Origin: an uncultured Actinomycetes bacterium | GTDB lineage: Bacteria; Actinomycetota; UBA4738; CALAEC01 | DNA length: 64,000 nt | Direction of reading: 5' to 3' | Assembly: GCA_964551945.1 (NCBI GenBank) | Contig: CAZKFH010000002.1 | Coordinates: 31,785 to 95,784 of the forward strand | Part shown: piece after piece, positions 1 to 64,000 of the stretch | Layout of the letters: each line of letters opens with the position of its first letter | Position numbering within the stretch: position 1 is the first letter of the stretch | Made by a program: the position numbers and the translations under genes | The notes under the pieces: generated by a model | The model's input: only the letters and a program-made list of their open reading frames with translations | Database searches by the model: none | What the model was told of the DNA's origin: nothing

Positions 1-1382
1 CGTTCTCGCAGACGGCCGACGGTCTGTATCAGATCGCGCTCGCGACGACGCTCGTCTTCGGCGTGGAGGCGGCGCAGACCCCGGGGCAGGTGACGAAGCT
101 CCTCGCGGTCACGACCATCCCCTTCTCTCTGGTCGGCCCGTTCACCGGTCCCTTCATCGATCGGTTCTCGCGCCGCTCGGTCCTGATGGGATCGAAGCTC
201 GTGATGGTCGCGCTCACGCTCGCGATGATCCCGGCCGGCGACGGGCCCGAGGGTGTCTTGCTCACGCTCATCGTGGTGAACGTCTCGGTCAACCGGTTCT
301 TCCACGCGACGAAGAACGCCGTGCTTCCCTCCCTGGTTCCCTCGGAGCGGTACCTGGTCGCGAATGCCGTCTCCACGACGACCGGGATGGTGTGCGCGCT
401 CGGCGGAGCGGTGATCGCGGGCCCCCTCGTCGACGCGACGACACGCACCGTCGGCCTCGTCGCTGCTGCGGTCTGCATGGCCGTGTCCGGGGTGCTGGCC
501 GCAACGCTCACGCTGCCTCCCGGCGAGAAACGAGGCCTCAAGGGCATCGCCTCCGAGCTCCGCGAGAATCTCCGCGACGTTCGAGAGGGTGTCCGGGTCC
601 TTCGCGCCAGCTCCCAGGCCGCCTACGGCGTCGCGTCCGTGTGGGCGATCCGGGCGTTGCTCGGCTTCGTGGTGCTCGCCTCTCTCGTCCTCCTTCGGGA
701 ACGCTTCGACATCCAGGCGAGCGGCTTCTCCGCGGTCTGGGCTGCGTTGGGTGTCGGGGGCTTCTTCGGAGCCCTCCTGGTCCATCCCGTCGCGCGACGC
801 TTCGGGTATCCCGGCGTCGCCCCGGTCGCGATGGTCGTGGCTGCCGTCGCGGCCGCCGTCGGAGGGCCGATCGCCTCGCTGTTCGCCCTCCTGCCCGCGG
901 TGTTCGTCGGCGGCGCATGCATGTCGGCGACGAAGATCTCGTCCGACACCCTCGTGCAGCGCGGCGTCCCCGATCGGTTCCGGGGTCGTGCGTTCACGGT
1001 CTACGAGCTCGGCTACAACGGGGCCTTCGTGATCGCGGGACTGATCCCCACGGCCCTGCGAGGTCCGCTCGGAGACCTCGGCGTGATCCTGTTGACGGCC
1101 GGCCTCGCGGTGATCACCGCCGGCGGCCTGGCGGTGTGGCGGCGGCGGGTGCCCGAGCCGATCGACGTGCACGCCTACAGCGGGTCCAGTGCGGATGAGA
1201 CACCGCGGGAGGTCGTGCTCCGCGGAACGACGTTCCCCGTGGAGGAGATCCACCGGTCCTGGGTCGAGGAACGCGACGGCCGGCAGCTTCGCTGCTTCGT
1301 GCTCCGCCTGAAGGACGGGCGACGGCTCCAGGTCTCGCTGGACGAGACGTGGAGACTCGACCGGGAGCTCGCCCCCGACTAG
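1..1382 (+). CDS. MFS-type transporter, 5' partial (reading frame is open to the window start), with an ~80-aa C-terminal soluble extension
   Basis: The frame of ORF 63..1382 stays open back to position 3. Many hydrophobic helices (GLYQIALATTLVFG, LVMVALTLAMIPAG and others) fit the MFS pattern. The C-terminal tail VLRGTTFPVEEIHRSWVEERDGRQLRCFVLRL is non-membrane. Confidence 0.55.
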   Translation, partial: FSQTADGLYQIALATTLVFGVEAAQTPGQVTKLLAVTTIPFSLVGPFTGPFIDRFSRRSVLMGSKLVMVALTLAMIPAGDGPEGVLLTLIVVNVSVNRFFHATKNAVLPSLVPSERYLVANAVSTTTGMVCALGGAVIAGPLVDATTRTVGLVAAAVCMAVSGVLAATLTLPPGEKRGLKGIASELRENLRDVREGVRVLRASSQAAYGVASVWAIRALLGFVVLASLVLLRERFDIQASGFSAVWAALGVGGFFGALLVHPVARRFGYPGVAPVAMVVAAVAAAVGGPIASLFALLPAVFVGGACMSATKISSDTLVQRGVPDRFRGRAFTVYELGYNGAFVIAGLIPTALRGPLGDLGVILLTAGLAVITAGGLAVWRRRVPEPIDVHAYSGSSADETPREVVLRGTTFPVEEIHRSWVEERDGRQLRCFVLRLKDGRRLQVSLDETWRLDRELAPD

Positions 1383-1768
1383 CGGACGAGACCCGGACGC
1401 GGTCGGTACCGAAAGCGCACCACTCCTTCGATGTCCTCCCGGGCGACCGCTCCGAACGAGCGGCTGTCGCTGCTCCTCGCTCGATTGTCGCCCGCCACGA
1501 GAAACTCGGTCGAGGCCAACCGCTTTCCGTCGACCACGTCGCCGGGCACCGCGGACACACGCTTCACGAGATCGAAGGAGCCGTCGGGGTGCGCCAAGAC
1601 GACCACGCTGCCGCGACGCACGCGGCCGGCCCGGGTTGCGACGAGCCAGTCGCCCGCTTGGAGCGTGGGTTCCATGCTGCGGCCGGCGACCTCGACACGG
1701 AACGGCCGGGCCACCACCGCGGCGGCCCCGAGGCCCGCCGTGAGCCACCATCGAGCCACCTTGGGCAC
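1379..1768 (-). CDS. sodX: S26 signal-peptidase-like protease, likely the Ni-SOD maturation peptidase SodX
   Basis: Contains the GRSMEPTL motif with the catalytic Ser and the VKRV motif with the catalytic Lys. GDNRARSSDSR is typical of signal peptidase I. It is divergent from and adjacent to sodN, as in Streptomyces. Confidence 0.7.
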   Translation of the reverse strand: MPKVARWWLTAGLGAAAVVARPFRVEVAGRSMEPTLQAGDWLVATRAGRVRRGSVVVLAHPDGSFDLVKRVSAVPGDVVDGKRLASTEFLVAGDNRARSSDSRSFGAVAREDIEGVVRFRYRPRPGLVR

Positions 1769-1824
1769 GACGCTAGGCTACGTGGTGGTAGCGTTTGGCG
1801 AACGATCCATCGAGAGGAGGCATC

Positions 1825-2259
1825 ATGCGTCTGTCCGATTTCATCCGACCCCGTCGTGTGGTCCATGCGCACTGCGACCTTCCCTGCGGCGTGTACGACC
1901 CCGCGCAAGCCAGGATCGAAGCCGAGTCGGTCGTGGCCATCCAGGGGATGTTCGCGGACCCGTCCAAGCGGAAGCCACCGAACTGGAGCGACACCCAGAG
2001 CGAGGAAGGCTGGCAGGACCGCGCTCTGAAGATCAAAGAGGAGCGCGCGGATCTCGTGAAGCATCACCTGTGGGTGCTGTGGACCGACTACTTCAAGCCG
2101 GAGCACCTCGACAACCACCCGGGGCTGCACGAGACGTTCTGGAAGGCGACGAAGCTGGCCGGCGACGCGAAGCGGTCGCAGGACCCGAGCCAGGGTCAGC
2201 AGCTGCTGAACTCGATCGCCGAGATCGACGCGATCTTCCAGGCGACCAAGAAGGCCTAG
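1825..2259 (+). CDS. sodN: Nickel superoxide dismutase precursor with a 14-aa propeptide before the Ni-hook HCDLPCGVYDP
   Basis: The Ni-hook motif HCDLPCGVYDPA sits directly after MRLSDFIRPRRVVHA. A GAGGAGG ribosome-binding site lies 5 nt upstream of the ATG at 1825. The ORF track's start at 1795 is probably too early. Confidence 0.9.
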   Translation: MRLSDFIRPRRVVHAHCDLPCGVYDPAQARIEAESVVAIQGMFADPSKRKPPNWSDTQSEEGWQDRALKIKEERADLVKHHLWVLWTDYFKPEHLDNHPGLHETFWKATKLAGDAKRSQDPSQGQQLLNSIAEIDAIFQATKKA

Positions 2260-2433
2260 CTAGCGCGAACCGCCCTTGCGGCCGATCGTGCGATAGAAGT
2301 CGGCGCCGTACCTTTCTTTCGTGGTGAGGCCGCCTTTCTTCCCGCCTTTCCTGCCGATCTCTTGGAAGAAGTCGGGGCCGTAGCGCTGCTTCGTCGTGAG
2401 GCCGCCCTTGCGGCCCGCATCTGCCCTGGTCAT
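2260..2433 (-). CDS. KGG-repeat general stress protein (two tandem KGG units, 57 aa)
   Basis: The sequence MTRADAGRKGGLTTKQRYGPDFFQEIGRKGGKKGGLTTKERYGADFYRTIGRKGG has the KGG/Con-10 pattern. AAGAGGAAA lies 7 nt upstream of the ATG at 2433. The longer 2260..2676 track ORF is an upstream extension. Confidence 0.7.
   Translation of the reverse strand: MTRADAGRKGGLTTKQRYGPDFFQEIGRKGGKKGGLTTKERYGADFYRTIGRKGGSR
2263..2430. repeat. Internal tandem duplication (~69 nt / 23 aa) forming the two KGG repeats
   Basis: The units GGLTTKQRYGPDFFQEIGRKGG and GGLTTKERYGADFYRTIGRKGG are near-identical. Confidence 0.6.
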
Positions 2434-2568
2434 CCGGGTTTCCTCTTGTGCCACGTGCACTACCCCCTTTGGGGATCGGGTTGGGCTAGGTCTGAATCCT
2501 TCCCAGCCCCCCTCTCGCCAAAACCGTGACTCAACATCACGCCTCCCGAGGCCGATGACAGCACGGAG

Positions 2569-3639
2569 ATGTCCCTCACAACCTTCCTGCGGCACATGGT
2601 GGAGGCGGGAGCCAGCGACCTCCATCTCAAAGCCGGCTTGCCGCCGACGATCCGTGTCGACGGCAACCTCGAGCACGCTCCCTTCCCCCCGCTAACACCG
2701 GCGGACACGGAGAGCGCCGCGAGCGAGGTCCTCTCGGAGACGAAGGCCTTCGAGTTCAAGTCCTCCAACGAGGCGGACGTCGGCTACACGCTTCCGGGTG
2801 TCGGCCGCTTCCGCGTCAACGTCTTCAAGCAGCGCGGGAACGTGAACCTCGCGATCCGCCGCGTGCGCTCCGACATCCCGACATTCGAGGAGCTCCATCT
2901 GCCACCCGCGGTCGAGACCCTCGCCGCGGAGCCCCGCGGACTCGTGCTCGTGACCGGCCCCACGGGGACGGGCAAGACCACGACGATCGCATCCATGATC
3001 GGGTGGATCAACGCGCAGCGACACGCCCACATCGTCACGATCGAGGATCCGATCGAGATCGTGCACGACGACCTGCTCTCGATCGTGGATCAGCGAGAGA
3101 TCGGTCTCGACACGGAGTCGTATCGCACGGCGCTCAAGTACGTGGTCCGCCAGGATCCCGACGTCATCTTCATCGGTGAGATCCGCGACACGGAGACCGT
3201 CGAGGCCGCGCTTCAGGCCGCCGAGACGGGACATCTGGTGATCTCGACGCTGCACACGCTCGATGCAGCCGAGACCGTGAACCGCATCATCGACCTCTTC
3301 CCACCAGAGGTGCACCGGCAGGTCCGCATGTCGCTCGCCGGAACGTTGCGGGGGATCCTGAGTCAGCGCCTCGTTCCTCGCGCCGATGGCCGAGGGCGCG
3401 TGCCGGCCGTCGAGGCCCTCATCAACACCGGACGAGTGGCCGAGCGGATCGCGGACCCCGAGCAGACGAGCACGATCCCGGACGTGATCGCCGAGGGCGA
3501 CTTCTACGGCATGCAGACGTTCGACCAGGCCCTGGTCAAGCTCGTGGCGCAGGGGCTCGTCACACCTGACGACGCCGCCGGGGCCGCCTCGAACCCCCAC
3601 GACTTCCGGCTCACGCTCAAGCAAGCGCAGCTCACCTAA
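2569..3639 (+). CDS. pilT: Type IV pilus retraction ATPase PilT-like (twitching motility protein)
   Basis: Shows the SDLHLKAGLPPTIRVDG motif, Walker A GPTGTGKTT, and the VIFIGEIRD and ISTLHT PilT signature motifs. Confidence 0.8.
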   Translation: MSLTTFLRHMVEAGASDLHLKAGLPPTIRVDGNLEHAPFPPLTPADTESAASEVLSETKAFEFKSSNEADVGYTLPGVGRFRVNVFKQRGNVNLAIRRVRSDIPTFEELHLPPAVETLAAEPRGLVLVTGPTGTGKTTTIASMIGWINAQRHAHIVTIEDPIEIVHDDLLSIVDQREIGLDTESYRTALKYVVRQDPDVIFIGEIRDTETVEAALQAAETGHLVISTLHTLDAAETVNRIIDLFPPEVHRQVRMSLAGTLRGILSQRLVPRADGRGRVPAVEALINTGRVAERIADPEQTSTIPDVIAEGDFYGMQTFDQALVKLVAQGLVTPDDAAGAASNPHDFRLTLKQAQLT

Positions 3640-4009
3640 GCCCCCCGCCTTCCCGCTCCGCGAGTCGCGCCGCCTCCTCGAACGGATGGCCCCGGTACCC
3701 GGTGAAGATCCAGATCAGCACGTACAACGGGATGTAGAGGGGACCCAGTCGCTCGTACTGACGGACGTGGTGCAGCTCGTGCACCAGGAGATGTCCTTCT
3801 ACCGGACGGTCCGCGAGCACGACGTGGCCGTACGTGACCGCGGCTCGACGGAACAGATGGAGTGCCCACACGAACCCGCGGACACGACGATCGAACAGCA
3901 CGACTCCGCTCGCAACGCGCGGCCGCTGGAACGACAGGAGTCCGAACAGGAATCCGAGAAGCGTGTTGGGGCATGCCCACGCGTACGCGGCGAGCCGAAG
4001 AAGGGGCAT
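3632..4009 (-). CDS. Small membrane protein with an HExxH motif (HELHHVRQYE); putative membrane-embedded zincin-like protein
   Basis: Has hydrophobic N- and C-terminal segments and an HExxH motif. It converges on pilT and overlaps its 3' end by 8 nt. No family assignment is possible by eye. Confidence 0.35.
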   Translation of the reverse strand: MPLLRLAAYAWACPNTLLGFLFGLLSFQRPRVASGVVLFDRRVRGFVWALHLFRRAAVTYGHVVLADRPVEGHLLVHELHHVRQYERLGPLYIPLYVLIWIFTGYRGHPFEEAARLAEREGGGLR

Positions 4010-4035
4010 TCAGGGCCTAGGGTATCCTCAGCGCC

Positions 4036-5424
4036 GTGACTCCCGACCCGCCATCGATGGCGGACTTCATCGACCTTCCCACCTCCGCGACGGAGCTCGG
4101 CGCACGCTTCGAGAAAGCGGGGCATCAGCTCTATCTCGTCGGCGGCGCCGTGCGCGGCGCGGCTCTCGGCACGATCGGGGACGAGCTCGACTTCACGACG
4201 GACGCACGGCCGCCCGAGGTCATCCAGATCCTGCAGGGGTGGGCCGAGTCCCGTTACCTCATCGGCATCGAGTACGGCACGGTCGGTGCGCGGCGCGGCA
4301 ACTACACGTTCGAGATCACCACGTTCCGCGAGGACGTGTACCGAGAGGACTCTCGGAACCCGGTCGTCACCTACGCGAAGGACATCGAGACCGACCTCTC
4401 ACGTCGAGACTTCACCATCAACGCGATGGCGGTTCGCGTCCCGGGCGGCGAGTTCGTCGATCCGTTCCGCGGCTTACTCGACCTGGGGCACAAGCGCCTG
4501 CGCACCCCGCTCGACCCCGAGATCTCGTTCACGGACGACCCCCTGCGGATGCTGCGCGCGGCGCGGTTCGTGTCGACGCTGGGACTGGAGCCGGCGCCCG
4601 AGCTCGTCGAGGCGATCGGCCGGCTGCGCGACCGCCTGGAGATCATCTCGCCGGAGCGCATCCGGGCGGAGCTCTCGAAGCTACTCCTTGGCGATCACGT
4701 CGAACGAGGGCTCGCCCTCATCGTGGAGACGGGACTCGCCGAGGAGTTTCTGCCCGAGCTACCCTCCCTGCAGCTGGAGCAGGATCCGGTCCACCGGCAC
4801 AAGGACGTGCTCCGCCACACGTTCGCGGTCGTCAAGCGCTGCGAGCCGAGCGAGCGGCTCCGCCTGGCCGCGCTCCTCCATGACATCGGCAAGCCTCGAA
4901 CACGACAGATCACGCCTGAGGGCGTGCAGTTCCACCACCACGAGGTGGTCGGGGCTCGGATGGCCGAGGAGCGCTTGCGTGCGCTCCGCTACCCCGAGCG
5001 GACGATCCAGGACGTCGTTCGTCTCGTCGAGATGCACCTGCGCTTCCACACCTACCGGCTGGGGTGGTCCGACGGCGCGCTCCGCCGCTACGTTCGCGAC
5101 GCTGGTCCGCTGCTCGACGACCTGAACGCCCTCACGCGCGCCGACTGCACAACGCAGAACCCACAGAAGGCTCGCACCCTCACCGCCCTTCAGGACGAGC
5201 TCGAGGAGCGCATCGCCCGGCTCGCGGAGGAGGAGAACCTCGCGCGGATCCGCCCGCCGCTCGATGGCAACCAGGTCATGCAGCATCTCGGCGTCCCCGC
5301 CGGCCCCGTCGTCGGCGAGGCGCTCACGTACCTGCTCGAGCTGCGCATGGACCGGGGGCCGATCTCTGAGGAAGAGGCGTTCCGGCTCCTCGACGAGTGG
5401 TGGGAGCAGAAGGGCACCGGGTAG
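4036..5424 (+). CDS. cca: CCA-adding tRNA nucleotidyltransferase / poly(A) polymerase with HD domain
   Basis: Has the polymerase-beta head motif LYLVGGAVRG...DFTT and the HD motif LLHDIGKP. This matches the mycobacterial pcnA position next to the mutT-like gene. Confidence 0.8.
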   Translation: MTPDPPSMADFIDLPTSATELGARFEKAGHQLYLVGGAVRGAALGTIGDELDFTTDARPPEVIQILQGWAESRYLIGIEYGTVGARRGNYTFEITTFREDVYREDSRNPVVTYAKDIETDLSRRDFTINAMAVRVPGGEFVDPFRGLLDLGHKRLRTPLDPEISFTDDPLRMLRAARFVSTLGLEPAPELVEAIGRLRDRLEIISPERIRAELSKLLLGDHVERGLALIVETGLAEEFLPELPSLQLEQDPVHRHKDVLRHTFAVVKRCEPSERLRLAALLHDIGKPRTRQITPEGVQFHHHEVVGARMAEERLRALRYPERTIQDVVRLVEMHLRFHTYRLGWSDGALRRYVRDAGPLLDDLNALTRADCTTQNPQKARTLTALQDELEERIARLAEEENLARIRPPLDGNQVMQHLGVPAGPVVGEALTYLLELRMDRGPISEEEAFRLLDEWWEQKGTG

Positions 5425-5433
5425 CTCCGCGCC

Positions 5434-5898
5434 ATGCGGAACAGCGTCGACGTCCACAACTTCCTCCTCGAGCGGGAGGTCCCGCACGAGCTGGTGCCGG
5501 TCCGCGGCCGCTTCCGCTCGCCCGATCGGATCGCCGCGGTCCTGGGGCTGGAGCCGGATCAGGTGGGAAAGGTCGTGATCCTCGGCGCGAGCAAGGGGCT
5601 GGTCGCGGTGCTCGTCTCGTCACACCGTGAGGTGGATCTGCGACGGGTGGCGATCGCCGCGCCGACGCCCACGCTCGTCGAGATGACCTCGGAAGAGGTC
5701 ACCGACGCGACCGACTACTTCGCGGAGAGCGTGCCGCCGGTGGGCCTGCCGGCCGGGACGCAGGCAATCATGGACGGGGGGCTCGCGGAGCAGCAGGTCC
5801 TGTACTTCGCAGGCGGTGAAGCCTCGACGCTGCTCAAGATCCGCCCCGACGACCTCCGCCAGGCAACTGGGGCGAAGGTCGCGAAGGTGGCACGGTGA
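5434..5898 (+). CDS. YbaK/ProX-type aminoacyl-tRNA editing (deacylase) domain protein
   Basis: The 154-aa length and the pattern of YbaK/EbsC proteins (VHNFL...PHELV, KVVILG.SKG) fit this family. Confidence 0.6.
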   Translation: MRNSVDVHNFLLEREVPHELVPVRGRFRSPDRIAAVLGLEPDQVGKVVILGASKGLVAVLVSSHREVDLRRVAIAAPTPTLVEMTSEEVTDATDYFAESVPPVGLPAGTQAIMDGGLAEQQVLYFAGGEASTLLKIRPDDLRQATGAKVAKVAR

Positions 5899-6323
5899 AG
5901 ACACAGCACCGAACCTCCGCGGGTGGCGTACTCGTCCGACCCACGACGACGGGCGTGGAGGTGCTCCTCGCATCGCGACGCACGCGACGAGGCGAGCTCG
6001 TTTGGGGACTGCCGAAAGGCCTCGTCGAGGAGGGCGAGTCCCCGGAGGAGGCGGCGCTGCGCGAGGTCCGAGAGGAGACCGGCCACGCCGGCACGATCCG
6101 CGAGCCCCTCGGGGAGGTCTCTTACTGGTTCGTGTGGGACGGCGAACGCATCCGCAAGACCGTCCACTTCTTCCTGATGGATCACAACGGGGAGCCGCCC
6201 GGGGAGCGGGATCATGAGATGGAGGAGGTCAAGTGGTTCCCGCTGGAGGAAGCGGCGGACATCGCCGGCTTCAAGTCGGAGAAGCAGACGATCCGCAAGG
6301 CTCGAGAGGCAATGGGCTCGTGA
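5895..6323 (+). CDS. NUDIX hydrolase (MutT-like)
   Basis: The Nudix box GLPKGLVEEGESPEEAALREVREETG is present. Its position matches mutT4 in the mycobacterial oriC-proximal block. Confidence 0.75.
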   Translation: MKTQHRTSAGGVLVRPTTTGVEVLLASRRTRRGELVWGLPKGLVEEGESPEEAALREVREETGHAGTIREPLGEVSYWFVWDGERIRKTVHFFLMDHNGEPPGERDHEMEEVKWFPLEEAADIAGFKSEKQTIRKAREAMGS

Positions 6324-8362
6324 AGCGCGCGTTCGCCCTCCTCGCGGTGGCGGCGGTGAGCTCGCCGGCCACGCTGATCCCGACCCCGGCCGTCGCGCAG
6401 GACGGTGAGGCGGTCCGCCTCGTGCTCTTCGAGCAGACCACGACATCCACCGCGGGACAGCCCCTCCAGATCCGGGTTGGCGCCGTGAACGAGACGACGA
6501 CTGCCTTCGAGGATCTGCAGCTCACCGTCGCCGTGTACGCGGCGGTCGGCTCCCGCTCGGAGTACGCGCAGACGCTCACGACCGGGTCGACCTCGCCGCT
6601 GGCGGCCCAGCCCCGGAAGGTTCGGGGTCCGCTCCAAGCCGGAGCGGAGAACGGCCGCTCCTTCCCACCGATCGAGCTTCCCCTGGTCGACGTCGGGGTG
6701 AGCGGCCTGTATCCCGTGACGGTCGAGCTCCGCGCCGACGGGGGCGTCACCCCGCTCGCGGTCCTGCGAACGTCCGTCGTGTTCATCGCGGAGAAGCCGG
6801 AGGTTCCGCTCAACGTCTCTCTCTCCTTCGTGCTCGACCAGCCGATCCGGACACGTCCCGACGGCGTATTCCTGGACGACGCCCTCGAGCGGTCGCTCGC
6901 ACCCGACGGCCGGATGGCGACCATCGTCGGCGCACTCGAAGCCACGCAGGTGCCGGTCACGCTGGCGATCTCACCGGTTCTCCTCGTGGAGCTCCGCGAC
7001 ATGGTCGGGGGATACCGCGTCCAGGAAGGTGACGCGACTCGAGCAGTCCCGTCGGGGGAAGGCGGTGCAGCCGCGGCCGCGGACATGCTCGAGCGGCTCC
7101 GACTGCTTGCCCGCCGGCTCGGAACGGAGTTCGTGGCGCTTCCCTTCGCGTCCCCCTCCATCCCCGCCCTGGTCGAGGCCGGCCTCGGACCGGATCTCCG
7201 GACACACATCGAGCGGGGCAAGGAGCTGGTGCGAGAGATCCTGGCCGTCGAGCCCTCCCCCGCGATCTTCCGTCCGCCGGGATCCGCACTGTCGTCCTCC
7301 GCCCTGGACGTGCTGAACCTCGTCCTGGGCGGAGACGGTCTCACGGAAGCGCTGCTCGTCGATCCCGAGGTGCTCGAGCCACCCGAGGGGTCGCTCCTGT
7401 CGCCGCCTGCCGTCGCCTCGTTCCGGACGGCCAGCGGCTCGATCCCGACCATCGCCCCGGACCCGATCCTCGAGGAGCGGACGGAGTCCCTCCCCGAAGA
7501 CCCGGCGCTCGCGGCCATGTGGACCCTGGGCGAGCTGACCGCTCTCTACTTCGAGCAGCCGAGCCTCGACCGCGGCGCGGCGATCGTGTTCTCCGAGGAT
7601 GAGACCCCCTCGGCCGAGTTTCTCGGCGTCCTCCTGCGCGGCCTGCGCCCCGCGCCCGGCGTCACGGTGCTTCGACCGACGAATGCGAGCCGCGTGGTCG
7701 TCGCGGAGACTCGGGACGACGACCCGCCGCTCGAGGAGCGACGACTCCGGCAGTCCTCACGGTCGGCATCGATCCCCTCGTCCGTGGGAGCGGCCATCGA
7801 GCGCGCGCAAACGGACCTCGAGCGGCTTCAGTCTCTCGAAGCCACCCCGGACCTGATCGACCAGATCCGACGCGACGTGCTTCTCTCCGAGTCGCGGTAC
7901 TTCCTGGGCCGCGAGGATCTCGCACTCGCGTTCCTGTCCGCTGCGAGAGCGGCCGTCGAGGCTGAGTTCGCGAAGATCCAGCCGCCGGACGAGAGCTCGG
8001 TCGTCACGCTCACGTCGCGCGGCGGTCTGATCCCGCTGACGATCCGAAACGACGCCGGCTATCCGGTGCGCGTCCGCATCGCCCTGCGCTCGCCGAAGCT
8101 CGAGTTCCTTGACGGAGCCAATCGAGACGTCCTGCTCGAGCCGCCCGGCCAGCGATTCGACTTCTCGGTTCGAGCCCAGACGACGGGCAAGTTCGAGGTT
8201 GGGGTCGAGGTCCAAACACCGGACGGATTCCCGATCGCCGCATCCACGATCGTCGTGCGATCCACCGCCTACAACCGCGTTGCGCTCATCCTCACGATCG
8301 GCGCTGCTCTGTTCCTGGCCGTGTGGTGGGGAAGGAGGTTCCTGCCTCGGCGGAAGGGCTGA
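6320..8362 (+). CDS. Large exported protein with a C-terminal membrane anchor (Rv3909-like conserved actinobacterial protein)
   Basis: A GTG start at 6320 overlaps the NUDIX stop (GTGA). The signal peptide is VKRAFALLAVAAVSSPA...AVAQ. A C-terminal transmembrane helix LILTIGAALFLAVWW is present. It sits at the synteny position between mutT and murJ. Confidence 0.5.
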   Translation: MKRAFALLAVAAVSSPATLIPTPAVAQDGEAVRLVLFEQTTTSTAGQPLQIRVGAVNETTTAFEDLQLTVAVYAAVGSRSEYAQTLTTGSTSPLAAQPRKVRGPLQAGAENGRSFPPIELPLVDVGVSGLYPVTVELRADGGVTPLAVLRTSVVFIAEKPEVPLNVSLSFVLDQPIRTRPDGVFLDDALERSLAPDGRMATIVGALEATQVPVTLAISPVLLVELRDMVGGYRVQEGDATRAVPSGEGGAAAAADMLERLRLLARRLGTEFVALPFASPSIPALVEAGLGPDLRTHIERGKELVREILAVEPSPAIFRPPGSALSSSALDVLNLVLGGDGLTEALLVDPEVLEPPEGSLLSPPAVASFRTASGSIPTIAPDPILEERTESLPEDPALAAMWTLGELTALYFEQPSLDRGAAIVFSEDETPSAEFLGVLLRGLRPAPGVTVLRPTNASRVVVAETRDDDPPLEERRLRQSSRSASIPSSVGAAIERAQTDLERLQSLEATPDLIDQIRRDVLLSESRYFLGREDLALAFLSAARAAVEAEFAKIQPPDESSVVTLTSRGGLIPLTIRNDAGYPVRVRIALRSPKLEFLDGANRDVLLEPPGQRFDFSVRAQTTGKFEVGVEVQTPDGFPIAASTIVVRSTAYNRVALILTIGAALFLAVWWGRRFLPRRKG

Positions 8363-10020
8363 GCCCCGGCGAGACTCCCGAGGATCGCGGGCCGCAAGCC
8401 GCGGACCCAGACTCGGCGACCGCGCTCGTGCGCGCCACCGCGGGGATGGCGGTCGGGACCGCGCTCTCCCGGCTGACGGGCTTCCTGCGCGTCGCCGCGA
8501 TGGCGTTCGCGCTCGGTGTCGCGGAGAGCCGCCTGAACGACGCCTACAGCGTCGCGAACAACATCCCGAACATCGTCTACGAGCTGATCCTCGGCGGCGT
8601 GCTCACCTCGGTGTTCGTGCCGGTCTTCGTCCGACAGCTCACGAAACGCTCGCAGGAGCAGGCGTGGCGGTCGGCACAAGCCGTGATCACCGTGACGTTC
8701 CTGGTGCTCACAATGGTGACGGTCATCGGGATCCTCGCGGCGCCATGGATCGTGCGCCTGTACACGGCGCGCATCCCCGGCGTGGAGGAGCGAGCTGCCG
8801 TCCAGGAGCTGGCTGCGCTTTTCCTGCGCTTCTTCATGCCCCAGATCCTGCTGTACGGGATCGGCGCGGTCGCATCCGGACTCCTCAACGCTCGGAGACG
8901 GTTCGCGGCTCCGATGTTCGCCCCCATCCTCAACAACGTGATCGTCATCGCGACGTTCCTCGTGTTCGCCTTCATGCCCGGACCCGCCCAGCCCACCCCC
9001 GACACGATCACGTTCGCACAGAAGCTCGTGCTGGCGATCGGCACGACGGCCGGCGTCGTCGCGATGACGCTCGCTCTCTGGCCGTCGCTGCGCCGCGCGG
9101 GGTTCAGGTGGCGCTGGCGGCCCGAGTTCACGAACGAGGCAGTCCGGTCGCTCGTGAAGCTCTCCGGGTGGGCCGTGATGTACGTCGCGTTCAATCAGCT
9201 CGGGCTCCTCGTGGTGATCGTGCTCGCGGGGGAGGTGACCGGCGGATACGCGTCCTACCTGGCGGCGTTCATCCTCTTCCAGCTCCCGCACGCCATCTTC
9301 TCGGTCTCGATCATGACCGCGCTGCTCCCATCGCTGTCCGGAAGCTGGGAGCGAGGTGAGCTCGAGGAGTTCCGGTCGAGCCTCGCGAGAGGGATCCGCA
9401 TCTCCGCGCTCATGGTGCTGCCGGCTGCGGCCGGGTACCTGGCGCTCTCCCGGCCGATCGTACGGCTGTTGCTCGAGCACGGCGTCGCCGGCGCCGAGTC
9501 CTCCGCACTCGTCTCGAAGGTGTTGGCCCTGTTCTCACTCGGCCTCTTCTCGTTCTCGGCATTCATGCTGTTCCTGCGCGCGTTCTATGCGATGTCGGAC
9601 ACGCGAACGCCCGCACTCATCAACGTCTTCGCGGTCGGGCTCAACACGGCGGTCAATCTCCTCCTGTTCCCGGTGCTCGGCGTTCCGGGACTCGCCCTGG
9701 GACACGCGATCGCGTACACGTTCGCCGCGATCACCTCCGCCGTGATCCTCCGCCGACGGCTCGGCGGGCTCGAGGGCGCCGTCCTCGCTCGCGGCATGGG
9801 CAAGATCCTGGTCGCCGCGGCGGCAACGGGCGGCTCGGCGTGGGTCGTCGCCTACCTCAGCGGAAGGGTCCTCGACCCGTCCTCGATCGTGGGACAGGCG
9901 ACCCAAGTCGGGCTCGGGGTGGTGGTTGGACTGCTAACCTTCGTGGTGGCGGCCCTGGTGCTCCGGATAGAGGAGTTCGGCCTGGTGAAGCGCATGATGC
10001 GAGCCCGGTTCAGAACGTGA
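8323..10020 (+). CDS. murJ: Lipid II flippase MurJ (MviN)
   Basis: It is a polytopic MOP-superfamily protein with roughly 14 transmembrane segments. Conserved N-terminal motifs MAVGTALSRLTGFLR are present. It follows the Rv3909-like gene as in mycobacteria. The true start may be downstream of 8323 because of a 40-nt overlap with the upstream gene. Confidence 0.8.
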   Translation: MVGKEVPASAEGLSPGETPEDRGPQAADPDSATALVRATAGMAVGTALSRLTGFLRVAAMAFALGVAESRLNDAYSVANNIPNIVYELILGGVLTSVFVPVFVRQLTKRSQEQAWRSAQAVITVTFLVLTMVTVIGILAAPWIVRLYTARIPGVEERAAVQELAALFLRFFMPQILLYGIGAVASGLLNARRRFAAPMFAPILNNVIVIATFLVFAFMPGPAQPTPDTITFAQKLVLAIGTTAGVVAMTLALWPSLRRAGFRWRWRPEFTNEAVRSLVKLSGWAVMYVAFNQLGLLVVIVLAGEVTGGYASYLAAFILFQLPHAIFSVSIMTALLPSLSGSWERGELEEFRSSLARGIRISALMVLPAAAGYLALSRPIVRLLLEHGVAGAESSALVSKVLALFSLGLFSFSAFMLFLRAFYAMSDTRTPALINVFAVGLNTAVNLLLFPVLGVPGLALGHAIAYTFAAITSAVILRRRLGGLEGAVLARGMGKILVAAAATGGSAWVVAYLSGRVLDPSSIVGQATQVGLGVVVGLLTFVVAALVLRIEEFGLVKRMMRARFRT

Positions 10021-10433
10021 GTAGCGCCCCCCGCCTCCACGACGAGCGAGGCCTGATTGGCTTCTCGCTCATTCGGTGGGTCCTCGTCATCGTGCTCCTC
10101 GGCGTGATCATGATCGAGGGCGGCAGCATCATCTTCACGACCATCGGACTTCAGAACGCGGCGGACGCGGCGGCGACCGAGGCCGCCACCACCTGGAGGG
10201 AGACGCGCGACCTGGAGGCGGCGAGGACCACGGCACTCCGGGCCCTCGCGGTGCGGGAACAGGATGCGGCGAGGATCGTGGACATCGACGCCGACAACAC
10301 CGAGCCGCTCGAGGTGCGGATCACGGTCAGCAAGATGGCCGCGACCCTGATCATCCATCGCATCGGGTTCCTGGAGGACTTCGCCAAGGTCGACGTGAAG
10401 GCTGAGGGTCGCGAGATCGAATCCGGCATCTGA
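10017..10433 (+). CDS. TadE-like (Flp pilus-assembly/pilin-like) membrane protein
   Basis: A GTG at 10017 overlaps the murJ stop (GTGA). The N-terminus ERGLIGFSLIRWVLVIVLLGVIMIEGG matches the TadE_N pattern (ERG-hydrophobic-E.G). Confidence 0.4.
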   Translation: MSSAPRLHDERGLIGFSLIRWVLVIVLLGVIMIEGGSIIFTTIGLQNAADAAATEAATTWRETRDLEAARTTALRALAVREQDAARIVDIDADNTEPLEVRITVSKMAATLIIHRIGFLEDFAKVDVKAEGREIESGI

Positions 10434-10474
10434 CCCGTCACGGCCACAACCATCACGCTCCGTACACTGGTCAC

Positions 10475-11935
10475 GTGAACGCGGAGCACATCCCTCTGGA
10501 AGGGCGTCGGCTCACGGACCGATACGTCCTCCAGGAGGAACTGGCATCAGGGGGGATGGGGGGCCTGTGGCTCGCGCGCGACGAGGTGCTCGGCCGCCTA
10601 GTAGCAGTCAAGGTCCTCCACGAGCATCTCGCCGAAGATGACCAGCTCCTCGAGCGGTTCAGGCTGGAAGCGGTTGCCGCTGCCCGCCTCTCTCATCCCG
10701 CCGTCGTCCGCGTGTTCGACACCGGCATCGACGAGGGCACGTGCTTCATCGTCATGGAGCTCGTGGAGGGCACGTCGGTCGCGGACATGCTCGCCGACCA
10801 GGGTCCCCTGCGACCCGCGGAGGCGGCGCGTGTCGTCCGTGGGGTGCTTCAGGCCCTCTCACATGCTCACCGCGAGGGGGTGATCCACCGGGACGTCAAA
10901 CCCGGCAACATCCTGGTCGGCCGGGACGGCATCGTGAAGCTCGCGGACTTCGGCATAGCGAAGACAGCCTTCGCGGGTGGCGACCTCACGACGACGGGCA
11001 ACCTCCTCGGAACGTCTCGCTACCTCTCCCCCGAGCAAGTCACCGGCGGCGAGATCGACGCGCGATCGGACATCTACGCGGCCGGCGTCGTGCTGTACGA
11101 GCTTCTCACCGGCCGTCCCCCGTTCGAGGCCGAGACACACATCGCCACCGCGACCATGCGTCTCACCGTGGACCCCGCACCTCCGCGGTCCCTCCGGCCG
11201 GGCATCCCGCGCGCGCTGGAGGCGGTTGTGATGAAGGCGCTGGCGCGCGAGGCCGACGACCGGTTCCAGACCGCGGACGAGATGAGCGCCGCACTCGAGC
11301 GAGCCGCTCCCGCCGGGGAGTCGCGACCACCTGTTGTCCGAGAGGAGCACGTTCCGCCCCGGCGCTCCTACAGGTCCTGGATCGTGGTCCCGGCGGTGCT
11401 GCTCCTGCTGGCCGGCATCGCCGTCGGCGCGTTCTTGCTCCTCGAAGGGTTCGGGACCGACCCCGGCGAGGAACCGGGAACCGGTGAACCCACCTCACGG
11501 ATCCGCCTGGAGCAGGCCCTGGCGTACGACCCGATCAGGGGGGACGGGGAGCACGATGAGTCCGCGGGCGCCGCGATCGACGACGACGACATCTCGTACT
11601 GGGAAACAGAGCGGTACAACGAGGACTTCGGGATCGTGAAGGACGGCGTCGGCCTGGTGATCGAGCTCCGCGAGGAGGCGGAGGTGGGTCGCGTTCGCAT
11701 CCTGACGGACACCCCCGGCTGGGATTTCAACATCTTCCTCGCGGACGACCCCGGGGACTTCGACTACACGGGAACGCCGATGCTCGAGGTCGAAGAGGCC
11801 GACGGAGCGGGCACCTACGACATCGATCCTCCGGTCGAGACGAGCTACGTGCTCATCTGGATCACGGGCCTCGTCGAGAGCGACGGGTACCGGGCGTTCA
11901 TCAACGACGTCGACATCCTGCCTCCCGTTGACTGA
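10475..11935 (+). CDS. Ser/Thr protein kinase with one TM helix and an extracellular C-terminal beta-rich (carbohydrate-binding-like) domain
   Basis: Catalytic motifs are intact: VAVK, HRDVKPGN, DFG, SPE. The transmembrane segment is WIVVPAVLLLLAGIAVGAFLLL. The C-terminal domain includes NEDFGIVKDGVGLVIEL...GWDFNIFLADDPGD. Confidence 0.85.
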   Translation: MNAEHIPLEGRRLTDRYVLQEELASGGMGGLWLARDEVLGRLVAVKVLHEHLAEDDQLLERFRLEAVAAARLSHPAVVRVFDTGIDEGTCFIVMELVEGTSVADMLADQGPLRPAEAARVVRGVLQALSHAHREGVIHRDVKPGNILVGRDGIVKLADFGIAKTAFAGGDLTTTGNLLGTSRYLSPEQVTGGEIDARSDIYAAGVVLYELLTGRPPFEAETHIATATMRLTVDPAPPRSLRPGIPRALEAVVMKALAREADDRFQTADEMSAALERAAPAGESRPPVVREEHVPPRRSYRSWIVVPAVLLLLAGIAVGAFLLLEGFGTDPGEEPGTGEPTSRIRLEQALAYDPIRGDGEHDESAGAAIDDDDISYWETERYNEDFGIVKDGVGLVIELREEAEVGRVRILTDTPGWDFNIFLADDPGDFDYTGTPMLEVEEADGAGTYDIDPPVETSYVLIWITGLVESDGYRAFINDVDILPPVD

Positions 11936-12500
11936 CGAGACCGACGCCGAGCTCGTGCGCCGCCATCTCAGCGGCGACCGATCCGCGTTCGGCGTCCTGG
12001 TCGAGCGTCACCAGCGCCGCGTCTACAACCTGGCCTACCGGATGCTCGGACGTCCCGAGGACGCGGCCGACGCGACGCAGGACGCATTCGTGACCGCGAT
12101 GCGCAAGCTCGGCGGATTTCGAGGAACCTCGGCCTTCACGACGTGGCTACATCGCGTCGCTGTGAACATCTGCTACGACGCCCTGCGCAAGCGCGCGCGG
12201 GAGATCCCCGTCGAGGAGCACGAGGAAGCTCCCGTGGCGGGAGCCCCGGACATGGCGGACACGTCGGCGACGGCCATTGACGTCCAGCGAGCTCTCCTCA
12301 GCGTGCCCGAGGAGTTCAGGGCGGCCCTGATCCTGCACGACGTCCAGGGAGTGCCCTACGAGGCGATCGCCGAGGCGCTGGGCGCGCCGCTCGGTACCAT
12401 CAAGTCTCGCTTGCATCGCGGCCGGCTCGCGCTGGCGCGAGCGCTCCGCGGGGAACAACCAGTGGGGTCCCGCGCGTCCAACCGTCGAGGTACACCGTGA
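11928..12500 (+). CDS. ECF (sigma-70 family) RNA polymerase sigma factor, SigM/SigR-like
   Basis: Region 2 (YRMLGRPEDAADATQDAFV) and region 4 (LILHDVQGVPYEAIAEALGAPLGTIKSRLHRGR) are present. It overlaps the downstream anti-sigma gene. Confidence 0.85.
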   Translation: MTDETDAELVRRHLSGDRSAFGVLVERHQRRVYNLAYRMLGRPEDAADATQDAFVTAMRKLGGFRGTSAFTTWLHRVAVNICYDALRKRAREIPVEEHEEAPVAGAPDMADTSATAIDVQRALLSVPEEFRAALILHDVQGVPYEAIAEALGAPLGTIKSRLHRGRLALARALRGEQPVGSRASNRRGTP

Positions 12501-13330
12501 ACGAACACCCCGAAGAGCTGCTGGCCGAATACGTCGACGGATCGCTCGACGCGGACGATCGCGCCCTCGTCGAGGCCCATCTCTCGACGTGCGAGCGCTG
12601 CCAGGAGGACGTGGCCCTCGCGACCGAAGCGCGCTCCGCGCTGGCCTCGCTGCCGGACCTGGAGCCCGCGGCGGGGATCCCGCTTGCGGTTCGCCGGCAG
12701 GCTCGGAGGGCTGCTCCGTCGAAGGTCCAGCGGGTCGCCGGCATCGCCGTCGCCGCGTCGGTACTGGCCGCCGGGATCATCTTTGGCCTCAGCAAGATCG
12801 ATCTCGGCGCGGGAGACCAGCCCGGCAGCGCCACACAAGGGGAAGGGCAGTCCGAGGAAAGCGGGGAGCCTACGCTCGAGGCGGGCGACGAGGCGCCCGA
12901 GTCCTCTGGGGGCGCCGCAGGAGTGCAGGATCTTCGGGCGGTGGCGGCCGCACTCCCGACTTATCTCGAGACCCGACGCGAGTACGACGCGGACGGGCTC
13001 GCGCCACTGGCGCGACGCCTCCGTGACGAGGCACTCGAAGCGCTGGACCTCGGCGTTCAGCCGACCGCGTCGGAGTTCTTCGAGAGCTTCGACCCCGCGG
13101 CGTTCACCGTGCCGGTACGTCAGGCGATCCGCTGCGTCCTCGCCGAGGTGCCGCCCGAGCAGCTCATCGTCCCCTTCCGCATCGAGGCAGCAACGTTCGA
13201 GGGCACACCCGCCTACGTGGCCGCGTTCCTCCAGGGCCCCACCCCCGAGGAGCCCTACGACCGCTTGGTGATCTGGGTCGTGGATCGGGAGGGCTGCTCC
13301 CTGCTGTCCCTCGCGAGTCAGGTCCTCTAG
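12497..13330 (+). CDS. ZAS-type anti-sigma factor (zf-HC2: HLSTCERCQ) with a membrane anchor
   Basis: Has the H-x3-C-x2-C motif and the transmembrane helix VAGIAVAASVLAAGIIFGL. It is translationally coupled to the ECF sigma. Confidence 0.7.
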   Translation: MNEHPEELLAEYVDGSLDADDRALVEAHLSTCERCQEDVALATEARSALASLPDLEPAAGIPLAVRRQARRAAPSKVQRVAGIAVAASVLAAGIIFGLSKIDLGAGDQPGSATQGEGQSEESGEPTLEAGDEAPESSGGAAGVQDLRAVAAALPTYLETRREYDADGLAPLARRLRDEALEALDLGVQPTASEFFESFDPAAFTVPVRQAIRCVLAEVPPEQLIVPFRIEAATFEGTPAYVAAFLQGPTPEEPYDRLVIWVVDREGCSLLSLASQVL

Positions 13331-13370
13331 CCCCGGAATAGCGCCTCGTTGGAACGGTTGGAGGGCATGG

Positions 13371-14312
13371 GTGAAAATGAGCACCAACGTGGACGAACGA
13401 AACGTCGTGATCATCGGCTCGGGACCGGCCGGCTACACGGCCGCCCTGTACGCGGCCCGAGCCAACCTGAAGCCGCTCGTCCTCAAGGGCCTCGAGGCCG
13501 GCGGCCAGTTGATGCTGACCACGGAGGTCGAGAACTACCCGGGCTTCCCCGAGGGCATCCTCGGTCCCGAGCTCATGGAGCTGATGGAGAAGCAGGCGGC
13601 TCGCTTCGACGCCGAGATGCTCCATCAGGCGGCGAGCCGCGTCGACTTCTCCGCGGCGCCCTTCGGCGTCTGGTCCGGTGACGAGGAGTTCCGCGCTCGC
13701 ACCGTGATCGTCGCGACCGGCGCCACCGCCCGGATGCTCGGCATCCCCGGCGAGGACCGTTTGCTCGGTCACGGGGTCTCCACGTGTGCGACGTGCGATG
13801 GCTTCTTCTTCCGGGACCAGGAGCTGGTCGTCGTGGGTGGAGGGGACTCGGCGATGGAGGAGGCGATCTTCCTCACCCGTTTCGCGTCGAAGGTGACGGT
13901 CATCCACCGCCGCGGGGAGCTTCGCGCATCCAAGATCATGCAGCAGCGCGCGTTCGACAACCAGAAGATCGACTTCGTCTGGGACACGCTTGTCGAAGAG
14001 GTCGTCGGCAACGGAACCGTCAGCGGCGTGCGTCTGCGGAACGTGAAGAACGACGAGACGAGCGACTTCCCCACGAACGGGCTGTTCGTGGCGATCGGCC
14101 ACACGCCGAACACCGCCGTGTTCGAGGGGCAGCTCGAGATGACGGACGGATACGTGACGGTCCGCGAGCCCACGACCGCGACGAACGTTGACGGTGTCTT
14201 CGCTGCCGGCGATGTCGTCGACTTCAACTACCGACAGGCCATCACGGCTGCCGGAATGGGCTGCAAGGCAGCGATGGACGCGGAACGCTACCTGGAGGCG
14301 CAGGGACTCTGA
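13371..14312 (+). CDS. trxB: Thioredoxin reductase
   Basis: Has the FAD/NAD Rossmann motifs VVIIGSGPAGYTAALYAAR and the redox CATC motif (GVSTCATCDG). Confidence 0.9.
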   Translation: MKMSTNVDERNVVIIGSGPAGYTAALYAARANLKPLVLKGLEAGGQLMLTTEVENYPGFPEGILGPELMELMEKQAARFDAEMLHQAASRVDFSAAPFGVWSGDEEFRARTVIVATGATARMLGIPGEDRLLGHGVSTCATCDGFFFRDQELVVVGGGDSAMEEAIFLTRFASKVTVIHRRGELRASKIMQQRAFDNQKIDFVWDTLVEEVVGNGTVSGVRLRNVKNDETSDFPTNGLFVAIGHTPNTAVFEGQLEMTDGYVTVREPTTATNVDGVFAAGDVVDFNYRQAITAAGMGCKAAMDAERYLEAQGL

Positions 14313-14359
14313 GACTGATCGCAGCCGCCGTCCTGGCGGCGTCGCTCGCCGTCCCGGCG

Positions 14360-14977
14360 GTGGGTCAGCCCGCTCCCCTGGTCCCGCCACCCTCGTACTA
14401 CCGCCCGGTGATCGTCGACGGGTTCACCTTCCCCGTCGCGAGGTCCAACTGGCTCTCCGTGATCGAGATGGAGGAGGACTGGCACGATCCACGGTTCCGC
14501 CTGGTTGGTGACGAGTGGCAGCTCATCGGCGTGCACGAGGGGAACGACATCGTCGCCGAGGAGGGGACGCCGATCCTCTCGATGGGTAGCGGGACCGTGG
14601 AGGCGGTGGGCTGGACCTTCTACTCGGGCACCCGCGTGGGGGTGCGCGGCACGGACGGCAAGTACTATTTCTACGCGCACCTGTCGCGGGTCGCGGACGG
14701 GATCCGGGTGGGCGCGCCCGTGGAGCCGGGGACCGTGCTCGGCGACGTCGGAAACACGGGGTATGGAGACCCCGGGCACGAGGACGAGTTCCCTCCGCAC
14801 CTCCACCTCGGCATCGAGGGGCCGGGCGGCTGGGAGAATCCGTACCCGCTTATGCTGAGGCTGTATCGGTCGTCCGTCCGGGCAACGACGAACGGCGAGA
14901 TGCGGCTCGCGGAGATCGGCCGCTCCGGGGACTCACGAGCGTTCGACCGGCTTGCGGACCGCTTGTACCAGGGGTGA
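14360..14977 (+). CDS. M23 family (LytM/lysostaphin-like) metallopeptidase; the N-terminal signal peptide probably starts upstream near 14309 with a non-ATG start
   Basis: M23 motifs HEGNDI, GNTGYGDPG and HLHLGI are present. In frame upstream of 14360 is LRLIAAAVLAASLAVPAVG with no ATG or GTG. Confidence 0.7.
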   Translation: MGQPAPLVPPPSYYRPVIVDGFTFPVARSNWLSVIEMEEDWHDPRFRLVGDEWQLIGVHEGNDIVAEEGTPILSMGSGTVEAVGWTFYSGTRVGVRGTDGKYYFYAHLSRVADGIRVGAPVEPGTVLGDVGNTGYGDPGHEDEFPPHLHLGIEGPGGWENPYPLMLRLYRSSVRATTNGEMRLAEIGRSGDSRAFDRLADRLYQG

Positions 14978-15062
14978 GGAATAGGCCCCGAGAGGGGAAC
15001 GTTGAAGACAGAGCGCAACGCGCCGAGTGCGACGCGCGCAACACCGAGAAGGAGGACCCGTG

Positions 15063-15392
15063 ATGGGTGCGATCAGTGACGTGACGGATCAGGAGTTCGA
15101 GACCGAGATCTTGAAGTCGGAGAAGCCCGTGCTCGTGGACTTCTGGGCCGACTGGTGCGTGCCGTGCCACATGGTCTCGCCGGTGGTCGAGGAGATCGGC
15201 ATCGACAAGGCCGAGAGCATGAAGGTGGCCAAGCTGAACGTGGATGACAACCCGAACACGGCTCAGCGCTACGGCGTCATGAGCATCCCGACGCTGATCC
15301 TCTTCGTCGGCGGCGAGGAGCGGGCGCGGGTCGTGGGCGCGAAGCCGAAGGAAGCCATCCTGCGCGAGATCGACCAGCACCTCACCGCCTGA
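15063..15392 (+). CDS. trxA: Thioredoxin
   Basis: The active-site variant is WCVPC (WADWCVPCHM). The length fits the thioredoxin fold. The ATG at 15063 is preferred over the track start 15027. Confidence 0.85.
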   Translation: MGAISDVTDQEFETEILKSEKPVLVDFWADWCVPCHMVSPVVEEIGIDKAESMKVAKLNVDDNPNTAQRYGVMSIPTLILFVGGEERARVVGAKPKEAILREIDQHLTA

Positions 15393-15426
15393 ACGCCTCC
15401 TCGCGGCTGGTCCTACACTTCCGCGC

Positions 15427-16527
15427 GTGCAACCAATCAAGCGCGGGCATCGAGGACGACGCGTCGGCGACGTCCAGGCTCGGCTCATCGGGCTCGGCTT
15501 CCGCATCGACCCGTCCGAGGTCGAGGGGCAGACCCTCGGCGAGGCGACCGAGCGAGCCCTGCGCGCGTTCCAGCAGGAGCGGGGACTGCTCGTGGATGGG
15601 GTGGTCGGGCTCAACACCTGGCACGAGCTGATCGAGGCGGGCTACGCACTCGGCGACCGGACCCTGTACCTCCGCCGTCCGTTCACTCGCGGCGATGACG
15701 TCCGCGCGCTGCAGCGCCGGCTGAACCTGCTCGGCTTCGACCCCGGCCGGGAGGACGGCATCCTCGGCGAGCAGACCGGGCGCGCGATCCTCGACTTCCA
15801 GCGAAACGTCGGGCTCCGCGCCGACGGCATCGTGGGCACAACGACGATCGACGCGCTCGATCGTCTGATCGCCGCCCCCGTGACGGAGCGGGGGCGTACG
15901 TCTGTTCGCGAAACCGAAGGCCTCCGCCCGACCGGCGCGTCGCTCGACGGCAGGCGTGTGGCGATCGACCCCGGCCACGGGCCGGACGACCCGGGTTTCG
16001 TGGGGCCCGCAGGATCGAGCGAAGCCGCGCTCGTGTTCGAGCTCGCCGGCTACTTGCGGGACGAGCTGGCCGCTCGGGGCGCGGAACCGATCGTGTTGCG
16101 GGCGCTCGACGAGGACCCCGACTCCTCCACCCGCGCCACCCGAGCGAACGACGCCGACGCGGACGTGCTCATCTCGATCCACCTCAACGGACACGACGAC
16201 CCGTCGGCCGAGGGCTCGTCCTCGTACTACTTCGGGCGCATGGGCGCAGCCTCCGTTGCTGGGCAAGCGCTCGCGGAGCTGATCCAGGATGAGGTCACCG
16301 CCGCGGTCGGTCTGCGCGATGGCCGCGCGCACCCGAAAGCGTTCCCCATCCTGCGAGAAACACGGATGACGGCCGTGCAGATCGAGCCGTGCTTCCTCAC
16401 GAACCCGAAGGAGGAGCTCCTGCTGGGCGAGGAACCGTTCCGGCGTGAGCTCGCGCGCGCCGTTGCTGTCGCCCTCGCGCGGTACTTCGCCGGGCGGGAA
16501 GTCGAGCAGCCTCCGGCCGCGTCCTAG
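15427..16527 (+). CDS. cwlM: N-acetylmuramoyl-L-alanine amidase with two peptidoglycan-binding domains (CwlM-like)
   Basis: Two PG_binding_1 repeats are present (GDDVRALQRRLNLLGFDPG, RNVGLRADGIVG). An Amidase_3 core follows (AIDPGHG...DADADVLISIHLN). Its position after trxA matches mycobacterial cwlM. Confidence 0.8.
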   Translation: MQPIKRGHRGRRVGDVQARLIGLGFRIDPSEVEGQTLGEATERALRAFQQERGLLVDGVVGLNTWHELIEAGYALGDRTLYLRRPFTRGDDVRALQRRLNLLGFDPGREDGILGEQTGRAILDFQRNVGLRADGIVGTTTIDALDRLIAAPVTERGRTSVRETEGLRPTGASLDGRRVAIDPGHGPDDPGFVGPAGSSEAALVFELAGYLRDELAARGAEPIVLRALDEDPDSSTRATRANDADADVLISIHLNGHDDPSAEGSSSYYFGRMGAASVAGQALAELIQDEVTAAVGLRDGRAHPKAFPILRETRMTAVQIEPCFLTNPKEELLLGEEPFRRELARAVAVALARYFAGREVEQPPAAS

Positions 16528-16672
16528 CGTCTGCGGCCGGTACGCCGAGCGAGCCGCACCAACACTCCGCCCAGGACGAGCCCGAGCGAGATCCCCGTCA
16601 ACGCGCGGCGCAGCTCCGACATGCGCACGATCCTACGAGCACCGGGCGCTCCCCTGCTACCCTTTGCACCAG

Positions 16673-17863
16673 ATGACTGACGTGTTCACCCCCAAGTACG
16701 CCGGTCGCGCGGCGCGGATGACGCAGTCCGAGGTTCGCGCGCTCTTCGCCGTGGCGGCGAGGCCCGATGTCATCTCCCTCGCCGGCGGCATGCCCTACGT
16801 GCAGGCCCTGCCCGGGGAGGAGGTGCTGCGCGTGGTCGAGCAGGTCCTTCGCGATCGCTCATGGGTCGCGCTGCAGTACGGGGCCGGCTCGGGACAGGAA
16901 GGCTTGAAGGTCCGGCTCGCCGAGCTGATGGCGGAAGAGGACATCCAGGCCGACCCCGAGCAGCTGCTGATCACGGTCGGCGCGCAACAGGCACTCGACC
17001 TGGTCGGAAAGCTGTTCATCGAGCCGGGGGACACGATCGCGGTCGAGGCACCCTCGTACGTGGGCGCGCTGTCGGCGTTCTCGGTCTACGAGCCGCGCTA
17101 CCTGCAGATCCCGATGGATCAGGACGGGATCATCGTCGAGGAGCTGGAGGAGGCGCTCCGCGGCGACGTCCGGCCCAAGTTCCTGTACGTCTGTCCCAAC
17201 TTTCACAACCCGGCGGGCGTGACGATCTCCGAGGCACGGCGCAAGCGGCTCGTCGAGGTCTGCCGCGCCGCGGAGCTGCCGATCGTGGAGGACGACCCGT
17301 ACGGCATGCTGCGCTTCGAGGGTGAGCCACTCCCCTCGCTCTACTCACTCGACCCCGAGAACGTCATCTACCTCGGCACGCTCTCGAAGATCTTCTGCCC
17401 GGGGATCCGCGTGGGCTGGGCGCTCGCGCCGCCGGACGTGCTCGAGAAGCTGACCCGGTTCAAGGAAGCAGCGGACCTGTGCTCGTCGAACTTCAACATG
17501 CTGGTCGCGGAACAGTGGTTGTCGGAGCCCGAGCGCTGGAAGTCCTCGCTGAAGGGCCTGGTCGAGGTGTACCGCAGCCGCAGGGACACGACCCTGCGCG
17601 CGCTCGAGGAGCACTTCCCCGACGGCTCGACCTGGACGCATCCGCAAGGCGGGTTCTACGTGTGGGCAACCGTGCCGGGCGCCGACCTGCGCGCTCTCCT
17701 TCCCGAAGCGGTCGAGCGGAAGGTGGCGTACGTGCCCGGAACCGCGTTCTATCCGGACGGCACGGGGACGGACCGCATGCGCATCGCGTACTGCTATCCG
17801 CCGGACGACGCGATCGAGGAAGGCATCAGCCGGATCGGTGCGCTCCTCGCAGACCGCGCTTAG
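16673..17863 (+). CDS. PLP-dependent aminotransferase (class I/II fold type I; MocR/LysN-like catalytic domain)
   Basis: The aminotransferase fold is visible in LAGGMPYVQALP...GTLSKIFCPGIRVGW with a Lys-containing motif. The ATG at 16673 is preferred. Confidence 0.75.
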   Translation: MTDVFTPKYAGRAARMTQSEVRALFAVAARPDVISLAGGMPYVQALPGEEVLRVVEQVLRDRSWVALQYGAGSGQEGLKVRLAELMAEEDIQADPEQLLITVGAQQALDLVGKLFIEPGDTIAVEAPSYVGALSAFSVYEPRYLQIPMDQDGIIVEELEEALRGDVRPKFLYVCPNFHNPAGVTISEARRKRLVEVCRAAELPIVEDDPYGMLRFEGEPLPSLYSLDPENVIYLGTLSKIFCPGIRVGWALAPPDVLEKLTRFKEAADLCSSNFNMLVAEQWLSEPERWKSSLKGLVEVYRSRRDTTLRALEEHFPDGSTWTHPQGGFYVWATVPGADLRALLPEAVERKVAYVPGTAFYPDGTGTDRMRIAYCYPPDDAIEEGISRIGALLADRA

Positions 17864-18048
17864 CTGCCGGTTCCGCCGCCTCGAACGATCATCACCAGGA
17901 AGCCGATCGCAAGCAGCGCTCCGACGACGAGCAGCACCGTTCCGTTCTCGCCTCGCCGTCTGCGTTGCACACCCGCCCAGAGCACCGCACCGGCAGCTAC
18001 GGCGATGACCAACGACCCGAAGATGCGACCTGCGCCGTACGCGTCCAT
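17860..18048 (-). CDS. Small two-TM membrane protein (62 aa)
   Basis: The track ORF reads MDAYGAGRIFGSLVIAVAAGAVLW...LLVVGALLAIGFLVMIV. It lies between the aminotransferase and parB. Confidence 0.3.
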   Translation of the reverse strand: MDAYGAGRIFGSLVIAVAAGAVLWAGVQRRRRGENGTVLLVVGALLAIGFLVMIVRGGGTGS

Positions 18049-18944
18049 CAGTCCACGATGAGGTCGACGATCCGCTCGAGGTCGGCCTTCGAACCGAACT
18101 CGATGACGATCTTGCCTTTGCGTTTCGCACGCTGGACGCGCACACGAGTTCCGAGCGCGTCGCCCAACGCTTCCTCGATCTGCATGAGCTTCGCGTCTCG
18201 GGGCGGCCGCTCTGGCGCGGGGGTACCCACCACCGGGCTGCGGGTGTAGGTCCGAACGAGCTCCTCGGTCTGCTTGACCGACAGTCCTTCGGCCGCGACC
18301 CGCTGCGCAAGCGCGGTCTGTCCTTCGGGATCCTCCAGCGAGAGCAGCGCGCGGCCATGGGCGGCGGTGATCCTGCCCTCGGCCAGGAACCCCTGCACCT
18401 CCGGCGGAAGGTTCAGCAGGCGGATCGTGTTCGCGATGTGCGGCCGTGAATGGCCGAGCCGCCGAGCCAGGTCTTCCTGCGTGACACCGAGCTCGTCCTG
18501 CAGCTCCTGGAAGGCCGAGGCCTGCTCGAGCGGCGCGAGGTCCTGCCGGTGGATGTTCTCGATGAGCGCTTCGCGAAGGGATTCGGTGTCGTCGGAGGTA
18601 CGGATGATCGCCGGCACCGTCGCGAGCCCCGCCATCCGAGCCGCTCGCAGCCGCCGCTCCCCCGCCACCAGCTCGTAGCTGTCGTCCTCGACCTTCCGGA
18701 CGACGATCGGTTGCAGCACGCCGATCTCGCGGATCGAACGCGCGAGCGCTTCCAGACTCTCGTCGTCGAACGACTGTCTCGGCTGTCGGCGGTTCGGCGC
18801 GACCGCGTTCACCGGCACCTCGATCAGGGAGGTATCGTCTGCGGCCCCGGGGATCAGCGCCGAGAGCCCCCGTCCCAGGCCGCCTCGCTGCGTCGTCACG
18901 ACTCCTCGCCTCCTTCGGATTGTCCGTTCCCGCCGCTCGGCCAC
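18048..18944 (-). CDS. parB: Chromosome partitioning protein ParB
   Basis: Has the ParB box GERRLRAA, an HTH region, and a C-terminal dimerisation domain. It lies in the parAB–rsmG cluster. Confidence 0.9.
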   Translation of the reverse strand: MAERRERTIRRRRGVVTTQRGGLGRGLSALIPGAADDTSLIEVPVNAVAPNRRQPRQSFDDESLEALARSIREIGVLQPIVVRKVEDDSYELVAGERRLRAARMAGLATVPAIIRTSDDTESLREALIENIHRQDLAPLEQASAFQELQDELGVTQEDLARRLGHSRPHIANTIRLLNLPPEVQGFLAEGRITAAHGRALLSLEDPEGQTALAQRVAAEGLSVKQTEELVRTYTRSPVVGTPAPERPPRDAKLMQIEEALGDALGTRVRVQRAKRKGKIVIEFGSKADLERIVDLIVD

Positions 18945-19912
18945 TCCTGGGACTCGACCAGCTCGGTCATCGTGCTCGGCCCGCTTGCACCCTCCTCTTC
19001 GGGTTCACCCTCCTCGGTCATGTGCTCCGGACGCTCGATCGCTATGACCGACGGCGGCTCGTCCTCGGGCAACGGGAGGTCCATGGCCTCTCGTCTGAGG
19101 AACTCCTTGGCCAGGTCGCGGTAGGCCTTGGCACCCTTGGACTGTGGGTCGTACAGGGTGATCGGGAGACCAAAGCCCGGCGCCTCGGAGAGCCGAACCG
19201 TACGAGGTATGATGGTGTCATACACGCGGGGCCCGAAGTACCGCTTCACCTCGGCCACGACCTGCTCGGAGAGCTTCGTGCGGCTGTCGAACATCGTCAT
19301 CACGATCCCCGTGAGGCGGAGCTTCGGATTCAGGTTCTGTTGGACCAGCCGGACGTTGCGCAGGAGCTGACCCAGTCCCTCCAGGGCGTAGTACTCGCAC
19401 TGGATCGGGACGATGAGCTCGTCGCACGCGGTGAGCGCGTTGACGGTGAGCAGCCCGAGCGAGGGTGGGCAGTCCACGATCAGGAAGTCATAGCTCTGCA
19501 GCACCGGCTCGACCGCACGAAGGAGCTTCGTCTCACGCGAGATCTGGCCGACCAGCTCGATCTCGGCCCCCGCGAGGTCGATGGTCGACGGGATGGCCCA
19601 CAGGCCCGGAACCGCCGTCTCCATGACGGCCTCCTGGACGGGGACGCCCTGCGACATCACCTGATACACGCCAACCTGCCGGCGGCCCGGCTCGATACCG
19701 AGACCGGTGGACGCGTTGCCCTGGGGGTCCATGTCGATGATCAGGACCCGCTTCCCGATCTCCGCGACCGCCGCGCCGAGGTTCACGGCCGTCGTGCTCT
19801 TCCCCACCCCGCCCTTTTGATTGGCGACGGCCACGACCCGCGCCTTTCGAGACGGGTCGATGGGAGTCTCAACCTCGGGTTGAGGCTTGGTTGCGGTCGC
19901 GGAGGGGATCAT
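18896..19912 (-). CDS. parA: Chromosome partitioning ATPase ParA/Soj
   Basis: The deviant Walker A is KGGVGKST. ParA family motifs are present. A 49-nt overlap with parB suggests a slightly later parB start. Confidence 0.9.
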   Translation of the reverse strand: MIPSATATKPQPEVETPIDPSRKARVVAVANQKGGVGKSTTAVNLGAAVAEIGKRVLIIDMDPQGNASTGLGIEPGRRQVGVYQVMSQGVPVQEAVMETAVPGLWAIPSTIDLAGAEIELVGQISRETKLLRAVEPVLQSYDFLIVDCPPSLGLLTVNALTACDELIVPIQCEYYALEGLGQLLRNVRLVQQNLNPKLRLTGIVMTMFDSRTKLSEQVVAEVKRYFGPRVYDTIIPRTVRLSEAPGFGLPITLYDPQSKGAKAYRDLAKEFLRREAMDLPLPEDEPPSVIAIERPEHMTEEGEPEEEGASGPSTMTELVESQEWPSGGNGQSEGGEES

Positions 19913-20502
19913 AGGGTCGCTCGCGTCATGATAACGAGTGGAGAGAAATCCGCAATCACACGCTCCACATCAACGCTTGCAGGAGCCTCAGCGGAGTCCA
20001 TCTCGCCGGCAGCTGCAGCCGGATCCACTAGGCCTTCTCCCGCGAAGTAGATCAATCGACCGCCCGGCCGAAGAACCCTCAGGGCGGCCTCCCAGGATCG
20101 CTCCATCGGACCGAACGCCCTTGTTGTAGCGACATCCACGCTCATCTCGACCTCCTCGACCCTGGTTGGCAAGATCTCGACGTTGCCCAGATGCAGGCGG
20201 GACACGGCCAGCTCCAGGAACGCAACGGCCCTCTGCTTGGGCTCCAGGAGCGTCACCTCGAGGTCGGGCTTCGCGATGGCGAGCACGAGGCCGGGGAGAC
20301 CAGCACCGGGCCCGATATCGCACAGAGCCTCATCGCCGCTCAGGATCAACGATGCGGCTCGAAGCGAATCGTGGACATGTCGCTCCCCCAGACGCTCCAT
20401 GTCCGATGCGGCGATCAGACCGAGGCTTACGGCCCGGTCGCGCAGGAGGCTCTCGAAGGACTCCAGCTGATCGAGCTGAGCGGGGGGGAGATCCTTCGGC
20501 AT
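19909..20502 (-). CDS. rsmG: 16S rRNA (guanine527-N7)-methyltransferase RsmG/GidB
   Basis: The SAM-binding motif DIGPGAGLPGLVLA is present. It is at the conserved position downstream of parA. Confidence 0.9.
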   Translation of the reverse strand: MPKDLPPAQLDQLESFESLLRDRAVSLGLIAASDMERLGERHVHDSLRAASLILSGDEALCDIGPGAGLPGLVLAIAKPDLEVTLLEPKQRAVAFLELAVSRLHLGNVEILPTRVEEVEMSVDVATTRAFGPMERSWEAALRVLRPGGRLIYFAGEGLVDPAAAAGEMDSAEAPASVDVERVIADFSPLVIMTRATL

Positions 20503-20585
20503 CCCCGGAAATGTACCTGAATCTGGCGCGATGTGGGCCCTGACCTGCGGGGATGCGCGATCGTTTCTGAGAAACAGTGGGAGCG

Positions 20586-21236
20586 TTAGCGCTTCTTGCT
20601 GATAACGACGTAGCGCTCCGGGTCCTCACCCTCGCTCGCCGTCTCGACTCCCCCGGTCTCACTCACGACGTCGTGGACGATCTTGCGCTCGTAGGAAGTC
20701 ATCGGCTCCAGGCTCTCTGCGTTGCCCGTGCGGAGCACCTTCGCGGCGGCCGCTCGACCTCGATCGGAGAGCTGTGCCCGACGCCGCTTGCGATAGTCCT
20801 CCATGTCGATCATGAACCGACACCGGCTCTCGGTCTGGCGCTGAACCGCGGAGCGAACGATCTCCTGCAGGGCATCGAGGGTCTGGCCGTGCCTGCCGAT
20901 CAGAAGGCCGATGCCCTCGTCGCTCGTCGCCAGCACGTCCACGTACATGACGTTGTCCACGACGTTGTGGTCGAGATCCGCGTCGATCCCCATCCGTTCG
21001 AGGAGGCCCGCGAGGAAATCCTCAGCCAGCTCGGCCTGCTCCTCAGCCTCGACTCCGCTCGCATCATCCCGGACGCGCACTCGCACGATGGCCTCTTGGG
21101 AGCCAAACCCGAGCAGCCCGCGCTGAGAGTCCTGCACGATCTCGACCGAGGCTTCTTGCTCGCTTACCCCGAGCTCCGCCAGGGCAGCCTCGATCGCTTC
21201 CTCAACGCTTGCGGCGCTTCTTTCTACTTCCCGCAT
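20586..21236 (-). CDS. jag: Jag/KhpB R3H-domain RNA-binding protein
   Basis: Shows the Jag_N, KH and R3H domains (LEPMTSYERKIVHDVVSETGGVET). It is the yidC-associated gene. Confidence 0.8.
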   Translation of the reverse strand: MREVERSAASVEEAIEAALAELGVSEQEASVEIVQDSQRGLLGFGSQEAIVRVRVRDDASGVEAEEQAELAEDFLAGLLERMGIDADLDHNVVDNVMYVDVLATSDEGIGLLIGRHGQTLDALQEIVRSAVQRQTESRCRFMIDMEDYRKRRRAQLSDRGRAAAAKVLRTGNAESLEPMTSYERKIVHDVVSETGGVETASEGEDPERYVVISKKR

Positions 21237-22065
21237 TTCGAGTCCCCTGCTGAGTGGGCGGTTGTGGGTCCTTCTTCACGACTTCGGCGGAGCCGTTCCC
21301 CTTTCCATCCCCCGCGGGAGTCGTCGTCGAGCGATTCAGCATGACCTGTTGCTGCGCGATCTGCCACACGTTCGTCGTCACCCAGTAGACGAGCACGCCG
21401 GCCGCGATGCTGTAGGAGATCACCCCAAGAAAGGCTGGCATGATCGTGGTCATGAGCTTCATGTTCGCAGCCTGCGGGCCCGTGGAGGCCTTCTGCATCT
21501 GCTTCTGCTGGTAGAACATCGTGCCAACCATGAGAGCCATCATCACGAAGTAGGGGATCGCCGCACCGACTCCTCCCGCACCGCAATCCAGGCTCGGAAG
21601 GGCATCTGGGTTCATCGCCGCGGCGGGGGAGCACGCGAGGTTCATGCTCAGGAATCGCTCCTGTCCGCCGACGATGGCGGCCTTCAGCGACGACCCGTCC
21701 GGCAGATGCTGAATACCTCCTCCGCCGGTGAGGACCTGGTACAGCGCGAAGAAGACGGGGAGTTGCAGGAGGAGCGGAAGGCACCCGCCGAGCGGGTTGA
21801 CCTGGTGCTCCTTGTAGAGCTTCATTAGCTCTTCGTTCAGCTTCTGCCGGTTGCCTTTGTACTTCCTCTGGAGCTCCTTGACCTTCGGCTGGATCTGCTG
21901 CATCTGCTGCATGGACCGCGTCTGCTTGATCGTCAGCGGCAGCAAGAGCACCCGAACGAAGACCGTGAGGAGGACGATCGCCACGCCGTAGCTTGGAAGC
22001 AGGTCGTAGAAGAACGACAGGACGCTCCCGAGTCCGCTGAGCAGGCCGTGCCAGAGCTCGATCAT
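21202..22065 (-). CDS. yidC: Membrane protein insertase YidC
   Basis: The 60 kDa_IMP core has five transmembrane segments. The C-terminal basic tail is KKRRKR. It sits at the conserved position upstream of jag. Confidence 0.85.
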   Translation of the reverse strand: MIELWHGLLSGLGSVLSFFYDLLPSYGVAIVLLTVFVRVLLLPLTIKQTRSMQQMQQIQPKVKELQRKYKGNRQKLNEELMKLYKEHQVNPLGGCLPLLLQLPVFFALYQVLTGGGGIQHLPDGSSLKAAIVGGQERFLSMNLACSPAAAMNPDALPSLDCGAGGVGAAIPYFVMMALMVGTMFYQQKQMQKASTGPQAANMKLMTTIMPAFLGVISYSIAAGVLVYWVTTNVWQIAQQQVMLNRSTTTPAGDGKGNGSAEVVKKDPQPPTQQGTRNAGSRKKRRKR

Positions 22066-22120
22066 TGGGTGAGATCCCTGTATGACGTTGTCATATACAC
22101 CTTAGTCCCGTACGACATCG

Positions 22121-22396
22121 TCATACGACAGCCTCGGAACGCCAAGTTCCCCTGGCGGGAACCGGATCGAGACCGCCCGCGGTCAGCGGGCTGCAACGAG
22201 TGACGCGCCAAGCCGCAAGAGCAATGCCCTTGAAGGGTCCGTGCACGTTGATCGCCTCGACCGCGTAGGCCGAGCAGGTGGGATGAAAACGACACCGTCC
22301 GACGAGCAGCTGTCCGATCGTCACCCGGTACAGGGAGATGATCGCGACCAGCACCCATCGCAGGGGAGCGCCCATGAGTCGGCTCACCTTCCGCAT
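22121..22396 (-). CDS. yidD: Membrane protein insertion efficiency factor YidD
   Basis: The start is inferred at the ATG at 22394..22396, which overlaps the rnpA stop. The motif [15 protein letters not shown] is characteristic. Confidence 0.75.
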
Positions 22397-22755
22397 CAGC
22401 GCATCAGCCCCGCATCCGTGAACAGTTGTTGAATCTCCTCGATCAGCTCCGGAGCCTTCGAGCGACCGAACGGTCCTCGGGCAACCAGAACGACATCGTG
22501 CCCGTCCTGGACCCGTGGCCAAAGCGCTCGAGATGCTTCCCGAAGCAGGCGCCGAGCGCGATTGCGGGCGACGGCACCTCCGACACGTTTCCCGGTCACC
22601 CAGGCCGCCCGTGAAGGGCCCGGCCGGGGCGCGACGTACACTACCACCCGCTCGGATCTATGGGGCCTGCCCTCGCGGAGGGTTCGTCGGATCGCCGGAG
22701 GATCGACTCGCTCAGGAGGCGAGCCTGACCCGGCCCTTCTTACGGCGCCGGCCAA
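22396..22755 (-). CDS. rnpA: RNase P protein component RnpA (start uncertain; the frame overlaps rpmH)
   Basis: Has the RnpA-like basic region [20 protein letters not shown]. There is no in-frame ATG or GTG between the rpmH stop at 22712 and 22755. Confidence 0.6.
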
Positions 22756-22846
22756 GGATCGTGCGGCCGGCCCGGGTGCGCATCCTCGAACGGAAGCCGT
22801 GCGTCTTCTTCCGCCGTCGCGTGCTGGGTTGGTAGGTCCTCTTCAT
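22712..22846 (-). CDS. rpmH: 50S ribosomal protein L34
   Basis: Translates as [44 protein letters not shown], 44 aa. It is absent from the ORF track because it is under 60 aa. Confidence 0.9.
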
Positions 22847-23049
22847 GGAGGCAATTAAAGTAACAAAAGGACGCGCCTTCCGCGTTTCCCCAGGTCAGCA
22901 CGTGTATCACCGCGCGGCGACGATTTGGGTGCTGAGAAGGCCCGGGCTATACTCGCCCCTGTACTTCCCTCCGGGACCGCCTCGAGGCGGTCCCGATTTG
23001 TCTTCCCCAGCAGTTTGCACACCTGTGGAAAAGAGGTGTGGACAAGGAT
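22847..23049. promoter_or_regulatory. rpmH–dnaA divergent intergenic region with DnaA boxes and an AT-rich patch
   Basis: AT-rich GGCAATTAAAGTAACAAAAGG sits at about 22849..22873. A TATACT -10-like hexamer lies near 22948. CCTGTGGAAA is the reverse complement of the TTTCCACAGG motif. TGTGGACAA at 23037..23045 is the reverse complement of TTGTCCACA, the actinobacterial DnaA-box consensus, and overlaps the dnaA start. Confidence 0.6.
22972..23005 (+). terminator. Perfect 10-bp stem hairpin (CGGGACCGCC-TCGA-GGCGGTCCCG) followed by the T-rich ATTTGTCTT; terminator- or attenuator-like element ~40 nt upstream of dnaA
   Basis: The inverted repeat was read directly from the sequence. No plus-strand gene lies upstream, since rpmH is on the minus strand. 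Confidence 0.4.
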
Positions 23050-24411
23050 ATGACCGGGGAAGCTGATGCAATCTGGACACAGGCCGCCGAGCGGATCAAG
23101 CAGGAGGTCCCTCCCGGCACGTTCAACCTGTGGTTCGCACACGTGCGAGCCGCGCAGGTCGACGAGCGCAGCCTGGAGCTGACCGCTCCGAGTGAGTACG
23201 TCCGGACCTGGCTGTCGCGCAACCACCTGGATCTGATCACGAAGCTGGTCGGCCAGGTGAGCGGGCGTCCGCTCGAGGTGCGGCTCGAGGCCGACGAGAC
23301 GGAGCCTGCCCCCGATCCCTCCGTTCTGCTCGAGCCGGCGCCCAGCTCCCCGGAGCGCCCGTCCGACGCGGCGCCCTCCTCGTATCCATCGCGCTACTCG
23401 TTCGACAACTTCGTGCTCGGGCCCTCGAACCGGTTCGCGCACGCCGCAGCGATGGCGGTCGCCGAGGCCGCCCCCGCGCAGGCCTACAACCCGCTGTTCA
23501 TCTACGGGGGAGTGGGGCTCGGCAAGACGCACCTCATGTACGCGATCGCGAACCACATGCGCCGGATGGCGCCCGGGGTGCAGGCCAAGTACGTGACCTC
23601 CGAGACGTTCGTCACCGAGTTCATCAAGTCGATCCGTGACGGGCAGGGGTATCTCTTCCAACGTAGGTATCGCGACGTGGACGTGCTCCTCGTGGACGAC
23701 ATCCAGTTCCTCGCGAGGGCTGAGGAGACCCAGACCGAGTTCTTCCACACGTTCAACACGCTTCACGGGGGAGAGCGACAGATCGTGATCGCGTCGGACC
23801 GGCCGCCCCAGGAGCTGTCGGGCCTGGCCGAGCGATTGCGCAACCGTTTCCGGTGGGGCTTGATCGTCGACGTCCAGCCCCCGAACCTCGAGACACGCAT
23901 CGCGATCCTGCAGGCGAAGCTCCTTCGAGACAACCTGCGCGTGCCCAACGGTGTTGTGAACTTCATCGCGCAGCGCTTCGACGCGAACATCCGTGAGCTC
24001 GAAGGTGCGCTGCTGCGCGTGGTCGCGTTCGCATCGCTCTCGCGCCAACCGATGGATCTGGAGCTGGCGGAACGGGCGCTCGAGGACCTCCTACCACAGG
24101 GCGGTCAGCAGGTTCCCGCGGAAACGATCATGACCGAGACCGCGGACTACTTCGGCCTCCGGCGGGAGGACCTCGTCTCGAAGAGCCGGTCGCGGCCACT
24201 TACAACCGCGCGGCACGTCGCGATGTATCTCATGCGAGAGCTCACTGGTCTGTCCCTCATCAAGATCGGCGAGCTTTTCGAGCGCGATCACTCGACGGCA
24301 CTTCACGGCATAAAGCGCATCGAGAACCTCATGCCGAACCGCGACACCGTCTACCGACAGGTGCAGGAGATCACCAAGCGGATCAACACCAGAGCGCGGG
24401 GGACGAGGTGA
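23038..24411 (+). CDS. dnaA: Chromosomal replication initiator DnaA
   Basis: Has the AAA+ Walker A GGVGLGKTHL and the C-terminal DnaA-box-binding domain (TARHVAMYLMRELTGLSLIKIGELF). An alternative start is the ATG at 23050. Confidence 0.95.
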   Translation: MDKDMTGEADAIWTQAAERIKQEVPPGTFNLWFAHVRAAQVDERSLELTAPSEYVRTWLSRNHLDLITKLVGQVSGRPLEVRLEADETEPAPDPSVLLEPAPSSPERPSDAAPSSYPSRYSFDNFVLGPSNRFAHAAAMAVAEAAPAQAYNPLFIYGGVGLGKTHLMYAIANHMRRMAPGVQAKYVTSETFVTEFIKSIRDGQGYLFQRRYRDVDVLLVDDIQFLARAEETQTEFFHTFNTLHGGERQIVIASDRPPQELSGLAERLRNRFRWGLIVDVQPPNLETRIAILQAKLLRDNLRVPNGVVNFIAQRFDANIRELEGALLRVVAFASLSRQPMDLELAERALEDLLPQGGQQVPAETIMTETADYFGLRREDLVSKSRSRPLTTARHVAMYLMRELTGLSLIKIGELFERDHSTALHGIKRIENLMPNRDTVYRQVQEITKRINTRARGTR

Positions 24412-24613
24412 GGAAAACCTGTGGAGGAAACGACGGCCATGTGTCCCCAGTGGTTTGGGGTGTGGAGAACTCACTCACTGTCCACACGCTACGCACATGT
24501 CAGACCCACGGCCTACGCTCGGTGTTTGCGGGGTTATCCCGGTTTCCACAGGCACTACTACTAGTACTGGTCTTGAACTAGATGAAGAGAAGAATAGAAG
24601 GGGAGGTGGAGAA
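24412..24613. promoter_or_regulatory. oriC core, dnaA–dnaN intergenic: a DnaA-box cluster plus an AT-rich unwinding element with a trinucleotide (DnaA-trio-like) repeat
   Basis: DnaA-box-like 9-mers are CCTGTGGAG, TGTGGAGAA, CTGTCCACA (24478..24486), TTATCCCGG and TTTCCACAGG. An AT-rich stretch spans 24553..24600. The repeat CAC-TAC-TAC-TAG-TAC lies immediately 3' of a box. This is the mycobacterial-type oriC location. Confidence 0.7.
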
Positions 24614-25717
24614 GTGAAGTTCAGGTGCGATCGAGACCTTCTTTCGGAGGCTCTGCAGACGGTGCAACGTGGTGTCTCCACTCGGCCGGGGATCCCCGCC
24701 CTGACCGGTGTGCTCATGACGATCGATGCGGAGGGGCTTGCCCTGACGACGACCGACCTCGAGGTTACGACCGAGGTCCGGATCCCCGTCGAGGCGACCG
24801 AGGATGGCAACACGCTCGTGCCAGCCCGCCTCATCGCGGACATGGTCAAGTCTCTGCCGGCCGACGCCGTGGACTTCGAGAGCGATGGATCACGCGCGAA
24901 GGTCGTCTGTCGCAGCTTCGAGGGCACACTTCGGTGCCTCGCTGCGGAAGACTTCCCCGCCGTCCGTGATGTGGAGGGCATCAGCGTCAAGGTCCAGGCA
25001 CAGGCGTTCTCCGAGGGCGTGGGACAGGTTGCTCGCGCTGCCTCACGGGACGAAGCGCGCCCCGTGCTCACCGGTGTGCTGATGGAGGCCAACCGCGAGG
25101 GATTGATCATCGTCGCGACGGACTCCTACCGCCTCGCGGTCAAGGAGCTCAGCGCGAGCGCGGGGGGAGAAGCCCGTGCCCTGGTCCCGGAGCGAGCCCT
25201 GACGGAGGCAGGACGTGCCGCAGCTGGACAGGAGAAGGGTGACGTCGAGCTTGTCATCGGCGAGGCGCAGGTGGTGTTTCGTGTCGGGACGCTTCGGTTG
25301 ACATCCAGGCTGATCGACGGCGAGTTCCCGAACTACCGTCAACTGCTGCCGGAGCCGGCCGAGAACAAGCTCTCCGCGGGTCGCCAGGAGCTCCTGGAGG
25401 CCGTGCGGCGTGTGGGGCTGTTGGCACGGGAATCGTCACCGGTTCGCTTCGAGCTGAACGCTCTCGGGGTACGCCTCACGTCGGCATCACCGGACCTCGG
25501 TGAGGCTGTGGAGGCGGTTGAGGCGAAGTACGAGGGCGAGGAGATCACGGCGGCCTTCAACCCCGGCTACCTCGGCGACGGCCTGTCGGTAGCCGTGGCG
25601 GATCGAGTGACTCTCGAGCTGCGGGACGGCCTGAAGCCGGCACTGGTTCGTGGGGAAGGTGACGACTCCTTCACGTATCTCGTGATGCCGGTGCGTCTTC
25701 CCGCGCCGGTCGGCTAG
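24614..25717 (+). CDS. dnaN: DNA polymerase III beta sliding clamp
   Basis: The GTG at 24614 is preceded by a GGGAGGTGGAG ribosome-binding site. The N-terminus VKFRCDRDLLSEALQTVQRGVS matches DnaN. The track's longer ORF 24455..25717 spans oriC. Confidence 0.9.
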   Translation: MKFRCDRDLLSEALQTVQRGVSTRPGIPALTGVLMTIDAEGLALTTTDLEVTTEVRIPVEATEDGNTLVPARLIADMVKSLPADAVDFESDGSRAKVVCRSFEGTLRCLAAEDFPAVRDVEGISVKVQAQAFSEGVGQVARAASRDEARPVLTGVLMEANREGLIIVATDSYRLAVKELSASAGGEARALVPERALTEAGRAAAGQEKGDVELVIGEAQVVFRVGTLRLTSRLIDGEFPNYRQLLPEPAENKLSAGRQELLEAVRRVGLLARESSPVRFELNALGVRLTSASPDLGEAVEAVEAKYEGEEITAAFNPGYLGDGLSVAVADRVTLELRDGLKPALVRGEGDDSFTYLVMPVRLPAPVG

Positions 25718-25734
25718 GAGCACCACTGCGACTG

Positions 25735-26805
25735 CTGTGGCTGGAGGTTCGCGACTTCCGCAACCACGTCGAGACTCGGCTGGAGCTCGAGGATGGAGTC
25801 GTGGCCCTGGTGGGTCCGAACGCGCAAGGGAAGACGAACCTCCTCGAAGCGGCCCACTACCTGCTCACATTGCACTCTCCTCGAGTTGCCGCAGACCTGC
25901 CCCTCGTGCGCCAAGGGGCCGGCAGCGCGTTCCTCCGGGGCGAGGTGGAGACCACGACGGGCAAGGTCCTCGTGGAGGTCGAGGTCCGCGCGTCCGGTGC
26001 GAACAGGATCCAGGTCAACCGTAGTGGTGTGCGTCGTAAGCGGGATCTCCGTCAGCGCGTCCGCTCGGTGATGTTCATCCCCGAGGACCTCGATGTCATC
26101 CAGGGCCAGCCCGACGACCGACGACGATTCATGGATGAGGCTACGCAGGCGATGTGGCCGCGGACGGAGGAGCCTCGTGTCGCGTACGACAAGGCGTTGC
26201 GCCAGCGGAACCGTTTGTTGAAGGAGAACGAGAGTGCGACCGCGCCCCCAGATCTCGACGCGTGGGACGCGGAGCTCGCGGTTCATGGCGCCGCGGTGAC
26301 TGCGGCTCGCCGGCGCGCGCTGGCAGCGGTCGGTCCCAGGGCCGGCGACGAGTTCGAGCGTGTCTCCGGGGAGCGTTTGCGCGTCGACTACCGTCCCTCC
26401 GTCCAGGGGGAGGATGACGTCGAGGCCTCGATGCTTCGGCAGCTCAAAGATCGTCGAGACGACGAGCTGGTGCGACGGACTACCCTCGTCGGACCCCACC
26501 GTGACGAGCTCGAGATCGCTGTCGGGGAGATGATCGCGCGCCGCTTCGCCTCCCACGGAGAGTCGTGGGCTGGTGCGCTCTGCCTGCGGCTCGGTGTGTG
26601 GAGCGGTGTGTCTGTCGAGCTCGACGAGCCGCCCGTGCTGATCCTTGACGATCCGTTCTCGGGACTCGACCCTGAGCGCCGCAAGCGGCTCGCCGATGGT
26701 TTCTCCGAGCGTCGTCAGGTGTTGATCTCGGTGCCGGACGAGGCGCAGGTGCCGGCCGCCGCGACAGTGTGGGAGGTTCGAGAGGGCCATGCCACGCGGC
26801 GCTGA
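25735..26805 (+). CDS. recF: DNA replication/repair protein RecF (the N-terminal start codon is non-canonical or unresolved)
   Basis: Walker A is GPNAQGKTN. The ABC-ATPase signature and Walker B are LILDDPFSGLD. Upstream in frame is LWLEVRDFRNH, the typical RecF N-terminus, but no ATG or GTG precedes it. The first ATG is at 25801. Confidence 0.85.
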   Translation: MWLEVRDFRNHVETRLELEDGVVALVGPNAQGKTNLLEAAHYLLTLHSPRVAADLPLVRQGAGSAFLRGEVETTTGKVLVEVEVRASGANRIQVNRSGVRRKRDLRQRVRSVMFIPEDLDVIQGQPDDRRRFMDEATQAMWPRTEEPRVAYDKALRQRNRLLKENESATAPPDLDAWDAELAVHGAAVTAARRRALAAVGPRAGDEFERVSGERLRVDYRPSVQGEDDVEASMLRQLKDRRDDELVRRTTLVGPHRDELEIAVGEMIARRFASHGESWAGALCLRLGVWSGVSVELDEPPVLILDDPFSGLDPERRKRLADGFSERRQVLISVPDEAQVPAAATVWEVREGHATRR

Positions 26806-27127
26806 CGAGCCTTCCGGGATCGGCGCCGTGATCAAGCAGATACTCGGCACGCCTCGCCTCCGACAGGGCCTGGCGCTCGGCCGCCTGTCGCATGCATGGA
26901 GTGACGTGGTGGGTGAGAAGCTGGCCGCGCAGACGGAGCCGGTGTCCCTCGACGGCGCCGGATTGGTGGTCGGAGCGTCGAGCCCGGCATGGGGCGCGCA
27001 GGTCCGTTTCCTGGCCGAAGACATCCGCCAGAGGGCCTCCGAAGCCCTCGATGGCCTGCCCGTCGGCCCGGTCAGGGTTGTCGTCCGCAACGACGCGCAA
27101 AACCGCAGGTCAAAGGGTGTTTTTTGA
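26789..27127 (+). CDS. DUF721 family protein (DciA-like, the Rv0004 position)
   Basis: Length is 112 aa. It sits between recF and gyrB exactly as Rv0004 does. The pattern LGRLSHAWSDVVGEKLAAQTEPVSLDGAGLVVGASSPAWGAQVRFL matches DUF721. Confidence 0.6.
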   Translation: MPRGADEPSGIGAVIKQILGTPRLRQGLALGRLSHAWSDVVGEKLAAQTEPVSLDGAGLVVGASSPAWGAQVRFLAEDIRQRASEALDGLPVGPVRVVVRNDAQNRRSKGVF

Positions 27128-27220
27128 CCATGTCGAAGTCACGAAATCGAGTGTCTAACTGATAGAATTCCAGGCAGGACCGACTCCTTCGTGGCCCCCT
27201 CGGCGGCGGTGTGTCGGTAG

Positions 27221-29215
<1,995 letters not shown>

Positions 29216-29249
29216 GTCGTCGTAGGAGATTCGGGGGGAGGGCCCGCTC

Positions 29250-31715
29250 GTGGCGATAGAGCCGCTTCGCATCGAGCCGATCGATATCGAGGAGGAGATC
29301 CGCTCCTCGTTCCTCGACTACGCGATGTCGGTCATCGTGTCTCGCGCGCTGCCCGACGTGCGCGACGGCCTCAAGCCCGTCCACCGCCGGATCCTGTGGT
29401 CGATGCTCGAGCAGGGCATCCGGCCGGACCGTCCCACGAAGAAGTCCGCCCGCGTCGTCGGCGACGTGATGGGGAAGTACCACCCCCACGGCGACCAGGC
29501 GATCTACGACTCGATGGTGCGGATGGCCCAGCCATGGTCGCTGCGCTACCCGCTGATCGACGGCCAGGGGAACTTCGGCTCGATCGAGGGACACCCCGCC
29601 GGCGCCCAGCGATACACGGAGGCCCGCCTCGGCGCGATGGCGATGGAGCTGCTGCGCGACATCGGCGCGGAGACCGTCGACTTCATCCCGAACTACGACG
29701 GTGAGGAGCGGGAGCCGGTCGTGCTCCCCGCGCGGTTCCCGAACCTGCTCGTCAACGGCTCGGCCGGCATTGCGGTCGGGATGGCGACGAACATGCCGCC
29801 GCACAACCTCGGCGAGATCATCGATGCGGTCGTCGCGACCATCGATGAGCCGGACATCCCGCTCTCCAAGCTCCAAAGGATCGTGAAGGGTCCCGACTTC
29901 CCAACCGGCGGCGTCGTGATGGGCAAGGAGGGCATCAAGGACTACCTGGCCACCGGCCGTGGCTCGATCAAGATGCGAGGAACGGTGACGATCGAGGAGG
30001 ACTCGAAGGGCCGCCAGAAGCTCGTCATCACCCAGGTCCCGTACCAGGTCAATCCCTCCAACGTCGCCGTGAAGATCGCGCAGCTCGTCGAGGACCGCCG
30101 CCTCCCGGAGGTGACCGGCGGCAAGAAGAGCGTTCGCAACGAGTCCAGCAACAGGACCGGGATGCGGATCGTCGTGGAGCTCGCCCGGAACGCGAACCCA
30201 CACATCGCCCTGAACAAGATCTACAAGATGACCCAGCTCCAAGAGAGCTTCGGCGTCATCAACCTCGCACTGGTCGACAGCCAGCCGCGCACCCTCGGGC
30301 TGATCGACCTCATCAGGCACTACATCGATCATCAGATCGAGGTCGTCACTCGCCGTACGCAATTCGAGCTGCGCAAGGCGGAGGAGCGCGACCACATCGT
30401 CGAGGGCCTTCTGATCGCGCTCGCGAACCTCGACGCGGTCATCAAAATCATCCGCGCCTCGGCGGACGTGGACGAGGCACGCACCAAGCTGATGTCGAAG
30501 TTCAAGCTCTCCGAGATCCAGGCCAATCACATCCTGGACATGCCGCTCCGCCGGCTCACGAAGCTGGAGCGCGAGAAGCTCGAGGAGGAGCACCGCGAGC
30601 TGCAGGCGACGATCAAGCGGCTCAAGGCCCTGCTGAAGGACCCCAAGAAACTCCGCGCGCTCATCAAGACCGAGCTGCTCGAAGTCAAGGACAAGTACGC
30701 CGACGAGCGCAAGACCGAGATCAAGGCCGACGAGGGCGAGATCGACCTGGAGGACCTCGTCACCGTGCAGGACGTGGTGATCACGGTCTCGCGGGCGGGA
30801 TACGTGAAGCGTCTCCCGGTGGAGACGTACAAGCGACAGGGCCGCGGCGGCAAGGGTGTTCGCGGCGCGAACCTGAAGGAAGAGGACGTCATCGCGCAGG
30901 CGTTCACCACCACCACGCGCCACTGGCTCCTGTTCTTCACGAACAGCGGAAAGGTCTATCGGGTTAAGGCCCACGAGGTCCCCGAGCAGACACGAACGGC
31001 TCGCGGGACCTATGCGGCAAACCTGCCGGGGGTGTCACTCACGAGCGACGAGAGGATCGCCGCCGTGATCCCGCTGAAGGGCTACGACGACGCGAAGTAC
31101 GTCGTGTTCGCCACGAAGAACGGGATGATCAAGAAGACCGCGCTCGTCGAGTACGACTCACCGCGCACGGGACTCGCCGCCATCAACCTCAAGAAGAAGG
31201 ACGAGCTCATCGCCGTCGACCTCACGGACGGCAAGGACGACATCTTCATGGTGTCGCGCGCCGGGCAGGCGGTTCGCTTCACCGAGAACCAGGCCCGCCC
31301 CATGGGCCGGCAGACCGCGGGCGTGATCGGCATGCGCTTGCGCCCGAAGGACGTGGTCATCGCGATGAACCTCTCGAGCCAGGGCGAGGAGCTGATCACG
31401 ATCACCCAGGCGGGCTACGGGAAGCGCACCGACCTCAAGGAATACCCGCGCAAGGGACGGGGGATCCTCGGCGTCGTGACGCATCGGGTCACGGACAAGA
31501 CCGGCCTCGTCGCCGGCGCCTTCGTCGGAACGAAGGACCAGGACGTCTTCGTAATCTCCTCGACCGGCCTCGTCGTCCGCGTCAGCGCGGGGGACATCAG
31601 GAGGACGCAGCGCCCGAGTCAGGGCGTGCGCGTGATGCGGTTCGATCGCAACGTCAAGGTCGCCGCGGTGGCGCCGGTCATCATGCAGGTCGAAGCGGAA
31701 GCCGAGGGCAGCTAA
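29250..31715 (+). CDS. gyrA: DNA gyrase subunit A
   Basis: Has the active-site Tyr region (AMELLRD...[13 protein letters not shown]) and the quinolone-resistance-determining region. Six C-terminal beta-pinwheel repeats are present. Confidence 0.95.
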
Positions 31716-31781
31716 CGAGCATCCCTGGCGGCGCGCACTCGCACGCCGCTTCGCGCGGTCCACGCATGGCATGATTCTGCG

Positions 31782-32036
31782 GTGGAACCCGGGACCTGGA
31801 TCGTCGCCGTGGCCGCAACCGTCGCGCTTGCAGCCGCATTCGCTCTGCGCACTCGCGCGCCCGCTCTCGCGGTGGTAGCGGTCCTGTCGCTTGCCGGCGC
31901 CGCGATCGGATGTGGGGGGATGCTTCTGCAGCCAGACCCCTCAATCGGCGAGCGGATCGTCGCGGTCGCGGGCCTCGCCTTCCTGGTGCCAGCGCACGTT
32001 CGCATCGTTCTCGGGCCGTTCGGGCCGCAGAGGTGA
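31782..32036 (+). CDS. Small two-TM membrane protein (84 aa)
   Basis: The track ORF has hydrophobic helices. Its stop overlaps the archease GTG start (GTGA). Confidence 0.35.
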   Translation: MEPGTWIVAVAATVALAAAFALRTRAPALAVVAVLSLAGAAIGCGGMLLQPDPSIGERIVAVAGLAFLVPAHVRIVLGPFGPQR

Positions 32037-32446
32037 CGGCACGCTTCGAGATCCTCGAGCAGACGGCCGACCTCGGCCTGCAGCTCTCCGGGGACACGAT
32101 CGAGGAGGTCTTTCAGGCCGCAGGCGAGGGGTTCGCGACACTCCAAGGTGCGTGGTTCCCGGGTGTTGGGGAGGAGCGGGAGATCGAGGTTCGGGCCGTC
32201 GATAACCCCGGGTTGCTCGCCGCGTGGATCAACGAGCTCCTGTACCTGCAGGAAGCCGAGGATGCCGTGTTTGGCGGCTTCAATGTGAAGTCGGTCAAGG
32301 ATGGCGCTCTGCAGGCGGTGGTTCGTATCGCACCTCGGGCCGAGCGCGAGCTGGAAGCGGTAGGTGTAAAGGCCGCGACGTACCACCAGCTCCGCTTGGA
32401 GCGAGGAAGTGGCGGGTGGACCGCCGACGTGTATCTGGACGTGTAA
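32033..32446 (+). CDS. Archease (tRNA-ligase activator family)
   Basis: The N-terminus FEILEQTADLGLQL matches the conserved ..HTADVG.. motif. The C-terminus VKAATYHQLRLERGSGGWTADVYLDV matches the archease C-terminal pattern. The GTG start at 32033 overlaps the upstream stop. Confidence 0.6.
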   Translation: MTARFEILEQTADLGLQLSGDTIEEVFQAAGEGFATLQGAWFPGVGEEREIEVRAVDNPGLLAAWINELLYLQEAEDAVFGGFNVKSVKDGALQAVVRIAPRAERELEAVGVKAATYHQLRLERGSGGWTADVYLDV

Positions 32447-32502
32447 GACTCGCGTCGCCCGTGCCCGAGCAGAAGGGATTGGACGTGGCCACTCTCGAGA
32501 CC

Positions 32503-32925
32503 ATGGATCAAGGGACCGCCGGACGGGCGGGCCCGGGGCCGCGGCGCATCCGCGTCCAGGTCCGCAGGATCAATCCGTGGTCGGTCCTCAAATTCTCTCT
32601 GATCTTCTACGTCTGCCTTCTCCTCGTGGTCCTAGTGGGGATGACGATCCTGTACACGATCCTGTCCTCGCTCGGCGTCATCGACACCTTCGAGGAGCTG
32701 CTCACCTCCGTGTGGGCGCCCGGAGGCGGGGACATCGCCACCGGGCCGAACGACCCCGTGACTCCGTTCCAGATCAACGCCGGCTACCTCTTCCGGACGT
32801 TGTTCCTGATCGGCGCGATCTCCACCGCGCTGTGGGCGGCCTTCACGTTCTTCATGTCGCTTCTCTACAACCTCATCGCCGACCTGATCGGCGGTATCGA
32901 GGTCACGCTGGTCGAACGCCGCTGA
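32503..32925 (+). CDS. DUF3566-like transmembrane protein (the Rv0007 position downstream of gyrA)
   Basis: Three transmembrane helices are present. The core is INPWSVLKFSLIFYVCLLLVVLVGMTILYTIL. It lies immediately before tRNA-Ile as in mycobacteria. Confidence 0.55.
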   Translation: MDQGTAGRAGPGPRRIRVQVRRINPWSVLKFSLIFYVCLLLVVLVGMTILYTILSSLGVIDTFEELLTSVWAPGGGDIATGPNDPVTPFQINAGYLFRTLFLIGAISTALWAAFTFFMSLLYNLIADLIGGIEVTLVERR

Positions 32926-32992
32926 TATGTTCGTTTGACGGGTCCAGGGGGTATGGCTACCCTGGGCCTGGACCTGATCCCAGACCTTTCTG

Positions 32993-33067
<75 letters not shown>

Positions 33068-33089
33068 CCGAGGGCGAAAGGAGCCAGTT

Positions 33090-33236
33090 ATGGCCGAGAA
33101 GAGCAAGAAGAAGTGGTTCATCCTCGGCGCCATCGTGGCGGCCTTCGCCGCGTTCTTCGCGATCTTCCGGAAGCGTCGCAACCGGGATATCGAGGAGAGC
33201 GAGTGGCAGGAGCTGCCGCCGCCAGACTCCAACTGA
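33090..33236 (+). CDS. Small single-TM protein (48 aa), MAEKSKKKWFILGAIVAAFAAFFAIFRKRRNRDIEESEWQELPPPDSN
   Basis: A strong GAAAGGAG ribosome-binding site lies 7 nt upstream of the ATG. It is below the ORF-track size cutoff. Confidence 0.35.
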   Translation: MAEKSKKKWFILGAIVAAFAAFFAIFRKRRNRDIEESEWQELPPPDSN

Positions 33237-33328
33237 TCCTGGCGGTCGAGGACGTATGTGAGGGCCGGCCTTCGGGCCGGCCCTTCCTCATTCCCGGAAC
33301 CAGCGGCTCACCCGCGGTGTAAGAGAGG

Positions 33329-33907
33329 GTGGACCGGTCCGTGGAGGGCCCTTCGCAGGAGGAACGGGAGCTCGTCACTCGCGCTCGAACGGGAGACGTT
33401 CGGGCGTACGAGGAGCTGGTGCGCGCCCATCAGGGCGTCGCGCTCCGGACCGCATTCCTGATCACGAGGAACGAGGCCGAGGCCGAGGATGCCGCGCAGG
33501 TGGGGTTCGTGAAGGCGTACACATCGCTGGGCCGCTTCGATCCGTCGCGACCGTTCAAGCCGTGGCTGCTGCGGATCGTCGGGAACGAGGCTCGGAACCG
33601 GCTTCGGGCGGCCGGGCGGCGCGCGCGTCTGGAGCTCGCCTCGTTGCCTCCCGGGGACCGCGTGGCGCCCTCGCCGGAATCGGGTGTGGTGGCGTGGGAG
33701 CAGCGACGCGAGCTGCTCGACGCACTGGAGGAGCTGCGGGAGGGGGATCGAGAAGTGATCGGGCTGCGGTACTTCCTCGATCTCGGCGAGTCAGAGATGG
33801 CCGCCGCCCTTGATGTCGCGCCGGGCACCGTGAAGTCGCGGCTCGCACGGGCGATGGCTCGCTTGCGGGCTGTCCTGGAGGAGCGGGGGGTGACGTTGGA
33901 TGTCTGA
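33329..33907 (+). CDS. ECF RNA polymerase sigma factor
   Basis: Region 2 is DAAQVGFVKAYTSLGRFDPSRPFKPWLLRIVGNEARN. Region 4 is VIGLRYFLDLGESEMAAALDVAPGTVKSRLARA. Confidence 0.8.
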   Translation: MDRSVEGPSQEERELVTRARTGDVRAYEELVRAHQGVALRTAFLITRNEAEAEDAAQVGFVKAYTSLGRFDPSRPFKPWLLRIVGNEARNRLRAAGRRARLELASLPPGDRVAPSPESGVVAWEQRRELLDALEELREGDREVIGLRYFLDLGESEMAAALDVAPGTVKSRLARAMARLRAVLEERGVTLDV

Positions 33908-34637
33908 GGCCGTGCTCGACCGCGCGCTCCGCGACCTGGGTGCGAACCTGGCCTGGCCGCCGGAAGTGGACCTCGCCGCATCGGTCACCGAGGAGATCGA
34001 GCAGGTGGTTCCTCTCCGTCCGCGTCGGCGCGCTCGGCGCGTTGCGCTTCTCGTCGCGGCCGCCCTGCTCGTGCTGACCGCGTTGCTCGCGGTCTCGCCC
34101 GGCCTTCGCGCCTCGTTCCTCCGTCTGATCGGGATCCGCGGAGCGGAGGTCGAGTTGCACGAAAGTGTGTCGCCGCCGAGTGGTCCGTCCTTCGCGGGCC
34201 AGGCGTTGCTCGGCGAGCAGGTCACACCCGAAGAGGCCGAGACCGAACTGGGTTTCAGGCTCCGGCTGCCGAGCGATGCCGGTCTCGGTGTGGGCGAGGG
34301 CGTGTTCCTGCTCCGCGATGGCGCGGCGACGATCGCGACCATCGCCTATCGCGACGGTGAGCTCATCCTCAGTCAGTTCGCTGGTCGCCTCGAGCAGGAG
34401 ACGATCGGGAAGGTCGTTGAACAGGCCGAGCGCGTCAGCGTCGGAGGCGCGGAAGGGATCTGGGTGGAGGGTCCTCACGCCGTGTTCGTGAAGGATCCCG
34501 CGGGCGCGATCGTGGAGTCGAAGGCGCTCCTCGGCGGGAACACCTTACTGTGGTCACTCGATGAGGTGACGTTCAGGCTCGAGGGCGCCGCGAATCTCGA
34601 CGAGGCCTTACGGATCGCCCGAACGGTCGCGTTGTAA
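33900..34637 (+). CDS. Putative anti-sigma factor / DUF4367-like membrane protein with an extracytoplasmic domain
   Basis: It overlaps the ECF sigma stop, which implies translational coupling. A transmembrane helix RVALLVAAALLVLTALLAV is followed by a beta-rich domain. Confidence 0.45.
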   Translation: MSEAVLDRALRDLGANLAWPPEVDLAASVTEEIEQVVPLRPRRRARRVALLVAAALLVLTALLAVSPGLRASFLRLIGIRGAEVELHESVSPPSGPSFAGQALLGEQVTPEEAETELGFRLRLPSDAGLGVGEGVFLLRDGAATIATIAYRDGELILSQFAGRLEQETIGKVVEQAERVSVGGAEGIWVEGPHAVFVKDPAGAIVESKALLGGNTLLWSLDEVTFRLEGAANLDEALRIARTVAL

Positions 34638-34645
34638 CCTTTTCC

Positions 34646-34721
34646 GGGGACGTAGCTCAGCTGGTAGAGCACCGCCTTTGCAAGGCGGGGGTCGCCGGTT
34701 CGAATCCGGTCGTCTCCACCA
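34646..34721 (+). tRNA. tRNA-Ala (anticodon TGC) with the G3:U70 identity pair and encoded CCA
   Basis: The sequence is GGGGACGTAGCTCAGCTGGTAGAGCACCGCCTTTGCAAGGCGGGGGTCGCCGGTTCGAATCCGGTCGTCTCCACCA. Confidence 0.9.
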
Positions 34722-34722
34722 G

Positions 34723-35184
34723 TTAGGTGCCCGCCTGCGCTGCCTGGAATGCGGCGACGAAGTCCGCGGTCTTCTCGAGCTTGGCGCATTCGACCTCGAC
34801 GCTGGACCCATCGATGAAAGCAAAGCGCAGGGCGTTCGCCGTGATCTTCTTCTTCTCGAGTGCCACCGAAGCGACCTGGTCGAGAGGAAACTCAGCGACG
34901 AGGTCCTTCGGCTTTCCCATCGCCGTGTAGTTGAAGAGAAGTAGGCGTTGGTTCGTCAGCCCCACCGCGCAGTTACCGGTAGGCCAGGTTCCCGCGTTCG
35001 AGCCTTCGGTCGCGCCGGCGAGTGCTTTCTTGGCCTGGCGGCCACCAGCAACCGCACCGATGACTCCCCCGGCGGCGCCGAGGTTCGTTCCCCGGGGCTG
35101 CGTTCTCACAGCGGAGATCAGTTGCTCGTCGGAGCCCAATAGCTCTCCGGCCCTCTTCTGAAGCTTGTCTACGTACCCTCCCAT
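34723..35184 (-). CDS. Hypothetical soluble protein with a bacterial PH-like domain (paralog of the 38105..38476 gene)
   Basis: The start at 35184 is preceded by the AAAGGAG ribosome-binding site. The motif GNCAVGLTNQRLLLF matches GNGCLAATNDELLF in the paralog. The stop abuts the tRNA-Ala 3' end. Confidence 0.4.
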   Translation of the reverse strand: MGGYVDKLQKRAGELLGSDEQLISAVRTQPRGTNLGAAGGVIGAVAGGRQAKKALAGATEGSNAGTWPTGNCAVGLTNQRLLLFNYTAMGKPKDLVAEFPLDQVASVALEKKKITANALRFAFIDGSSVEVECAKLEKTADFVAAFQAAQAGT

Positions 35185-35220
35185 GGTTGCTCCTTTCTGG
35201 AGACGGCCGAGCATTCGTAT

Positions 35221-36054
35221 GTGAAGCGCTGCGGGATGTCAATTGAGACCGGCCGCGCTGTAGGGTTGCCTCGAGTGACGACTCGTCTGGCGCTGTTATC
35301 TCTGACCGCGATCGCCTATCTCGTCGGGCCAGGTGCCGCGAGCCAAGTGGACGCCGCGTTGCGATTGCCATGTACTTCGCCGATGCACGAGCTCCCCTTC
35401 GGGAACTACTGGTTAGGCACGTCATTCGAAGGCCTGGAGCTCTCCGGTGTGTGGAGGGAATGTGGGACCGACGGCGACCCGAACGCCATCCGCTACTTCT
35501 ACGGAGACTGCACGCCGCGGGGAGGCGGTTGCGGGCTGCCGCTCGAGGTTCATGTGGGGGCTCCCGGATCCATCTATTCAGACGGTTTCGCCGTGCATTA
35601 TCCGGACGCGACCGTGGTGATCGTTGGGGGTGAACCTGCAAAAGGGCGCATCGCCGGGCTCCTCGTCGAGGCTCCTCGTCGGCCGATCCTCTTGGCGAGA
35701 GAGGGAGTGTTCTTCGATGAGGAATGTCTGCGCGAGATCCATGGATGTCACGCCGACGGCTCGCTGCAGAAGCACGGGTTCGGGACCGTTCTCTGGGTCC
35801 TGTGGATCCCCTTCTTCTGGGTCGCCCCGTTCATCGCCGCACTGGTTCTCGGGCGGCTCTGGTTGTTGCTCGTGCCGGTGGTCCAATGGTGGCTGTTGTA
35901 CATGGCCGGCTCCGCGGGCTTGTTCGCCACCGGCGAGAGCTGGGAGTACTGGATCATCCCGATGATGCTGCTCGGCGTTGCAACGGTCGCCCTCGGTCTG
36001 GGGCTTCGCTGGCTCCGTCTCAAGGTGCGAGGGAGGCGCGTCGTCGGCCCCTGA
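35221..36054 (+). CDS. Hypothetical membrane protein: a signal peptide, a Cys-containing extracytoplasmic domain, then a four-TM C-terminal region
   Basis: The track ORF has an N-terminal signal-like segment and the C-terminal helices WVLWIPFFWVAPFIAALVLGRLWLLLVPVVQWWLLYMAG. Confidence 0.4.
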   Translation: MKRCGMSIETGRAVGLPRVTTRLALLSLTAIAYLVGPGAASQVDAALRLPCTSPMHELPFGNYWLGTSFEGLELSGVWRECGTDGDPNAIRYFYGDCTPRGGGCGLPLEVHVGAPGSIYSDGFAVHYPDATVVIVGGEPAKGRIAGLLVEAPRRPILLAREGVFFDEECLREIHGCHADGSLQKHGFGTVLWVLWIPFFWVAPFIAALVLGRLWLLLVPVVQWWLLYMAGSAGLFATGESWEYWIIPMMLLGVATVALGLGLRWLRLKVRGRRVVGP

Positions 36055-36070
36055 GGTTCAATGACGCACG

Positions 36071-37630
36071 ATGCGTCGATTCATTCCCGTCCTCCTGGTG
36101 ACGATGCTGACGTCCGGGGGGCTTCCGCATGCGGCCGCGGGGCCGTCGTGGGCGAAGGTCGCATGCGGTCTGCCGCGTGAGCAGATACAGCGGATCTACG
36201 ACGGCTATCACCCGGAGCGATCGGGTGAGATCCAGTTCCTTCCCACGTTCCCGAACTTCGTCGGGAGCTACTACTCGCACTCGGGCACCTGGCCGTACCT
36301 CCAGGATGTTCCGTTGCTCGTCCACGGTCCAGGGCACGTCCCGGCCGTGGGCAGCGTCAAACGTCCGGTGACCGTCGCCGACATCGCACCGACGTTCGCC
36401 GACGTCCTCGACTTCGAGTTCGATGCGCCCGATGGCTCACCGCTCACCGAGGCGATCGACCTCGCGGCGACGCCGCCGAAGCTGATCTTCACGGTCGTGT
36501 GGGACGGCGGTGGGCGCAACGTTTTGCGGAAGTACCCGAAGGCCTGGCCGAACCTCAAGCGACTGATGCGTCAGGGCGCGTGGTTCGAGAATGCGACGGT
36601 GGGCTCCTCGCCATCGGTGACGCCCGCGATCCATGCCTCGATCGGCACCGGGGCCTTCCCTCGACACCACGGGATCGTCGACCTTCGCTTCCGCTCCGGA
36701 GCGGGCCCGCCGACAAGCACGCAGCGAGCTGAGGCACTCATCGGGCCGGCACTCGCGGACGCGTACGACGTGGCGAGAGGGAACGAGCCGGTGATCGGGA
36801 TGGTCGGCGCGGAGGGAACGCTCGGTGTCATCGGGCACGGGACTTCCTGGGAAGGGGGGGACGCTGACATCGCGGCGGGTCAGCGAGCGGGTAGGTGGGG
36901 GCTCAGCGGGTCCAATGCCCAGTACTACCGGTTCCCCGCATACGTGCCGGACCTTCCCGGCTACAAGCAGATCCGTCCGGCTGCGGACCGCCAGGACGGT
37001 CGCGTCGACGGGCGGTGGTTCTCGCTGCCGCTCGACTCGCCGGACTCCCTGACCTACACGCCCGCGTACAGCCGATACCAGACGACGGTGATCGACGAGC
37101 TCATCACGCGCGAGAGCTTCGGCGCGGATGAGGTCACGGACCTCCTGTATGTGAACTACAAGGTCATCGACAAGGTCGGCCACCGGTACAGCTTCCCTAG
37201 TCGGCAGATGTCGGCCGTCGTCAAGGGAGTGGACCAAGCGCTGGGTAGCCTCGTCGAGATACTGGATCGCAATGTGGGTCAAGGTGAGTGGGTCCTCGCC
37301 CTGACCGCGGACCACGGCTTCACCCCCAAGGCGGAGACCACCGGCGCTACGGTCATCAACAATTTCGAGCTCACGCGCGATCTCCAGGCGACGTTCGACG
37401 GAGCGATGCAATCCCCGCGTGTCACGCAGACGTGGGTGAATGAGCAGGAGCTCGAGCGGAACGGCCACTCGCTCGGTGACGTGGCCCGTTACCTGAGCAA
37501 CTACACCCGGGCGGAGAACACACCGAACCCATCCTCGCTCCCGCCCGGGAAGGGAGGCGAGCACCTGTTCGCAGCGGCGTTCCCCGGCTCGGTTCTCGAG
37601 GGCCTGGCCTGCGTGCGGACCGACGGCTAG
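36071..37630 (+). CDS. Secreted alkaline-phosphatase-superfamily enzyme (type I phosphodiesterase / nucleotide pyrophosphatase-like)
   Basis: The signal peptide is MRRFIPVLLVTMLTSGGLPHAAAG. The motif LIFTVVWDGGGRNVL resembles the Phosphodiest family metal site. Gly/His-rich motifs follow. Confidence 0.6.
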   Translation: MRRFIPVLLVTMLTSGGLPHAAAGPSWAKVACGLPREQIQRIYDGYHPERSGEIQFLPTFPNFVGSYYSHSGTWPYLQDVPLLVHGPGHVPAVGSVKRPVTVADIAPTFADVLDFEFDAPDGSPLTEAIDLAATPPKLIFTVVWDGGGRNVLRKYPKAWPNLKRLMRQGAWFENATVGSSPSVTPAIHASIGTGAFPRHHGIVDLRFRSGAGPPTSTQRAEALIGPALADAYDVARGNEPVIGMVGAEGTLGVIGHGTSWEGGDADIAAGQRAGRWGLSGSNAQYYRFPAYVPDLPGYKQIRPAADRQDGRVDGRWFSLPLDSPDSLTYTPAYSRYQTTVIDELITRESFGADEVTDLLYVNYKVIDKVGHRYSFPSRQMSAVVKGVDQALGSLVEILDRNVGQGEWVLALTADHGFTPKAETTGATVINNFELTRDLQATFDGAMQSPRVTQTWVNEQELERNGHSLGDVARYLSNYTRAENTPNPSSLPPGKGGEHLFAAAFPGSVLEGLACVRTDG

Positions 37631-37636
37631 TCCCGT

Positions 37637-38062
37637 CTAGAGGTACCAGAGGTCACCCTCGAACTCGAAGCCGAGGGCCTCTTGTTCCCACTCGTCGCGC
37701 TTGGCGATGAGCCACCTCAGGAACTCCTGACGTTTGCGCTCGTAGTCGTCCGCGTCCCCGAAACCGGTCAGAACGGCAACCTCCTCCGAGACGATGCTGC
37801 CGTCCTCGGCTCGGTATCGACCGGTCGCGAGCGACTCCCTGCACCCGCCGAACAACGAGACAAGGAGATCGGCCGCCTGGTCACGACGCGCCGCGAACTC
37901 CGCGGCGTCGATGGTGCGGCTCCCCCGGGTCGACGGCACGTACACGACGCATTCGAGGGGAAGGTGCGTGATCCCCTTCGGCAGCTTGTCGAACGGGAGT
38001 GCCGAGACCCACTCTTCCTCGACAGCGAAGCGCGAGACTGCTGCGCGATCCGGCTTGCTCAT
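37637..38062 (-). CDS. Hypothetical acidic protein (141 aa)
   Basis: The track ORF has no recognisable motifs. It converges on the phosphodiesterase gene. Confidence 0.35.
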   Translation of the reverse strand: MSKPDRAAVSRFAVEEEWVSALPFDKLPKGITHLPLECVVYVPSTRGSRTIDAAEFAARRDQAADLLVSLFGGCRESLATGRYRAEDGSIVSEEVAVLTGFGDADDYERKRQEFLRWLIAKRDEWEQEALGFEFEGDLWYL

Positions 38063-38104
38063 GGCTCTCCTCCTTCTGGGTGTGGCGGACTATCCTCTCG
38101 CTTC

Positions 38105-38476
38105 ATGTTCTTCCGGAGGAAAGGCCGGCTGATCGCGGAGGAGGTCCGCGCAGAGCTCGGGGAGAGCGAGATAGTGGCGATGGACGAGAGCGCCAACTGT
38201 TTCGGTCTCGAGTCGAAGGGCGTCACCCAGCTCCGTGGGAACGGTTGTCTCGCCGCGACGAACGACGAGTTGCTGTTCATCATGTGGATCCCGCGACGTG
38301 AGACCCGCATCCCGCGCGCCTGGATCACCTCCGTTGAACGTGCGAGGTCTCATCTCGGGAAGACGATCTTCAGGCCGCTCCTCCTGGTGCGGTTCACGAA
38401 TGACCAGGGAGCGCAAGACTCGGTGGCGTGGTACGTCCGAGACTTGCCCGCGTGGGAAGCGGCGCTGGCATCCTGA
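38105..38476 (+). CDS. Hypothetical PH-like (bPH_2-type) domain protein, paralog of the 34723..35184 gene
   Basis: The ATG at 38105 lies inside the longer track ORF 37682..38476. Motifs include GNGCLAATNDELLFIMWIPRRETRIP and VAWYVRDLPAWEAAL. Confidence 0.4.
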   Translation: MFFRRKGRLIAEEVRAELGESEIVAMDESANCFGLESKGVTQLRGNGCLAATNDELLFIMWIPRRETRIPRAWITSVERARSHLGKTIFRPLLLVRFTNDQGAQDSVAWYVRDLPAWEAALAS

Positions 38477-39303
38477 GCTTCGGCCGGCGGGGCCTCGGTC
38501 TGGTTCGAGCAACCCATCCCCTTCCTGCCATTGCCGTCACGACGCTCGTCGCCGCCGTGGCATTCTCTCGGGGAGCTCGAGGAGCCGCGCTCGCGCTCGT
38601 GATCCTCTCTACCGCGGCGGGCCAGGCGTCGGTCGGATGGTCGAACGACTTCATCGATTCCCCCCGAGACCGTGCGGCGCAGCGGAGCGACAAGCCGATC
38701 GTGGCCGGGGAGGTGAGCGAGAAAGTTGTTCTGATCGGGGCGCTGGCTGCGTTCCCGCTGAGCGGTGCCCTGTCCGTGCCCTTGGGTCCCGGGGAGGCGG
38801 TAGTTATGGCCGTCGCTGTGGGCTCGGCGTGGCTCTACAACGCGTTCCTCAAGTCCAGCGCGCTCAGCTGGCTCCCGTACGCGGTCTCGTTCGGGCTCGC
38901 CCCGGTGTACGTGTGGCTCGTGACATCCGACGGGGCTCCACCCGCCTGGATCGTGGCCAGCACGGCGCTCCTGGGTGTCGCCGGTCACCTTCTGAACGTG
39001 ATCCCCGACCTCGGGACCGATCGCACCACGGACGTACGAGGTCTTCCGCACCGCCTCGGTCTGAGGAACTCCCTGTTGCTGGCGTGCGCCTTGCTGGTCG
39101 GTGTCCTCGCGCTGATCCTCTTCGCGACGTTGCCACTTACCGTCGGGCAAGTGGTGGTCGGTGTGCTCGCGCTGGTGCTCGTCGGTGGGATCGCCTGGGC
39201 GGGCATGCGCGGCAAGGGTCGCCTGGGATTCAGGTTGACCATCGCCGCGGTGGCCGCGATCGTGGCCGTGTTCTTCTTGTCGCCGGCCGCTTCGCGGCTC
39301 TGA
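38428..39303 (+). CDS. UbiA-family prenyltransferase (decaprenyl-phosphate phosphoribosyltransferase-like)
   Basis: The motif NDFIDSPRD fits the ND..D...D UbiA signature. The protein is polytopic. Confidence 0.7.
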   Translation: MVRPRLARVGSGAGILSFGRRGLGLVRATHPLPAIAVTTLVAAVAFSRGARGAALALVILSTAAGQASVGWSNDFIDSPRDRAAQRSDKPIVAGEVSEKVVLIGALAAFPLSGALSVPLGPGEAVVMAVAVGSAWLYNAFLKSSALSWLPYAVSFGLAPVYVWLVTSDGAPPAWIVASTALLGVAGHLLNVIPDLGTDRTTDVRGLPHRLGLRNSLLLACALLVGVLALILFATLPLTVGQVVVGVLALVLVGGIAWAGMRGKGRLGFRLTIAAVAAIVAVFFLSPAASRL

Positions 39304-40606
39304 GCCCGGCCACAGCGGGGATCCCGTACCGCAGCGATGTCTGCAGGACCCGACCCCATGTCGTTCCTCCGAGGCTCGCCGTGAGCATCGAGGTCCCGCT
39401 GAACGTCAGGGCGGCGGTTCGAACGAAGGGCGATCCCGCGACGATGGCCAGGATCAGCGGCGCGGTCAGATGCCAGTAGAGGAACCATGGGGTCACCACG
39501 ATGTAGGCCATGAAAGCCGCGGCGGCGGCTGGCCATGGGTCCTCGACGAAGGCAGGCTTCCTTGCGAGGACCAGGATCACAGTAGCGATCGTCGCGATGC
39601 CGAGGATACGAACGACAGCGGTCGCGATGTCATCCCCGAAGAGCTCCGCGAGCAAGAGCTGGACCTGCCCGCCGAGCGACGCGGAGGCACGCTTGCCGAT
39701 CTCGGCGAGGCCCGACAGGGTCGACAGGCCTTCCCAGAAGGGTGCCCAAGCCGCCACTGACATGGCTGCCGCGATGCCCGCTGCCCGGAGTCCCGTCGGG
39801 ACATGACGTCGAGCGAGCGCGATGAGATACACGAGCAAGACGACTCCGGCATACGCCTTGATCAGGAACGCTCCGGTGAGTACCAGGGTGACGAGGAGGG
39901 GTCGTTTGCGCCGATCCCAGACGATCGCCCACAGCACCGCAGCGACCACGGCAACGTCGGCATGGCCGCCGAGAGTCAGCGACACGATCACCAGCGGGCT
40001 CCAGATCCCGAGTACCGCGTTGCGACCTGGGTCCTGTCCTCGAGCTTCGGAGGCGCGTCGGATCCCGAGAACGCAGGCACCGCCCAACCCGAGCAACACG
40101 AACTTCATCAGGACGAACCCCATCGTCAGGCTCGAGCCGGCCAGCTTCGCGACGGCGCCCGTGATCATGGTCCAGAGCGGTCCGTAGACCGATGCCTGAT
40201 CGCCCCACTGCATCCACGGGAACCATGCGTCGGAGGCGAACGCGAGGGGCAGGACCGTGTACGGGTTGGCGCCGTGAACCGCCCACATCTTCCCGTAGAA
40301 GAGATACGCGTAGAGATCCTGCGACTGGGTCAGTGGCGCGAACAGCACGATCAGGTGCAGCGCACTTCCCCCGATGGCGGCGGGCCAGAACGAGACGCCG
40401 TTCCGGGTAGCCCAGACGGCGACCGCGTACGGAACGAAGGAGGCAACGACGAGGAAGCTGTACGCGTAGGTCACACCGGGGATCAGTCGCGGGCGGTACG
40501 CGTCGGTCGTCCCGAGGAAGGGTCGAACGAGGAAGAACAGGGAGAAGAGCGCGAGGCCCGCAAAGCCCAGATAGAGCCATAGGCGCTGCCGGCGATCGAG
40601 CGTCAC
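39230..40606 (-). CDS. GT-C-type polytopic membrane glycosyltransferase (DUF2029/GT87-like, arabino- or mannosyltransferase-like)
   Basis: It has many transmembrane segments. The motif QDLYAYLFYGKMWAVHGANPY is present. The GTG start at 40606 overlaps the stop of the upstream zinc-ribbon gene (GTGA). Confidence 0.5.
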   Translation of the reverse strand: MTLDRRQRLWLYLGFAGLALFSLFFLVRPFLGTTDAYRPRLIPGVTYAYSFLVVASFVPYAVAVWATRNGVSFWPAAIGGSALHLIVLFAPLTQSQDLYAYLFYGKMWAVHGANPYTVLPLAFASDAWFPWMQWGDQASVYGPLWTMITGAVAKLAGSSLTMGFVLMKFVLLGLGGACVLGIRRASEARGQDPGRNAVLGIWSPLVIVSLTLGGHADVAVVAAVLWAIVWDRRKRPLLVTLVLTGAFLIKAYAGVVLLVYLIALARRHVPTGLRAAGIAAAMSVAAWAPFWEGLSTLSGLAEIGKRASASLGGQVQLLLAELFGDDIATAVVRILGIATIATVILVLARKPAFVEDPWPAAAAAFMAYIVVTPWFLYWHLTAPLILAIVAGSPFVRTAALTFSGTSMLTASLGGTTWGRVLQTSLRYGIPAVAGLRAAKRPATRRTRPRSRPPRRWST

Positions 40607-40848
40607 AACGCCGCGGCGACGCGGTGCCCGCAGGACCGGCACACGACGTCTCCGAGCATCACGGACAGGCGAGGGCTGCCGCACTCGCCGCACACATCGA
40701 GCGAGGTAGCCCAGTCGGGACGCTCGGTCTGGCAGGCGGGGCAGACGAGCACCTGCCGGCCCCTTTGAGCGCCACGCGCCCAGGGGCGCTCGCGCTTGTC
40801 GGGGTCGTACGTCGCGCGTCCACAGAACAGGCAGGACGGGGAGGGCAC
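40603..40848 (-). CDS. Double zinc-ribbon protein (four CxxC pairs), translationally coupled to the GT-C gene
   Basis: The four pairs are CLFC, CPAC, CGEC and CRSC. Confidence 0.45.
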   Translation of the reverse strand: MPSPSCLFCGRATYDPDKRERPWARGAQRGRQVLVCPACQTERPDWATSLDVCGECGSPRLSVMLGDVVCRSCGHRVAAAL

Positions 40849-40984
40849 CGCTCGGAAGGATAGCCCGTGAGCGGGAAGGCCACGGGCGTCGTCGGTGTTG
40901 ACGTGAATGAAGGGGGAGGCGTAGATTCCTCTATGTTACCGACGGGTAGGTAAGGGGTCAGACGGACCCAAGGAAGGAGCTCAC

Positions 40985-42157
40985 ATGCGAGAGGCAGTGA
41001 TAGTCGAAGCGATCAGGACCCCGATCGGCAAGAAGGCCGGCAAGCTCAGCGGCTGGCATCCCGTGGACCTGCTGGCCGAGGTCCTCAAGGCAGCGGTCGA
41101 GCGGACGGGTATCGATCCCGCGCTGGTGGAGGACAACATCACCGGTTGCGTCTCGCAGACCGGCGAGCAGGGGATCAACATCGCGCGCAACGCGTGGCTT
41201 GCCGCGGGACTGCCCGAGGAGGTACCGGCCGTCACCATCGACCGTCAGTGTGGCTCCAGCCAGCAGGCGGCCCACTTCGCCGCGCAGGGAGTGATCGCCG
41301 GGACCTACGACCTCGTGATCGCCTCCGGCGTGGAGAACATGACCCGCGTCCCGATGGGCGTCACGGCATCGCAGGGTCCGGGCTTCCCGTTCCCCGAGTC
41401 GTTGATGAACCGTTACGAGGGCGGCCTGGTCCCGCAGGGCGTCTCGGCGGAGATCATCGCCGAGCGCTGGGATCTGTCGCGTCAGGAGCTCGACGAGTTC
41501 GGTCTACGCAGCCACGAGCTGGCTGCCAAGGCGACCGATGAAGGGAAGTTCCAGAACGAGATCTTCCCCATCAAGGTCGAGGGCGAGAGCGGTACCGAGG
41601 TCTTCGAGCAGGATCAGGGCATCCGGCGCGGCTCGACGGTCGAGAAGATGGGAACGCTCCCGACGCCCTTCAAGGAGGGTGGCGTCATCACGGCGGGGAA
41701 CTCCAGCCAGATCTCTGACGGCGCGTCGGCCGTCGTGATCGCCAGCCGCGAGAAGGCCGAGGAGCTCGGCCTGAAGCCGAGGGCCCGGTTCCACGCGTTC
41801 TCGCTCGCCGGCGTCGACCCGATCACGATGCTCACGGGCGTGATCCCGTCGACGAAGAAGGCGCTCGCGAACGCGAACCTGAAGCTGGACGACATTGACG
41901 TGGTCGAGATCAACGAGGCGTTCGCGTCCGTCGTGCTCTCGTGGAAGAAGGAGCTCGAGATCCCCGACGAGTGGTTCGAGAAGAACGTGAACCCGAACGG
42001 GGGAGCGATCGCCATCGGCCACCCACTCGGCGCCAGCGGGACCCGCTTGATGGCGTCGCTGCTGAACGAGCTCGAGCGGCGTGAGGCGCGGTTCGGCCTT
42101 CAGACGATGTGCGAGGGCGGCGGCGTCTCCAACGCGACCATCATCGAGCGCCTCTAA
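40985..42157 (+). CDS. Acetyl-CoA C-acetyltransferase (thiolase II)
   Basis: The thiolase motifs are the active Cys near DRQCGSSQQA, NEAFASV, and GHPLGASG near the C-terminus. Confidence 0.9.
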   Translation: MREAVIVEAIRTPIGKKAGKLSGWHPVDLLAEVLKAAVERTGIDPALVEDNITGCVSQTGEQGINIARNAWLAAGLPEEVPAVTIDRQCGSSQQAAHFAAQGVIAGTYDLVIASGVENMTRVPMGVTASQGPGFPFPESLMNRYEGGLVPQGVSAEIIAERWDLSRQELDEFGLRSHELAAKATDEGKFQNEIFPIKVEGESGTEVFEQDQGIRRGSTVEKMGTLPTPFKEGGVITAGNSSQISDGASAVVIASREKAEELGLKPRARFHAFSLAGVDPITMLTGVIPSTKKALANANLKLDDIDVVEINEAFASVVLSWKKELEIPDEWFEKNVNPNGGAIAIGHPLGASGTRLMASLLNELERREARFGLQTMCEGGGVSNATIIERL

Positions 42158-42204
42158 AGAGCGCATCCAGGATCGCTTGCGAGGGGCGCCGGAAGGCGCC
42201 CCTC

Positions 42205-42564
42205 GTGCTTTACTCGCCCCCGGTGCTCTTCGTCTGGATCCTCCTCGGCGCCACCGCCACGTCCCTGTTCCTGCTGGGGTTGAGCTGGCTCGCCGACGTG
42301 GCGCCGGGAGCTCCGCTGGTCGCGCTCGCGCTCGGACTGTTCGTCTTCCTCTTCGGTGTGCGGATGCTTCGTCGCGCGTCGATCCCACCCCCCGCGCACG
42401 ACGGACCCGCGGAAGACGTCGTGGACCTCGACGTGTTCTTCGTATGCGTCGAGTGCGGGACGGAATTCCGGGTGGAGAAGATCGGCGAGCTGCAAGTGCC
42501 CCGGCACTGCGGGGAGCGCATGGCGGTGGAGCGCCGGCCGCGCACCGTGCCGGATCTCAACTAG
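42205..42564 (+). CDS. Two-TM membrane protein with a C-terminal zinc ribbon (CVEC...HC)
   Basis: A GTG at 42205 is inferred as the start. The helices are VLFVWILLGATATSLFLLGLSWLA and LVALALGLFVFLFGV. The C-terminus reads FFVCVECGTEFRVEKIGELQVPRHCGERM. Confidence 0.4.
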   Translation: MLYSPPVLFVWILLGATATSLFLLGLSWLADVAPGAPLVALALGLFVFLFGVRMLRRASIPPPAHDGPAEDVVDLDVFFVCVECGTEFRVEKIGELQVPRHCGERMAVERRPRTVPDLN

Positions 42565-42806
42565 CCGTCGCGGAGCTCCTCGGCCTTCTCCTTGAGCTTG
42601 CGGAAGTCCTTGCGGGGACGGCCCCCGGGGGTGAGAGAGTCGGTCTTCGAGAATCCCCAGCCGGAGAAGCGGATCCCCACGCCACCCCAGGTGCGCTTCA
42701 GCTCGCCGCCACACTCGGGGCAGGGGCCCGGCGGCCCGGACCCCATCGGCTGCATCTCCTCGACCTCGTGGCCACAGGCCCGGCAGCGGTAGGCGTAGAT
42801 CGGCAC
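42561..42806 (-). CDS. FmdB-family zinc-ribbon regulatory protein
   Basis: The N-terminus MPIYAYRCRACGHEVE...CPECGG is the FmdB CxxC-x-CxxC pattern. Confidence 0.6.
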   Translation of the reverse strand: MPIYAYRCRACGHEVEEMQPMGSGPPGPCPECGGELKRTWGGVGIRFSGWGFSKTDSLTPGGRPRKDFRKLKEKAEELRDG

Positions 42807-42811
42807 CCTAG

Positions 42812-42830
42812 TTATCCACAGTGTGGAAAT
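42812..42830. promoter_or_regulatory. Head-to-head DnaA-box palindrome TTATCCACA-g-TGTGGAAAT in a local AT-rich islet (about 42808..42860)
   Basis: It contains a perfect E. coli-consensus DnaA box. The partner site is inverted with 7 of 9 matches. The core CCACA-G-TGTGG is palindromic. It lies immediately upstream of the fmdB start and downstream of crgA. Confidence 0.4.
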
Positions 42831-42856
42831 GCATGGGGATAATTACGAGCCTGTGA

Positions 42857-43093
42857 TTAGCGCCACTGGGTGGCCAGGCCGAAGCCCAACGCGATCATGC
42901 CCAGGCCGCTCCAGAGGTACAGGTTGGAGGGCTGCTCCGCCCAGGGGATCAGGGAGAGGTAGTTGAGGATGATGGTCGCGACCCCCAGGCCGAGAATGAC
43001 AAGAACCGTGACTCCGAACCACGTGGGGCTCGGCTTCGGCTTCTTCTTCGGCGGTGGCTGGTACGTGTTCCGCTTCGACTTGGACTTGGGCAC
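42857..43093 (-). CDS. crgA: Cell division protein CrgA
   Basis: The GTG at 43093 has a GGAGGAG ribosome-binding site. The sequence VPKSKSKRNTYQPP...WFGVTVLVILGLGVATIILNYLSLIPWAEQPSNLYLWSGLGMIALGFGLATQWR matches Mtb CrgA (two transmembrane segments, ~80 aa). Confidence 0.7.
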   Translation of the reverse strand: MPKSKSKRNTYQPPPKKKPKPSPTWFGVTVLVILGLGVATIILNYLSLIPWAEQPSNLYLWSGLGMIALGFGLATQWR

Positions 43094-43128
43094 GTCTCTC
43101 CTCCTCGAGTGCGAAATATCATAGTCAC

Positions 43129-43839
43129 ATGCAGGCGCCCGCCCCCCGAATGGCCATGGTCCTCGCGGCCGGGCTGCTTGGCTTCCTCGCCGTCCTCGCG
43201 GCAACTCGCCCCGCCGGCTCGCCGCGAGAGCTGCGCCGGTTCGAGCTCGCCGATCTGGTCCAGGCGGAGGACGCGCAGGTGCGGGACCTGCGAGCCCAGC
43301 TCGAGGGGCTCGAGGCCCAGATCGGAGACTTGGACGACGAGTCGGGGGACGCCAACCTGAATGCGCTCAGGGAAGAGATCGCGTTGCTCGACCGGTCCGG
43401 CGGGTCCGCAGCCGTCGAGGGGCCCGGCCTCCTCGTCACCCTCGATGACAGCCCGCAGGTCCGTTCCCCGTCGGGAGACCCGAACGACCTGGTGGTGCAC
43501 GAGGCCGACATCCAGACGGTCGTCAACGCCTTGTGGGCGTCCGGAGCGGAGGTCGTGGCGATCAACGGCGAGCGCCTGACGGCGGGTTCAGCGGTGCGGT
43601 GTGCGGGAAACACCCTCTTGTTGCACGGGACACTGCACACGCCGCCCTACGAGATCGCCGCGATCGGCCAGCCGGCCGAGCTCGCGTCTTCTCTCATGGG
43701 TCGGCCCGGGATGGATCGCCTGGAGGCCGCGTTCGACGCGTATGGGCGTGGCTTCGACATCGAGACGAGGATGGTGCGTGTGAACCCAGGCTCAACGTCG
43801 AGCGGCCGAGGTGTCGCCGAGCTTATGGAGGACGCCTGA
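43129..43839 (+). CDS. DUF881 family membrane protein (the Rv0012 position)
   Basis: The ATG at 43129 is followed by the transmembrane helix MAMVLAAGLLGFLAVLAA, a coiled-coil segment (LRAQLEGLEAQIGDL), and a conserved C-terminal domain. Confidence 0.6.
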   Translation: MQAPAPRMAMVLAAGLLGFLAVLAATRPAGSPRELRRFELADLVQAEDAQVRDLRAQLEGLEAQIGDLDDESGDANLNALREEIALLDRSGGSAAVEGPGLLVTLDDSPQVRSPSGDPNDLVVHEADIQTVVNALWASGAEVVAINGERLTAGSAVRCAGNTLLLHGTLHTPPYEIAAIGQPAELASSLMGRPGMDRLEAAFDAYGRGFDIETRMVRVNPGSTSSGRGVAELMEDA

Positions 43840-43982
43840 TGTTTGCATGGCTGCGCCGTCACCAGCCGCGGAACGTTCCTCTGGCGATCCTCTACTGGAC
43901 GGTCCTGACGGTGGGCGCGTTCTTCGCGCTGTTCCTGCTCTTCTACTTCGTCGTGGATCCGCTTCTGCCCGCGATGTTCTAG
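43839..43982 (+). CDS. Small membrane protein (47 aa) MFAWLRRHQPRNVPLAILYWTVLTVGAFFALFLLFYFVVDPLLPAMF
   Basis: Its ATG overlaps the DUF881 stop (TGATG). It is strongly hydrophobic. Confidence 0.3.
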   Translation: MFAWLRRHQPRNVPLAILYWTVLTVGAFFALFLLFYFVVDPLLPAMF

Positions 43983-46345
43983 GGGCGAAGCCGCAACGTC
44001 TTTTCCGCGTGCCGCTCCACCGCATCACGGCTGAACGGCATGGGGTGATGTGTTCCGGCTCCCCACAGGGGAAGCAGATCCGCGAAGTGCGGGCTCGCGG
44101 GATTCCCCGACTGGCCCACGGTGTGCGTGCCGATCGAGGCGTCCCAGTCGGAGGGATCGAGGATCTGACGCCACGACGGTGCCACGACGACGTCGTAGGA
44201 CCATCCGGGCTCGAACAGGCCCTGCGCGACGGTCTGCTCGTCGCCCCCCATCTCGACCACGCCGGCGGTGAACAGCTCGGCGAGATCGGGGATGAGCGCC
44301 AGGCGCCCCGCGAACGTTGCCTTGTGCAGAGATCCCCACTGCCAGGCGCCCATGTCCTCGCCCAACGCCGTCGTCAGCTCGTCGAGCGCTTCGTCGAGCG
44401 CCTCTCGAAGGACCGCGTCGCGAGCGGTGGTGCCGTTCGATCCCCACCACCGCGCCGTCGGATAGGTGAGCAGGTTCGGTAGGACCTGGTACTGGAACGC
44501 GTTGGTCCACTGCCGCCGTCCGTAGAAATGCGTCAGCAGCTCCTCGTCGCCGTCGAAGAGGCGACGCAGCACGCGAAGCGCGATGTGCTTGTTCCAGACC
44601 TCGTACATCGCGGCTGCGGAAGAGTCGGCAGCGACGTCGTGATCCCACTCGGCCAGTAGGGCGAGTGCAGACTTCTGCCGATCGCTCCCGGGCTCGATCG
44701 CGATCAAGGCAGGCACGAGATCGGCGGCGGGCAGGGAGACGGTATCCATCTGCATCCGCGCGAACGACGCGGCGTCGTGGGTCTCGCGCTCGCAGATCAT
44801 CTGCGCGACACGGCGGGCCCGAAACGGCGGGAGGAAGTCTCGGCCCAGATTGTGGGGATACCCCTCGTCGTGCATCTTGTTGTTGGCTGTGACGAGGAAC
44901 CCGTCCTCGGGGTTGAATGCCCTCGGGAGCTCCTCGAACGGCACCCAGCCGTCCCACTCGTAGTCGTCGGTCCATCCGGGCACCGGCACCGTCCCGTCAC
45001 CCTTGCGACGGATCGGGTACCTGCCCGTGAGCTGGTAGCCGATGTTCCCGTCGACGTCCGCGTAGACCATGTTCTGGCCCGGGCACTGCCAGTTGCGGAC
45101 GGCCTCCCGGAACTCGTCCCAGCTCCCCGCGGTGTTGATGGCGAAGATGGTCGAGGGCTCGACGCATGCCTCAGTGGCGGCCCACCGCAGGGCATACGTT
45201 TGTCGGATGCCGCCCTCGACGATCACGGGGTCGGCGATGCCGACCATGTAGGAGTCCAGGATCGGCCCATGTCGGCTCTCCTTGACCTCGACGACGTGCG
45301 GTTCGTCGTGGCCGCGCACCGCGATCTCCTCACGATGGATCGTGAGTGGCTCCCAAGAGCCGTTGTGCTCGGCCTGAGTCCCGTCCTCGGAGAGACGCTC
45401 GAGGTACAGGTCCATGACGTCGCCCTCGGTGTTCGTGAATCCCCATCCGATCCGCTCGTTGTGGCCGATGACGATCCCGGGGCTGAATGGGAACGTGACC
45501 CCGGCGGCGTGGTAGCCAGGAGTCGAGAGGTGGCACTCGAACCAGATCGACGGGGCGGCAACCGCGAGGTGTGGGTCGTTGGCCAGCAGCGGCTTGCCGG
45601 TGGCCGTGCGCGTCGCGTCCACGACCCAGTTGTTCGATCCTTGACCCGACGGCGGCAGGATCGCGTCGCGGAGGAGCGCGGCGCGATCGGGCCCGCCCTC
45701 CTTGCCGGCCTCCACGAGTGCGGACTCGGTGTCGAGGTCGGGGAACAGCATGCGCATGACCTCCGGCCCCAAGCGCTCCGCGATCTCCGCGCGAAGCAGC
45801 TCGTGGTCCCAGTTCCGCGAGAGGCCATACGCCATGAACACGGAGGTCGCGGCACCGACACCGACGATCTCGTCGTCTTCGGGGAGGACGGGCTCCACGT
45901 CGAGGACCTGGTACTCGACCGGTTTGGCCGGCATGGACTCGACCCATCCACGGAACCCTGCCAGGAAGTCATGTGCCATCTCCATCGAGCGGTCGTCGTA
46001 CCGGGCGCCGAGCGCCGCGCCGATCCGGTTCCACCCCATGGTCCTGACGTAGCGATCGATGGGAAGTGTGAGCTCGCTGAACAGCTCCGAGAGCGTCCCG
46101 GTTGCCAAGCGGGACAGGAAGTCGAACTGGAAGAGGCGCTCGGAGGCGATCACCCATCCCTGCGCCAAGAACAGGTCGTGGAGGTCCGTCGCGTAGATAT
46201 GGGGGACTCCCCAACGATCCCGGATCACGTCAACCTCGCCGTGCAAGCCGGGCGCTCGAACATCACCCTCCACGGGCGGGAGTGCCTGTTTCGCACCTTC
46301 GCGGACTGCCTCGACGAGCGGGTTCGGCGCCGCCTGATCGCTCAT
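43979..46345 (-). CDS. Penicillin amidase / acylase (S45 Ntn-hydrolase family)
   Basis: The length is 788 aa. The N-terminal pattern RDRWGVPHIYA and the autoproteolytic SNNWVV region fit this family. Confidence 0.8.
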   Translation of the reverse strand: MSDQAAPNPLVEAVREGAKQALPPVEGDVRAPGLHGEVDVIRDRWGVPHIYATDLHDLFLAQGWVIASERLFQFDFLSRLATGTLSELFSELTLPIDRYVRTMGWNRIGAALGARYDDRSMEMAHDFLAGFRGWVESMPAKPVEYQVLDVEPVLPEDDEIVGVGAATSVFMAYGLSRNWDHELLRAEIAERLGPEVMRMLFPDLDTESALVEAGKEGGPDRAALLRDAILPPSGQGSNNWVVDATRTATGKPLLANDPHLAVAAPSIWFECHLSTPGYHAAGVTFPFSPGIVIGHNERIGWGFTNTEGDVMDLYLERLSEDGTQAEHNGSWEPLTIHREEIAVRGHDEPHVVEVKESRHGPILDSYMVGIADPVIVEGGIRQTYALRWAATEACVEPSTIFAINTAGSWDEFREAVRNWQCPGQNMVYADVDGNIGYQLTGRYPIRRKGDGTVPVPGWTDDYEWDGWVPFEELPRAFNPEDGFLVTANNKMHDEGYPHNLGRDFLPPFRARRVAQMICERETHDAASFARMQMDTVSLPAADLVPALIAIEPGSDRQKSALALLAEWDHDVAADSSAAAMYEVWNKHIALRVLRRLFDGDEELLTHFYGRRQWTNAFQYQVLPNLLTYPTARWWGSNGTTARDAVLREALDEALDELTTALGEDMGAWQWGSLHKATFAGRLALIPDLAELFTAGVVEMGGDEQTVAQGLFEPGWSYDVVVAPSWRQILDPSDWDASIGTHTVGQSGNPASPHFADLLPLWGAGTHHPMPFSRDAVERHAEKTLRLRP

Positions 46346-46439
46346 GGGCGGTCAACGGTACCAGGGCGGACGAATGGGCTCGGGTTGTCGGTTGTCACCG
46401 AGAGCGACATAATCCCCCTCCGCACCGAAAGGAGCCGAC

Positions 46440-48287
46440 ATGCCCCAACGCAGGAAGAGCTCGCGGAAGTCATCGTCGCGAAAGACCACCGCCAAGCGCA
46501 CCAGCGCCCAGCGGGCGCCCACGCGCAGGACGAGCGCCACGCGCGACAAGACCATTACGCTCCGGGACCGTCCGTGGTTGAAGTCCTACCCGCCGGGCGT
46601 CAAGGAGTCGATCGAGCCCTTGCCGGAGGAGTCGGTCTGGTGGCTCCTCGAGCGGAGCGTGGAGAAGTTCCCCGACGCACCGGCCGTGGTCTTCCCCGTC
46701 GCTCCTATGGCGAAGAAGCTCACCTACCGTCAGCTCAAGGATCAGGCAGAGCAGTTCGCCGGCGCCCTCGCCTCGATGGGTGTCAAGAAAGGTGACCCCG
46801 TCGGGTTGCTGCTCCCCAATTGTCCTCAGTTCGTGGTGGCCTGGTACGCGTGCCAGCGTCTCGGTGCGATCGCGGTCGGCAACAACCCCCTGTACACCCA
46901 GCGTGAGCTGACGCACCAGCTGTCGGACGCCGGCGTCAAGATCCTCGTCACGCTCGACCTGCTCTATCCGCTTGCCGCCGCCGTCCAGAAGGAGGCCGGC
47001 GTCGAGCAGATGATCGTGACGAAGATCGGCGACTACCTCGGGTGGCCGATCAACAAGCTGGCGCCTCTCAAGCAGAAGAAGGAAGCGCAGCACGAGGGAC
47101 GCTCGTGGCCGCCTGTGCCGGCAGACGCGCAGGTCACGTGGTGGAAGGACCTCATGAAAGGGTCGTACGGCCAGCTCCCGAAGCTCGAGGTGAACGCGAA
47201 GGAGGACGTTGCCGCGCTTGTCTACACGGGGGGGACGACGGGTCTGTCGAAGGGCGCGATGCTCACGCACTTCAATATGGTGTCGAACGCGCTCCAGACG
47301 GCAGAGTGGTTCACCGACACGAAGGAGGGCGAGGAGGGGATCATGTGCGTCCTCCCGTTCTTCCACTCGTACGGGTTGTCGGCCGTCATGAACGTCGGCA
47401 TCTCGAAGGCGATGAAGCTCGTGCTGCTCCCGCGGTTCGAGCTCGAGATGGCGCTCAAGGCGATCCAGAAGGAGAAGCCGACGTTGTTCCCCGGCGTGCC
47501 GAGGATCTACATCGCGATCAACGAGTCGCCGGAGTCGAGCAAGTACGACCTGTCCTCGATCCGCGCGTGCTTCTCCGGCGCCGCGCCGCTTCCCGTGGTT
47601 GTCGCCGAGAAGTTTGAGGCGATGACCGGCGGCCGCCTGGTCGAGGGGTACGGGCTCACGGAGACCTCACCCGTTACGCACATCAACCCGGTCTATGGCA
47701 AGCGGAAGTTCGGCACGATCGGTCTGCCGATCCCGGATACCGATTGCAAGATCGTGGATCTGGATGATCCGGAGAAGGAGGTCAAGGCGGGACAGGAGGG
47801 CGAGCTCTGCATGGCGGGCCCGCAGATCATGAAGGGGTACTGGAACCGCCAGGACGAGACGGACGACATGGTCCGGGTCCACAAGGACGGGATCCGTTGG
47901 CTCCACTCCGGCGACATCGCGAAGATGGACGAGGAGGGCTACTTCTCGATCGTCGATCGGAAGAAGGACATGATCCTGGTCTCCGGCTTCAACGTGTACC
48001 CCACCGATGTCGAGCAGGTCCTGTACCGCCACGAGAAGATCGCGCAGGTATGTGTGGTGGGGATCCCCGACGACACGACCGGCGAGGCCGTGAAGGCATT
48101 TGTCGTTCTCAAGCAGGGTCAGAGCGCGACGGAGAAGGAGATCCTCGAGTGGACGCGCGACTCGAAGCACGGGCTGACCGGCTACCGGGCGCCGAAGCAC
48201 GTCGAGTTCCGTGACGAGCTGCCGACGACGATGGTCGGCAAGGTGCTTCGGAGGGTCTTGCTGGAGGAGGAGAAGCAGAAGGCGTAG
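46440..48287 (+). CDS. Long-chain fatty-acid–CoA ligase (FadD/AMP-binding) with a ~45-aa basic low-complexity N-terminal tail
   Basis: AMP-binding motifs are present (TGGTTGLSKGAM, the GYGLTE core, and a C-terminal Lys). A strong AAAGGAG ribosome-binding site lies 6 nt upstream of the ATG at 46440. The tail reads MPQRRKSSRKSSSRKTTAKRTSAQRAPTRRTSATR. Confidence 0.85.
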   Translation: MPQRRKSSRKSSSRKTTAKRTSAQRAPTRRTSATRDKTITLRDRPWLKSYPPGVKESIEPLPEESVWWLLERSVEKFPDAPAVVFPVAPMAKKLTYRQLKDQAEQFAGALASMGVKKGDPVGLLLPNCPQFVVAWYACQRLGAIAVGNNPLYTQRELTHQLSDAGVKILVTLDLLYPLAAAVQKEAGVEQMIVTKIGDYLGWPINKLAPLKQKKEAQHEGRSWPPVPADAQVTWWKDLMKGSYGQLPKLEVNAKEDVAALVYTGGTTGLSKGAMLTHFNMVSNALQTAEWFTDTKEGEEGIMCVLPFFHSYGLSAVMNVGISKAMKLVLLPRFELEMALKAIQKEKPTLFPGVPRIYIAINESPESSKYDLSSIRACFSGAAPLPVVVAEKFEAMTGGRLVEGYGLTETSPVTHINPVYGKRKFGTIGLPIPDTDCKIVDLDDPEKEVKAGQEGELCMAGPQIMKGYWNRQDETDDMVRVHKDGIRWLHSGDIAKMDEEGYFSIVDRKKDMILVSGFNVYPTDVEQVLYRHEKIAQVCVVGIPDDTTGEAVKAFVVLKQGQSATEKEILEWTRDSKHGLTGYRAPKHVEFRDELPTTMVGKVLRRVLLEEEKQKA

Positions 48288-48299
48288 CTCGCAAGGTTA

Positions 48300-48337
48300 C
48301 GAAAGCGGGGGGCGGCGGTTGCCGCCCCCCGCTTTCG
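48300..48337. terminator. Bidirectional intrinsic-terminator hairpin (17-bp perfect stem CGAAAGCGGGGGGCGGC / GCCGCCCCCCGCTTTCG, loop GGTT) between convergent genes
   Basis: The inverted repeat was read directly. The 3' flank is T-rich (TTGTG). Confidence 0.6.
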
Positions 48338-48343
48338 TTGTGC

Positions 48344-49015
48344 CTACTGTGGTGGTGTCGCGGCCGGCGGCGGTGGTGCTGCCGGTGGCGTGCCCGGGGG
48401 CTGCTCGAACCCCGCGGGCGCAGCTGTGGCCGGTCGGTCCGGCATCAGGAGCCGGATCAAGCCGGTGACCGCTGCGAGGATGAACGCCCCGAGCGTGAGC
48501 CAGTAGCCGATCTTGTTCTCCACGGCGATGAAGGCTTCCGCCTCCTGGCCGACGGCGTCGCCGATCGAGCTCTTGACCGAGCTCGCCAGCAGGAACATCA
48601 GGATGACGCCGACCACTCCGAGAACGAGGGCCATGATGCCGCCGGCTCGCCCCGCCATGAGCGCGAGGAAGATGCCGAGCAGCGCGATGGCCGCCGCCGC
48701 GATCGCCCAGATCTGGGAGAGGCCCAGGTCGACGGGGTCGCTCCCGCCGGCTGCGGGCGAGACTCCCGGCAGCGGCGTGGGACCACCGATCGGGAACCCG
48801 AGATCCGGCTGGAACTCGTCGGTGTCGGCCAGGTCTTCCTCGGCTCCGCCGGTGATGAGGTCCACACCGGTGACCTTGGTGAGCTCCCCTCCGCCACCTC
48901 CGCCGCCTCCCAGGCCGGGGATCCCGCCGCCTCCCGCGCAGGTCACGGCGAAGAACGGCAGGAAGAAGCACAGGATCGCGATCAGGAAGAACGGTGATGA
49001 TAGGTACCGCTTCAA
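48344..49015 (-). CDS. Membrane protein with a poly-Gly extracytoplasmic loop and a Pro/Ala-rich C-terminal tail
   Basis: The TTG at 49015 has a GAAGGGAGG ribosome-binding site. Multiple transmembrane helices are present. The loop reads GGGGIPGLGGGGGGGG and the tail PPGTPPAAPPPPAATPPQ. Confidence 0.4.
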   Translation of the reverse strand: MKRYLSSPFFLIAILCFFLPFFAVTCAGGGGIPGLGGGGGGGGELTKVTGVDLITGGAEEDLADTDEFQPDLGFPIGGPTPLPGVSPAAGGSDPVDLGLSQIWAIAAAAIALLGIFLALMAGRAGGIMALVLGVVGVILMFLLASSVKSSIGDAVGQEAEAFIAVENKIGYWLTLGAFILAAVTGLIRLLMPDRPATAAPAGFEQPPGTPPAAPPPPAATPPQ

Positions 49016-49192
49016 ATGAGCCTCCCTTCGGTTGATGGCAGGGTCATACGAGGGGGTCCTCAGAGTCAAGTTGGGGGTCCTCGATCTCGCCGGAAGGGTG
49101 AGGTCGTCGCCCCAGGAGATGCCACGCGACCAAGGAGAGGATCGCCGCGATGACCGTCACGCCCGCGAGTGCCGCGATGATCAAAGCGTCGC

Positions 49193-50818
49193 TCATGGCC
49201 GCTCCGCGGCTCGCCGCTTGGCCTCCGTGCGTCGCTCCGCCTCGAGACGCTCGAGCTTGACCGACGAGTGGTCAACGAAACGCATCGCGTCGGCGATCGC
49301 GCGATGTCCGGCCTGCTCGGCGATGAGGTGGTGCATCTCCTGACAGACGCGCCGGTACGTCGGATGGCCCTGGGGGGTGGTTCGCAGCTCGATGACATGC
49401 ATCGCCTCGCGGGCGTTCATCTGCATCACGAAGCGGATCCGGTACGCCATCGAGACGGCGTACTGACCGGCCTGGTCCAGCCCGCGCATGACGAGCTCGT
49501 CGTACAGGGTGGCTGACTCGGCCATCACACGATCCCAGTCGTCGGCCGCTCCGGCTTCCTCGACCTCGGGCGGCCGCTCGAAGCCGTGGATCGGCGACAG
49601 CCGTTGCCACTCGAGCGTGAGGAGGCGGTGGCGCTGGAGGTCCCGGAACGCGCCGTAGTCGCAGAGCACGTCGAAGCGGTACGAGGTCCGTTCGAACGCT
49701 CTCCCCGGCTTGTGCCGGCGATTGATCCTCTCTCCCACGTAGGTCTTCAGGACCCTGGCGCGCTCCTCGCTGTTCATGCCGCGCACGATGTGGAGAAGCC
49801 GGTCGTCGGGCACATCCGCGACCGAGTACAGCGCTGCGGCGACGACTTTCACCTCGCCGTCAGCGTCGAAATCGGTGAGCGTCACCTCGGGGCGCGTCGG
49901 GGGTGCGTCAAGGAGCTCGTTCACGAGGAAGCTGGCCGTTCGAAGCTCCGTCATGTCCTCTCGGGTCTTCTCCAGGTAGCGCGTCCATGCTCCACCGCGA
50001 TCTTCCACGTCGACGCGCGTGAGGAAGGCGGGGATCACCGCGCGCAGCTCCACGAGCATGAGGTCCGCGAACGACCGCACCTCCTCCAACGGATGGGCAC
50101 GCATGCGGAGGAGCAGCTGCTCGTACCCCTGCCCCGTTCCGTAGATCCCGACATTCGAGCGGGTCGCCGCGGGCAGCAATCCGCGCAGGGCGTCACATGC
50201 CTTCGCGCGGATCGTCGAGCGATAGACGAAGTCGCTGTCGCTCGGGTCCCTCGGGTAGCGCTCCTGGAGATGCTCCTGCAGCGGCTCAAGCCACTTCGCG
50301 TACGTCTCGAACGCGCTGTCGAGCGTTCGCTCGTAGCGCTCCGCGAGCCCCGCCCGGACCACCTCCGGCGGGGTGACGTAGCGCCACCGGCCACCCGGCC
50401 GGTCGTCGTACGGCACGTAGCGCGTCGACTGCTCGAGGTACGCCATCAGCCGTCCCCACTCGAGGACCTTGGCCAGAGGCTGTGAGGATTGCTCGCACGC
50501 GAGGTGCACGCCGCCGAGCTGCGCGACGGAGTCGTCGCCGTACTCGAGGAAGACACGCTCGTAGAGGTCCTCGGCTCGGGCTGCGCCGACGTTGTCGAGG
50601 AGCTGCTCGCTGCCGCGCTCCGCATGATCCGCGAACTCGTCGAGGAAGAGCCTGCGGAGGGACTTGGGGGATCGCGAGTACCGTGCGAACAGGGCGCCCT
50701 TCGTGACCTCGGGAAGGTTCACGAGGGCGAAGACCGGTTGATCGAGGTTCGAGAAGTGCGGGCGCAGGAGCCGTCGTTCCTCATCGGTGAACTCTTCCGG
50801 AGCGAACCAGAGCGTCAC
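49193..50818 (-). CDS. thyX: Tandem-domain FAD-dependent thymidylate synthase ThyX-like protein (N domain degenerate, C domain with RHR motif)
   Basis: The C-half motif FDVLCDYGAFRDLQRHRLLTLEWQRLS aligns with ThyX [29 protein letters not shown]. Both halves contain an ARxxLPxAT......TGxxR......R block. Confidence 0.55.
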   Translation of the reverse strand: MTLWFAPEEFTDEERRLLRPHFSNLDQPVFALVNLPEVTKGALFARYSRSPKSLRRLFLDEFADHAERGSEQLLDNVGAARAEDLYERVFLEYGDDSVAQLGGVHLACEQSSQPLAKVLEWGRLMAYLEQSTRYVPYDDRPGGRWRYVTPPEVVRAGLAERYERTLDSAFETYAKWLEPLQEHLQERYPRDPSDSDFVYRSTIRAKACDALRGLLPAATRSNVGIYGTGQGYEQLLLRMRAHPLEEVRSFADLMLVELRAVIPAFLTRVDVEDRGGAWTRYLEKTREDMTELRTASFLVNELLDAPPTRPEVTLTDFDADGEVKVVAAALYSVADVPDDRLLHIVRGMNSEERARVLKTYVGERINRRHKPGRAFERTSYRFDVLCDYGAFRDLQRHRLLTLEWQRLSPIHGFERPPEVEEAGAADDWDRVMAESATLYDELVMRGLDQAGQYAVSMAYRIRFVMQMNAREAMHVIELRTTPQGHPTYRRVCQEMHHLIAEQAGHRAIADAMRFVDHSSVKLERLEAERRTEAKRRAAERP

Positions 50819-50864
50819 GGCCGCGATGGTACTCCGGGCCGGCGACGCGCCTCGGCCGGACCGG

Positions 50865-52565
50865 TCAAGGAGTCGGCAGCGTCGGTGTGGGCTCGGTCGT
50901 GATGGTCTCTTCGGGCTCGGGCCCTTCCGATTCCACGACGCGAACCGTGGAGCCCTGCGTCACCTCCGCCCCTCCCCCGGGGTTCTGCTCGGCAACCGTG
51001 CCCTCGGGACATGACTCGGAGAACTGCGAGCCGACGACGTCGAAGCCCAGGCCGGCCGCGCTGATCTCCGCTTGCGCCTCATCGACGTCCTGGCACACGA
51101 CGTCGGGGACCGTGACGGTGCCGGGCCCGCCGGAGACCACCAGATCGACGGCACTCTCGGCATCGACCTTGGATCCGCCCGGTGGGGCCTGCTCGAGGAC
51201 GGTGCCCTCCTCCTCCTGGCTGTCCTGCGAGGTGACATTGCCGACCTCGAGCCCGGCGTCGATGATCGCTGCGGTGGCCTCGTCCTGGGTCAGCCCCACC
51301 ACCGAGGGAACCTCGACGCCCGGCTGGCCCTTCGAGACCGTGATCGTGACCGCGTCGCCTTCCTCCCCCGGACTGTCCGGCTCGGGGTCCTGCTGGAACA
51401 CGATCCCACGGCGCTCGTCCTCGTTGAACTCGCGCTCGACGCGGACCTGGAAGCCGAGCTCCTCCAGGGTGTCGGTCGCGTCCTCCTCGGTCTCGCCGAC
51501 CACGTCCGGGACCGTCAGCTCCGCCTCGGGTGGGACCAGCGAATTCACCAGGGCGAAGGCCGCGACCCCGAGGGCCGCCAGCACGAGTACGACGACGACG
51601 ACCGTCAGCCACGTGCGCCGCCGGTCCGGTCGCTCATCGGGGGGCACGCCGGTCATGACCGCCGTCTGGTCGGGTCGGCCCTGCGCCCGGGTCAGCATCT
51701 CGGTCGAGTCGGCGAGGATCGGCGTCGCAAGGGGTGTCCCACCCCGCCGCACACGCCGAAGGTCCTCGCGGAGCTCCTCCGCGGACTGGTAGCGGTTCGC
51801 CGGGTTCTTGGCCATGCACTTCAGGACGACGGCCTCGACCGCAGGGGAGACGTCGGGGTTCTTCTGGCTGGGCGGCACGGGATTCTCCCCGACGTGCTTG
51901 TAGGCGATCGTGACGGGAGAGTCGCCCGTGAACGGCGCACCGGCCGTGAGCATCTCGTAGAGCACGCACCCGACGGAGTAGATGTCGGAGCGCCCGTCCA
52001 CGCTTTCCCCTTGGGCCTGCTCGGGGGACAGGTAGGAGGCGGTGCCGAGGATGGATGCGGTCTGCGTGAGCGTGTCGCCGGTGGTGGTCCGGGCGATGCC
52101 GAAGTCCATCACCTTCACCTCGCCATCGCGGGTGATCATGATGTTGCCGGGCTTGATGTCGCGATGGACGAGCCCCGCCGCATGGGCGGCGGCGAGGGCG
52201 TCGGCGACCGACTCGGCGATCTCCATCGCCCGCTCGGGGAGCAGCGGCCCCTCCTGCCGGATGATGTCGCGAAGCGTCCGGCCCTCGACATACTCCATGA
52301 CGATGTAGTGCACGTCGCCCTGAGAGCCCGTGTCGTAGACGGACACGATGTTCGGATGGTTGAGGGCCGCGGCGGCTTGCGCCTCGCGGCGGAACCGAGC
52401 GACGAACTGCTCGTCGCCGGCGAACTGGGGCGAGAGGACCTTGACCGCGACCGTGCGGTTCAGCACTCGGTCGTTGCCCTTGAACACCCGAGCCATGCCC
52501 CCCTGACCGAGGACCGTGTCGATCTCGTATCGGTCGGCCAGGACGCGCTTGCGTTGCTCGCTCAC
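50865..52565 (-). CDS. pknB: Ser/Thr protein kinase PknB with extracellular PASTA repeats
   Basis: The kinase motifs are VAVK, HRDIKPGN, DFG and SPE. A single transmembrane helix is followed by at least three PASTA units (VPDVVGETEEDATDTLEELGF and others). Confidence 0.9.
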   Translation of the reverse strand: MSEQRKRVLADRYEIDTVLGQGGMARVFKGNDRVLNRTVAVKVLSPQFAGDEQFVARFRREAQAAAALNHPNIVSVYDTGSQGDVHYIVMEYVEGRTLRDIIRQEGPLLPERAMEIAESVADALAAAHAAGLVHRDIKPGNIMITRDGEVKVMDFGIARTTTGDTLTQTASILGTASYLSPEQAQGESVDGRSDIYSVGCVLYEMLTAGAPFTGDSPVTIAYKHVGENPVPPSQKNPDVSPAVEAVVLKCMAKNPANRYQSAEELREDLRRVRRGGTPLATPILADSTEMLTRAQGRPDQTAVMTGVPPDERPDRRRTWLTVVVVVLVLAALGVAAFALVNSLVPPEAELTVPDVVGETEEDATDTLEELGFQVRVEREFNEDERRGIVFQQDPEPDSPGEEGDAVTITVSKGQPGVEVPSVVGLTQDEATAAIIDAGLEVGNVTSQDSQEEEGTVLEQAPPGGSKVDAESAVDLVVSGGPGTVTVPDVVCQDVDEAQAEISAAGLGFDVVGSQFSESCPEGTVAEQNPGGGAEVTQGSTVRVVESEGPEPEETITTEPTPTLPTP

Positions 52566-52620
52566 CGGGGTCCCCTCACGCGGCCAACTCTAGCCGCCGG
52601 GCCACGCTGCGGGCCGGCGC

Positions 52621-54075
52621 TCAATCCTCGTCCTTCTTCTCGTGCCCCGGCGCGTTCTCGCTGTTGCCCGGCCCGGAGTCCTCGTCTTCCTCGCCGTCCT
52701 CGTCGCCGCCTTCCTCGTCCACGGGGCTCTCCTCGATCGTGGGCGTCGCGAGCATCGCCTGTCGCACCGCGTCGATCGCCTCGTGAACCGAGACCGCCAC
52801 GTCGGGAGACGCGAAGGCATCCGCCGCGGTCGCGATGTCCTCGTCCGCGTGGTCGAGATGCTCCAACGCTTTCTCCACATTTCCGCGCGCGTACTCCTCC
52901 GTCGCCTTCCCCTGCTCCTCGAGGATCTCGAGCCCCATCTCCTCGCTCACCAGGTCGGCTTCGACGGAGGCTCCGACCAGCTGCTGGAGCGAGAGCACCG
53001 CCTCGTCCACGCCCAGGAGGGCCGGGGGAGCCACCGACTCCTCCGGGACCGGTGTCCGTTCCGCCCGCCGCTGTCCGCCATCTCTGGATGGCTCATCCCC
53101 GCCGGTGAGCGCCAGGGTCGCGATCCCCGCGATCAGGAGGATCGCGGCGAGCACCGCGACCGGGACCCAGGAACGACGCGCCCCGGGCACCCGAGTGAGC
53201 GGCTCCGTGATCGTCGGGAGCACCGCGGTGTCTCCACCGATGGGCTCGGTTGGTTCCCCTCCCGCGGCATGCGTGATCGCTTGGCGGAACGCCTCCGCCG
53301 TGGTGAACCTCGCATCAGGGTCCTTCGCCAGCGCGCGCATCACGACCGCCTCGACCTCGCTCGGGATGGAGGGCTTCGCGTGCGAGGGTGGCGAGGGCTG
53401 ATCGTTCACGTGCTTGTAGGCGATGGAGAGGGGAGAGCCACCGGTGAACGGCGGGCTCCCCACGAGCATCTCGTACGTGACGCATCCGAGGGAGTAGATG
53501 TCCGAGCGATGGTCCACGGTGTCGCCGCGGGATTGCTCGGGCGACAGGTACGAGGCCGTCCCCATGATCAGCCCGGTCTGCGTGAGGGTGTCATCGGTCG
53601 CCGCGCGTGCGATCCCGAAGTCCATGACCTTCACCTCGCCCCTGCGGGTGAGCATGACGTTGCCGGGCTTGACGTCCCGGTGGATCAAGCCCTGGCGGTG
53701 CGCCGCCTGGAGGGCTTCCGCGATGCCGGCCGCGATACGGGCCGCGTGGTCGGCGGAGAGCGGTCCCTGGCGCCGCATCAGGTCCGCGAGGGTCTCGCCC
53801 TCGACCAGCTCCATCACGATGTAGTGCTCTCCGTCGGTGTCTCCCGTGTCGTACACCGACACGATGTTGTTGTGGTTGAGGCCCGCGGCGGCTCGGGCCT
53901 CTCGCTGGAACCGGGTCACGAACTTCTCGTCTCCCGCATACTTCTTCGCCAGCACCTTGATCGCGACCGGCCTGTCGAGCACGCGGTCCCGACCGGCGTA
54001 GACCGTCGCCATCCCACCCGTGCCGAGCGTGCCCTGTATCTCGTAGCGGTCGGCGAGCACGCGTCGATCCGCCAC
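52621..54075 (-). CDS. pknA: Ser/Thr protein kinase PknA-like (TM-anchored, acidic C-terminal tail)
   Basis: The kinase motifs are VAIK, HRDVKPGN and DFG. The transmembrane helix is WVPVAVLAAILLIAGIATLAL. Confidence 0.85.
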   Translation of the reverse strand: MADRRVLADRYEIQGTLGTGGMATVYAGRDRVLDRPVAIKVLAKKYAGDEKFVTRFQREARAAAGLNHNNIVSVYDTGDTDGEHYIVMELVEGETLADLMRRQGPLSADHAARIAAGIAEALQAAHRQGLIHRDVKPGNVMLTRRGEVKVMDFGIARAATDDTLTQTGLIMGTASYLSPEQSRGDTVDHRSDIYSLGCVTYEMLVGSPPFTGGSPLSIAYKHVNDQPSPPSHAKPSIPSEVEAVVMRALAKDPDARFTTAEAFRQAITHAAGGEPTEPIGGDTAVLPTITEPLTRVPGARRSWVPVAVLAAILLIAGIATLALTGGDEPSRDGGQRRAERTPVPEESVAPPALLGVDEAVLSLQQLVGASVEADLVSEEMGLEILEEQGKATEEYARGNVEKALEHLDHADEDIATAADAFASPDVAVSVHEAIDAVRQAMLATPTIEESPVDEEGGDEDGEEDEDSGPGNSENAPGHEKKDED

Positions 54076-54078
54076 GGC

Positions 54079-55557
54079 CTAGCCCCTCAGGTGCGCTTCG
54101 ATCAGCGTCTTGGCGATGGGAGCCGACAGCTCCCCCCCGGTTGCCTCGTTCCCGAGGCTTCCGCCGTTGAGGATCACGACCGCCACGGCGATCTCGGGGT
54201 CGTCGGCAGGAGCGAAGGAGACGAACCAGGCATGTGGCGACTCACCCTCTGCTGTCTGTGCCGTCCCCGTCTTGCCGGCGACGACGATCCCGGGCACCTG
54301 CGCGCCGCTCCCCGTTCCCGACTGCACGACGGCGACCATCATCTCGGTGAGGATCCCCGCGTTCAGCTCCGACAGCGGCTCCCCGTACTCGGAGGTTCCG
54401 ACGTTGCGGAGGATGCGGCCTTCGGGGTCGCGGACCTCGCGGACGAGCCGAGGCTGCATCATCGTGCCGTGGTTGCCGATCGCTCCGGCCACGAGCGCCA
54501 TGTGCAGAACGTTCGTGCGGACGTCTCGTTGTCCGATCCCCGACTGCGCCACCGCGGGGATGTCGTCCTCGAACGCTGACACCGGCGGGATCTCGGATTC
54601 GACGAAGGGGATGTCGAACTCGATGTCCTGGGAGAAGCCGAAGCGCTGCGCTTGATCGACCAGCGTCTCGGGGCCGATCTCGACCGCGAGCTGCGCGAAG
54701 TAGACGTTGCAGGAGATCTGCAAGGCCTGCGCCATGTCGATCTGCGAGCCGCCCGGGCACGTCACGCCGCCGAAGTTCTCGAGGTCGTCGGTCGTCTGCG
54801 GCACGTCGTACGCGGTCGGGTTCGGCAGCAGATGGTCGGCTCCCAGTCCCGCCTCCAGCGCGGCGGCCGCGGTCACGATCTTGAAGGAGGAGCCCGGTGG
54901 AAAGAACGTGTCGGTCGCTCGCGACACGAGAGGCGAGTCCGGCTCGTCCGGGTTCAACGCCTCGTAGGCGCGCTGGACCACCGATCCGCGAGCGTGCGAC
55001 GCGATCGGGTTCGGGTCGTAGGTCGGGCTCGAGACGAGGGCGAGCACGTCACCGGTCCGCGGGTCGATCGCCGCGACCGCTCCCTCGGATCCCTCGAGGG
55101 CCTCCGCCGCGAGCTCTTGGAGCACGGGCTCGATCGTGGTGACGATGGTCGCCCCCTTCAGGTCCCGTCCCAGGAACTCGTCGATCAATCGCTGCGGGAA
55201 GAGCTCCTCCGCCCTCGCGGAGAGCTCGTCGTTGAATGCCTGCTCGAGCTCTGTGCGTCCGTACTTGAAGGAGTAGAAGCCGGTCAGATGTCCGTAGCCG
55301 AGCTCGGGGGGTTGCGGGTACACCCGTTGATACTTGAGCTCGCCGCCGGTTCGACGCGTGTCGGCCAACAACGTCCGCCGGTCGGCGGCGAGGATCAGGC
55401 CCCGATCCACCTCGTACTCCTGGATGAGCAGCCGCTTGTTCGCGTTGTTGTTGGCGATCCTGTCCGCGGCGATGACCTGCAGGTAGTTCAGGTTGATCGC
55501 GAGCGCCGCGAACAGCACGAGGATGCCGAGTGCGAGCTTTCGGATCTGGCGGTCCAT
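54079..55557 (-). CDS. pbpA: Penicillin-binding protein PbpA (class B transpeptidase)
   Basis: The true start, the ATG at 55555..55557, overlaps the rodA stop. The SxxK motif is GSSFK. The KTGT motif is present. The track's 841-aa ORF includes a spurious upstream extension. Confidence 0.85.
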   Translation of the reverse strand: MDRQIRKLALGILVLFAALAINLNYLQVIAADRIANNNANKRLLIQEYEVDRGLILAADRRTLLADTRRTGGELKYQRVYPQPPELGYGHLTGFYSFKYGRTELEQAFNDELSARAEELFPQRLIDEFLGRDLKGATIVTTIEPVLQELAAEALEGSEGAVAAIDPRTGDVLALVSSPTYDPNPIASHARGSVVQRAYEALNPDEPDSPLVSRATDTFFPPGSSFKIVTAAAALEAGLGADHLLPNPTAYDVPQTTDDLENFGGVTCPGGSQIDMAQALQISCNVYFAQLAVEIGPETLVDQAQRFGFSQDIEFDIPFVESEIPPVSAFEDDIPAVAQSGIGQRDVRTNVLHMALVAGAIGNHGTMMQPRLVREVRDPEGRILRNVGTSEYGEPLSELNAGILTEMMVAVVQSGTGSGAQVPGIVVAGKTGTAQTAEGESPHAWFVSFAPADDPEIAVAVVILNGGSLGNEATGGELSAPIAKTLIEAHLRG

Positions 55558-56906
55558 CAGCCGCCTCGATCCTTGGCGGCGCGCATGAACTGCGTCGCCT
55601 CCGCGTCCTCGGCCGGGCGCTCGCGGGTTCCCGCTGAGACCCGGATCAGCAGAGCGAGCAGCACGAAGTTCGCGACGAGGCTCGATCCTCCGTAGGACAC
55701 GAACGGCAACGTGATGCCCGTCAGGGGGATGAGGCGTGTGACCCCACCGACGATGACGAACGTCTGAAGGGCGAGCGTCGTCGCGAGGCCCGTCGCGAGC
55801 AGCTGACCGAACCCGTCCGGGGAGCGAACCGCGGCGCGTAATCCACGGAAGATGAGCAGCACGAACAGGAGGAGCACCGCCATCGCCCCCAGCAGGCCCA
55901 GCTCCTCTCCGACCGCCGAGAAGACGAAGTCGGTGTGCGCATCCGGGATGATCCCGGGGCTGCCCTGACCCAGTCCCGTGCCCGCGATCCCGCCCGTCGC
56001 CAGCGCGAACAGCGACTGCGCGAGCTGATACCCCTGGACCTGAATCAGCTCGGGGTCGAACACGTTCAGCCAGACCGCCACCCGGTCCTGGACATGGTCG
56101 AACATGGTGTAGCCCGCGAACGCACCCGCGGCGAACAGCACGAACCCGAGCGCGAGATAGGCGGCCCTGCCGGTCGCGACCCACAGCATCACGACGACGA
56201 TCCCGAAGAAGAGGAGCGAGGAGCCGAGGTCTTTCTCCAGGAACAGGACGACGAGCGAGACCCCCCACGCCACGAGCAACGGGGCTAGGTGCCGGGGCTC
56301 CGGAAGCGCGAGCGGGCCGATCCGCCGCGTCGCGACCGCGAGCAGCTCCTTCCGAGCGTTGAGGTAGGAAGCAAGGAAGATGACGAGCAGGACCTTGCCG
56401 ATCTCGGCGGGCTGGAACTGCAAGGGACCGATCCCCACCCACAGCCGCGCCCCGCGCACCTCGCGGCCGATCCCGGGGGCGAGTGGCAGCAGGAGCATGA
56501 GCAGGCCAATGAGGCCGATCGTGTACGTGTACTGGTCGAGCTGGCGGTGGTCGCGAACGACGATCAGCGTCAGCGCGAAGAGAGCCAGGCCGAGGAGCAG
56601 CCACAGCGTCTGCGCGTCACCGAGCTCGGGTCTCAGGCGGTAGATGAACGCGAGTCCCAGTCCGGCCAGCAGCACCGCGGCCGGCAGGAAGACCGGGTCC
56701 GCCGCGGGAGCGAAACGGCGCACCAGGACGTGGACCAAGAGGTAGGCACCGGTCAGCGCCAGGCCGTACGCCGTGAGGTCGACGGGGATCGCTCCGTCCA
56801 ATCCGAGACCCACCAGCGCATACGCACCGACGGCGATGACGTTCGCGAGCACCAGGAGCGCGAGCTCGGCGTTTCTCCGGGCCCGGCCGAGGTCGGGCGA
56901 GATCAC
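55557..56906 (-). CDS. rodA: SEDS-family peptidoglycan glycosyltransferase RodA/FtsW
   Basis: It has ten transmembrane segments and the conserved SEDS motifs. Confidence 0.85.
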   Translation of the reverse strand: MISPDLGRARRNAELALLVLANVIAVGAYALVGLGLDGAIPVDLTAYGLALTGAYLLVHVLVRRFAPAADPVFLPAAVLLAGLGLAFIYRLRPELGDAQTLWLLLGLALFALTLIVVRDHRQLDQYTYTIGLIGLLMLLLPLAPGIGREVRGARLWVGIGPLQFQPAEIGKVLLVIFLASYLNARKELLAVATRRIGPLALPEPRHLAPLLVAWGVSLVVLFLEKDLGSSLLFFGIVVVMLWVATGRAAYLALGFVLFAAGAFAGYTMFDHVQDRVAVWLNVFDPELIQVQGYQLAQSLFALATGGIAGTGLGQGSPGIIPDAHTDFVFSAVGEELGLLGAMAVLLLFVLLIFRGLRAAVRSPDGFGQLLATGLATTLALQTFVIVGGVTRLIPLTGITLPFVSYGGSSLVANFVLLALLIRVSAGTRERPAEDAEATQFMRAAKDRGG

Positions 56907-58033
56907 CGTGCGCCCGCCGGTTCGTCCGGCTGCGTCGAGCCGAGAGCCGTTCGCATCTGCTCGATGATCGACCGGGCATCCTCCTCGCTCGCTGCGGTGA
57001 TCCCATCCGAGAGGCCCTGGTATTCGGGAAAGGCGCCGACCTCCTCCGCGGAGAGTTCAGGGAACTCCTTGACCGCGCTCGAGAGGTCGATGCCGAGCGG
57101 CGCTGCCGGGATGCCCCGGTACAGCGCGATGACCCCGTTCGATTCGCCCACGTAGAACTGGTTGTCGATCCAAAGAGCCTTCGCGGCCCAGAGCGCTCCG
57201 GTGATCACCACGAGCACAGCCACCAGCCAGACCATCCATGGCCGCACCCGTCTCCGATCCGCGGCTCGAGCCACGGCCGGGCGGCTGGCAGATCGCAAAG
57301 GCGATCCCACCTCGGTCTGTTTCTCTCCCGTAGCGTCCAGCACGTCGATGACGACCGCCGTGATGTTGTCCTGTCCGCCGCCCGCGTTCGCGGCGTCGAC
57401 CAGAGCGTTCGCGGCTGCCTGGGGATCGGCATGTTCGGTGAGGATCCGAGTGATCTCATCCTCGCCGATCATCCCGGTGAGCCCGTCGCTGCAGAGCAGA
57501 AGGCGGTCCCCCGTACGAGGCTCGATCGCTCCCTGGTCGACCTGCAACGACTGGTCGACCCCGAGCGCACGGGTGAGGATGCTGCGCTGCGGATGGATCT
57601 CGGCTTCCTCCGCGGTGAGGCGTCCCTCGTCGACGAGACGTTCGACCACCGTGTGGTCCTTGGTCAGTCGTTGGATGGTTCCGTCACGGAGCAGGTAGGC
57701 GCGGGAGTCTCCGACGTGGGCCAGCCGAAGCACGTTCCCCTCGTGTCGGAGCGCCGTCAGCGTGGTGCCCATGCCGGTAAGCCCGGGGTCACCCGCGGCA
57801 CGCCGGAACACCTCGTCGTTGGCCTTGCGCACGAGCCCCTCCAATGGGCCATCACCTTGGGAGAGAACCTCCAGGGCGACGCTCGAGGCCACCTCGCCGC
57901 CTTGATGTCCGCCCATGCCGTCCGCTACGGCGAACAGCGGCTCGTTGGCCGTGTACGAGTCCTCGTTGCCCTTGCGCACGCGGCCGACATCGGTCCGTGC
58001 ACCGACGCGAAGCTTCATAGGTGCCCTCGTCAC
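56903..58033 (-). CDS. pstP: PP2C-family Ser/Thr phosphatase PstP with a C-terminal TM anchor
   Basis: The PP2C motifs are GRVRKGNEDS, DGMGGH and DSRAYL. The transmembrane helix is PWMVWLVAVLVVITGALWAA. Confidence 0.85.
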   Translation of the reverse strand: MTRAPMKLRVGARTDVGRVRKGNEDSYTANEPLFAVADGMGGHQGGEVASSVALEVLSQGDGPLEGLVRKANDEVFRRAAGDPGLTGMGTTLTALRHEGNVLRLAHVGDSRAYLLRDGTIQRLTKDHTVVERLVDEGRLTAEEAEIHPQRSILTRALGVDQSLQVDQGAIEPRTGDRLLLCSDGLTGMIGEDEITRILTEHADPQAAANALVDAANAGGGQDNITAVVIDVLDATGEKQTEVGSPLRSASRPAVARAADRRRVRPWMVWLVAVLVVITGALWAAKALWIDNQFYVGESNGVIALYRGIPAAPLGIDLSSAVKEFPELSAEEVGAFPEYQGLSDGITAASEEDARSIIEQMRTALGSTQPDEPAGAR

Positions 58034-58491
58034 TTCCGTACCTCGATCACGGTCTTCCCGACCCGGATGCGGTCACCGGGCGAGAGCTGCGAGGGGACCG
58101 TCACCTTCTGCTGATTGAGATATGTGCCGTTCGTTGATCCCAGGTCCTCGACCAGCCACGAGCCATTGCGTTCGAAGATGCGCGCGTGCTGCTGGGACAG
58201 GTAGGTGTCGTCCGGGCGGATCGCGCAGGTTGCGTCGCGGCCGATCTCGAGCGCCTCGCTCAGCCGGTGCGTGCTGACGCGCGAGCCGTTCTCATCCAGA
58301 ACGACCACCTTTGTCGGCGAGCCGCGTCCCCGCCGAGCCGGTCGTGCTCGTTCTCGCGATCGCTCTCCCTTGGGGCGCCGCTCCCGTGGTCCGTAGAGGT
58401 CGATGACGACGGCACGAACCGCTCGCCAGACGAAGAAGTACAGGAGGGCGAGGAGCGCGATCTTCAGGACGGTCAGGACGAATGCCGGCAT
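58030..58491 (-). CDS. fhaB: FHA-domain membrane protein FhaB (FipA)
   Basis: The start is the ATG at 58489..58491 (MPAFVLTVLKIALLALLYFF). The C-terminal FHA domain reads GRDATCAIRPDDTYLSQQHARIFERNGSWLVEDLGSTNGTYLN. Confidence 0.8.
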   Translation of the reverse strand: MPAFVLTVLKIALLALLYFFVWRAVRAVVIDLYGPRERRPKGERSRERARPARRGRGSPTKVVVLDENGSRVSTHRLSEALEIGRDATCAIRPDDTYLSQQHARIFERNGSWLVEDLGSTNGTYLNQQKVTVPSQLSPGDRIRVGKTVIEVRK

Positions 58492-58493
58492 GC

Positions 58494-59198
58494 TCAGGCC
58501 TTCCTGAACTCGAGGACGGTTCTGCCGATCGTGATGCGGTCGCCGTCCTCCAGTGTGGACTCGGAGACGGGAGCGTCGTTCAGAAGGGTGCCGTTGGTCG
58601 AGCCCAGGTCCACCAGGAGGTAGTCCTCCCCGTCCCGCCGGATCTCCGCATGCCGCCTGCTGGCGCCCGGGTCCTGGATCTCGATCTCGGACCCGGAGAT
58701 GCGGCCGATCACGGCCCGCTCGCCGTCGAGCTGCCACTCCTCGTTGGAGCCTTGGAGGGTCAATCGCGCCGCATGCCCGGCGCCGGCGGGGGCCACTGCG
58801 GCGGGACGCTCGGCGGTTTGCGGCCCGGGGGCCTCCGAGAGCTCGGCGCTCACGATCAGGTCTCCCTTCTTCAGCCCCTCGTCGGTCTCGAAGACGACCT
58901 CGGGACGGGCCACCAGGCCGTGGCCACCCTCCTTGGCGCCCTCGGAGACGACCGTCTCCAGCTCGCGGATCAGGGCACCCTCCATGCTCGCGAATCGCTC
59001 TCGATCCGCCGCGGAGATCGTGAGGATGTAGCGGTTCGGCACCCAGACTTCCTTCACGCCGACGGTCTTGGCGGTCTCCATCTCGCGCAGGATGCGCTTG
59101 GCGATCTCGACCGGCTGGAGGCCGGAGCGGAAGGCCGCCTTGAAGAAGCCCTCGATCCCTCGCTCGAGGCGGCTCTCGAAGTTGCGTAGAACACCCAT
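58494..59198 (-). CDS. fhaA: FHA-domain protein FhaA (DUF3662 + FHA)
   Basis: The start is the ATG at 59196..59198 (MGVLRNFESRLERGIEGFF, the DUF3662 N-terminus). The C-terminal FHA reads GRISGSEIEIQDPGASRRHAEIRRDGEDYLLVDLGSTNGTLLN. Confidence 0.8.
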   Translation of the reverse strand: MGVLRNFESRLERGIEGFFKAAFRSGLQPVEIAKRILREMETAKTVGVKEVWVPNRYILTISAADRERFASMEGALIRELETVVSEGAKEGGHGLVARPEVVFETDEGLKKGDLIVSAELSEAPGPQTAERPAAVAPAGAGHAARLTLQGSNEEWQLDGERAVIGRISGSEIEIQDPGASRRHAEIRRDGEDYLLVDLGSTNGTLLNDAPVSESTLEDGDRITIGRTVLEFRKA

Positions 59199-59388
59199 TT
59201 TGCGAGTGGTTTCCCCTGGTCGGAGGCGGCGAATCGCCCGGATTATAGGCATCGGACCCCTTCGGGCCCCTGATACGAGGTGGCTCGGGTCGTGTAGCCG
59301 GTCGAAAGGGTTATTTCGATTCCACGTCGAATGGTACTGGTGAGCCGCCGAAGGAGCGGTCCGATCTCGCCCATGGAGGAGGAGCCCG

Positions 59389-61296
59389 ATGCCCGTACGA
59401 GCCGCCCTGCTCGTTTCCGTCCTGACGATGACCGCCCTGCAAGTCACCAGCGTGGCCGCGGATCACGAAGCGTTCAGCCCCGAGGCACAGATCGCGATCG
59501 TCCACCTGGGTGTGGATCCCGAGAGCGTGAGGGTCACGGACGAGTACACGTCCGATCACAACGGGGTCACTCACGTGTATCTGCGGCAGATCGAGAATGG
59601 CGTGGACGTCGCCGGCGCCGACGCCACGGTCAACGTACAGAACGGCGTCGTCGTCTTCAGCGGGACGCGCTTCGTCGAGTCTGAGGCCCTCTCGGGAGCG
59701 CAGGTATTGACCGCCCGCCAGGCTCTCGAAGCCGCTGCGACCACCATCCACTCCGACACCGCGGAGGTTGTGGCCGCGCCCGTTCTCCTGTACCGAGTGC
59801 TGGATGATGGGACCGTCAGGCTGGCCTACGACCTGCAGATCCAGACCCCCCGCCACTGGTGGAACCTCTCGGTCGACGCCGAGAACGGACGCGTCGTCCA
59901 TCGGTACGACTTCGTGGACAGCGAGAGCGCGGAGCACATTGCCGCGAGGACGGCGAGGCAGGAGGATACCCACGCGGTCCGGGGGATGCTGGCTGCGATC
60001 GAGCCGCCCCAGCAGGCCGCCGATGGATCCTCCTACAACGTCTTCGCGATGCCCTTGGAGAGCCCCAACGACGGGAATCGCCAAGTGGTCCACAACCCCG
60101 CGGACTCGGAGGCCTCGCCCTTCGGATGGCACGACACGAACGGTGTCGTCGGACCTGAGTACACGATCACCCAGGGCAACAACGTCAACGCCTACGGGGA
60201 CAGCGACAACAACAACGCTCCCGATCCCGCCAGCCAGCCGGACGGCGGCGCGAGCCTCGACTTCAACCACCTGATCCCGACCTATGACGCTTCTCCCGCT
60301 GTGTACCGGGACGCCGCGGTCGACAACCTCTTCTACTGGAACAACGTCATGCACGACGTGACCCACAAGTACGGCTTCAACGAGGAAGCGGGCAACTTCC
60401 AGGTCACGAACTACACGGGCACCGGTGTCGGCAACGACGCGGTCCAGGCCGAGGCGCAGGACGGCGGGGGCGTTCTAAACGCGAACTTCGCCACACCGGC
60501 TGACGGCGCTCCCGGGCGGATGCAGATGTACCTGTGGGCCGATGCGTTCGACACGCTCGGCCTGGGAGTTGAGGACGTCGTCCGCCCCTACAGCCATCAG
60601 GTGCGCGACGGCGACCTCGACGGCGGCGTGATCGCCCACGAGTACGGGCACGGGATCTCGAACCGCCTCGTCGGCGGACCGAGCAACGTGAGCTGCCTTC
60701 GAACCCACGACGAGCGCGAGGGCGAGGGATGGAGCGACTGGTGGTCGTACGTCCTGACGATGCGTCCCGGAGACGACGGCTCCACGCCTCGGGGCATCGG
60801 TACCTACGTGGTGTACCACGACGAGGGCCGGACGGGGACGGGCATCCGCATCACGCCCTACTCCACGAACATGACGATCAACCCCTCGACGTACAACACA
60901 ATCAAGACCGCCCTTGAGCCGCATGGCGTCGGCTATGTGTGGGCCTCGATGTTGTGGGACCTCTACTGGAACCTCGTCAAGGCGCACGGTTTCAACCCGA
61001 ACCCGTACGACCCCTGGCAAACCGGGGGGAACAACCTCGCGATCCAGCTCGTCATGGACGGGATGAAGTTCTCTGCATGCGAGCCGGGGTTCGTCGATGC
61101 TCGCGATGCGATCATCGCCGCCGACGCCGCCCTGACCGGCGACGTCGCGAACGGGGTTCCCGGCGCGAACGAGTGCCTGATCTGGCGGACCTTCGCGCGC
61201 CGGGGTCTGGGTGTCGATGCGAGCCAGGGCAATTTCGAGAGCAAGACCGACGGCAAGAACGGGTTCAAGTTTCCCGACCACTGCGCCGCGGGCTGA
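59389..61296 (+). CDS. Secreted M36 (fungalysin-like) zinc metalloprotease with FTP/PepSY propeptide
   Basis: The signal peptide is MPVRAALLVSVLTMTALQVTSVAA. The zinc site HEYGHGISNRL and a downstream Glu match the M36 signature. Confidence 0.75.
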   Translation: MPVRAALLVSVLTMTALQVTSVAADHEAFSPEAQIAIVHLGVDPESVRVTDEYTSDHNGVTHVYLRQIENGVDVAGADATVNVQNGVVVFSGTRFVESEALSGAQVLTARQALEAAATTIHSDTAEVVAAPVLLYRVLDDGTVRLAYDLQIQTPRHWWNLSVDAENGRVVHRYDFVDSESAEHIAARTARQEDTHAVRGMLAAIEPPQQAADGSSYNVFAMPLESPNDGNRQVVHNPADSEASPFGWHDTNGVVGPEYTITQGNNVNAYGDSDNNNAPDPASQPDGGASLDFNHLIPTYDASPAVYRDAAVDNLFYWNNVMHDVTHKYGFNEEAGNFQVTNYTGTGVGNDAVQAEAQDGGGVLNANFATPADGAPGRMQMYLWADAFDTLGLGVEDVVRPYSHQVRDGDLDGGVIAHEYGHGISNRLVGGPSNVSCLRTHDEREGEGWSDWWSYVLTMRPGDDGSTPRGIGTYVVYHDEGRTGTGIRITPYSTNMTINPSTYNTIKTALEPHGVGYVWASMLWDLYWNLVKAHGFNPNPYDPWQTGGNNLAIQLVMDGMKFSACEPGFVDARDAIIAADAALTGDVANGVPGANECLIWRTFARRGLGVDASQGNFESKTDGKNGFKFPDHCAAG

Positions 61297-61348
61297 TCCT
61301 GAGGGGAGGTTTCCGAGCAGGCCCACGGGCCGACACGGTCAAAGCGAG

Positions 61349-61433
61349 TGCGGGCGAGAGGATTCGAACCTCCAAGCTCTTACGAGCACACGGCCCTGAA
61401 CCGTGCGTGTTTGCCAGATTTCACCACGCCCGC
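61349..61433 (-). tRNA. tRNA-Leu (anticodon CAG) with a long variable arm
   Basis: The reverse complement reads GCGGGCGTGGTGAAATCTGGCAAACACGCACGGTTCAGGGCCGTGTGCTCGTAAGAGCTTGGAGGTTCGAATCCTCTCGCCCGCA. CCA is not encoded. Confidence 0.85.
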
Positions 61434-61656
61434 GCTGTCCTCCAAGTTTACGACGAAGGACCGGGGGATGGGTCATGGGATTCCGGCCGATCTCTTCGGA
61501 TGCGGTGTGGGGTGTCGGCCCTCGCTGGTTTCCCCAGCTTCGTAACGCTCGGGCCCGATCCTCAGTATCTGTGGGCAGTGCCTCATCCGCTGTTCCGTGC
61601 CTGGGACCGGCCGCCGACACCACCGCTTCGAGGAGCGACAACTACTATGGCGAACG

Positions 61657-64000
61657 GTGGCTACTGAGGAAGCTTCGGCGTGGGCTCCGCTCCATCAATC
61701 CTTCGCGCCTCTTCCCTTCCAGCTTCGACGCGGTAGCGGGGCAGTAGTCGGGCGGCCGATCGAGCTCGAGGCCATCCAGCAAGAGCTCGCATCGGCGCGA
61801 AGCGGTCGCCTCGCGGCCATCACGCTCGAGGGGGAGCCGGGGATCGGAAAGACCCGGCTCATCCTGGCCGCGTCCGAGGCCGCCGCCACTCAGGGGTTCA
61901 CCGTCATCCCGGTGGCCGCGGACGAGGAGATCCGGGGTCCGTTCCTCCTCGCCCGCTCGATCGTCGGGTCACCGGAAGCCGCTGCGGCAAGCACCGGCAC
62001 GGGAGCCTCGGAAGCGATCGAGCGCGGCATCGCGTCGCTCTCAGGGCAGGACGACCCAAGCCTGCACGGCCTGCCTCCGGACCAGAAGCTTCTTCGGACG
62101 TTGGATCTGGGAGCCGTTGCTCTTCGTGCGCTGGCAACCGAGAAGCCCCTGGCTCTGTTCGTCGACGATCTGCAGTGGGCGGACGACGACAGCCTCCGCG
62201 TGCTCCGCTATCTGGTCCGTGTCGCCGCGTCGAGCCCGATCTTCTTGATGATGGCCACCCGTCCTGAGGAGCTCGCCTTCGTCAGCGAGGCGGTCAACCT
62301 GATCGCCGACATGGAACGGCTCGGGATGGTTCGCCGCCTCAAGCTGGGCCGGCTTACGCAGATGGAGTCTGCGGAGCTGCTTCGCCAGGTCCTGGGCGGC
62401 AAGGTGGATGCAGCGGGCGCCGCGACGATGCACGCACAGGCCGAAGGCGTGCCGTTCATCGTCGAAGAGATCGCTCACGCGTACCGGGACGCCGGGATGA
62501 TCCAGGAGATCGACGGCACGTGGGCCCTCGCGAAGAACGCCGAGCGGTTGGTGCCCTCCGCGGTGCGCACGTTGATCTCACGCCGCGCGGCGCGAGTCCC
62601 AGAGGAGACGAAGAAGGCGCTCGCAGAAGCGGGCGTCCTGGGACGGCACTTCAGCCTGAAGGACCTCACGGTACTCCGGGACCGCTTGGGTGACGAGGAC
62701 GCGACCGCCGAGACACTTGACGAGGCGCTCCGCCCGGCTGTCGCGGCGGGCCTGCTCGTGTCGCATGGGGAGGACTCGCCCGCGGACTACAGCTTCGCGC
62801 ACGACCAAGTGCGCGAGTTCGCGGCGAGTGAGCTCACGCCCGCGCGGCGTCGAGCCATCCACACGGCCATCGTCGAGCTGCTCATGGCGGGGGAGCCGGC
62901 ACCCGAGAGTCTCCCGCTGCTCGCGTATCACGCGAAGGCAGCGGGCGATGCCCCGGTCTGCGTCCGATTCTCCTTGCAGGCGATCGGAAACGCATTGGGA
63001 GCCAGCGCGCCGGAGGAGGTCCTCCGCGTCGTGGACCTTGCCCTTCCGGCCGCGTCGACTCCCCAGGACCGCGTGGCGCTGCTCAAAGCGAGAGACCAGG
63101 CGCTCGACATGCTTCGCCGAGCGGATGATCGTTTGCAGGGGCTCGCCGAGCTTGCCGCTCTCGCGGAGGCGCTCGGAGACGCCGAGCTCGAGACCGAGGT
63201 GCAGCTGCGAAGAGCCGCAGCGCTTCGCCTCTCGGACGAGTGTGAACAGGCGGCGGATCTCGCCGGCCGAGTCCGCGACCTTGCCGCTTCTCGTGGTGAC
63301 AGGGTGGCTGAGCTCTCGGCCTCCCTCGAGCTTGGACAGGCGCTGATCCGCGCCGCGATCGGTGAGGCCTACAGCCTGTCGACGCACGAAGCGGATGTCG
63401 AGGGAGGGGAGGAGGCCTATCGCCGGGCCGCCGAGCTTGCTGAGGAGCTAGGGGACGATGCGAGTCTCGCGGGGGCGCACCGCGAGCTCGGGGTGATCGC
63501 GTTCGCGAAGGTTCGCGACTACTTCGTCGAGCGCGTACTGGCGGGCGACCAGGTCGAGATGCAGCAGCGGATCGCGAGCGGAGCTACGCCCACGGAGCTC
63601 ATGAGCGAGACGCCGGTCGCTCCGATCGCAGCGGAGGCGGGTCAGCACTTCGCGCGGTCCCTCGAGCTGTACGAGAAAGTCGGGGATCGCCGGGGCGCGA
63701 TGACGACCATCATCGCGATGGCCTACGCGAGCTGGGGACCCGACATCCACTTCGGCTCGGGGGCGGGCCGGCACATCGAGGAGATCCGCCGGGTGTTCTC
63801 GCGGATGGAGAGTATGACGAACGAGAGCGAGCGGTCGCTCGCCGAGGCGCAGATGCTCTACGGCGTCCATGTCTTCTCCCGCGCGAAGGTCGTTCCGGAC
63901 CTCGCGGTGCTCCGCGGAGAGGAGGCGCATCGTCAGGCTCGACTGATCGGCGACCGTGCCCTCGAGTTCGTCGCGGCCGGCGGGACCGGGATGGCGTACC
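61657..64000 (+). CDS. Large AAA(+) ATPase + TPR-repeat regulator (LAL/LuxR-like N-terminal architecture), 3' partial (runs off the window end)
   Basis: Walker A is GEPGIGKTRL. Walker B is LALFVDDLQWADDDSL. TPR-like helical repeats follow. The frame stays open from the stop at 61545 to position 64000. The start is uncertain; candidates are the GTGs at 61597 and 61657. Confidence 0.55.
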   Translation, partial: MATEEASAWAPLHQSFAPLPFQLRRGSGAVVGRPIELEAIQQELASARSGRLAAITLEGEPGIGKTRLILAASEAAATQGFTVIPVAADEEIRGPFLLARSIVGSPEAAAASTGTGASEAIERGIASLSGQDDPSLHGLPPDQKLLRTLDLGAVALRALATEKPLALFVDDLQWADDDSLRVLRYLVRVAASSPIFLMMATRPEELAFVSEAVNLIADMERLGMVRRLKLGRLTQMESAELLRQVLGGKVDAAGAATMHAQAEGVPFIVEEIAHAYRDAGMIQEIDGTWALAKNAERLVPSAVRTLISRRAARVPEETKKALAEAGVLGRHFSLKDLTVLRDRLGDEDATAETLDEALRPAVAAGLLVSHGEDSPADYSFAHDQVREFAASELTPARRRAIHTAIVELLMAGEPAPESLPLLAYHAKAAGDAPVCVRFSLQAIGNALGASAPEEVLRVVDLALPAASTPQDRVALLKARDQALDMLRRADDRLQGLAELAALAEALGDAELETEVQLRRAAALRLSDECEQAADLAGRVRDLAASRGDRVAELSASLELGQALIRAAIGEAYSLSTHEADVEGGEEAYRRAAELAEELGDDASLAGAHRELGVIAFAKVRDYFVERVLAGDQVEMQQRIASGATPTELMSETPVAPIAAEAGQHFARSLELYEKVGDRRGAMTTIIAMAYASWGPDIHFGSGAGRHIEEIRRVFSRMESMTNESERSLAEAQMLYGVHVFSRAKVVPDLAVLRGEEAHRQARLIGDRALEFVAAGGTGMAY

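Follow-up and report, generated by a model that had tools for sequence, protein, structure and literature searches.

A free-standing kinase gene beside murJ as the probable counterpart of the MurJ-fused pseudokinase module of mycobacteria

Introduction

The closest described system to the locus considered here is that of Mycobacteriales, where the lipid II flippase MurJ (MviN, Rv3910) is fused to a module consisting of a pseudokinase (ActPs3), a transmembrane helix and a carbohydrate-binding-like extracellular domain. The MviN pseudokinase has VALT and LSIDHPSR motifs and no DFG (PMC12599244), and ActPs3 is without the VAIK Lys, the HRD Asp and the DFG Asp in 97-100% of its members (bioRxiv 10.1101/2025.01.12.632604). 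In Mycobacterium tuberculosis, it is the phosphorylated tail of the pseudokinase (pT947) that recruits FhaA, rather than the extracellular domain (PMC12599244, PMC10166564). A preliminary description of the DNA analysed here had attributed that recruitment to the extracellular domain, which does not agree with the published work.

Two further systems invite comparison. PknB, whose extracellular part consists of PASTA repeats, has a layout of kinase, transmembrane helix and extracellular glycan-sensing region, and CBM32 modules, which share a fold with F5/8 type C domains, are attached to glycoside hydrolase. In the window, that is, the whole stretch of 64,000 nucleotides analysed from an uncultured Actinomycetes bacterium, a murJ gene without a fused module is followed by a small membrane-protein gene and then by a separate gene for a kinase that resembles PknB in layout but carries a single CBM32/discoidin-like domain outside the membrane.

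Gene organization around murJ

The features of the locus are as follows.

6233..8362, + strand: DUF6049 membrane protein (Rv3909-like), member of the conserved block on its upstream side (Pfam DUF6049, 5.6e-14)
8323..10020, + strand: murJ, lipid II flippase, stand-alone, 565 aa (Pfam MurJ, TIGR01695)
10017..10433, + strand: TadE/G-like single-pass membrane protein, 138 aa (PF13400, GTGA overlap, GC3)
10475..11935, + strand: receptor-type Hanks Ser/Thr kinase, 486 aa, with kinase domain, transmembrane helix and CBM32-like extracellular domain (ECD)
10508..11314, + strand: catalytic kinase domain, residues 12-280 (PknB kinase domain match, intact motifs)
11375..11443, + strand: transmembrane helix, residues ~301-323 (hydropathy scan)
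11447..11932, + strand: extracellular CBM32/discoidin-like domain, residues 325-486, 162 aa, beta-rich
11928..12500, + strand: ECF sigma factor in the SigM position (Pfam Sigma70_r2, Sigma70_r4_2)
12497..13330, + strand: anti-sigma factor (Pfam zf-HC2, 1.2e-9)
13371-14312, + strand: trxB (Pfam)
14360-14977, + strand: M23 peptidase (Pfam)
15027-15392, + strand: trxA (Pfam)
15427-16527, + strand: cwlM-like amidase (Pfam)

The murJ, small and kinase genes all lie on the forward strand where the preliminary description had placed them, and a public protein collection (source NCBI) contains the exact sequences of their products of 565, 138 and 486 aa. The murJ product matches Pfam MurJ over residues 69-510 (1.7e-98) and TIGR01695 at 344 bits against a cut-off of 235.6; because the latter match fills residues 35-555 of 565, murJ has no space left at its C-terminus for a pseudokinase or an extracellular part, and the gene does end at 10020 as had been claimed.

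Spacing from murJ to the anti-sigma gene is operon-like. The GTG start of the small gene overlaps the TGA stop of murJ (GTGA), 41 nt separate the small gene from the kinase gene, which begins 455 nt downstream of murJ, the kinase stop and sigma start overlap by 8 nt, and the sigma and anti-sigma genes by 4 nt. The sigma product aligns at 110-126 bits with the sigma factor encoded after mviN in mycobacteria. The DUF6049 gene has a matching position in four other loci (L090, L169, L171, L004); the order of the block 13371..16527 is identical in L006 and L171, and trxB and cwlM are ordered alike in Mycobacterium.

The small gene between murJ and the kinase

A mechanical open reading frame for the small gene spans 9840-10433. 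GC3 is 0.90 from 10017 onward and drops to 0.42 in 9840-10016, so the real gene is 10017-10433. Its product, whose C-terminal ~100 aa have a predicted location outside the membrane, matches Pfam Tad (PF13400, TadE/G-like) at 24.5 bits against a cut-off of 22.3, so that a TadE/pilin-like membrane protein overlapping the murJ stop, as first described, is indeed present. Orthologs with 26-58% identity occupy the same position in L006, L088, L089, L090, L170 and L171, and PF13400 is matched by three of six members of the family. The gene is conserved only within the clade of the window organism.

The Tad match, together with a T2SSE-family ATPase gene 6.4 kb upstream (2569-3639), the sole pilus-type gene seen, would suit a true minor pilin of a Tad or type IV pilus, a mere passenger unrelated to MurJ or the kinase. 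That interpretation is rather unlikely. In type IV prepilins the prepilin-peptidase site is expected to have Glu at +5 after Gly, but in the small-gene alignment Glu is absent from +5 after the invariant RG, where residues such as LIGFS and IVASF are found, and the product falls under the cut-offs of both Pfam TadE (PF07811, 17.1 bits against 22.9) and TIGR03816 (19.9 bits). The gene, moreover, is outside any tad/cpa locus, its neighbours being murJ and the kinase gene; neither tadB/C nor flp nor a gene for a prepilin peptidase was seen next to it, and its position and overlap with the murJ stop are kept in the six loci, down to 26% identity. The TadE/G-like protein may instead be a clade-specific membrane accessory with translational coupling.

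A complete Hanks-type kinase

The kinase product matches Pfam Pkinase at 4.6e-47, and its best solved relative is the kinase domain of M. tuberculosis PknB (3.2e-71, residues 12-280). All of the motifs named in the preliminary description can be read in the sequence, namely VAVK (K46), HRD (138-140), DFG (158-160) and SPE (185-187), along with E65 and N145. Among 119 kinase orthologs of 52-78% identity, K46, E65, H138, D140, N145 and D158-F-G160 are each present in 119 and R139 in 118, and the set K46, E65, D140, N145, D158 and S185-P-E187 is kept in 118-119. The Gly-rich loop reads ASGGMGG, with Ala in place of the first Gly. The Hanks catalytic core is thus complete and under strong purifying selection, and from its sequence we infer that the murJ-linked kinase is catalytically competent, in contrast to the MviN pseudokinase and its altered motifs.

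The segment from DFG to SPE is 30 aa long, as in PknB, and the activation-loop threonines T172, T173 and T174 are kept in 117, 116 and 119 of the 119 orthologs; this full-length loop with its TTT contrasts with the activation-loop deletion that is a hallmark of ActPs3. Alignment with PknB places the PknB dimer-interface residues R10, L33 and D76 at R16, L39 and D82, so that both activation-loop and interface residues are shared with PknB; N-lobe dimer-interface residues are likewise kept in MviN (PMC12599244).

A single hydrophobic helix (stretch 298-328, hydropathy maximum 2.76) follows the kinase domain and precedes the beta-rich C-terminal domain, an arrangement that agrees with the preliminary description. 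The juxtamembrane segment is unconserved, with no conserved Thr in residues 277-300 across the 119 orthologs, and no counterpart was found there of the MviN threonine T947, which lies after the kinase fold, is phosphorylated by PknB and docks the FHA domain of FhaA. Separately, T172-T174 could stand in for T947 as an FHA-docking site.

The extracellular domain and its kinship with MviN

Structure prediction of the C-terminal domain and its comparison with MviN had been proposed as a means of judging the locus. The AlphaFold model of the ECD (pLDDT 90.2) finds CBM32 modules as its top Foldseek matches, at 5.5e-8 to 1e-5 (2JDA, 5.5e-8; 7D29, TM 0.66/0.79), and the domain shares an alignable A.DG..T.W motif with F5/8 type C domains. 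On this model the domain can be assigned confidently to the CBM32/discoidin fold, even though Pfam F5_F8_type_C (PF00754) scores the window domain at 18.3 bits, under its gathering cut-off of 28.2; some orthologs bear a precomputed PF00754 match. Unlike CBM32 modules attached to glycoside hydrolase, the window domain is linked through a transmembrane helix to a kinase.

A profile of the ECD family, which within the window matches only the kinase ORF, scores 83-95 bits against six fused mycobacterial MviN proteins, at their extreme C-termini, and in pairwise comparison the window ECD is 28% identical to M. asiaticum MviN over 145 aa (E=2e-12). By these matches the ECD is homologous to the C-terminal extracellular domain of MviN, the very resemblance whose absence was to have told against the original proposal. 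The profile, with a crude NJ tree without support values, suggests that the MviN ECD falls inside the family of murJ-linked kinase ECDs. That family comprises 4480 representatives at 50% identity that match the profile at E<=1e-3; Pkinase is present in 10 of 10 members of ~500 aa that were checked, and metagenomic fragments of the ECD carry the JGI label lipid II flippase.

Colinearity extends beyond the ECD. Fused M. asiaticum MviN aligns through residues 33-535 with window murJ (168.7 bits) and through residues 718-1183, in one alignment across pseudokinase, transmembrane helix and ECD, with the kinase ORF (56.4 bits), and no other ORF in the whole window was matched. The two systems agree in the order of kinase fold, helix and ECD and in the slot that the module fills, downstream of the MurJ core and ahead of sigM/rsmA-trxB-trxC-cwlM; the window and mycobacteria both have the series MurJ, (pseudo)kinase-ECD, SigM-like sigma factor, TrxB and CwlM. 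The systems differ in that the MviN module is fused to MurJ whereas the window kinase is a separate gene, and in the TadE/G-like gene that intervenes in the window.

The kinase domains themselves are less informative. BLASTP did not align the window kinase domain with the MviN pseudokinase domain, and with phmmer the MviN pseudokinase favours the murJ-linked kinase domain over the PknB of the window by only ~5 bits, while one of nine pseudokinases prefers PknB; kinase-domain evidence for a specific kinship with the MviN pseudokinase is accordingly weak. It could be supposed, then, that the kinase is an ordinary PknB/PknL-like paralogue which acquired a common discoidin domain by chance, the tie to MviN amounting to shared superfamilies only. 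Consistent with this, the kinase domain is closest to PknB both in the PDB and in NCBIfam, where the PASTA-kinase model NF033483 (PknB_PASTA_kin) gives 371 bits (under its cut-off of 450, and over model positions 2-277, the kinase part, only); F5/8 type C and CBM32 domains are widespread; and kinases with this ECD occur in other contexts (L001, L005). The match between ECD and MviN is nevertheless family-specific, at 94 bits compared with ~20 bits (E>=0.002) on solved CBM32 and F5/8 type C domains, and the slot is identical to, and colinear with, that of fused MviN. Pseudokinases with the same slot and the same ECD match the sequence of the solved MviN pseudokinase across the whole domain. Pfam finds no PASTA repeats in the kinase ORF, and the genome has a separate PASTA PknB. 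A chance paralogue is therefore a very improbable explanation.

Split modules in other Actinomycetota

The split arrangement is not special to the window genome. The same gene order is found in L003, L006, L007, L088, L089, L090, L170 and L171 (of L092, whose sequence begins inside the kinase gene, only the downstream portion can be seen), whereas in Mycobacterium a single ORF for MurJ, pseudokinase and ECD precedes the sigma gene, trxB and cwlM. Elsewhere in Actinomycetota the kinase encoded in this slot, after murJ and before the sigma gene, is in some cases active, in others partly degenerate and in others again a full pseudokinase. Graded intermediates include P0095 (HGD, DFR and a short activation loop), P0026, P0146 and P0152, and split pseudokinases occur in Blastococcus (L004) and as the metagenomic proteins P0145 (L168) and P0106 (L169).

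These split pseudokinases, such as the 'discoidin domain-containing protein' of Blastococcus brunescens, have an ECD of the same family and are likewise encoded by a separate gene that lies downstream of murJ and upstream of the sigma gene or trxB, but they have lost the K, HRD and DFG motifs, all of which the window kinase retains. Nor do their loci have a TadE/G-like gene, L169 having DegV there instead. The solved MviN pseudokinase is matched across the full domain by P0145 (2e-15), whose C-lobe favours MviN over PknB (6e-4 vs 0.26).

This ECD is also carried by kinases encoded at a distance from murJ, next to ddl and the pknB-pbpA-rodA-pstP-fhaB-fhaA cluster (L001, L005), and in L002 a sigma gene is preceded by the gene of a kinase-less protein of transmembrane helix and ECD, murJ being absent upstream; the ECD may thus have been shuffled between kinases.

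The constancy of the sigma gene raises the question of whether the kinase is a generic sensor whose true partner is the downstream ECF sigma/anti-sigma pair, adjacency to murJ being inherited synteny. On this account the CBM32-like domain would sense envelope damage and the kinase would phosphorylate the zf-HC2 anti-sigma factor or the sigma factor, and so act on a SigM-like regulon. The oriC-proximal block is syntenic across Actinomycetota, including many genes without known joint function. Of the loci with sequence beyond the (pseudo)kinase-ECD gene, nearly all have an ECF sigma gene next, Blastococcus L004 being the exception; the overlap of kinase stop and sigma start recurs in L006 and L170; a Tad-like gene or DegV can separate murJ from the kinase; and the L002 protein stands before a sigma gene without murJ. 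In Mycobacteriales, however, the module is fused to MurJ and not to the sigma or anti-sigma factor, and physical gene fusion is a classic signature of a functional link. The fused module is also tied to peptidoglycan synthesis through FhaA (PMC12599244, PMC10166564), and Blastococcus retains a murJ-pseudokinase pair with no recognisable sigma gene after it. An exclusive partnership with the sigma pair is accordingly unlikely, and roles with the sigma pair and with MurJ are not mutually exclusive.

Origin and possible function of the module

The most satisfactory reading of 10475-11935 is that it is probably a free-standing, catalytically competent ortholog of the pseudokinase-transmembrane-carbohydrate-binding module fused to MurJ in Mycobacteriales. 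The idea that split murJ and kinase genes represent an alternative form of the MviN regulatory module thereby draws support from ECD homology, colinearity and gene order. The split state with an active kinase is likely to be ancestral to the pseudokinase module, because pseudokinases, to our knowledge, derive only from kinases.

FhaA, PknB and PstP, a further likeness to the MviN system, are encoded by the window genome in the following cluster.

50865-52565, - strand: pknB with PASTA domains (Pfam)
52621-54075, - strand: pknA-like (Pfam)
54079-55563, - strand: pbpA (Pfam)
55557-56906, - strand: rodA (Pfam)
56903-58033, - strand: pstP (Pfam)
within 58030-58737, - strand: fhaB (Pfam)
58494-59198, - strand: fhaA, FhaA_N and FHA (Pfam)

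With pknB and a pknA-like gene present here, the murJ-linked kinase brings the number of STPKs to three; the genes of 50865..59198 are candidate partners for it. The CBM32-like domain might bind a glycan of the cell envelope, be it peptidoglycan, as precursor or strand, or a different wall polysaccharide, and binding could promote back-to-back dimerisation in the manner of PknB, through R16, L39 and D82, leading to autophosphorylation at T172-T174. The active kinase would then phosphorylate cell-wall targets or recruit FHA proteins directly, FhaA and FhaB being encoded in the window, with the outcome that MurJ-mediated export of lipid II, and possibly the translationally coupled SigM-like regulon as well, is coupled to the status of the wall. 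Along the line leading to mycobacteria, catalysis would have been lost and the module fused to MurJ, so that it came to serve PknB and FhaA as a passive phospho-acceptor scaffold. An unfused and apparently working kinase beside murJ thus points to the origin of the MviN regulatory tail.

Gene organization around murJ

The murJ gene lies in a conserved oriC-proximal block of Actinomycetota, all listed genes of which are on the plus strand.

Genes of the block surrounding murJ in the window
4036-5424, +, CCA-adding/poly(A) polymerase-like gene
5434-5898, +, tRNA_edit gene
5895-6323, +, NUDIX gene
6233-8362, +, DUF6049 gene
8323-10020, +, murJ (Pfam MurJ, TIGR01695)
10017-10433, +, small TadE/G-like gene (Pfam Tad PF13400)
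10475-11935, +, kinase gene (PknB-like catalytic domain)
11928-12500, +, ECF sigma factor gene
12497-13330, +, zf-HC2 anti-sigma factor gene
13371-14312, +, trxB
14360-14977, +, M23 peptidase gene
15027-15392, +, trxA
15427-16527, +, CwlM-like amidase gene

MurJ is a plain flippase of 565 aa (Pfam MurJ 1.7e-98), and the TIGR01695 match of 344 bits over residues 35-555 reveals no C-terminal extension. The gene calls and the TIGR01695 span therefore bear out the preliminary description, in which murJ ended at 10020 and a separate kinase gene occupied 10475-11935. Packing is tight, with a 41-nt gap before the kinase gene and a 4-nt overlap between the sigma and anti-sigma factor genes. The kinase stop and the sigma factor start overlap by 8 nt (11928-11935), as they also do in the related loci L006 (4027-4034) and L170 (1949-1956), a repetition that suggests conserved translational coupling of kinase and sigma factor. 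The 565-, 138- and 486-aa products of murJ, the small gene and the kinase gene are exact entries in a public protein collection (source NCBI), and a promoter and terminator scan returned nothing informative in the high-GC DNA of the window. In the window's clade, the M23 peptidase gene sits between trxB and trxA (14360-14977; L006 6430-7113; L171 10946-11635); the examined Mycobacterium loci yielded no M23 match in their trxB-cwlM interval.

The extracellular domain and homology to fused MviN

The kinase gene encodes a catalytic domain, a transmembrane (TM) helix and an extracellular domain (ECD, residues 325-486). A PDB sequence search with the ECD gave zero matches, Pfam F5_F8_type_C was hit below threshold at 18.3 bits, and a profile search of the PDB returned F5/8C matches only, all likewise sub-threshold. 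Structure prediction, which the preliminary description had proposed for this domain, produced an AlphaFold model with a pLDDT of 90.2 from a 38-sequence alignment, superseding a poor first model from 5 sequences (pLDDT 68.7). The top Foldseek matches of this model are family-32 carbohydrate-binding modules (2JDA at 5.5e-8), others being the AlyQ CBM32 7D29 (TM 0.66/0.79) and the CpGH89 CBM32s, and the conserved A.DG..T.W motif of the ECD aligns with F5/8 type C domains. The family is large: an exhaustive profile search returned 4480 representatives at E<=1e-3, of which 2947 also pass E<=1e-10, and all ten checked members of ~500 aa have the Pkinase, TM and ECD architecture.

The ECD also provides the link to MviN, the MurJ protein (Rv3910) of Mycobacterium tuberculosis that carries a fused C-terminal pseudokinase, TM helix and ECD. 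All four PDB entries for MviN (3OTV, 3OUK, 3OUN, 3UQC) are of the pseudokinase, the ECD not being among them (PMC3601408). A 108-aa pseudokinase stretch taken from the PDB alignment was used in a genome-contig scan that recovered 80 mviN loci, all of them from Mycobacterium. The preliminary description had allowed that the kinase might bear no similarity to the MviN C-terminus; an ECD family profile, constructed without any mycobacterial sequence, nonetheless scores 83-95 bits against six fused MviN proteins of mycobacteria, in each case at the very C-terminal end. In a pairwise comparison, the window ECD and M. asiaticum MviN share 28% identity over 145 aa (E=2e-12). When a 1197-aa fused MviN was compared with all window ORFs, matches were reported to two ORFs only, PknB and PknA not being among them: murJ, at 168.7 bits over query residues 33-535, and the kinase ORF, matched in a single colinear alignment spanning pseudokinase, TM and ECD (query 718-1183, 56.4 bits). 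Gene order downstream of mycobacterial mviN (sigma factor, trxB, cwlM) also matches that of the window. In ECD homology, colinearity and gene order the kinase gene thus corresponds to the C-terminal module of MviN, both by position and domain by domain. BLASTP found no alignment between the window kinase domain and the MviN pseudokinase, and with phmmer the murJ-linked kinase domain outscored the window PknB or PknA by only a few bits as a match for the pseudokinases (8 of 9 cases), so that these comparisons are not strong evidence of kinship between the kinase domains themselves.

As the main, though less likely, alternative, the true partner of the kinase could be the sigma/anti-sigma pair encoded immediately downstream. 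Fusion of the module to MurJ in the mycolata speaks for the link to MurJ, and both roles could hold.

Conservation of the catalytic domain

Over its N-terminal 280 residues the kinase is nearest to M. tuberculosis PknB (3.2e-71), and the catalytic elements are all present, namely K46 in VAVK, E65, H138-R-D140, N145, D158-F-G160 and S185-P-E187, together with an activation loop of normal length that includes T172-T173-T174. Among 119 full-length orthologs of 52-78% identity (the few that carry a source name are 'Actinomycetota bacterium' MAG proteins), K46, E65, H138, D140, N145 and D158-F-G160 are invariant, R139 is kept in 118, and each of T172, T173 and T174 in 116-119. The intact motifs noticed at the outset thus extend across the orthologs, and, at the level of sequence, this conservation is the pattern of a working enzyme. 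R16, L39 and D82 align with R10, L33 and D76 of PknB, which form its back-to-back dimer interface. The juxtamembrane segment 277-300 is unconserved and contains no conserved threonine in the 119 orthologs. A PASTA-type PknB, a PknA-like kinase, PbpA, RodA, PstP, FhaB and FhaA are also encoded in the window (50865-59198, minus strand); the kinase linked to murJ is accordingly the third one encoded there and not the PknB ortholog.

A small gene coupled to murJ

Between murJ and the kinase gene lies a small gene that was described as TadE/pilin-like and as overlapping the murJ stop. A long ORF (9840-10433) was rejected as its true extent, because GC3 is 0.42 in 9840-10016 versus 0.90 from 10017 on, the neighbouring genes resembling the latter; the gene thus starts at a GTG whose bases overlap the TGA stop of murJ (GTGA). 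The overlap accordingly stands, and the family assignment holds in part: the 138-aa product passes Pfam Tad narrowly (24.5 bits vs 22.3) but fails both Pfam TadE and TIGR03816, three of six orthologs match PF13400, and the +5 Glu found in prepilin-peptidase substrates is missing. The gene is not located in a tad locus. At 6.4 kb upstream of the small gene, shortly before the gene for the CCA-adding enzyme, is a T2SSE-family ATPase gene (PilT/TadA-like, 356 aa, 2569-3639, plus strand, Pfam T2SSE 5.3e-49).

In the protein, a [DE]RG motif at the N-terminus is followed by a single TM helix and then by the motifs (E/D)GGSI.F(T/A) and L.N/D.A(D/E).AA. According to the positive-inside rule, the ~100 C-terminal residues would be outside the cell, as is the sensor domain of the kinase. 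Within the window's clade, position and coupling to murJ persist down to 26% identity; the Blastococcus, P0106 and Mycobacterium loci do not have the gene. It is regarded as a real gene and a putative clade-specific accessory.

The same position in other Actinomycetota

The order murJ, small Tad-like gene, active-type kinase-ECD, sigma, anti-sigma and trxB recurs in the retrieved loci L003, L006/L007, L088, L089, L090 and L171, and in part in L092. A metagenome scan with the full kinase supplied five informative orthologous loci, the other 75 being generic kinases without the ECD. In Blastococcus brunescens (L004), murJ is followed by a separate pseudokinase-TM-ECD gene, part of which is named 'discoidin domain-containing protein' by NCBI. 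Three genes of this complete-genome record (CP141261, 5200-11900), namely murJ, cwlM and the one for the pseudokinase-ECD protein, are each broken up over several frames, possibly through errors in sequencing or assembly, possibly through genuine pseudogenisation.

Two further family proteins encoded in this position are pseudokinases with an ECD. The P0145 gene is followed by genes for an ECF sigma factor and an RsmA_C anti-sigma factor, and the P0106 locus reads DUF6049, murJ, DegV, pseudokinase-ECD, sigma. P0145 matches the solved MviN pseudokinase over the whole domain (2e-15), and its C-lobe prefers MviN over PknB. P0095 is intermediate, with HGD, DFR and a shortened activation loop, and is encoded behind a Tad-like gene and ahead of a sigma gene; P0026, P0146 and P0152 show partial motif losses. 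Catalytic motifs in the family grade from intact to fully degenerate, in a series that includes P0095 (L170), P0026, P0146, P0152, P0097, P0106, P0125 and P0145. In a crude neighbour-joining tree of the ECDs, computed with no support values, degenerate forms are interspersed with active ones and the mycobacterial ECD falls beside P0145 and the active P0025, a topology that suggests that catalytic decay may have been recurrent and independent.

The surroundings of the module also differ among lineages. In L171 (5983-6927) and L169 (3362-4231) a DegV (fatty-acid-binding) gene precedes the (pseudo)kinase-ECD gene, with murJ or the Tad-like gene on its other side, and gene content between murJ and the module thus varies. 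In another lineage, represented by L001 (~9034-10618) and L005 (7073-8540), ECD-bearing kinases adjoin ddl and the pknB-pbpA-rodA-pstP-fhaB-fhaA cluster, not murJ; gene calls in both loci are broken by frameshifts. L002 encodes a TM and ECD protein without a kinase domain (1613-2311) directly before an ECF sigma gene, and no murJ was found in the upstream DNA of this error-prone-looking assembly, in which trxB, trxA, parBA and then dnaA follow the sigma gene.

Other features of the window

A 541-aa ORF (49193-50818, minus strand) matches Thy1 (ThyX) in its C-terminal part only, the best stretch being residues 316-502; either it has a long unexplained N-terminal region or its start was called too far upstream. 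Genes for tRNA-Ile(GAT) (32993-33069) and tRNA-Ala(TGC) (34646-34721), both on the plus strand, are 1.6 kb apart with ORFs between them, and Rfam detected no rRNA genes in the window. Such a tRNA pair is usually located in rRNA spacers.

Proposed role and evolution

Interpretation of the window gene as a split counterpart of the MviN module is supported, and its observed basis is the domain composition, the conserved catalytic apparatus, the fold and homology of the ECD, the synteny and the colinearity with fused MviN. It is inferred that the kinase is active and the separate state ancestral. In the proposed scheme, the CBM32-like domain would bind an envelope glycan, binding would lead to PknB-like dimerisation and activation-loop autophosphorylation, and the kinase would then act on cell-wall proteins or recruit FHA proteins near MurJ, perhaps also acting on the sigma and anti-sigma factors translated with it. 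The module of Mycobacteriales would have lost catalysis and been fused to MurJ; the fused module is phosphorylated in trans by PknB and docks FhaA (PMC12599244, PMC10166564). A bolder version, which we consider possible but rather doubtful, is that MurJ, the TadE/G-like protein as adaptor and the active CBM32-sensor kinase form a self-contained three-part envelope sensor, in which this kinase, and not PknB, would read wall glycan and directly gate both lipid II flipping and a SigM-like regulon. The window would then hold a living ancestral MviN module, and kinases would have become pseudokinases repeatedly and independently across Actinomycetota, ending in the MurJ fusion of the mycolata.

Published descriptions of MviN and of the ActPs3 family, to which its pseudokinase belongs, present pseudokinases that are fully degenerate and have a deletion in the activation loop (bioRxiv 10.1101/2025.01.12.632604; PMC12599244), other ActPs3 members being without the carbohydrate-binding domain of MviN according to a review (PMC12599244). 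A study of C. diphtheriae confines extended MviN to arabinogalactan-containing organisms (PMC10166564), and neither PMC12599244 nor PMC10166564 mentions split or active counterparts of the module. SCO3894 is the murJ gene of S. coelicolor (bioRxiv 10.1101/2025.10.02.680127); the accessible literature had nothing on SCO3893, the gene next to it. The window kinase shares with ActPs3/MviN a TM helix, an ECD and the position after murJ and before a SigM-like sigma gene, but differs in its intact motifs, full activation loop and lack of fusion to MurJ, features that place it outside ActPs3 as defined.

Few bacterial pseudokinases have a role that has been worked out, and that of MviN is among them. 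The loci described here indicate that the pseudokinase and sensor module occurs widely among Actinomycetota as a gene of its own beside murJ, that versions predicted to be catalytically intact are common, with at least 119 ortholog clusters in the window's clade alone, and that the catalytic motifs have decayed by degrees and, it appears, repeatedly. They offer an experimentally tractable, predicted active counterpart with which the ligand of the sensor and the protein contacts of the module could be sought, and a natural series for studying the change from receptor kinase to scaffold. The value of the finding is thus as an evolutionary and comparative handle on a known regulatory module, rather than as a new type of system.

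Follow-up and report, generated by a model that had tools for sequence, protein, structure and literature searches.

The basal unwinding system (BUS) of the Bacillus subtilis oriC region incC lies between dnaA and dnaN and consists of DnaA-box#6 and DnaA-box#7, the sequence GGCC, six DnaA-trios and an AT-rich 27-mer. The strand opposite the trios reads 5'-CTACTATTACTTCTACTA-3'. A study of the Helicobacter pylori origin described a GC-rich sequence of 4-5 bp after the DUE-proximal box, which is GGCC in B. subtilis, and equated 3'-GAT-5' on the lower strand with 5'-CTA-3' on the upper strand. The published rule for a BUS asks for a DnaA box carrying no more than 2 mismatches, which a second box (up to 4 mismatches, gap 0-3 bp) may accompany; a spacer no longer than 16 bp (mode 13), with a GC-rich stretch of about 4 bp in it; and three or more trios of the form 3'-NAN-5', with the consensus 3'-GAT-5'. 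In cryo-EM work on the BUS with B. subtilis DnaA (8BTG), the DnaA oligomer was seen to capture the 3'-GA-5' dinucleotide of every trio; the trio bases are contacted by Asn187, Ile190, Ile193, Arg202 and Glu228, and the authors pointed out that the trio-contacting residues are not universally conserved. The predicted BUS of Streptomyces coelicolor has been given as AATAGGTGC CATAGGTGT CCGG GATGATGATGAC (Pelliciari et al. 2021, supplementary tables; originally Richardson et al. 2016), and BUS-like modules are also predicted in mycobacteria in the published BUS table.

The DNA analysed here is a stretch of 64 kb, referred to as the window, from an uncultured soil lineage of Actinomycetota, whose closest relative among public genomes is a MAG sharing 87% DnaA identity. 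The genes rsmG, jag, yidC, rnpA and rpmH (rpmH start at 22846) are located on the minus strand to the left of dnaA, and dnaA, dnaN, recF, dciA, gyrB and gyrA form a run on the plus strand. The identities of dnaA and dnaN were assigned by NCBIfam equivalogs, and that of dciA by Pfam, as follows.

23050..24411, plus strand: dnaA, replication initiator of 453 aa (TIGR00362 DnaA, E=7e-149)
24600..25717, plus strand: dnaN, with the RBS GGGGAGG (24600-24606) and the coding sequence (GTG at 24614, end at 25717; TIGR00663, E=1e-90)
26789..27127, plus strand: dciA (PF05258 DciA, E=8e-18)

The dciA gene sits between recF and gyrB, as in mycobacteria, and its product is likely a helicase operator acting after unwinding. 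Among all 60-mers of the window, the AT content was highest (62%) in the segment 27110-27169, 3' of dciA and 5' of gyrB. The dnaA-dnaN intergenic region (24412-24613, 202 bp) had a GC content of 54%, compared with approximately 67% for the 64-kb window. The cumulative G-C minimum, calculated for the 64-kb window, was located at 24355, 57 bp from this region, with mean skew values within the window of -0.020 (left of rpmH) and +0.023 (right of dnaN). A rough map of long ORFs by strand, intended to locate a switch in gene orientation, proved unreliable at this high GC content and was set aside.

For comparison, 80 related loci with DnaA identities of 57-87% were recovered, and the 75 species-level relatives in which both dnaA and dnaN could be delimited were retained. 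Their intergenic regions were 187-259 bp long (median 205). Two of the loci, L029 and L065, have been deposited as 'Thermoplasmata archaeon' and 'Candidatus Velamenicoccus archaeovorus', respectively. In the aligned origin, L029 was identical to the actinobacterial locus L030 over the last 110 nt of the intergenic region, and the DnaA/DnaN/RpmH match statistics of these two loci were also identical. The archaeal names on the L029 and L065 contigs are most likely the result of mis-binning.

The search for DnaA boxes with at most one mismatch to TTNTCCACA gave 26 matches in the 64-kb window against 16.2 in shuffled sequences. Six box-like 9-mers were present within the 205 bp of 24409-24613, where approximately 0.05 would be expected (Poisson P ~3e-11), and an AT-rich segment, a putative unwinding element, adjoined them. 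Other matches with at most one mismatch were located just upstream of dnaA (two) and in a cluster at 42812-42842 (three). The elements identified in and at the edge of the intergenic region were the following.

24409-24417, minus strand: box-like 9-mer TTTTCCTCA
24420..24428, minus strand: distal DnaA box TCCTCCACA (top strand TGTGGAGGA), adjoining the dnaA stop codon
24461..24469, minus strand: DnaA box TTCTCCACA (top strand TGTGGAGAA), an exact match to TTNTCCACA
24478..24486, plus strand: DnaA box CTGTCCACA, with one mismatch to TTGTCCACA
24534..24542, plus strand: TTATCCCGG, the weaker, upstream box of a tandem pair, with 3 mismatches to TTATCCACA
24542..24550, plus strand: proximal DnaA box GTTTCCACA, read in the 5'-TTATCCACA-3' sense towards the trios
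24551..24554, no strand assigned: GC-rich 4-bp spacer GGCA (consensus of the relatives, G-S-C-C)
24555..24575, minus strand: DnaA-trios, top strand CTA CTA CTA GTA CTG GTC TTG
24555..24599, no strand assigned: predicted AT-rich unwinding region composed of the trios and a purine-rich tract, extending to the dnaN RBS (64% AT)

The sequence statements of the initial annotation of this DNA, made without database searches, were all correct, including the boxes CTGTCCACA, TGTGGAGAA and GTTTCCACA named there. A box in reverse orientation, like that next to the dnaA stop codon, recurred in the relatives at -122 to -135 relative to the proximal box and appeared in the MAFFT consensus as the block CTGTGGAnA. 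The position of the box at 24461-24469 was weakly conserved, with TGTGCATAA at the same place in the locus L001, and a forward box at approximately -65 bp from the proximal box, the counterpart of CTGTCCACA in the window, was present in 16 relatives. The proximal box, with 2 mismatches to either TTATCCACA or TTGTCCACA, corresponded to the conserved block TTTCCACAG in the MAFFT alignment, in which the C's at 24547 and 24549 were invariant in 37 sequences; its conservation in 68 anchored loci was 97% at T3, 100% at C5 and C7, and 93% at A8. The upstream box of the pair, TTATCCCGG, is preceded by GG and is offset by 8 bp, so that the two boxes overlap by one base. The relatives carried TTnTCCAC(A/G) at -8 or -9 from the proximal box. 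The cluster as such was well above chance. The boxes conserved in this lineage resemble TT(T/A)TCCACA and are not specifically of the type TTGTCCACA that had been taken as the consensus.

The tandem pair and the sequence that follows it agreed with the published BUS rule in each component. The proximal box at 24542-24550 (+) has 2 mismatches and is oriented towards the trios, and the second box at 24534-24542 has 3 mismatches at an offset of 8 bp. This second box is weak in the window; an 8-bp offset is also seen in the Rubrobacter entry of the published BUS table. The spacer contains GGCA, and 12 nt separate the upstream box from the first trio. On the strand opposite the 5'-TTATCCACA-3' box reading, the bottom strand reads 3'-GAT GAT GAT CAT GAC CAG AAC-5', that is, seven consecutive NAN triplets of which the first three are perfect GAT. 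The combination CCACA-N4-CTACTACTA occurred once in the window against an expectation of 0.04, and a BUS template scored 18.5 out of 21 at 24542 (+), when the next best score on both strands of the window (128 kb) was 14. The repeat CAC-TAC-TAC-TAG-TAC, from which a DnaA-trio-like element had been proposed in the initial annotation, is indeed present at 24553-24567, with a register that is one to two bases off. As 3'-GAT-5' on the lower strand, the canonical trio, corresponds to 5'-CTA-3' on the upper strand, the reading as TAC/TAG trinucleotides was shifted and has to be replaced by CTA. The resemblance to the Bacillus element itself was borne out, since the module of box, spacer and trios matches the published BUS definition and the sequences of B. 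subtilis and S. coelicolor.

The AT-rich segment of 48 bp noticed after the boxes was also verified. The AT content of 24552-24599 was 62.5%, approximately 5 sd above the window mean of 32.8% (sd 5.9), which made it the joint most AT-rich 48-mer of the window, and the 30-mer at 24571-24600 tied as the most AT-rich 30-mer. The GTG of dnaN at 24614 and its RBS follow directly, as had been described. The dnaN start with the pattern GGAGGTG-N5-7-GTGAAG was aligned in all relatives. A mirror-image BUS read from the dnaN side, TTCTCCACC|TCCC|CTT CTA TTC TTC at 24613-24589 (-), gave the second-best template score in the window, 14; it overlaps the RBS and was not conserved as such in the relatives.

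The conservation of the module was evaluated by several approaches. In a model-free 7-mer count, CTACTAC was the most shared 7-mer, found in 51 of the 75 intergenic regions but in only 0.6% of 5,618 control segments (118-fold), followed by TCCACAG, CCTACTA and TACGCTG. When the regions were right-justified at the dnaN start, the order [TTnTCCAC][nTTTCC(A/C)CA][GSCC][CTA CTA CTA CTG] was observed in nearly all loci, and these blocks reappeared in the MAFFT alignment of 37 regions, where both the proximal box and the first trio contained invariant columns. CTACTAC was found at a fixed distance from the co-oriented box pair in the relatives, whereas the flanking sequence diverged. An anchored profile of 68 loci gave 82-97% conservation for C, T and A in the first two trios and 91-97% for the period-3 C (G on the bottom strand) through four trios. 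Since the motif itself is rewarded by the anchor, this profile is in part circular. The conclusions on conservation were therefore taken from the three motif-independent analyses, namely the 7-mer count, the start-codon right-justified alignment and the MAFFT alignment. A middle base other than A (CGA, CCA or CGG on the top strand) was found in the third trio of about half of the relatives, so that the strict rule of at least three uninterrupted NAN triplets held in only 36 of 68. The distance from the start of the trios to the dnaN start codon downstream was 47-83 bp (median 56), and all relatives showed AT enrichment in the tract from the trios to the RBS, with a mean AT content of 54% versus 32% for the whole loci. 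The conservation of the trio positions in the anchored profile fits the capture of the 3'-GA-5' dinucleotide of each trio by a DnaA oligomer, as seen by cryo-EM.

The DnaA protein encoded in the window is full-length, contains the Walker A motif GVGLGKTH, and aligned end to end with the B. subtilis DnaA of 8BTG (E=7e-122). Three of the trio-contacting residues are kept, as Ile192, Ile195 and Glu230 correspond to Ile190, Ile193 and Glu228 of B. subtilis, and two are changed, with Thr189 in place of Asn187 and Gln204 in place of Arg202.

With respect to B. subtilis, the locus shares the location between dnaA and dnaN, two co-oriented boxes, a 4-bp GC-rich spacer (GGCA here, GGCC there), CTA repeats on the top strand (CTACTACTAGTACTG here, CTACTATTACTTCTACTA there), an AT-rich tract leading into the dnaN RBS, and a DnaA protein that can be aligned over the full length. 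It differs in that the weaker box of the pair is the upstream one, that DnaA has Thr and Gln in place of Asn187 and Arg202 of the B. subtilis protein, and that the partner for helicase loading is likely DciA instead of DnaD/DnaB/DnaI. As the genome has a GC content of approximately 67%, the predicted unwinding tract is only about 62% AT and about 45 bp long. The predicted BUS of S. coelicolor, a member of the same phylum whose origin is also between dnaA and dnaN, reads TTATCCACG GTATCCACA GGCC CTACTACTACTG on the top strand and is almost identical to TTATCC-CG GTTTCCACA GGCA CTACTACTAGTACTG in the window. The oriC of S. coelicolor is about 1 kb long with about 19 boxes, in contrast to the 202 bp and approximately six box-like sites here, which also house a probable dnaN promoter and the RBS. 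Mycobacterium tuberculosis and M. smegmatis have the same gene order dnaA-dnaN-recF-dciA-gyrB-gyrA and an origin in the dnaA-dnaN gap with boxes of the type TTGTCCACA; the mycobacterial oriC is longer, with more boxes, MtrA boxes (GTCACAgcg repeats) and IciA binding. The H. pylori origin shows the same succession of box, GC-rich spacer, 5'-CTA-3' trios and AT-rich DUE, with box clusters on both sides of dnaA.

These results strongly suggested that the dnaA-dnaN intergenic region acts as the chromosomal origin or, at a minimum, as the unwinding half of it, and is built as a canonical BUS, and we regard this as highly probable from the sequence comparisons described above. The placement of oriC between dnaA and dnaN in the initial annotation is thus supported by the gene order, the box cluster, the AT-rich stretch and a module conserved in position and orientation across 75 relatives. 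Several points count against the assignment: the AT-rich tract is short (about 45 bp) with an AT content of only about 62%; the upstream tandem box is weak, having 3 mismatches at an offset of 8 bp; of the five trio-contacting residues of B. subtilis, two differ (Thr189 and Gln204); and the strict trio rule holds in just 36 of 68 relatives. In addition, because a promoter is likely present upstream, the BUS element is probably also transcribed.

By analogy, DnaA-ATP would bind both at the scattered boxes (24420-24486) and at the tandem pair of co-oriented boxes (24534-24550), and an oligomer would extend from the tandem pair across GGCA onto the bottom-strand trios (24555-24575). The oligomer would then stretch the trio strand and capture its bases, leading to the melting of the adjacent AT-rich tract of about 45 bp (to 24599). 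The replicative helicase would subsequently be loaded, presumably with DciA, encoded three genes downstream. We infer DnaA binding, trio engagement and unwinding at this site, as well as the role of DciA, from the work on B. subtilis and H. pylori.

A further group of boxes was found in front of dnaA.

23013..23045, no strand assigned: three-box array 5' of dnaA, GTTTGCACA (+), TTTTCCACA (-) and TTGTCCACA (-)

The top strand of this array reads GTTTGCACA cc TGTGGAAAA gagg TGTGGACAA, and the array overlaps the dnaA RBS and ends 4 nt before the dnaA ATG. It raised the possibility of a bipartite origin, in which the array would be a required second sub-region looping to the dnaA-dnaN module, with unwinding still at 24555-24599. 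This would be a variant of the BUS-origin explanation and not an exclusive alternative, and we consider it possible but doubtful. The form (G)TTTCCACA nn TGTGGAAAG nnnn TGTGGATAA recurred at identical spacing in almost all 45 relatives examined, and these fixed box-to-box offsets of 11 and 13 nt, together with the documented action of distal boxes through loops in B. subtilis, speak for such a role. An arrangement of this kind would be comparable to incA/B-incC of B. subtilis or oriC1-oriC2 of H. pylori. On the other hand, the position abutting the start codon and RBS of dnaA is the classic one for dnaA autoregulation, and the array has no adjacent trios, with a BUS template score of 14. In H. 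pylori the interaction of oriC1 and oriC2 was shown experimentally, whereas the upstream cluster here may be only a dnaA operator. To our knowledge, the characterised actinobacterial origins (Mycobacterium and Streptomyces) are confined to the dnaA-dnaN gap. A function of the array as an operator for dnaA autoregulation and one as a second origin sub-region explain it equally well. A BUS-like reading of the array itself was discarded, as the template scan found no trios there.

Two other elements were noticed during the inspection of the window. Between rpmH and dnaA, at 22972-22995 (+), there is a perfect 10-bp GC-rich hairpin CGGGACCGCC-TCGA-GGCGGTCCCG followed by ATTTGTCTT. It looks like a terminator, yet no plus-strand gene ends there, and the segment GGCGGCCCCGATTT…CTTCCCCAG recurs in the relatives; the hairpin may be a leader or attenuator element of dnaA. 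At 42812-42842, three DnaA-box-like 9-mers, TTATCCACA (+), ATTTCCACA (-) and TTATCCCCA (-), are packed in 31 AT-rich bp without trios. This cluster is located 5 nt upstream of a small minus-strand gene (GTG at 42806) for a Zn_ribbon_8 (FmdB-type) protein and may either be a promoter under DnaA control or serve to titrate DnaA.

The intergenic region contained one more conserved element, identified in the MAFFT alignment of 37 sequences.

24499..24519, plus strand: conserved motif GTC (24499-24501) … TACGCT (24514-24519)

In this alignment (A1), the positions G88, T89 and C90 and T103, A104, C107 and T108 were invariant, and TACGCTG was enriched 490-fold in the intergenic regions of the relatives. 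TAnnCT (TACGCT) fits the -10 pattern of actinobacterial promoters, TANNNT, and probably represents the -10 element of a promoter for dnaN. A strict sigma-70 promoter scan of 22600-24800 gave no matches, so the promoter idea derives solely from the invariant TAnnCT motif. If the promoter is real, transcription would start approximately 10 nt upstream of the tandem boxes and proceed through the unwinding site into dnaN. GTCAGACCC also matches the mycobacterial MtrA half-site GTCACAGCG at 6 of 9 positions, a resemblance that serves only as a lead and was the only one to MtrA sites that was noticed. That the region is a minimal actinobacterial origin of about 200 bp with a conserved promoter embedded between the distal boxes and the BUS and reading through the BUS into dnaN, or that GTC is the site of an origin-binding regulator such as an MtrA-like protein, appears unlikely as a specific proposal. 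Were the promoter reading true, transcription of the clamp gene would be mechanically coupled to the opening of the origin, either through transcription-assisted melting or through mutual exclusion between RNA polymerase and the DnaA oligomer.

The same motif can be used for an explanation without an origin, in which the region would serve dnaN regulation only, with the boxes as promoter operators, the AT-rich part as the 5' leader and RBS, and the origin elsewhere. DnaA is a known transcription factor for replication genes, the invariant -10-like TAnnCT is 22 bp upstream of the proximal box, and in the relatives a box-like TCCACA occupies the would-be -35 position. Such regulation leaves unexplained the phased CTA repeat at a fixed 4 bp from the co-oriented pair, which is the defining feature of a BUS. 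Moreover, the local skew minimum falls at the intergenic region, and nowhere else in the window do boxes, trios and AT-rich DNA occur together, the cluster at 42812-42842 being without trios. We judged this explanation very improbable.

The chance that the CTA repeat acts as RNA or peptide, through a dnaN leader that is structured or bound by a protein or through a small upstream frame, is slight to the point of being negligible: the repeat is probably inside the dnaN transcript and the nine closest genomes have an ATG frame of 10-11 codons ending at a TGA that overlaps the dnaN GTG, but RNAalifold predicted 0 pairs for the 37-sequence alignment, the leader fold of the window was no better than those of shuffled sequences (z = +0.85), and the repeat is in different frames relative to the TGA among the relatives (TTT, YYY or LLL), leaving no conserved peptide. 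An Rfam scan of the whole window detected two tRNAs only, neither of them in the intergenic region. The corresponding frame of the window, at 24582-24617, has 11 codons from the ATG (MKRRIEGEVEK) and ends at a TGA overlapping the dnaN GTG (GTGA). It is probably not a gene, since no peptide is conserved and open frames are common in high-GC DNA.

The preferred assignment of the dnaA-dnaN intergenic region as a BUS-type origin extends a type of origin already known from Bacillus, and predicted for Streptomyces, to a further lineage that is uncultured, which is unsurprising. The approximately 70 natural variants of one BUS indicated that constraint is strongest at the bottom-strand G and A of the first two trios, in agreement with the dinucleotide-capture model, and the current understanding is unchanged. 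The locus adds a further data point for the BUS as an ancestral element conserved in high-GC bacteria. For the uncultured soil Actinomycetota, it offers an exact predicted unwinding site, which would help in the orientation of MAGs and in growth-rate estimates based on peak-to-trough ratios.

Follow-up and report, generated by a model that had tools for sequence, protein, structure and literature searches.

A conserved cluster of DnaA boxes in the 3' flank of crgA of an uncultured actinobacterium, an apparent orthologue of the mycobacterial Rv0010c-Rv0011c site

The spacer between crgA and an fmdB-type zinc-ribbon gene, in the 64,000-nucleotide stretch of DNA analysed here (the window), holds an element of 49 bp (42812-42860) with four DnaA-type boxes, Table 1. 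We interpret this element as a DnaA-box cluster outside oriC that is very probably bound by the DnaA of this organism. Judged by position and sequence, it appears to be orthologous to the site between Rv0010c and Rv0011c (crgA) of Mycobacterium tuberculosis, and to be an ancient companion of the 3' end of crgA throughout the phylum. That DnaA binds it in this organism, how the protein would assemble there and which sign any effect would have are what we infer below, with the evidence for binding coming from the orthologue.

Table 1 Features of the element, its neighbouring genes and the oriC region of the window
Feature	Position	Strand	Description
Box 1	42812-42820	+	TTATCCACA; full-consensus DnaA box
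Separator	42821		g, between box 1 and box 2
Box 2	42822-42830	-	ATTTCCACA; + strand, TGTGGAAAT
Box 3	42834-42842	-	TTATCCCCA; + strand, TGGGGATAA
IR-A	42841-42860	-	AATCACA-GGCT-CGTAATT (42858 down to 42841); inverted pair of weak DnaA-like boxes
IR-A left arm	42852-42860	-	CTAATCACA; crgA stop codon TAA within
AT-rich islet	42807-42856		crgA-fmdB spacer; holds the element
crgA	42857-43093	-	Pfam PF06781, E 2e-12; cell-division gene, element at its 3' end
fmdB-type zinc-ribbon gene	42561-42806	-	PF09723 Zn_ribbon_8, E 8e-16; directly downstream
DUF881 gene	43141-43839	+	diverges from crgA
dnaA	23050-24411		
dnaN	24614-25717		
Two direct DnaA boxes	23024-23045	-	TTTTCCACA and TTGTCCACA, 4 bp apart; rpmH-dnaA spacer
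dnaA-dnaN spacer	24412-24613		presumed oriC; at least 5 DnaA-type boxes

On the + strand, positions 42807-42860 read CCTAG-TTATCCACA-G-TGTGGAAAT-GCA-TGGGGATAA-TTACGAGCCTGTGATTAG. In the direction of crgA the spacer reads TAATCACA-GGCT-CGTAATT-ATCCCCA-TGC-ATTTCCACA-C-TGTGGATAA, where TGTGGATAA is box 1, that is, TTATCCACA on the opposite strand. Since boxes 1 and 2 converge over a 1-bp spacer, they form a palindrome, TTATCCACA-g-TGTGGAAAT, at 42812-42830. The preliminary description of this DNA had reported exactly such a DnaA box, followed by g and an inverted partner, between crgA and fmdB and abutting the fmdB start. All of this is present in the sequence: TGTGGAAAT agrees with a perfect inverted copy at seven of nine positions, the core TCCACA-g-TGTGGA is a perfect palindrome of 13 bp, both genes are recognised by Pfam, and box 1 lies 5 nt from the GTG start of fmdB. 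That description took the palindrome alone; box 3, co-oriented with box 2 and 3 bp away from it, and IR-A also belong to the element. The two arms of IR-A match at 5/7 positions in the window, and at 6/7 in close relatives that carry TGTAATT. When a DnaA-box cluster is defined by at least two closely spaced 9-mers matching TTATNCACA / TT(G/C/A/T)TCCACA, the element qualifies as one outside oriC, with boxes at 42812(+), 42822(-), 42834(-) and 42852(-).

Boxes were scored with a DnaA position weight matrix built from the mycobacterial oriC boxes (Hicks 2020). By this measure box 1 is the best 9-mer of the entire window (14.98), followed within the element by box 2 and the IR-A left arm (12.98 each) and box 3 (12.05); each of the four falls in the top 0.1% of scores. 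The element is the sole 52-bp stretch in the window with four such boxes, the dnaA-dnaN spacer reaching at most three per 52 bp. Of the Markov-1 simulations of 64 kb, 3% produced a four-box cluster by chance; when the islet alone was shuffled, P was 0.00065. Elsewhere in the window, a matrix cluster at about 32.6 kb consists of weak boxes within a DUF3566 membrane-protein gene and was dismissed, and lone TTCTCCACA boxes at 49789 (in a Thy1-domain gene) and 52871 (in a protein-kinase gene) are at chance level. The islet has 46% GC in a window of 67% GC, placing it in the lowest 0.2% of 50-bp windows and bearing out the earlier impression of a low-GC stretch of about 50 bp. TTATCCACA has a single exact occurrence in the 64-kb window, and the core palindrome, with one mismatch allowed, likewise occurs once against 0.13 expected by chance. 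Within the window it is thus a single-copy sequence.

The gene order is that of a standard actinobacterial ori-proximal region (parB, parA, jag, yidC, rpmH, dnaA, dnaN, gyrB, gyrA). After gyrA come tRNA-Ile and tRNA-Ala and then crgA, which is followed by two Ser/Thr protein-kinase genes (one with PASTA repeats) and by FtsW/RodA-family, PP2C phosphatase and FhaA-type genes. The cumulative GC skew reaches its minimum in the 23-24 kb bin, beside dnaA. Together with the positions of dnaA and dnaN, this places the element 18.2 kb from the dnaA-dnaN spacer, in agreement with the distance of about 18 kb from oriC given in the preliminary description. The element itself was rejected as a candidate oriC, as the skew minimum and dnaA lie at 23-24.6 kb and it is only 49 bp long. 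The boxes of the oriC region are TTTTCCACA, TTGTCCACA, TTCTCCACA and CTGTCCACA, plus a TGTCCCCA box in the dnaA-dnaN spacer, and on the strength of these, including TGTCCCCA, the box variants of the element belong to the organism's own repertoire. The DnaA encoded in the window has a normal domain IV (Bac_DnaA_C in Pfam), and its closest solved relative is the DNA-binding domain of M. tuberculosis DnaA. An exact database look-up of the FmdB protein of the window returned no record.

The conservation of the element was followed from CrgA. Homologues with 67-99% identity come from uncultured Actinomycetota, and alignment of CrgA led to 24 genome loci, of which 23 are true crgA loci after exclusion of L024, a spurious 15-residue match. 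The comparison of the region downstream of crgA in related genomes, proposed in the preliminary description, finds the element after crgA in 21 of these 23 loci, including Frankiaceae- and Mycobacteriales-labelled metagenome-assembled genomes (MAGs). In 16/23 loci a core palindrome with no more than one mismatch lies 30-98 bp past the crgA stop; a recognisable variant is present in five (L009, L011, L012, L014 and L016), and the element is absent from the remaining two of the 23 (L010 and L015). At most loci, 0-98 bp separate the element from the crgA stop. Alignment of the element was done by hand and covers the window, L001-L023, L025, L027, L028 and L029. Besides these, 65 distinct high-GC instances were compared.

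Within the clade of the window, the boxes have a conservation of about 1.0, compared with 0.73-0.74 for third codon positions of crgA and fmdB, and the spacers between boxes vary. The 1-bp spacer between boxes 1 and 2 is found at every locus with an intact palindrome. Relatives including M. tuberculosis have TGTGGAxAA as the counterpart of box 1, and box 3 is retained in every lineage as xTCC(C/A)CA at a distance of 3 or 4 bp from box 2. The match of boxes 1-3 extends over the whole 9-mer, outer T positions included. Variation is found at the third position of the box, where each arm of the palindrome changes on its own and without compensation, which is the behaviour of DnaA boxes and unlike that of an RNA helix.

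These observations bear on one of the alternatives, namely that the element is non-functional as a DnaA site, whether as a fortuitous palindrome of AT-rich DNA, as a structured RNA, as a terminator of crgA or as a dispersed repeat. A short hairpin can indeed be drawn from the palindrome, and a + strand promoter-like match (TCCACA-17-GATAAT, antisense into crgA) overlaps the element. However, an Rfam scan of the entire window matched only two tRNAs and nothing at the element, the predicted RNA fold is no better than that of shuffled sequences (z = -0.34), there is no T-tract, and the -10-like hexamer of the promoter-like match is not conserved in other lineages. Given also the deep conservation against variable flanks and the single copy in the window, we consider this alternative very improbable.

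A reverse search in metagenome contigs used the pattern TCCCCA-N3-4-TTNTCCACANTGTGGA, and CrgA open reading frames near the motif were called by HMMs made from the CrgA sequences gathered in this analysis. The 83 matches listed come from 80 of 101 matching stretches. Since the pattern itself fixed the 1-bp spacing, its presence in these matches is not independent evidence. A CrgA reading frame lies within 800 bp of 65 of the 83 matches listed, and among these 65 the motif is downstream on the same strand in 62 and inverted in 3 (L041, L059 and L071). The other 18 of the 83 listed comprise 6 on contigs that end too close to tell and 11 in other contexts; L093 is a high-GC contig with a motif match and no CrgA hit. 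On three low-GC contigs among the matches listed, the module ends a few nucleotides before the start of dnaA (in L054 Pfam identifies the following reading frame as DnaA, the only one of the three so confirmed). One match (L107) falls in an oriC-like stretch packed with boxes, and one (L075), within an alcohol-dehydrogenase gene, is probably due to chance. The composite motif thus marks the crgA flank in Actinobacteria, and several of its other matches are at dnaA or in an oriC-like stretch.

The same search bears on whether the palindrome could be the site of an unrelated palindrome-binding regulator, as the preliminary description had allowed. According to this reading the element, or at least IR-A, serves chiefly as an operator for another protein, one that binds CACA/TGTG palindromes, and its likeness to DnaA boxes is incidental. 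It could draw on the weak match of IR-A to the DnaA box, and on the report that the antitoxin HigA2 shifts an ATCAC-N4-7-GTGAT oligonucleotide from the M. tuberculosis site at 8 uM (PMC11205783). HigA2, however, is a toxin-antitoxin member described in M. tuberculosis and is unlikely to explain a phylum-wide element, boxes 1-3 have the complete 9-mer, and DnaA binds the orthologue (PMC7738170). The matches listed away from crgA also disfavour it, three being at a dnaA start and one in an oriC-like stretch, with seven others uncharacterised or probably due to chance. A different principal binder therefore seems quite improbable to us. MtrA, considered on account of a paper that names both crgA and DnaA boxes, has a direct repeat of GTnAC-type units as its motif and does not fit, and in an informal comparison the operators of CRP, NrdR, Rex, WhiA and BldD have the wrong half-site orientation or spacing.

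Loci of model organisms were reached by seeding the search with CrgA sequences of M. tuberculosis and Streptomyces coelicolor, and proceeding from the database proteins found to their contigs. In an assembly of the M. tuberculosis complex (L025) the crgA-Rv0010c spacer reads AATCACACGCATGTGATT-CATCCCCA-CTG-TTGATAGCG-TC-TGTGGATAAC, and the spacer of Mycobacterium sp. DL592 is nearly identical. More generally, the arrangement downstream of crgA in the M. tuberculosis-complex and Mycobacterium sp. loci is AATCACA-N4-TGTGATT-CATCCCCA-N14-TGTGGATAAC. Window and mycobacterial site can be aligned block by block (AATCACA...TGTrATT, ATCCCCA, TGTGGATAAC), with IR-A of the window corresponding to AATCACACGCATGTGATT; both lie immediately after the 3' end of crgA, at 13-18 kb from oriC, and intermediates across lineages can be aligned with them. 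There are also differences. In the genus Mycobacterium box 2 has decayed to TTGATAGCG, with boxes 3 and 1 still 14 nt apart, whereas in the window box 2 is intact and forms a true palindrome with box 1. Conversely, IR-A is weaker in the window (see above), and the gene downstream is fmdB rather than Rv0010c, a bPH_6 gene.

The orthologous site provides what is known of binding and phenotype. In the genome-wide DnaA map of Hicks et al. (2020, PLoS Pathog 16:e1009063; PMC7738170), there are five strong sites, at oriC, rpmH-dnaA, upstream of dnaB, Rv3843c and Rv0010c-Rv0011c, the last being bound by M. tuberculosis DnaA in IDAP-seq and EMSA and in M. smegmatis by ChIP-seq. The proposal of a DnaA-box site outside oriC in the window is thus backed by an apparent orthologue that DnaA binds (PMC7738170). 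A 'small palindromic region', 65 bp upstream of Rv0010c, is the common target of clinical SNPs and of 22 independent IS6110 insertions (PMC7738170). The clinical alleles include T13636C, T13638C and A13631G. After conversion of coordinates (L025 position = 16996 minus H37Rv position), the clinical mutations map onto IR-A, mostly at the A/T positions of CACA/TGTG that carry the highest matrix weight; the recurrent SNP G13619T, on the other hand, moves M. tuberculosis box 3 closer to consensus. Three reconstructed SNPs gave longer cells and more isoniazid tolerance, like hypomorph-like dnaA alleles, and in dnaA mutants of M. tuberculosis the rate of replication initiation was unchanged; titration and nucleotide exchange are the two mechanisms between which the authors did not choose (PMC7738170).

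Two Streptomyces genomes have a rhomboid gene convergent with crgA, and the spacer between the two genes contains TTATCCACA-N4-TTTTCCACA-G-TGGGGAAAA-N12-TGTGGATAA with further boxes beyond. The post-crgA spacer is here itself a large box cluster, with many more boxes than the element of the window. Smulczyk-Krawczyszyn and colleagues are said to have described DnaA-box clusters H69, H24 and D78 of S. coelicolor in 2006; crgA (SCO3854) is, we assume, on cosmid H69, and the H69 cluster is then possibly the crgA-linked one.

To what extent the element could act through transcription depends on its position relative to neighbouring genes. The promoter and terminator scan of the crgA-fmdB spacer found neither a promoter-like site on the - strand nor a T-tract terminator, its single hit being the + strand match described above, and fmdB follows the element without room for a promoter of its own. 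Transcription of fmdB must consequently pass through the element, and bound DnaA would obstruct RNA polymerase on its way from crgA to fmdB. If DnaA binds, an effect on fmdB in this lineage is therefore almost unavoidable. One could thus propose a local device, in which DnaA sits between crgA and fmdB as a roadblock or operator that sets read-through into fmdB (into Rv0010c in mycobacteria), and which would couple the zinc-ribbon protein, or the formation of the crgA 3' end, to the status of the initiator. Besides the 5 nt between box 1 and the fmdB start and the bare spacer, such a device is favoured by the proximity of the element to the start of fmdB in all fmdB-bearing lineages (within about 30 nt), by L012, where a gene inserted after crgA separates the element from crgA and leaves it with fmdB, and by the low-GC bacterium with the same module directly before dnaA, where autoregulation is the obvious reading.

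The wider distribution of the element argues the other way. In Streptomyces and in six MAG loci (L009, L011, L019, L020, L021 and L023) it lies between two convergent 3' ends, and is thus kept where no gene on the same strand follows. It is inverted in three loci, and in L031 it lies beyond a strong crgA terminator with a 13-bp stem and U-tract (z = -4.3); in L029 it is probably beyond a crgA terminator hairpin, and in S. tsukubensis it is past a GC-rich hairpin. Furthermore, expression of crgA and Rv0010c was unaltered in M. tuberculosis dnaA mutants (PMC7738170). As to the DnaA-controlled promoter suggested in the preliminary description, convergent genes, inversion and a site past a terminator mean that a promoter role cannot be the conserved function, and no - strand promoter was found for the boxes to overlap, while a local effect on fmdB is possible. 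As an account of the element as a whole, we regard the local device as possible but rather unlikely, and note that local, DnaA-directed and other roles are compatible and do not exclude one another.

We favour a mode of action at the level of DNA that depends neither on strand nor on nearby promoters: the element would be a place outside oriC where DnaA assembles and through which the initiator is itself controlled. In the sequence of events that we propose, DnaA would occupy the consensus box 1, a second protomer would be recruited to the converging box 2, a third would join head-to-tail at box 3, and more protomers could then assemble on the weak IR-A pair. An action on DnaA itself, whether positive or negative, as the principal conserved role seems to us nearly as probable as not.

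As to the sign, the arrangement of the boxes recalls the DARS sites of Escherichia coli. The core of the element on the + strand is TTATCCACA-g-TGTGGAAAT-gca-TGGGGATAA, a pair of facing boxes with a spacer of one nucleotide and a third box co-oriented with the second after three (box -> N1 <- box N3 <- box). The bioD-uvrB spacer of E. coli K-12, which we take to be the location of DARS1, contains TTATCCACT-attcc-TGTGGATAA-cca-TGTGTATTA, with spacers of 5 and 3 nucleotides. Like the DARS1/DARS2 core, the element thus has one box facing two others, in matching order and orientation, with 3 bp between the co-oriented boxes and an extra degenerate box flanking the core. The spacer between the facing boxes, however, is 1 bp in the element, compared with 5 bp in DARS, where boxes I and II are opposed across a 5-bp space and box III is co-oriented with box II (PMC6868365). 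What we describe is a likeness of arrangement, and no sequence homology is claimed. Given the spacer of 1 bp rather than 5 bp, the head-to-head geometry may not apply. To our knowledge, Actinobacteria are without Fis and classical IHF, the regulators of DARS2.

A further caution comes from the autoregulatory operators of dnaA. The identical three-box module, with spacers of 1 and 3 bp, stands before dnaA on the low-GC metagenome contigs, whereas the crgA-linked element is not at dnaA and in many lineages has no gene downstream. With the module also present ahead of dnaA, the arrangement could be that of a generic high-affinity DnaA operator and not a signature of DARS.

A positive, DARS-like effect that supports active DnaA is nonetheless the sign that we tentatively favour, as a minority possibility, over a datA-like sink or inactivating site, which we hold to be unlikely. 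The preference is due mainly to the loss-type SNPs that mimic weak dnaA alleles, as a loss of the site that resembles a loss of DnaA function indicates a positive role. This argument about sign is weak, since the recurrent G13619T improves box 3 and since the effects of the SNPs are known as phenotypes and not as DnaA binding. The more specific proposal, that the element is the actinobacterial counterpart of DARS, a phylum-wide three-box site that reactivates or otherwise remodels DnaA, we put forward as a conceivable reading that is more doubtful than probable.

In the opposite case, the element would be a negative site, either datA-like or a simple sink, which competes with oriC for DnaA or stimulates the hydrolysis of DnaA-ATP and thereby restrains initiation after replication of the ori-proximal region. 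The preliminary description had named such a datA-like titration site, and did not list a DARS-like role. The strong boxes of the element are closely packed and only 18 kb from oriC, hence duplicated early, and Streptomyces has many more boxes in the same spacer. Precedents exist in clusters near oriC but outside it that modulate initiation (PMC3479198), namely E. coli datA, the ori-proximal clusters of Bacillus subtilis and D78, H69 and H24 of S. coelicolor. These clusters act negatively, and they are larger than the element, whose four boxes would make a small sink. The box-destroying SNPs of M. tuberculosis mimic reduced and not increased DnaA function. A negative site is on balance improbable, and the tentative preference stays with a positive effect on DnaA.

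The binding of DnaA at the mycobacterial Rv0010c-Rv0011c site was known already, and the element described here is, as judged from sequence, its orthologue in an uncultured actinobacterial lineage. Our literature search, of incomplete coverage, found no report of phylum-wide conservation or of DARS-like geometry, and besides the Hicks and HigA2 papers none on the Rv0010c-Rv0011c site. What appears to be undescribed is the conservation across the phylum, the fixed link to the crgA flank and crgA-fmdB, the three-box core, the tolerance of inversion and the resemblance to the DARS core.

Control of DnaA in Actinobacteria is largely unknown, and we know of no described homologue of Hda, SeqA, DiaA, Fis or YabA in this group. 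Rv0010c-Rv0011c is the one site outside oriC with a genetic phenotype, and it is not a mycobacterial oddity, as its apparent counterparts extend from deep-branching uncultured lineages to Streptomyces. Its occurrence in either orientation and without a promoter narrows the possible mechanisms, and boxes 1-3 versus IR-A are defined targets for mutation, which opens the question to study in fast-growing models such as M. smegmatis, Corynebacterium and Streptomyces. If the element were indeed a counterpart of DARS, its facing boxes 1 bp apart would represent a second structural solution for head-to-head contacts of DnaA, and the site would supply a positive arm of initiator control in Actinobacteria and a mechanism for the clinical isoniazid-tolerance mutations of M. 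tuberculosis.

The crgA-linked element, a cluster of three DnaA-type boxes (boxes 1-3) with a weak inverted box pair (IR-A) that in the window lies 3' of crgA and before fmdB, varies in copy number, orientation and setting among the loci retrieved (see table). In one metagenomic lineage (L031, L074, L081; GC 0.64-0.68) the whole element, IR-A and three boxes, is present in two copies spaced 250-370 bp apart, and the 200 bp behind the second copy of L031 (5540-5740) are dense in GTTGATCA and GTTGTCCACA-like repeats, a stretch that resembles a small oriC. The element is reversed relative to crgA in three further metagenome loci, in two of which (L059, L071) it lies ~390-430 bp from the crgA stop, at the far side of the spacer. 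Among the genome loci, L012 (3256-3630) has a gene of ~100 aa inserted between crgA and the element, with the element still immediately before fmdB; the product of this gene contains a DTYCxDxLxQ motif, a putative CsoR/RcnR signature. The crgA locus of L010 (3226-3300) is without a DnaA-box element, and two to three tandem GGCACTGACCAGCTGTCCAT copies stand there behind the crgA stop codon.

In low-GC contigs (28-31% GC), a TTATCCACA-N1-TGTGGATAA-N3-TGGGGATAA module ends a few nucleotides short of the likely dnaA ATG; the ORF at 4175-5548 of L054 is DnaA according to Pfam. The geometry of this module is identical to that of the actinobacterial crgA-linked element, although it belongs to another phylum and is placed at DnaA's own gene.

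Near the element in the window, the predicted membrane protein ORF, for which Pfam gave no match, is convergent with fmdB, their 3' ends overlapping by 4 nt, and similar ORFs adjoin fmdB in L002-L007, L014 and L016. The promoter-like match would be directed antisense into crgA, and its -10-like hexamer is not conserved in other lineages. The spacer of the divergent crgA/DUF881 promoters (43100-43140) is AT-rich as well. Further away, the interval between dnaN and gyrB, the usual location of recF in Actinobacteria, holds a 457-aa ORF with no Pfam hit.

Features of the window and of the retrieved loci
Feature	Location	Strand	Remarks
457-aa ORF	window 25714-27090	-	coding-type composition
Membrane protein, 151 aa (predicted)	window 42109-42564	+	C-terminal CxxC...C zinc-ribbon-like tail
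Promoter-like match	window 42815-42843	+	TCCACA-17 nt-GATAAT; overlaps boxes 1-3
DnaA-like box ATAGTCACA	window 43121	+	single, in crgA/DUF881 spacer; top 0.1% score, mycobacterial DnaA matrix (Hicks 2020, PMC7738170)
Doubled element	L031 5259-5284, 5511-5536
Doubled element	L074 4272-4297, 4641-4666
Doubled element	L081 515-540, 805-830
Inverted element	L041 2915-2940
Inverted element	L059 2150-2175
Inverted element	L071 2529-2554
Low-GC module at dnaA	L054 4167-4196
Low-GC module at dnaA	L033 around 1082
Low-GC module at dnaA	L103 around 388

G13619T is a recurrent clinical M. tuberculosis SNP with two independent events (table S11 of Hicks 2020, PMC7738170). H37Rv position 13619 corresponds to 3377 in L025, an assembly of the M. 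tuberculosis complex, and falls within box 3, where the substitution converts TCCCCA to the TCCACA consensus. G13619T is predicted to raise box quality, in contrast to the SNPs in IR-A.

Follow-up and report, generated by a model that had tools for sequence, protein, structure and literature searches.

The flavin-dependent thymidylate synthase ThyX is an antibacterial target whose reaction mechanism is still not fully settled. Canonical members, such as Rv2754c of Mycobacterium tuberculosis (Mtb; PDB 2AF6/3GWC) and TM0449 of Thermotoga maritima (PDB 1O26), consist of four identical chains of about 220–250 aa, whereas the protein described here is one chain of 541 aa with two diverged domains. 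Each site of Mtb ThyX is assembled from three subunits: subunit A supplies R95-H96-R97 and R199; subunit B supplies S71 and R190, which contact FAD; and subunit C supplies R87, S105, R107 and Y108, which contact dUMP (PMC6514825). Among the other systems compared here is PolB, a UMP/dUMP C5-methylase of polyoxin biosynthesis (PDB 4P5A) (PMC5003785).

Here, we examine a fused thyX gene in the window, that is, the whole 64-kb stretch of DNA that was analysed. Judging from its sequence, the product is probably (we would put this at roughly 75%) a functional flavin-dependent thymidylate synthase (FDTS), which would make dTMP from dUMP, CH2-THF and NADPH with a single chain that combines two ThyX domains of ancient divergence.

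Gene and domain layout of the fused ThyX

The gene and the parts of its product are located as follows:

49193..50818, minus strand: fused thyX, the whole ORF, encoding a 541-aa two-domain ThyX; GTG start at 50818, stop at 49193-49195
49940..50818, minus strand: N half, residues 1-293, ThyX fold with the dUMP-side residues and without RHR (Thy1 67.7 bits)
49886..49939, minus strand: interdomain linker, residues 294-311, from the AF2 model
49280..49885, minus strand: C half, residues 312-513, ThyX fold with the RHR/FAD-side residues and without SxRY (Thy1 77.3 bits)
49196..49279, minus strand: charged C-terminal helix, residues 514-541 (AF2 helix 523-539, lower confidence)

The GTG start is supported by the homologs, which align from residue 1. 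Against Pfam Thy1 (PF02511), which has a gathering cut-off of 24.8 bits, the whole protein scores 141 bits in two stretches. When the protein is cut in two and each piece is scored separately, the N half, over residues 73-263, reaches 67.7 bits (E 1.5e-18), and the score of the C half is 77.3 bits (E 1.7e-21), which places the whole protein and each half in the ThyX/FDTS superfamily. The ThyX fold is present. The original prediction of two Thy1 domains in a single polypeptide of this length is therefore upheld, and neither outcome that it had named as speaking against it, an unrelated family or a single detectable Thy1 domain, materialised. The NCBIfam equivalog model TIGR02170 (thyX) gives the fused ThyX 55.1 bits against a cut-off of 87.9, which places it outside the narrowly defined canonical ThyX equivalog; the name of the family proteins thus rests on the Pfam-level match.

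A phmmer search of the whole fused ThyX against PDB sequences gave no match, and half-profiles were required to reach known structures. The N-half profile matches Mtb ThyX (3GWC/2AF6) at E 5e-7, and the C-half profile aligns to T. maritima ThyX with 34 bits. Between the two halves, likeness at the profile level is weak (hhalign E 8e-4), which marks the duplication as ancient and speaks against a tandem copy of recent date as well as against misassembly.

Structure prediction with AF2 from a diverse alignment of 78 sequences, in which CPR and DPANN relatives were taken in, gave a model with a pLDDT of 89.8 and a pTM of 0.88; the model from 32 close homologs (73-87% identity) had a pLDDT of 53 and was unusable. 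In the 78-sequence model, the order of strands and helices repeats in both halves, and helices at 272-293 and 296-304 are followed by the first strand of the C half at 312-317. Within the charged C-terminal helix, ERLEAERR is kept among close relatives.

Active-site residues in the two halves

Residues were mapped by profile alignments to the ThyX proteins of Mtb and T. maritima. The numbering of the T. maritima sequence used reproduces the published H53, S88, R90, Y91, R147 and R174. Conservation was counted in 99 full-length representatives of 50%-identity clusters, which are 36-62% identical to the query. The segments of interest are these:

50450..50458, minus strand: W121-G122-R123, at the RHR place of the N half, aligned to Mtb R95-H96-R97
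50417..50428, minus strand: S131-T-R133-Y134, the SxRY dUMP-binding block, equivalent to Mtb S105/R107/Y108 and T. maritima S88/R90/Y91
50171..50188, minus strand: L211-R212-G-L-L-P216, in which R212 is equivalent to Mtb R172 and T. maritima R147 (dUMP phosphate)
49691..49723, minus strand: N366-R-R-H-K-P-G-R-A-F-E376, basic loop of the C half, nearly invariant (alignments A4, A5)
49625..49645, minus strand: R392-D-L-Q-R396-H397-R398, the RHR motif with the T. maritima R74 equivalent, placed by profile alignment
49382..49417, minus strand: N468-A-R470-E-A-M-H474-V-I-E-L-R479, equivalent to T. maritima N163/R165/R174 and Mtb N188/R190/R199

RHR occurs once, at residues 396-398 of the C half, inside DLQRHRLLTLEWQRLS, and SxRY occurs only in the N half, within STRYVP at residues 131-136; WGR, at residues 121-123, fills the RHR place there. 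The asymmetric motif pattern that had been proposed, with WGR in place of RHR and an intact SxRYV block in the N half, is thus borne out by the alignment. Two further details were right in part. The C half does carry the RHR of the suggested RHR(x7-9)S signature, but S408, which closes RHR(x9)S, is not the catalytic serine, and its position varies (T in 49, S in 19 and G in 14 of the 99 relatives). Likewise, the N-half block given as ARxxLPxAT exists, but its letters are A-L-R-G-L-L-P-A-A-T (residues 210-219).

In the N half, the SxRY block is conserved at S131 (96/99), R133 (97/99) and Y134 (94/99), and R212 is found in all 99 relatives. This half also keeps S97, the counterpart of Mtb S71, and R123 (96/99), the counterpart of Mtb R97. 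In Mtb numbering, R95 and H96 are replaced by W121 and G122, and R190 by Q230; position 121 varies between W, R and D, and position 122 between G, S, P and A. The C half retains R392 (93/99), R396 (98/99), H397 (94/99) and R398 (96/99), as well as N468 (88/99), R470 (93/99), H474 (85/99) and R479 (95/99). It has no SxRY, the LSGRY segment being deleted in the profile alignment to T. maritima ThyX, and Q452/Y453 stand at the place of the arginine known as R172 in Mtb and R147 in T. maritima.

Overall, the retained residues of both halves are kept in 85-99 of the 99 relatives, and the lost positions vary freely. The contiguous ThyX motif RHRx7-8SxRY is found in neither domain by itself and is complete only across both. 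The residues that contact FAD and dUMP are likewise present across the two halves, each in at least 85 of 99 relatives, with one ambiguous equivalent: T. maritima H53, which stacks on folate, corresponds in the C half to P371 in one alignment, with H369 two residues off, and in the N half to D95. As read from these alignments, the halves are degenerate in complementary ways; neither alone could form a canonical site, and together they would provide the full residue set. The idea of a pseudo-dimer with one degenerate contributor has to be revised accordingly, as both halves have lost residues, the N half RHR and R190 and the C half SxRY and R172/R147.

One feature of the C half has no counterpart in canonical ThyX, namely the loop NRRHKPGRAFE, at whose place the canonical enzymes have GH(E/F)(T/S)PxEH instead. 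This family-specific loop might offer a new mode of NADPH or folate binding.

Distribution, fusion partners and neighbourhood

A search of 1.84 billion cluster representatives (50% identity clusters) returned 4619 matches, 1051 of them at E<=1e-30, and the best 150 of the 4619 are nearly all two-domain proteins of 510-580 aa that match over their full length. Scanning one genome per species revealed at least 595 loci with the fused gene, those in OZ250139.1 and OY760933.1 being examples from complete genomes; the CPR member P0279 lies on a contig of 938 kb. The matches listed include Actinomycetota (many Acidimicrobiia), Acidobacteriota (Vicinamibacterales), Rokubacteria, Binatia, Dormibacterota and Dehalococcoidia, and remoter two-domain members come from CPR/Patescibacteria and DPANN archaea. 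The expectation of an unusual architecture confined to a few lineages does not hold against 1051 clusters, at least 595 species genomes and the occurrence in CPR, DPANN and phages. Existing source names are "FAD-dependent thymidylate synthase" or "thymidylate synthase ThyX"; the window gene is no rarity but typical of a very large family that is annotated already, and it encodes an ordinary housekeeping enzyme of its lineage.

Short relatives with only the N or the C half are mostly fragments on short contigs, and a split-gene reading of them was set aside. Four proteins of one-domain size (P0262, P0266, P0233 and P0201; 250-303 aa) lie on long contigs (55 kb to 1.7 Mb) and could be frameshifted genes from long-read assemblies or truly split genes. 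Three loci (L015, L024 and L031), with 62-63% identity to the window protein, have the fused gene on contigs that are labelled, as deposited, Bifidobacteriaceae or Bifidobacterium breve MAGs.

The strongest functional clue comes from fusions that tie the family to dTMP synthesis. Thymidylate kinase acts just after thymidylate synthase, and dUTPase just before it. An N-terminal thymidylate kinase (Tmk) domain is present in three clusters of the two-domain family (P0198, P0205 and P0223), and an N-terminal dUTPase domain in one (P0212). For both P0205 and P0223 (NCBI HUY53308.1) there are records from several independent sources and copies on more than one contig, the P0212 cluster has a second near-identical member, and P0198 is a single record. 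The asymmetric residue pattern is common to all four, and these Tmk-ThyX-ThyX and dUTPase-ThyX-ThyX proteins have the same two-domain body as the window protein, to which an additional dTMP-pathway enzyme is attached at the N terminus. Such relatives ease the doubt that the original prediction voiced about catalytic competence.

Other members are also longer than usual. P0176 (729 aa), P0195 (667 aa), P0140 (640 aa) and P0129 (717 aa) are two-domain ThyX proteins with extensions of 120-215 residues without a Pfam match, which are N-terminal in P0140, P0176 and P0195 and C-terminal in P0129; the extension of P0176 looks real, since the 729-aa copies lie on contigs of up to 353 kb. In P0230 (644 aa), the ThyX part is joined to DSHCT, the C-terminal domain of Ski2-like helicases. 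Since such a helicase usually lies upstream of the fused gene in Acidimicrobiia, a frameshift or a gene-calling error probably produced this fusion.

In the window, fused thyX is the last gene of a complete actinobacterial cell-division and signalling cluster, the rest of which occupies positions 50865-59447 on the minus strand:

58494-59447, minus strand: fhaA
58030-58737, minus strand: fhaB
56903-58033, minus strand: PP2C phosphatase (pstP)
55557-56906, minus strand: rodA/ftsW
54079-55557, minus strand: pbpA
52621-54075, minus strand: pknA-like kinase
50865-52565, minus strand: pknB, with three PASTA domains

The mechanical ORF list stretches pbpA to 841 aa, in frame into rodA. Fused thyX starts 46 bp past the stop codon of pknB, the PASTA-domain kinase; no promoter-like site was found in this 46-bp gap, and the gene is probably co-transcribed with the cluster. 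Across 80 loci of the family, no conserved neighbour is informative on function: in Acidimicrobiia it is usually flanked by genes for a Ski2-like helicase and for an M20 peptidase, and the surroundings are different once more in other lineages. The linkage to pknB is therefore local to the lineage of the window and says nothing general about function.

On the other side of the gene, directly downstream, a 241-aa ORF (48344-49069, minus strand) encodes hydrophobic stretches, several runs of Gly and a C terminus rich in Pro and Ala. Its product matches no Pfam family and may be a membrane protein; the gene call is uncertain because high-GC ORFs overlap on both strands. Next come an AMP-binding enzyme of the acyl-CoA ligase type (46440-48287, plus strand), whose N terminus is unusual in being extended by about 45 residues with a high content of Lys, Arg, Ser and Thr (MPQRRKSSRKSSSRKTTAKRTSAQRAPTRR...), and a 788-aa protein of the penicillin amidase family (43979-46345, minus strand; Pfam PF01804, 705 bits).

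These data bear on three other ways to read the gene. The protein might be a paralog that descends from ThyX but acts on a different substrate or yields a different product, for instance as a methylase or hydroxymethylase of UMP or dCMP similar to PolB, and that works beside an ordinary thyA or thyX encoded at another locus. Within the 64-kb window, no thyA, folA or canonical thyX was found. A PolB-like enzyme would be expected in a nucleoside-antibiotic cluster, but the neighbours here are pknB, pknA, pbpA, rodA and a fatty-acid ligase. Between them, the two halves retain every canonical residue that contacts dUMP, the fusions to thymidylate kinase and dUTPase point specifically to dUMP-to-dTMP chemistry, and the family extends to phages and to the minimal genomes of CPR and DPANN. 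Taken together, the full dUMP/FAD residue set, the fusions, the occurrence in minimal genomes and phages, and the lack of the three genes from the window support a true dUMP-to-dTMP synthase, and we regard such a paralog as unlikely.

Somewhat less likely again is that only the C half matters for catalysis and the N half is a degenerate scaffold or a regulatory pseudo-domain with no share in the chemistry. That RHR lies in the C half alone and that this half has the higher Pfam score would fit such an arrangement; without SxRY and with Q452/Y453 at the R147/R172 place, though, the C half alone could not bind dUMP canonically, and exactly these residues are kept by the N half in 94-99 of 99 relatives, which speaks for purifying selection on catalytic residues. 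We give practically no credence to the notion of an artefactual ORF, in which an error of sequencing or assembly would have fused two neighbouring thyX genes. The full-length architecture and its conserved linker recur in thousands of independent assemblies, and the halves are too remotely alike for a recent tandem duplicate; an artefactual fusion was rejected on these two grounds. A two-domain thymidylate synthase in which both halves contribute thus remains our preferred reading.

Proposed assembly and comparison with known systems

If the protein is such a synthase, its parts can be assigned to the three subunits of the Mtb site. The C half would take the roles of subunits A and B, with R396-H397-R398, R479, R470 and N468, and the N half that of subunit C, with S131, R133, Y134 and R212; R172 of the canonical Mtb enzyme belongs with the dUMP contacts of subunit C. 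Since R190 binds the FAD that is held by the RHR of the neighbour, and only the C half has both, two C halves would face each other, so that two chains would pair through them as a homodimer, an N2C2 pseudo-tetramer mimicking the canonical tetramer. The dUMP against which each FAD stacks would in turn be bound by SxRY and R212 from an N half. The mirror sites would be dead because the N half would need RHR there and the C half would need SxRY. We thus infer from the residue pattern an N2C2 homodimer with two complete FAD/dUMP sites instead of four.

The broader proposal is that the fused ThyX proteins are a distinct, structurally uncharacterised class of FDTS, obligate N2C2 pseudo-tetramers with two sites in which an ancient duplication split the roles, and the main or only thymidylate synthase of many mostly uncultured Acidimicrobiia, Acidobacteriota, Rokubacteria, CPR and DPANN. 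To this wider claim we assign a chance slightly short of even. The point concerns the family: the half-sites complement one another, a pseudo-tetramer probably has two sites, and the family is spread very widely.

Should the arrangement prove true, having the FAD/RHR and the dUMP roles on separate linked domains would make the protein a ready-made heterotetramer. One could mutate each role separately, which is impossible in a homotetramer, and test directly whether half the sites suffice. A very large family currently carries a generic Pfam-level label, and a dedicated family model would improve its annotation.

We found no description of a fused, tandem or pseudo-dimeric ThyX, or of a complementary split, in the searchable literature, where the division of labour between the halves appears to be undescribed. 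To our knowledge, no structure of a fused ThyX has been solved. The chlamydial ThyX CT632 of C. trachomatis, about 529 aa long and biochemically active, possibly has the same double-length architecture, in which case one member of this kind would already be characterised. The original tree of ThyX omitted the chlamydial sequences, whose identity was too low and which were too divergent (PMC6171736). No chlamydial protein was present among the matches listed, and low-GC representatives considered as chlamydial candidates proved to be DPANN or CPR.

Phages provide further two-domain thymidylate synthases, with 20-27% identity to the window protein, several of which are annotated as hypothetical. 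The 491-aa protein of Microcystis phage Ma-LMM01 aligns to the fused ThyX over 533 columns and both domains, and tblastn matches in jumbo phages (Vibrio phages Yong and BONAISHI, Tunturiibacter phage Tunturi_5) cover 69-81% of the query. The records of Vibrio phages vB_VmeM-Yong (MK308674-MK308677) and BONAISHI (MH595538) read "hypothetical protein" or "thymidilate synthase-like protein" and could be re-annotated.

PolB differs from the fused ThyX in being a single-domain protein of an antibiotic gene cluster, whereas the fused protein has two domains, a housekeeping context and relatives fused to Tmk or dUTPase. In canonical ThyX, RHR...SxRY is contiguous; in the fused ThyX, the motif is divided between the domains, and where the canonical tetramer has four sites, two would be expected per fused pseudo-tetramer.
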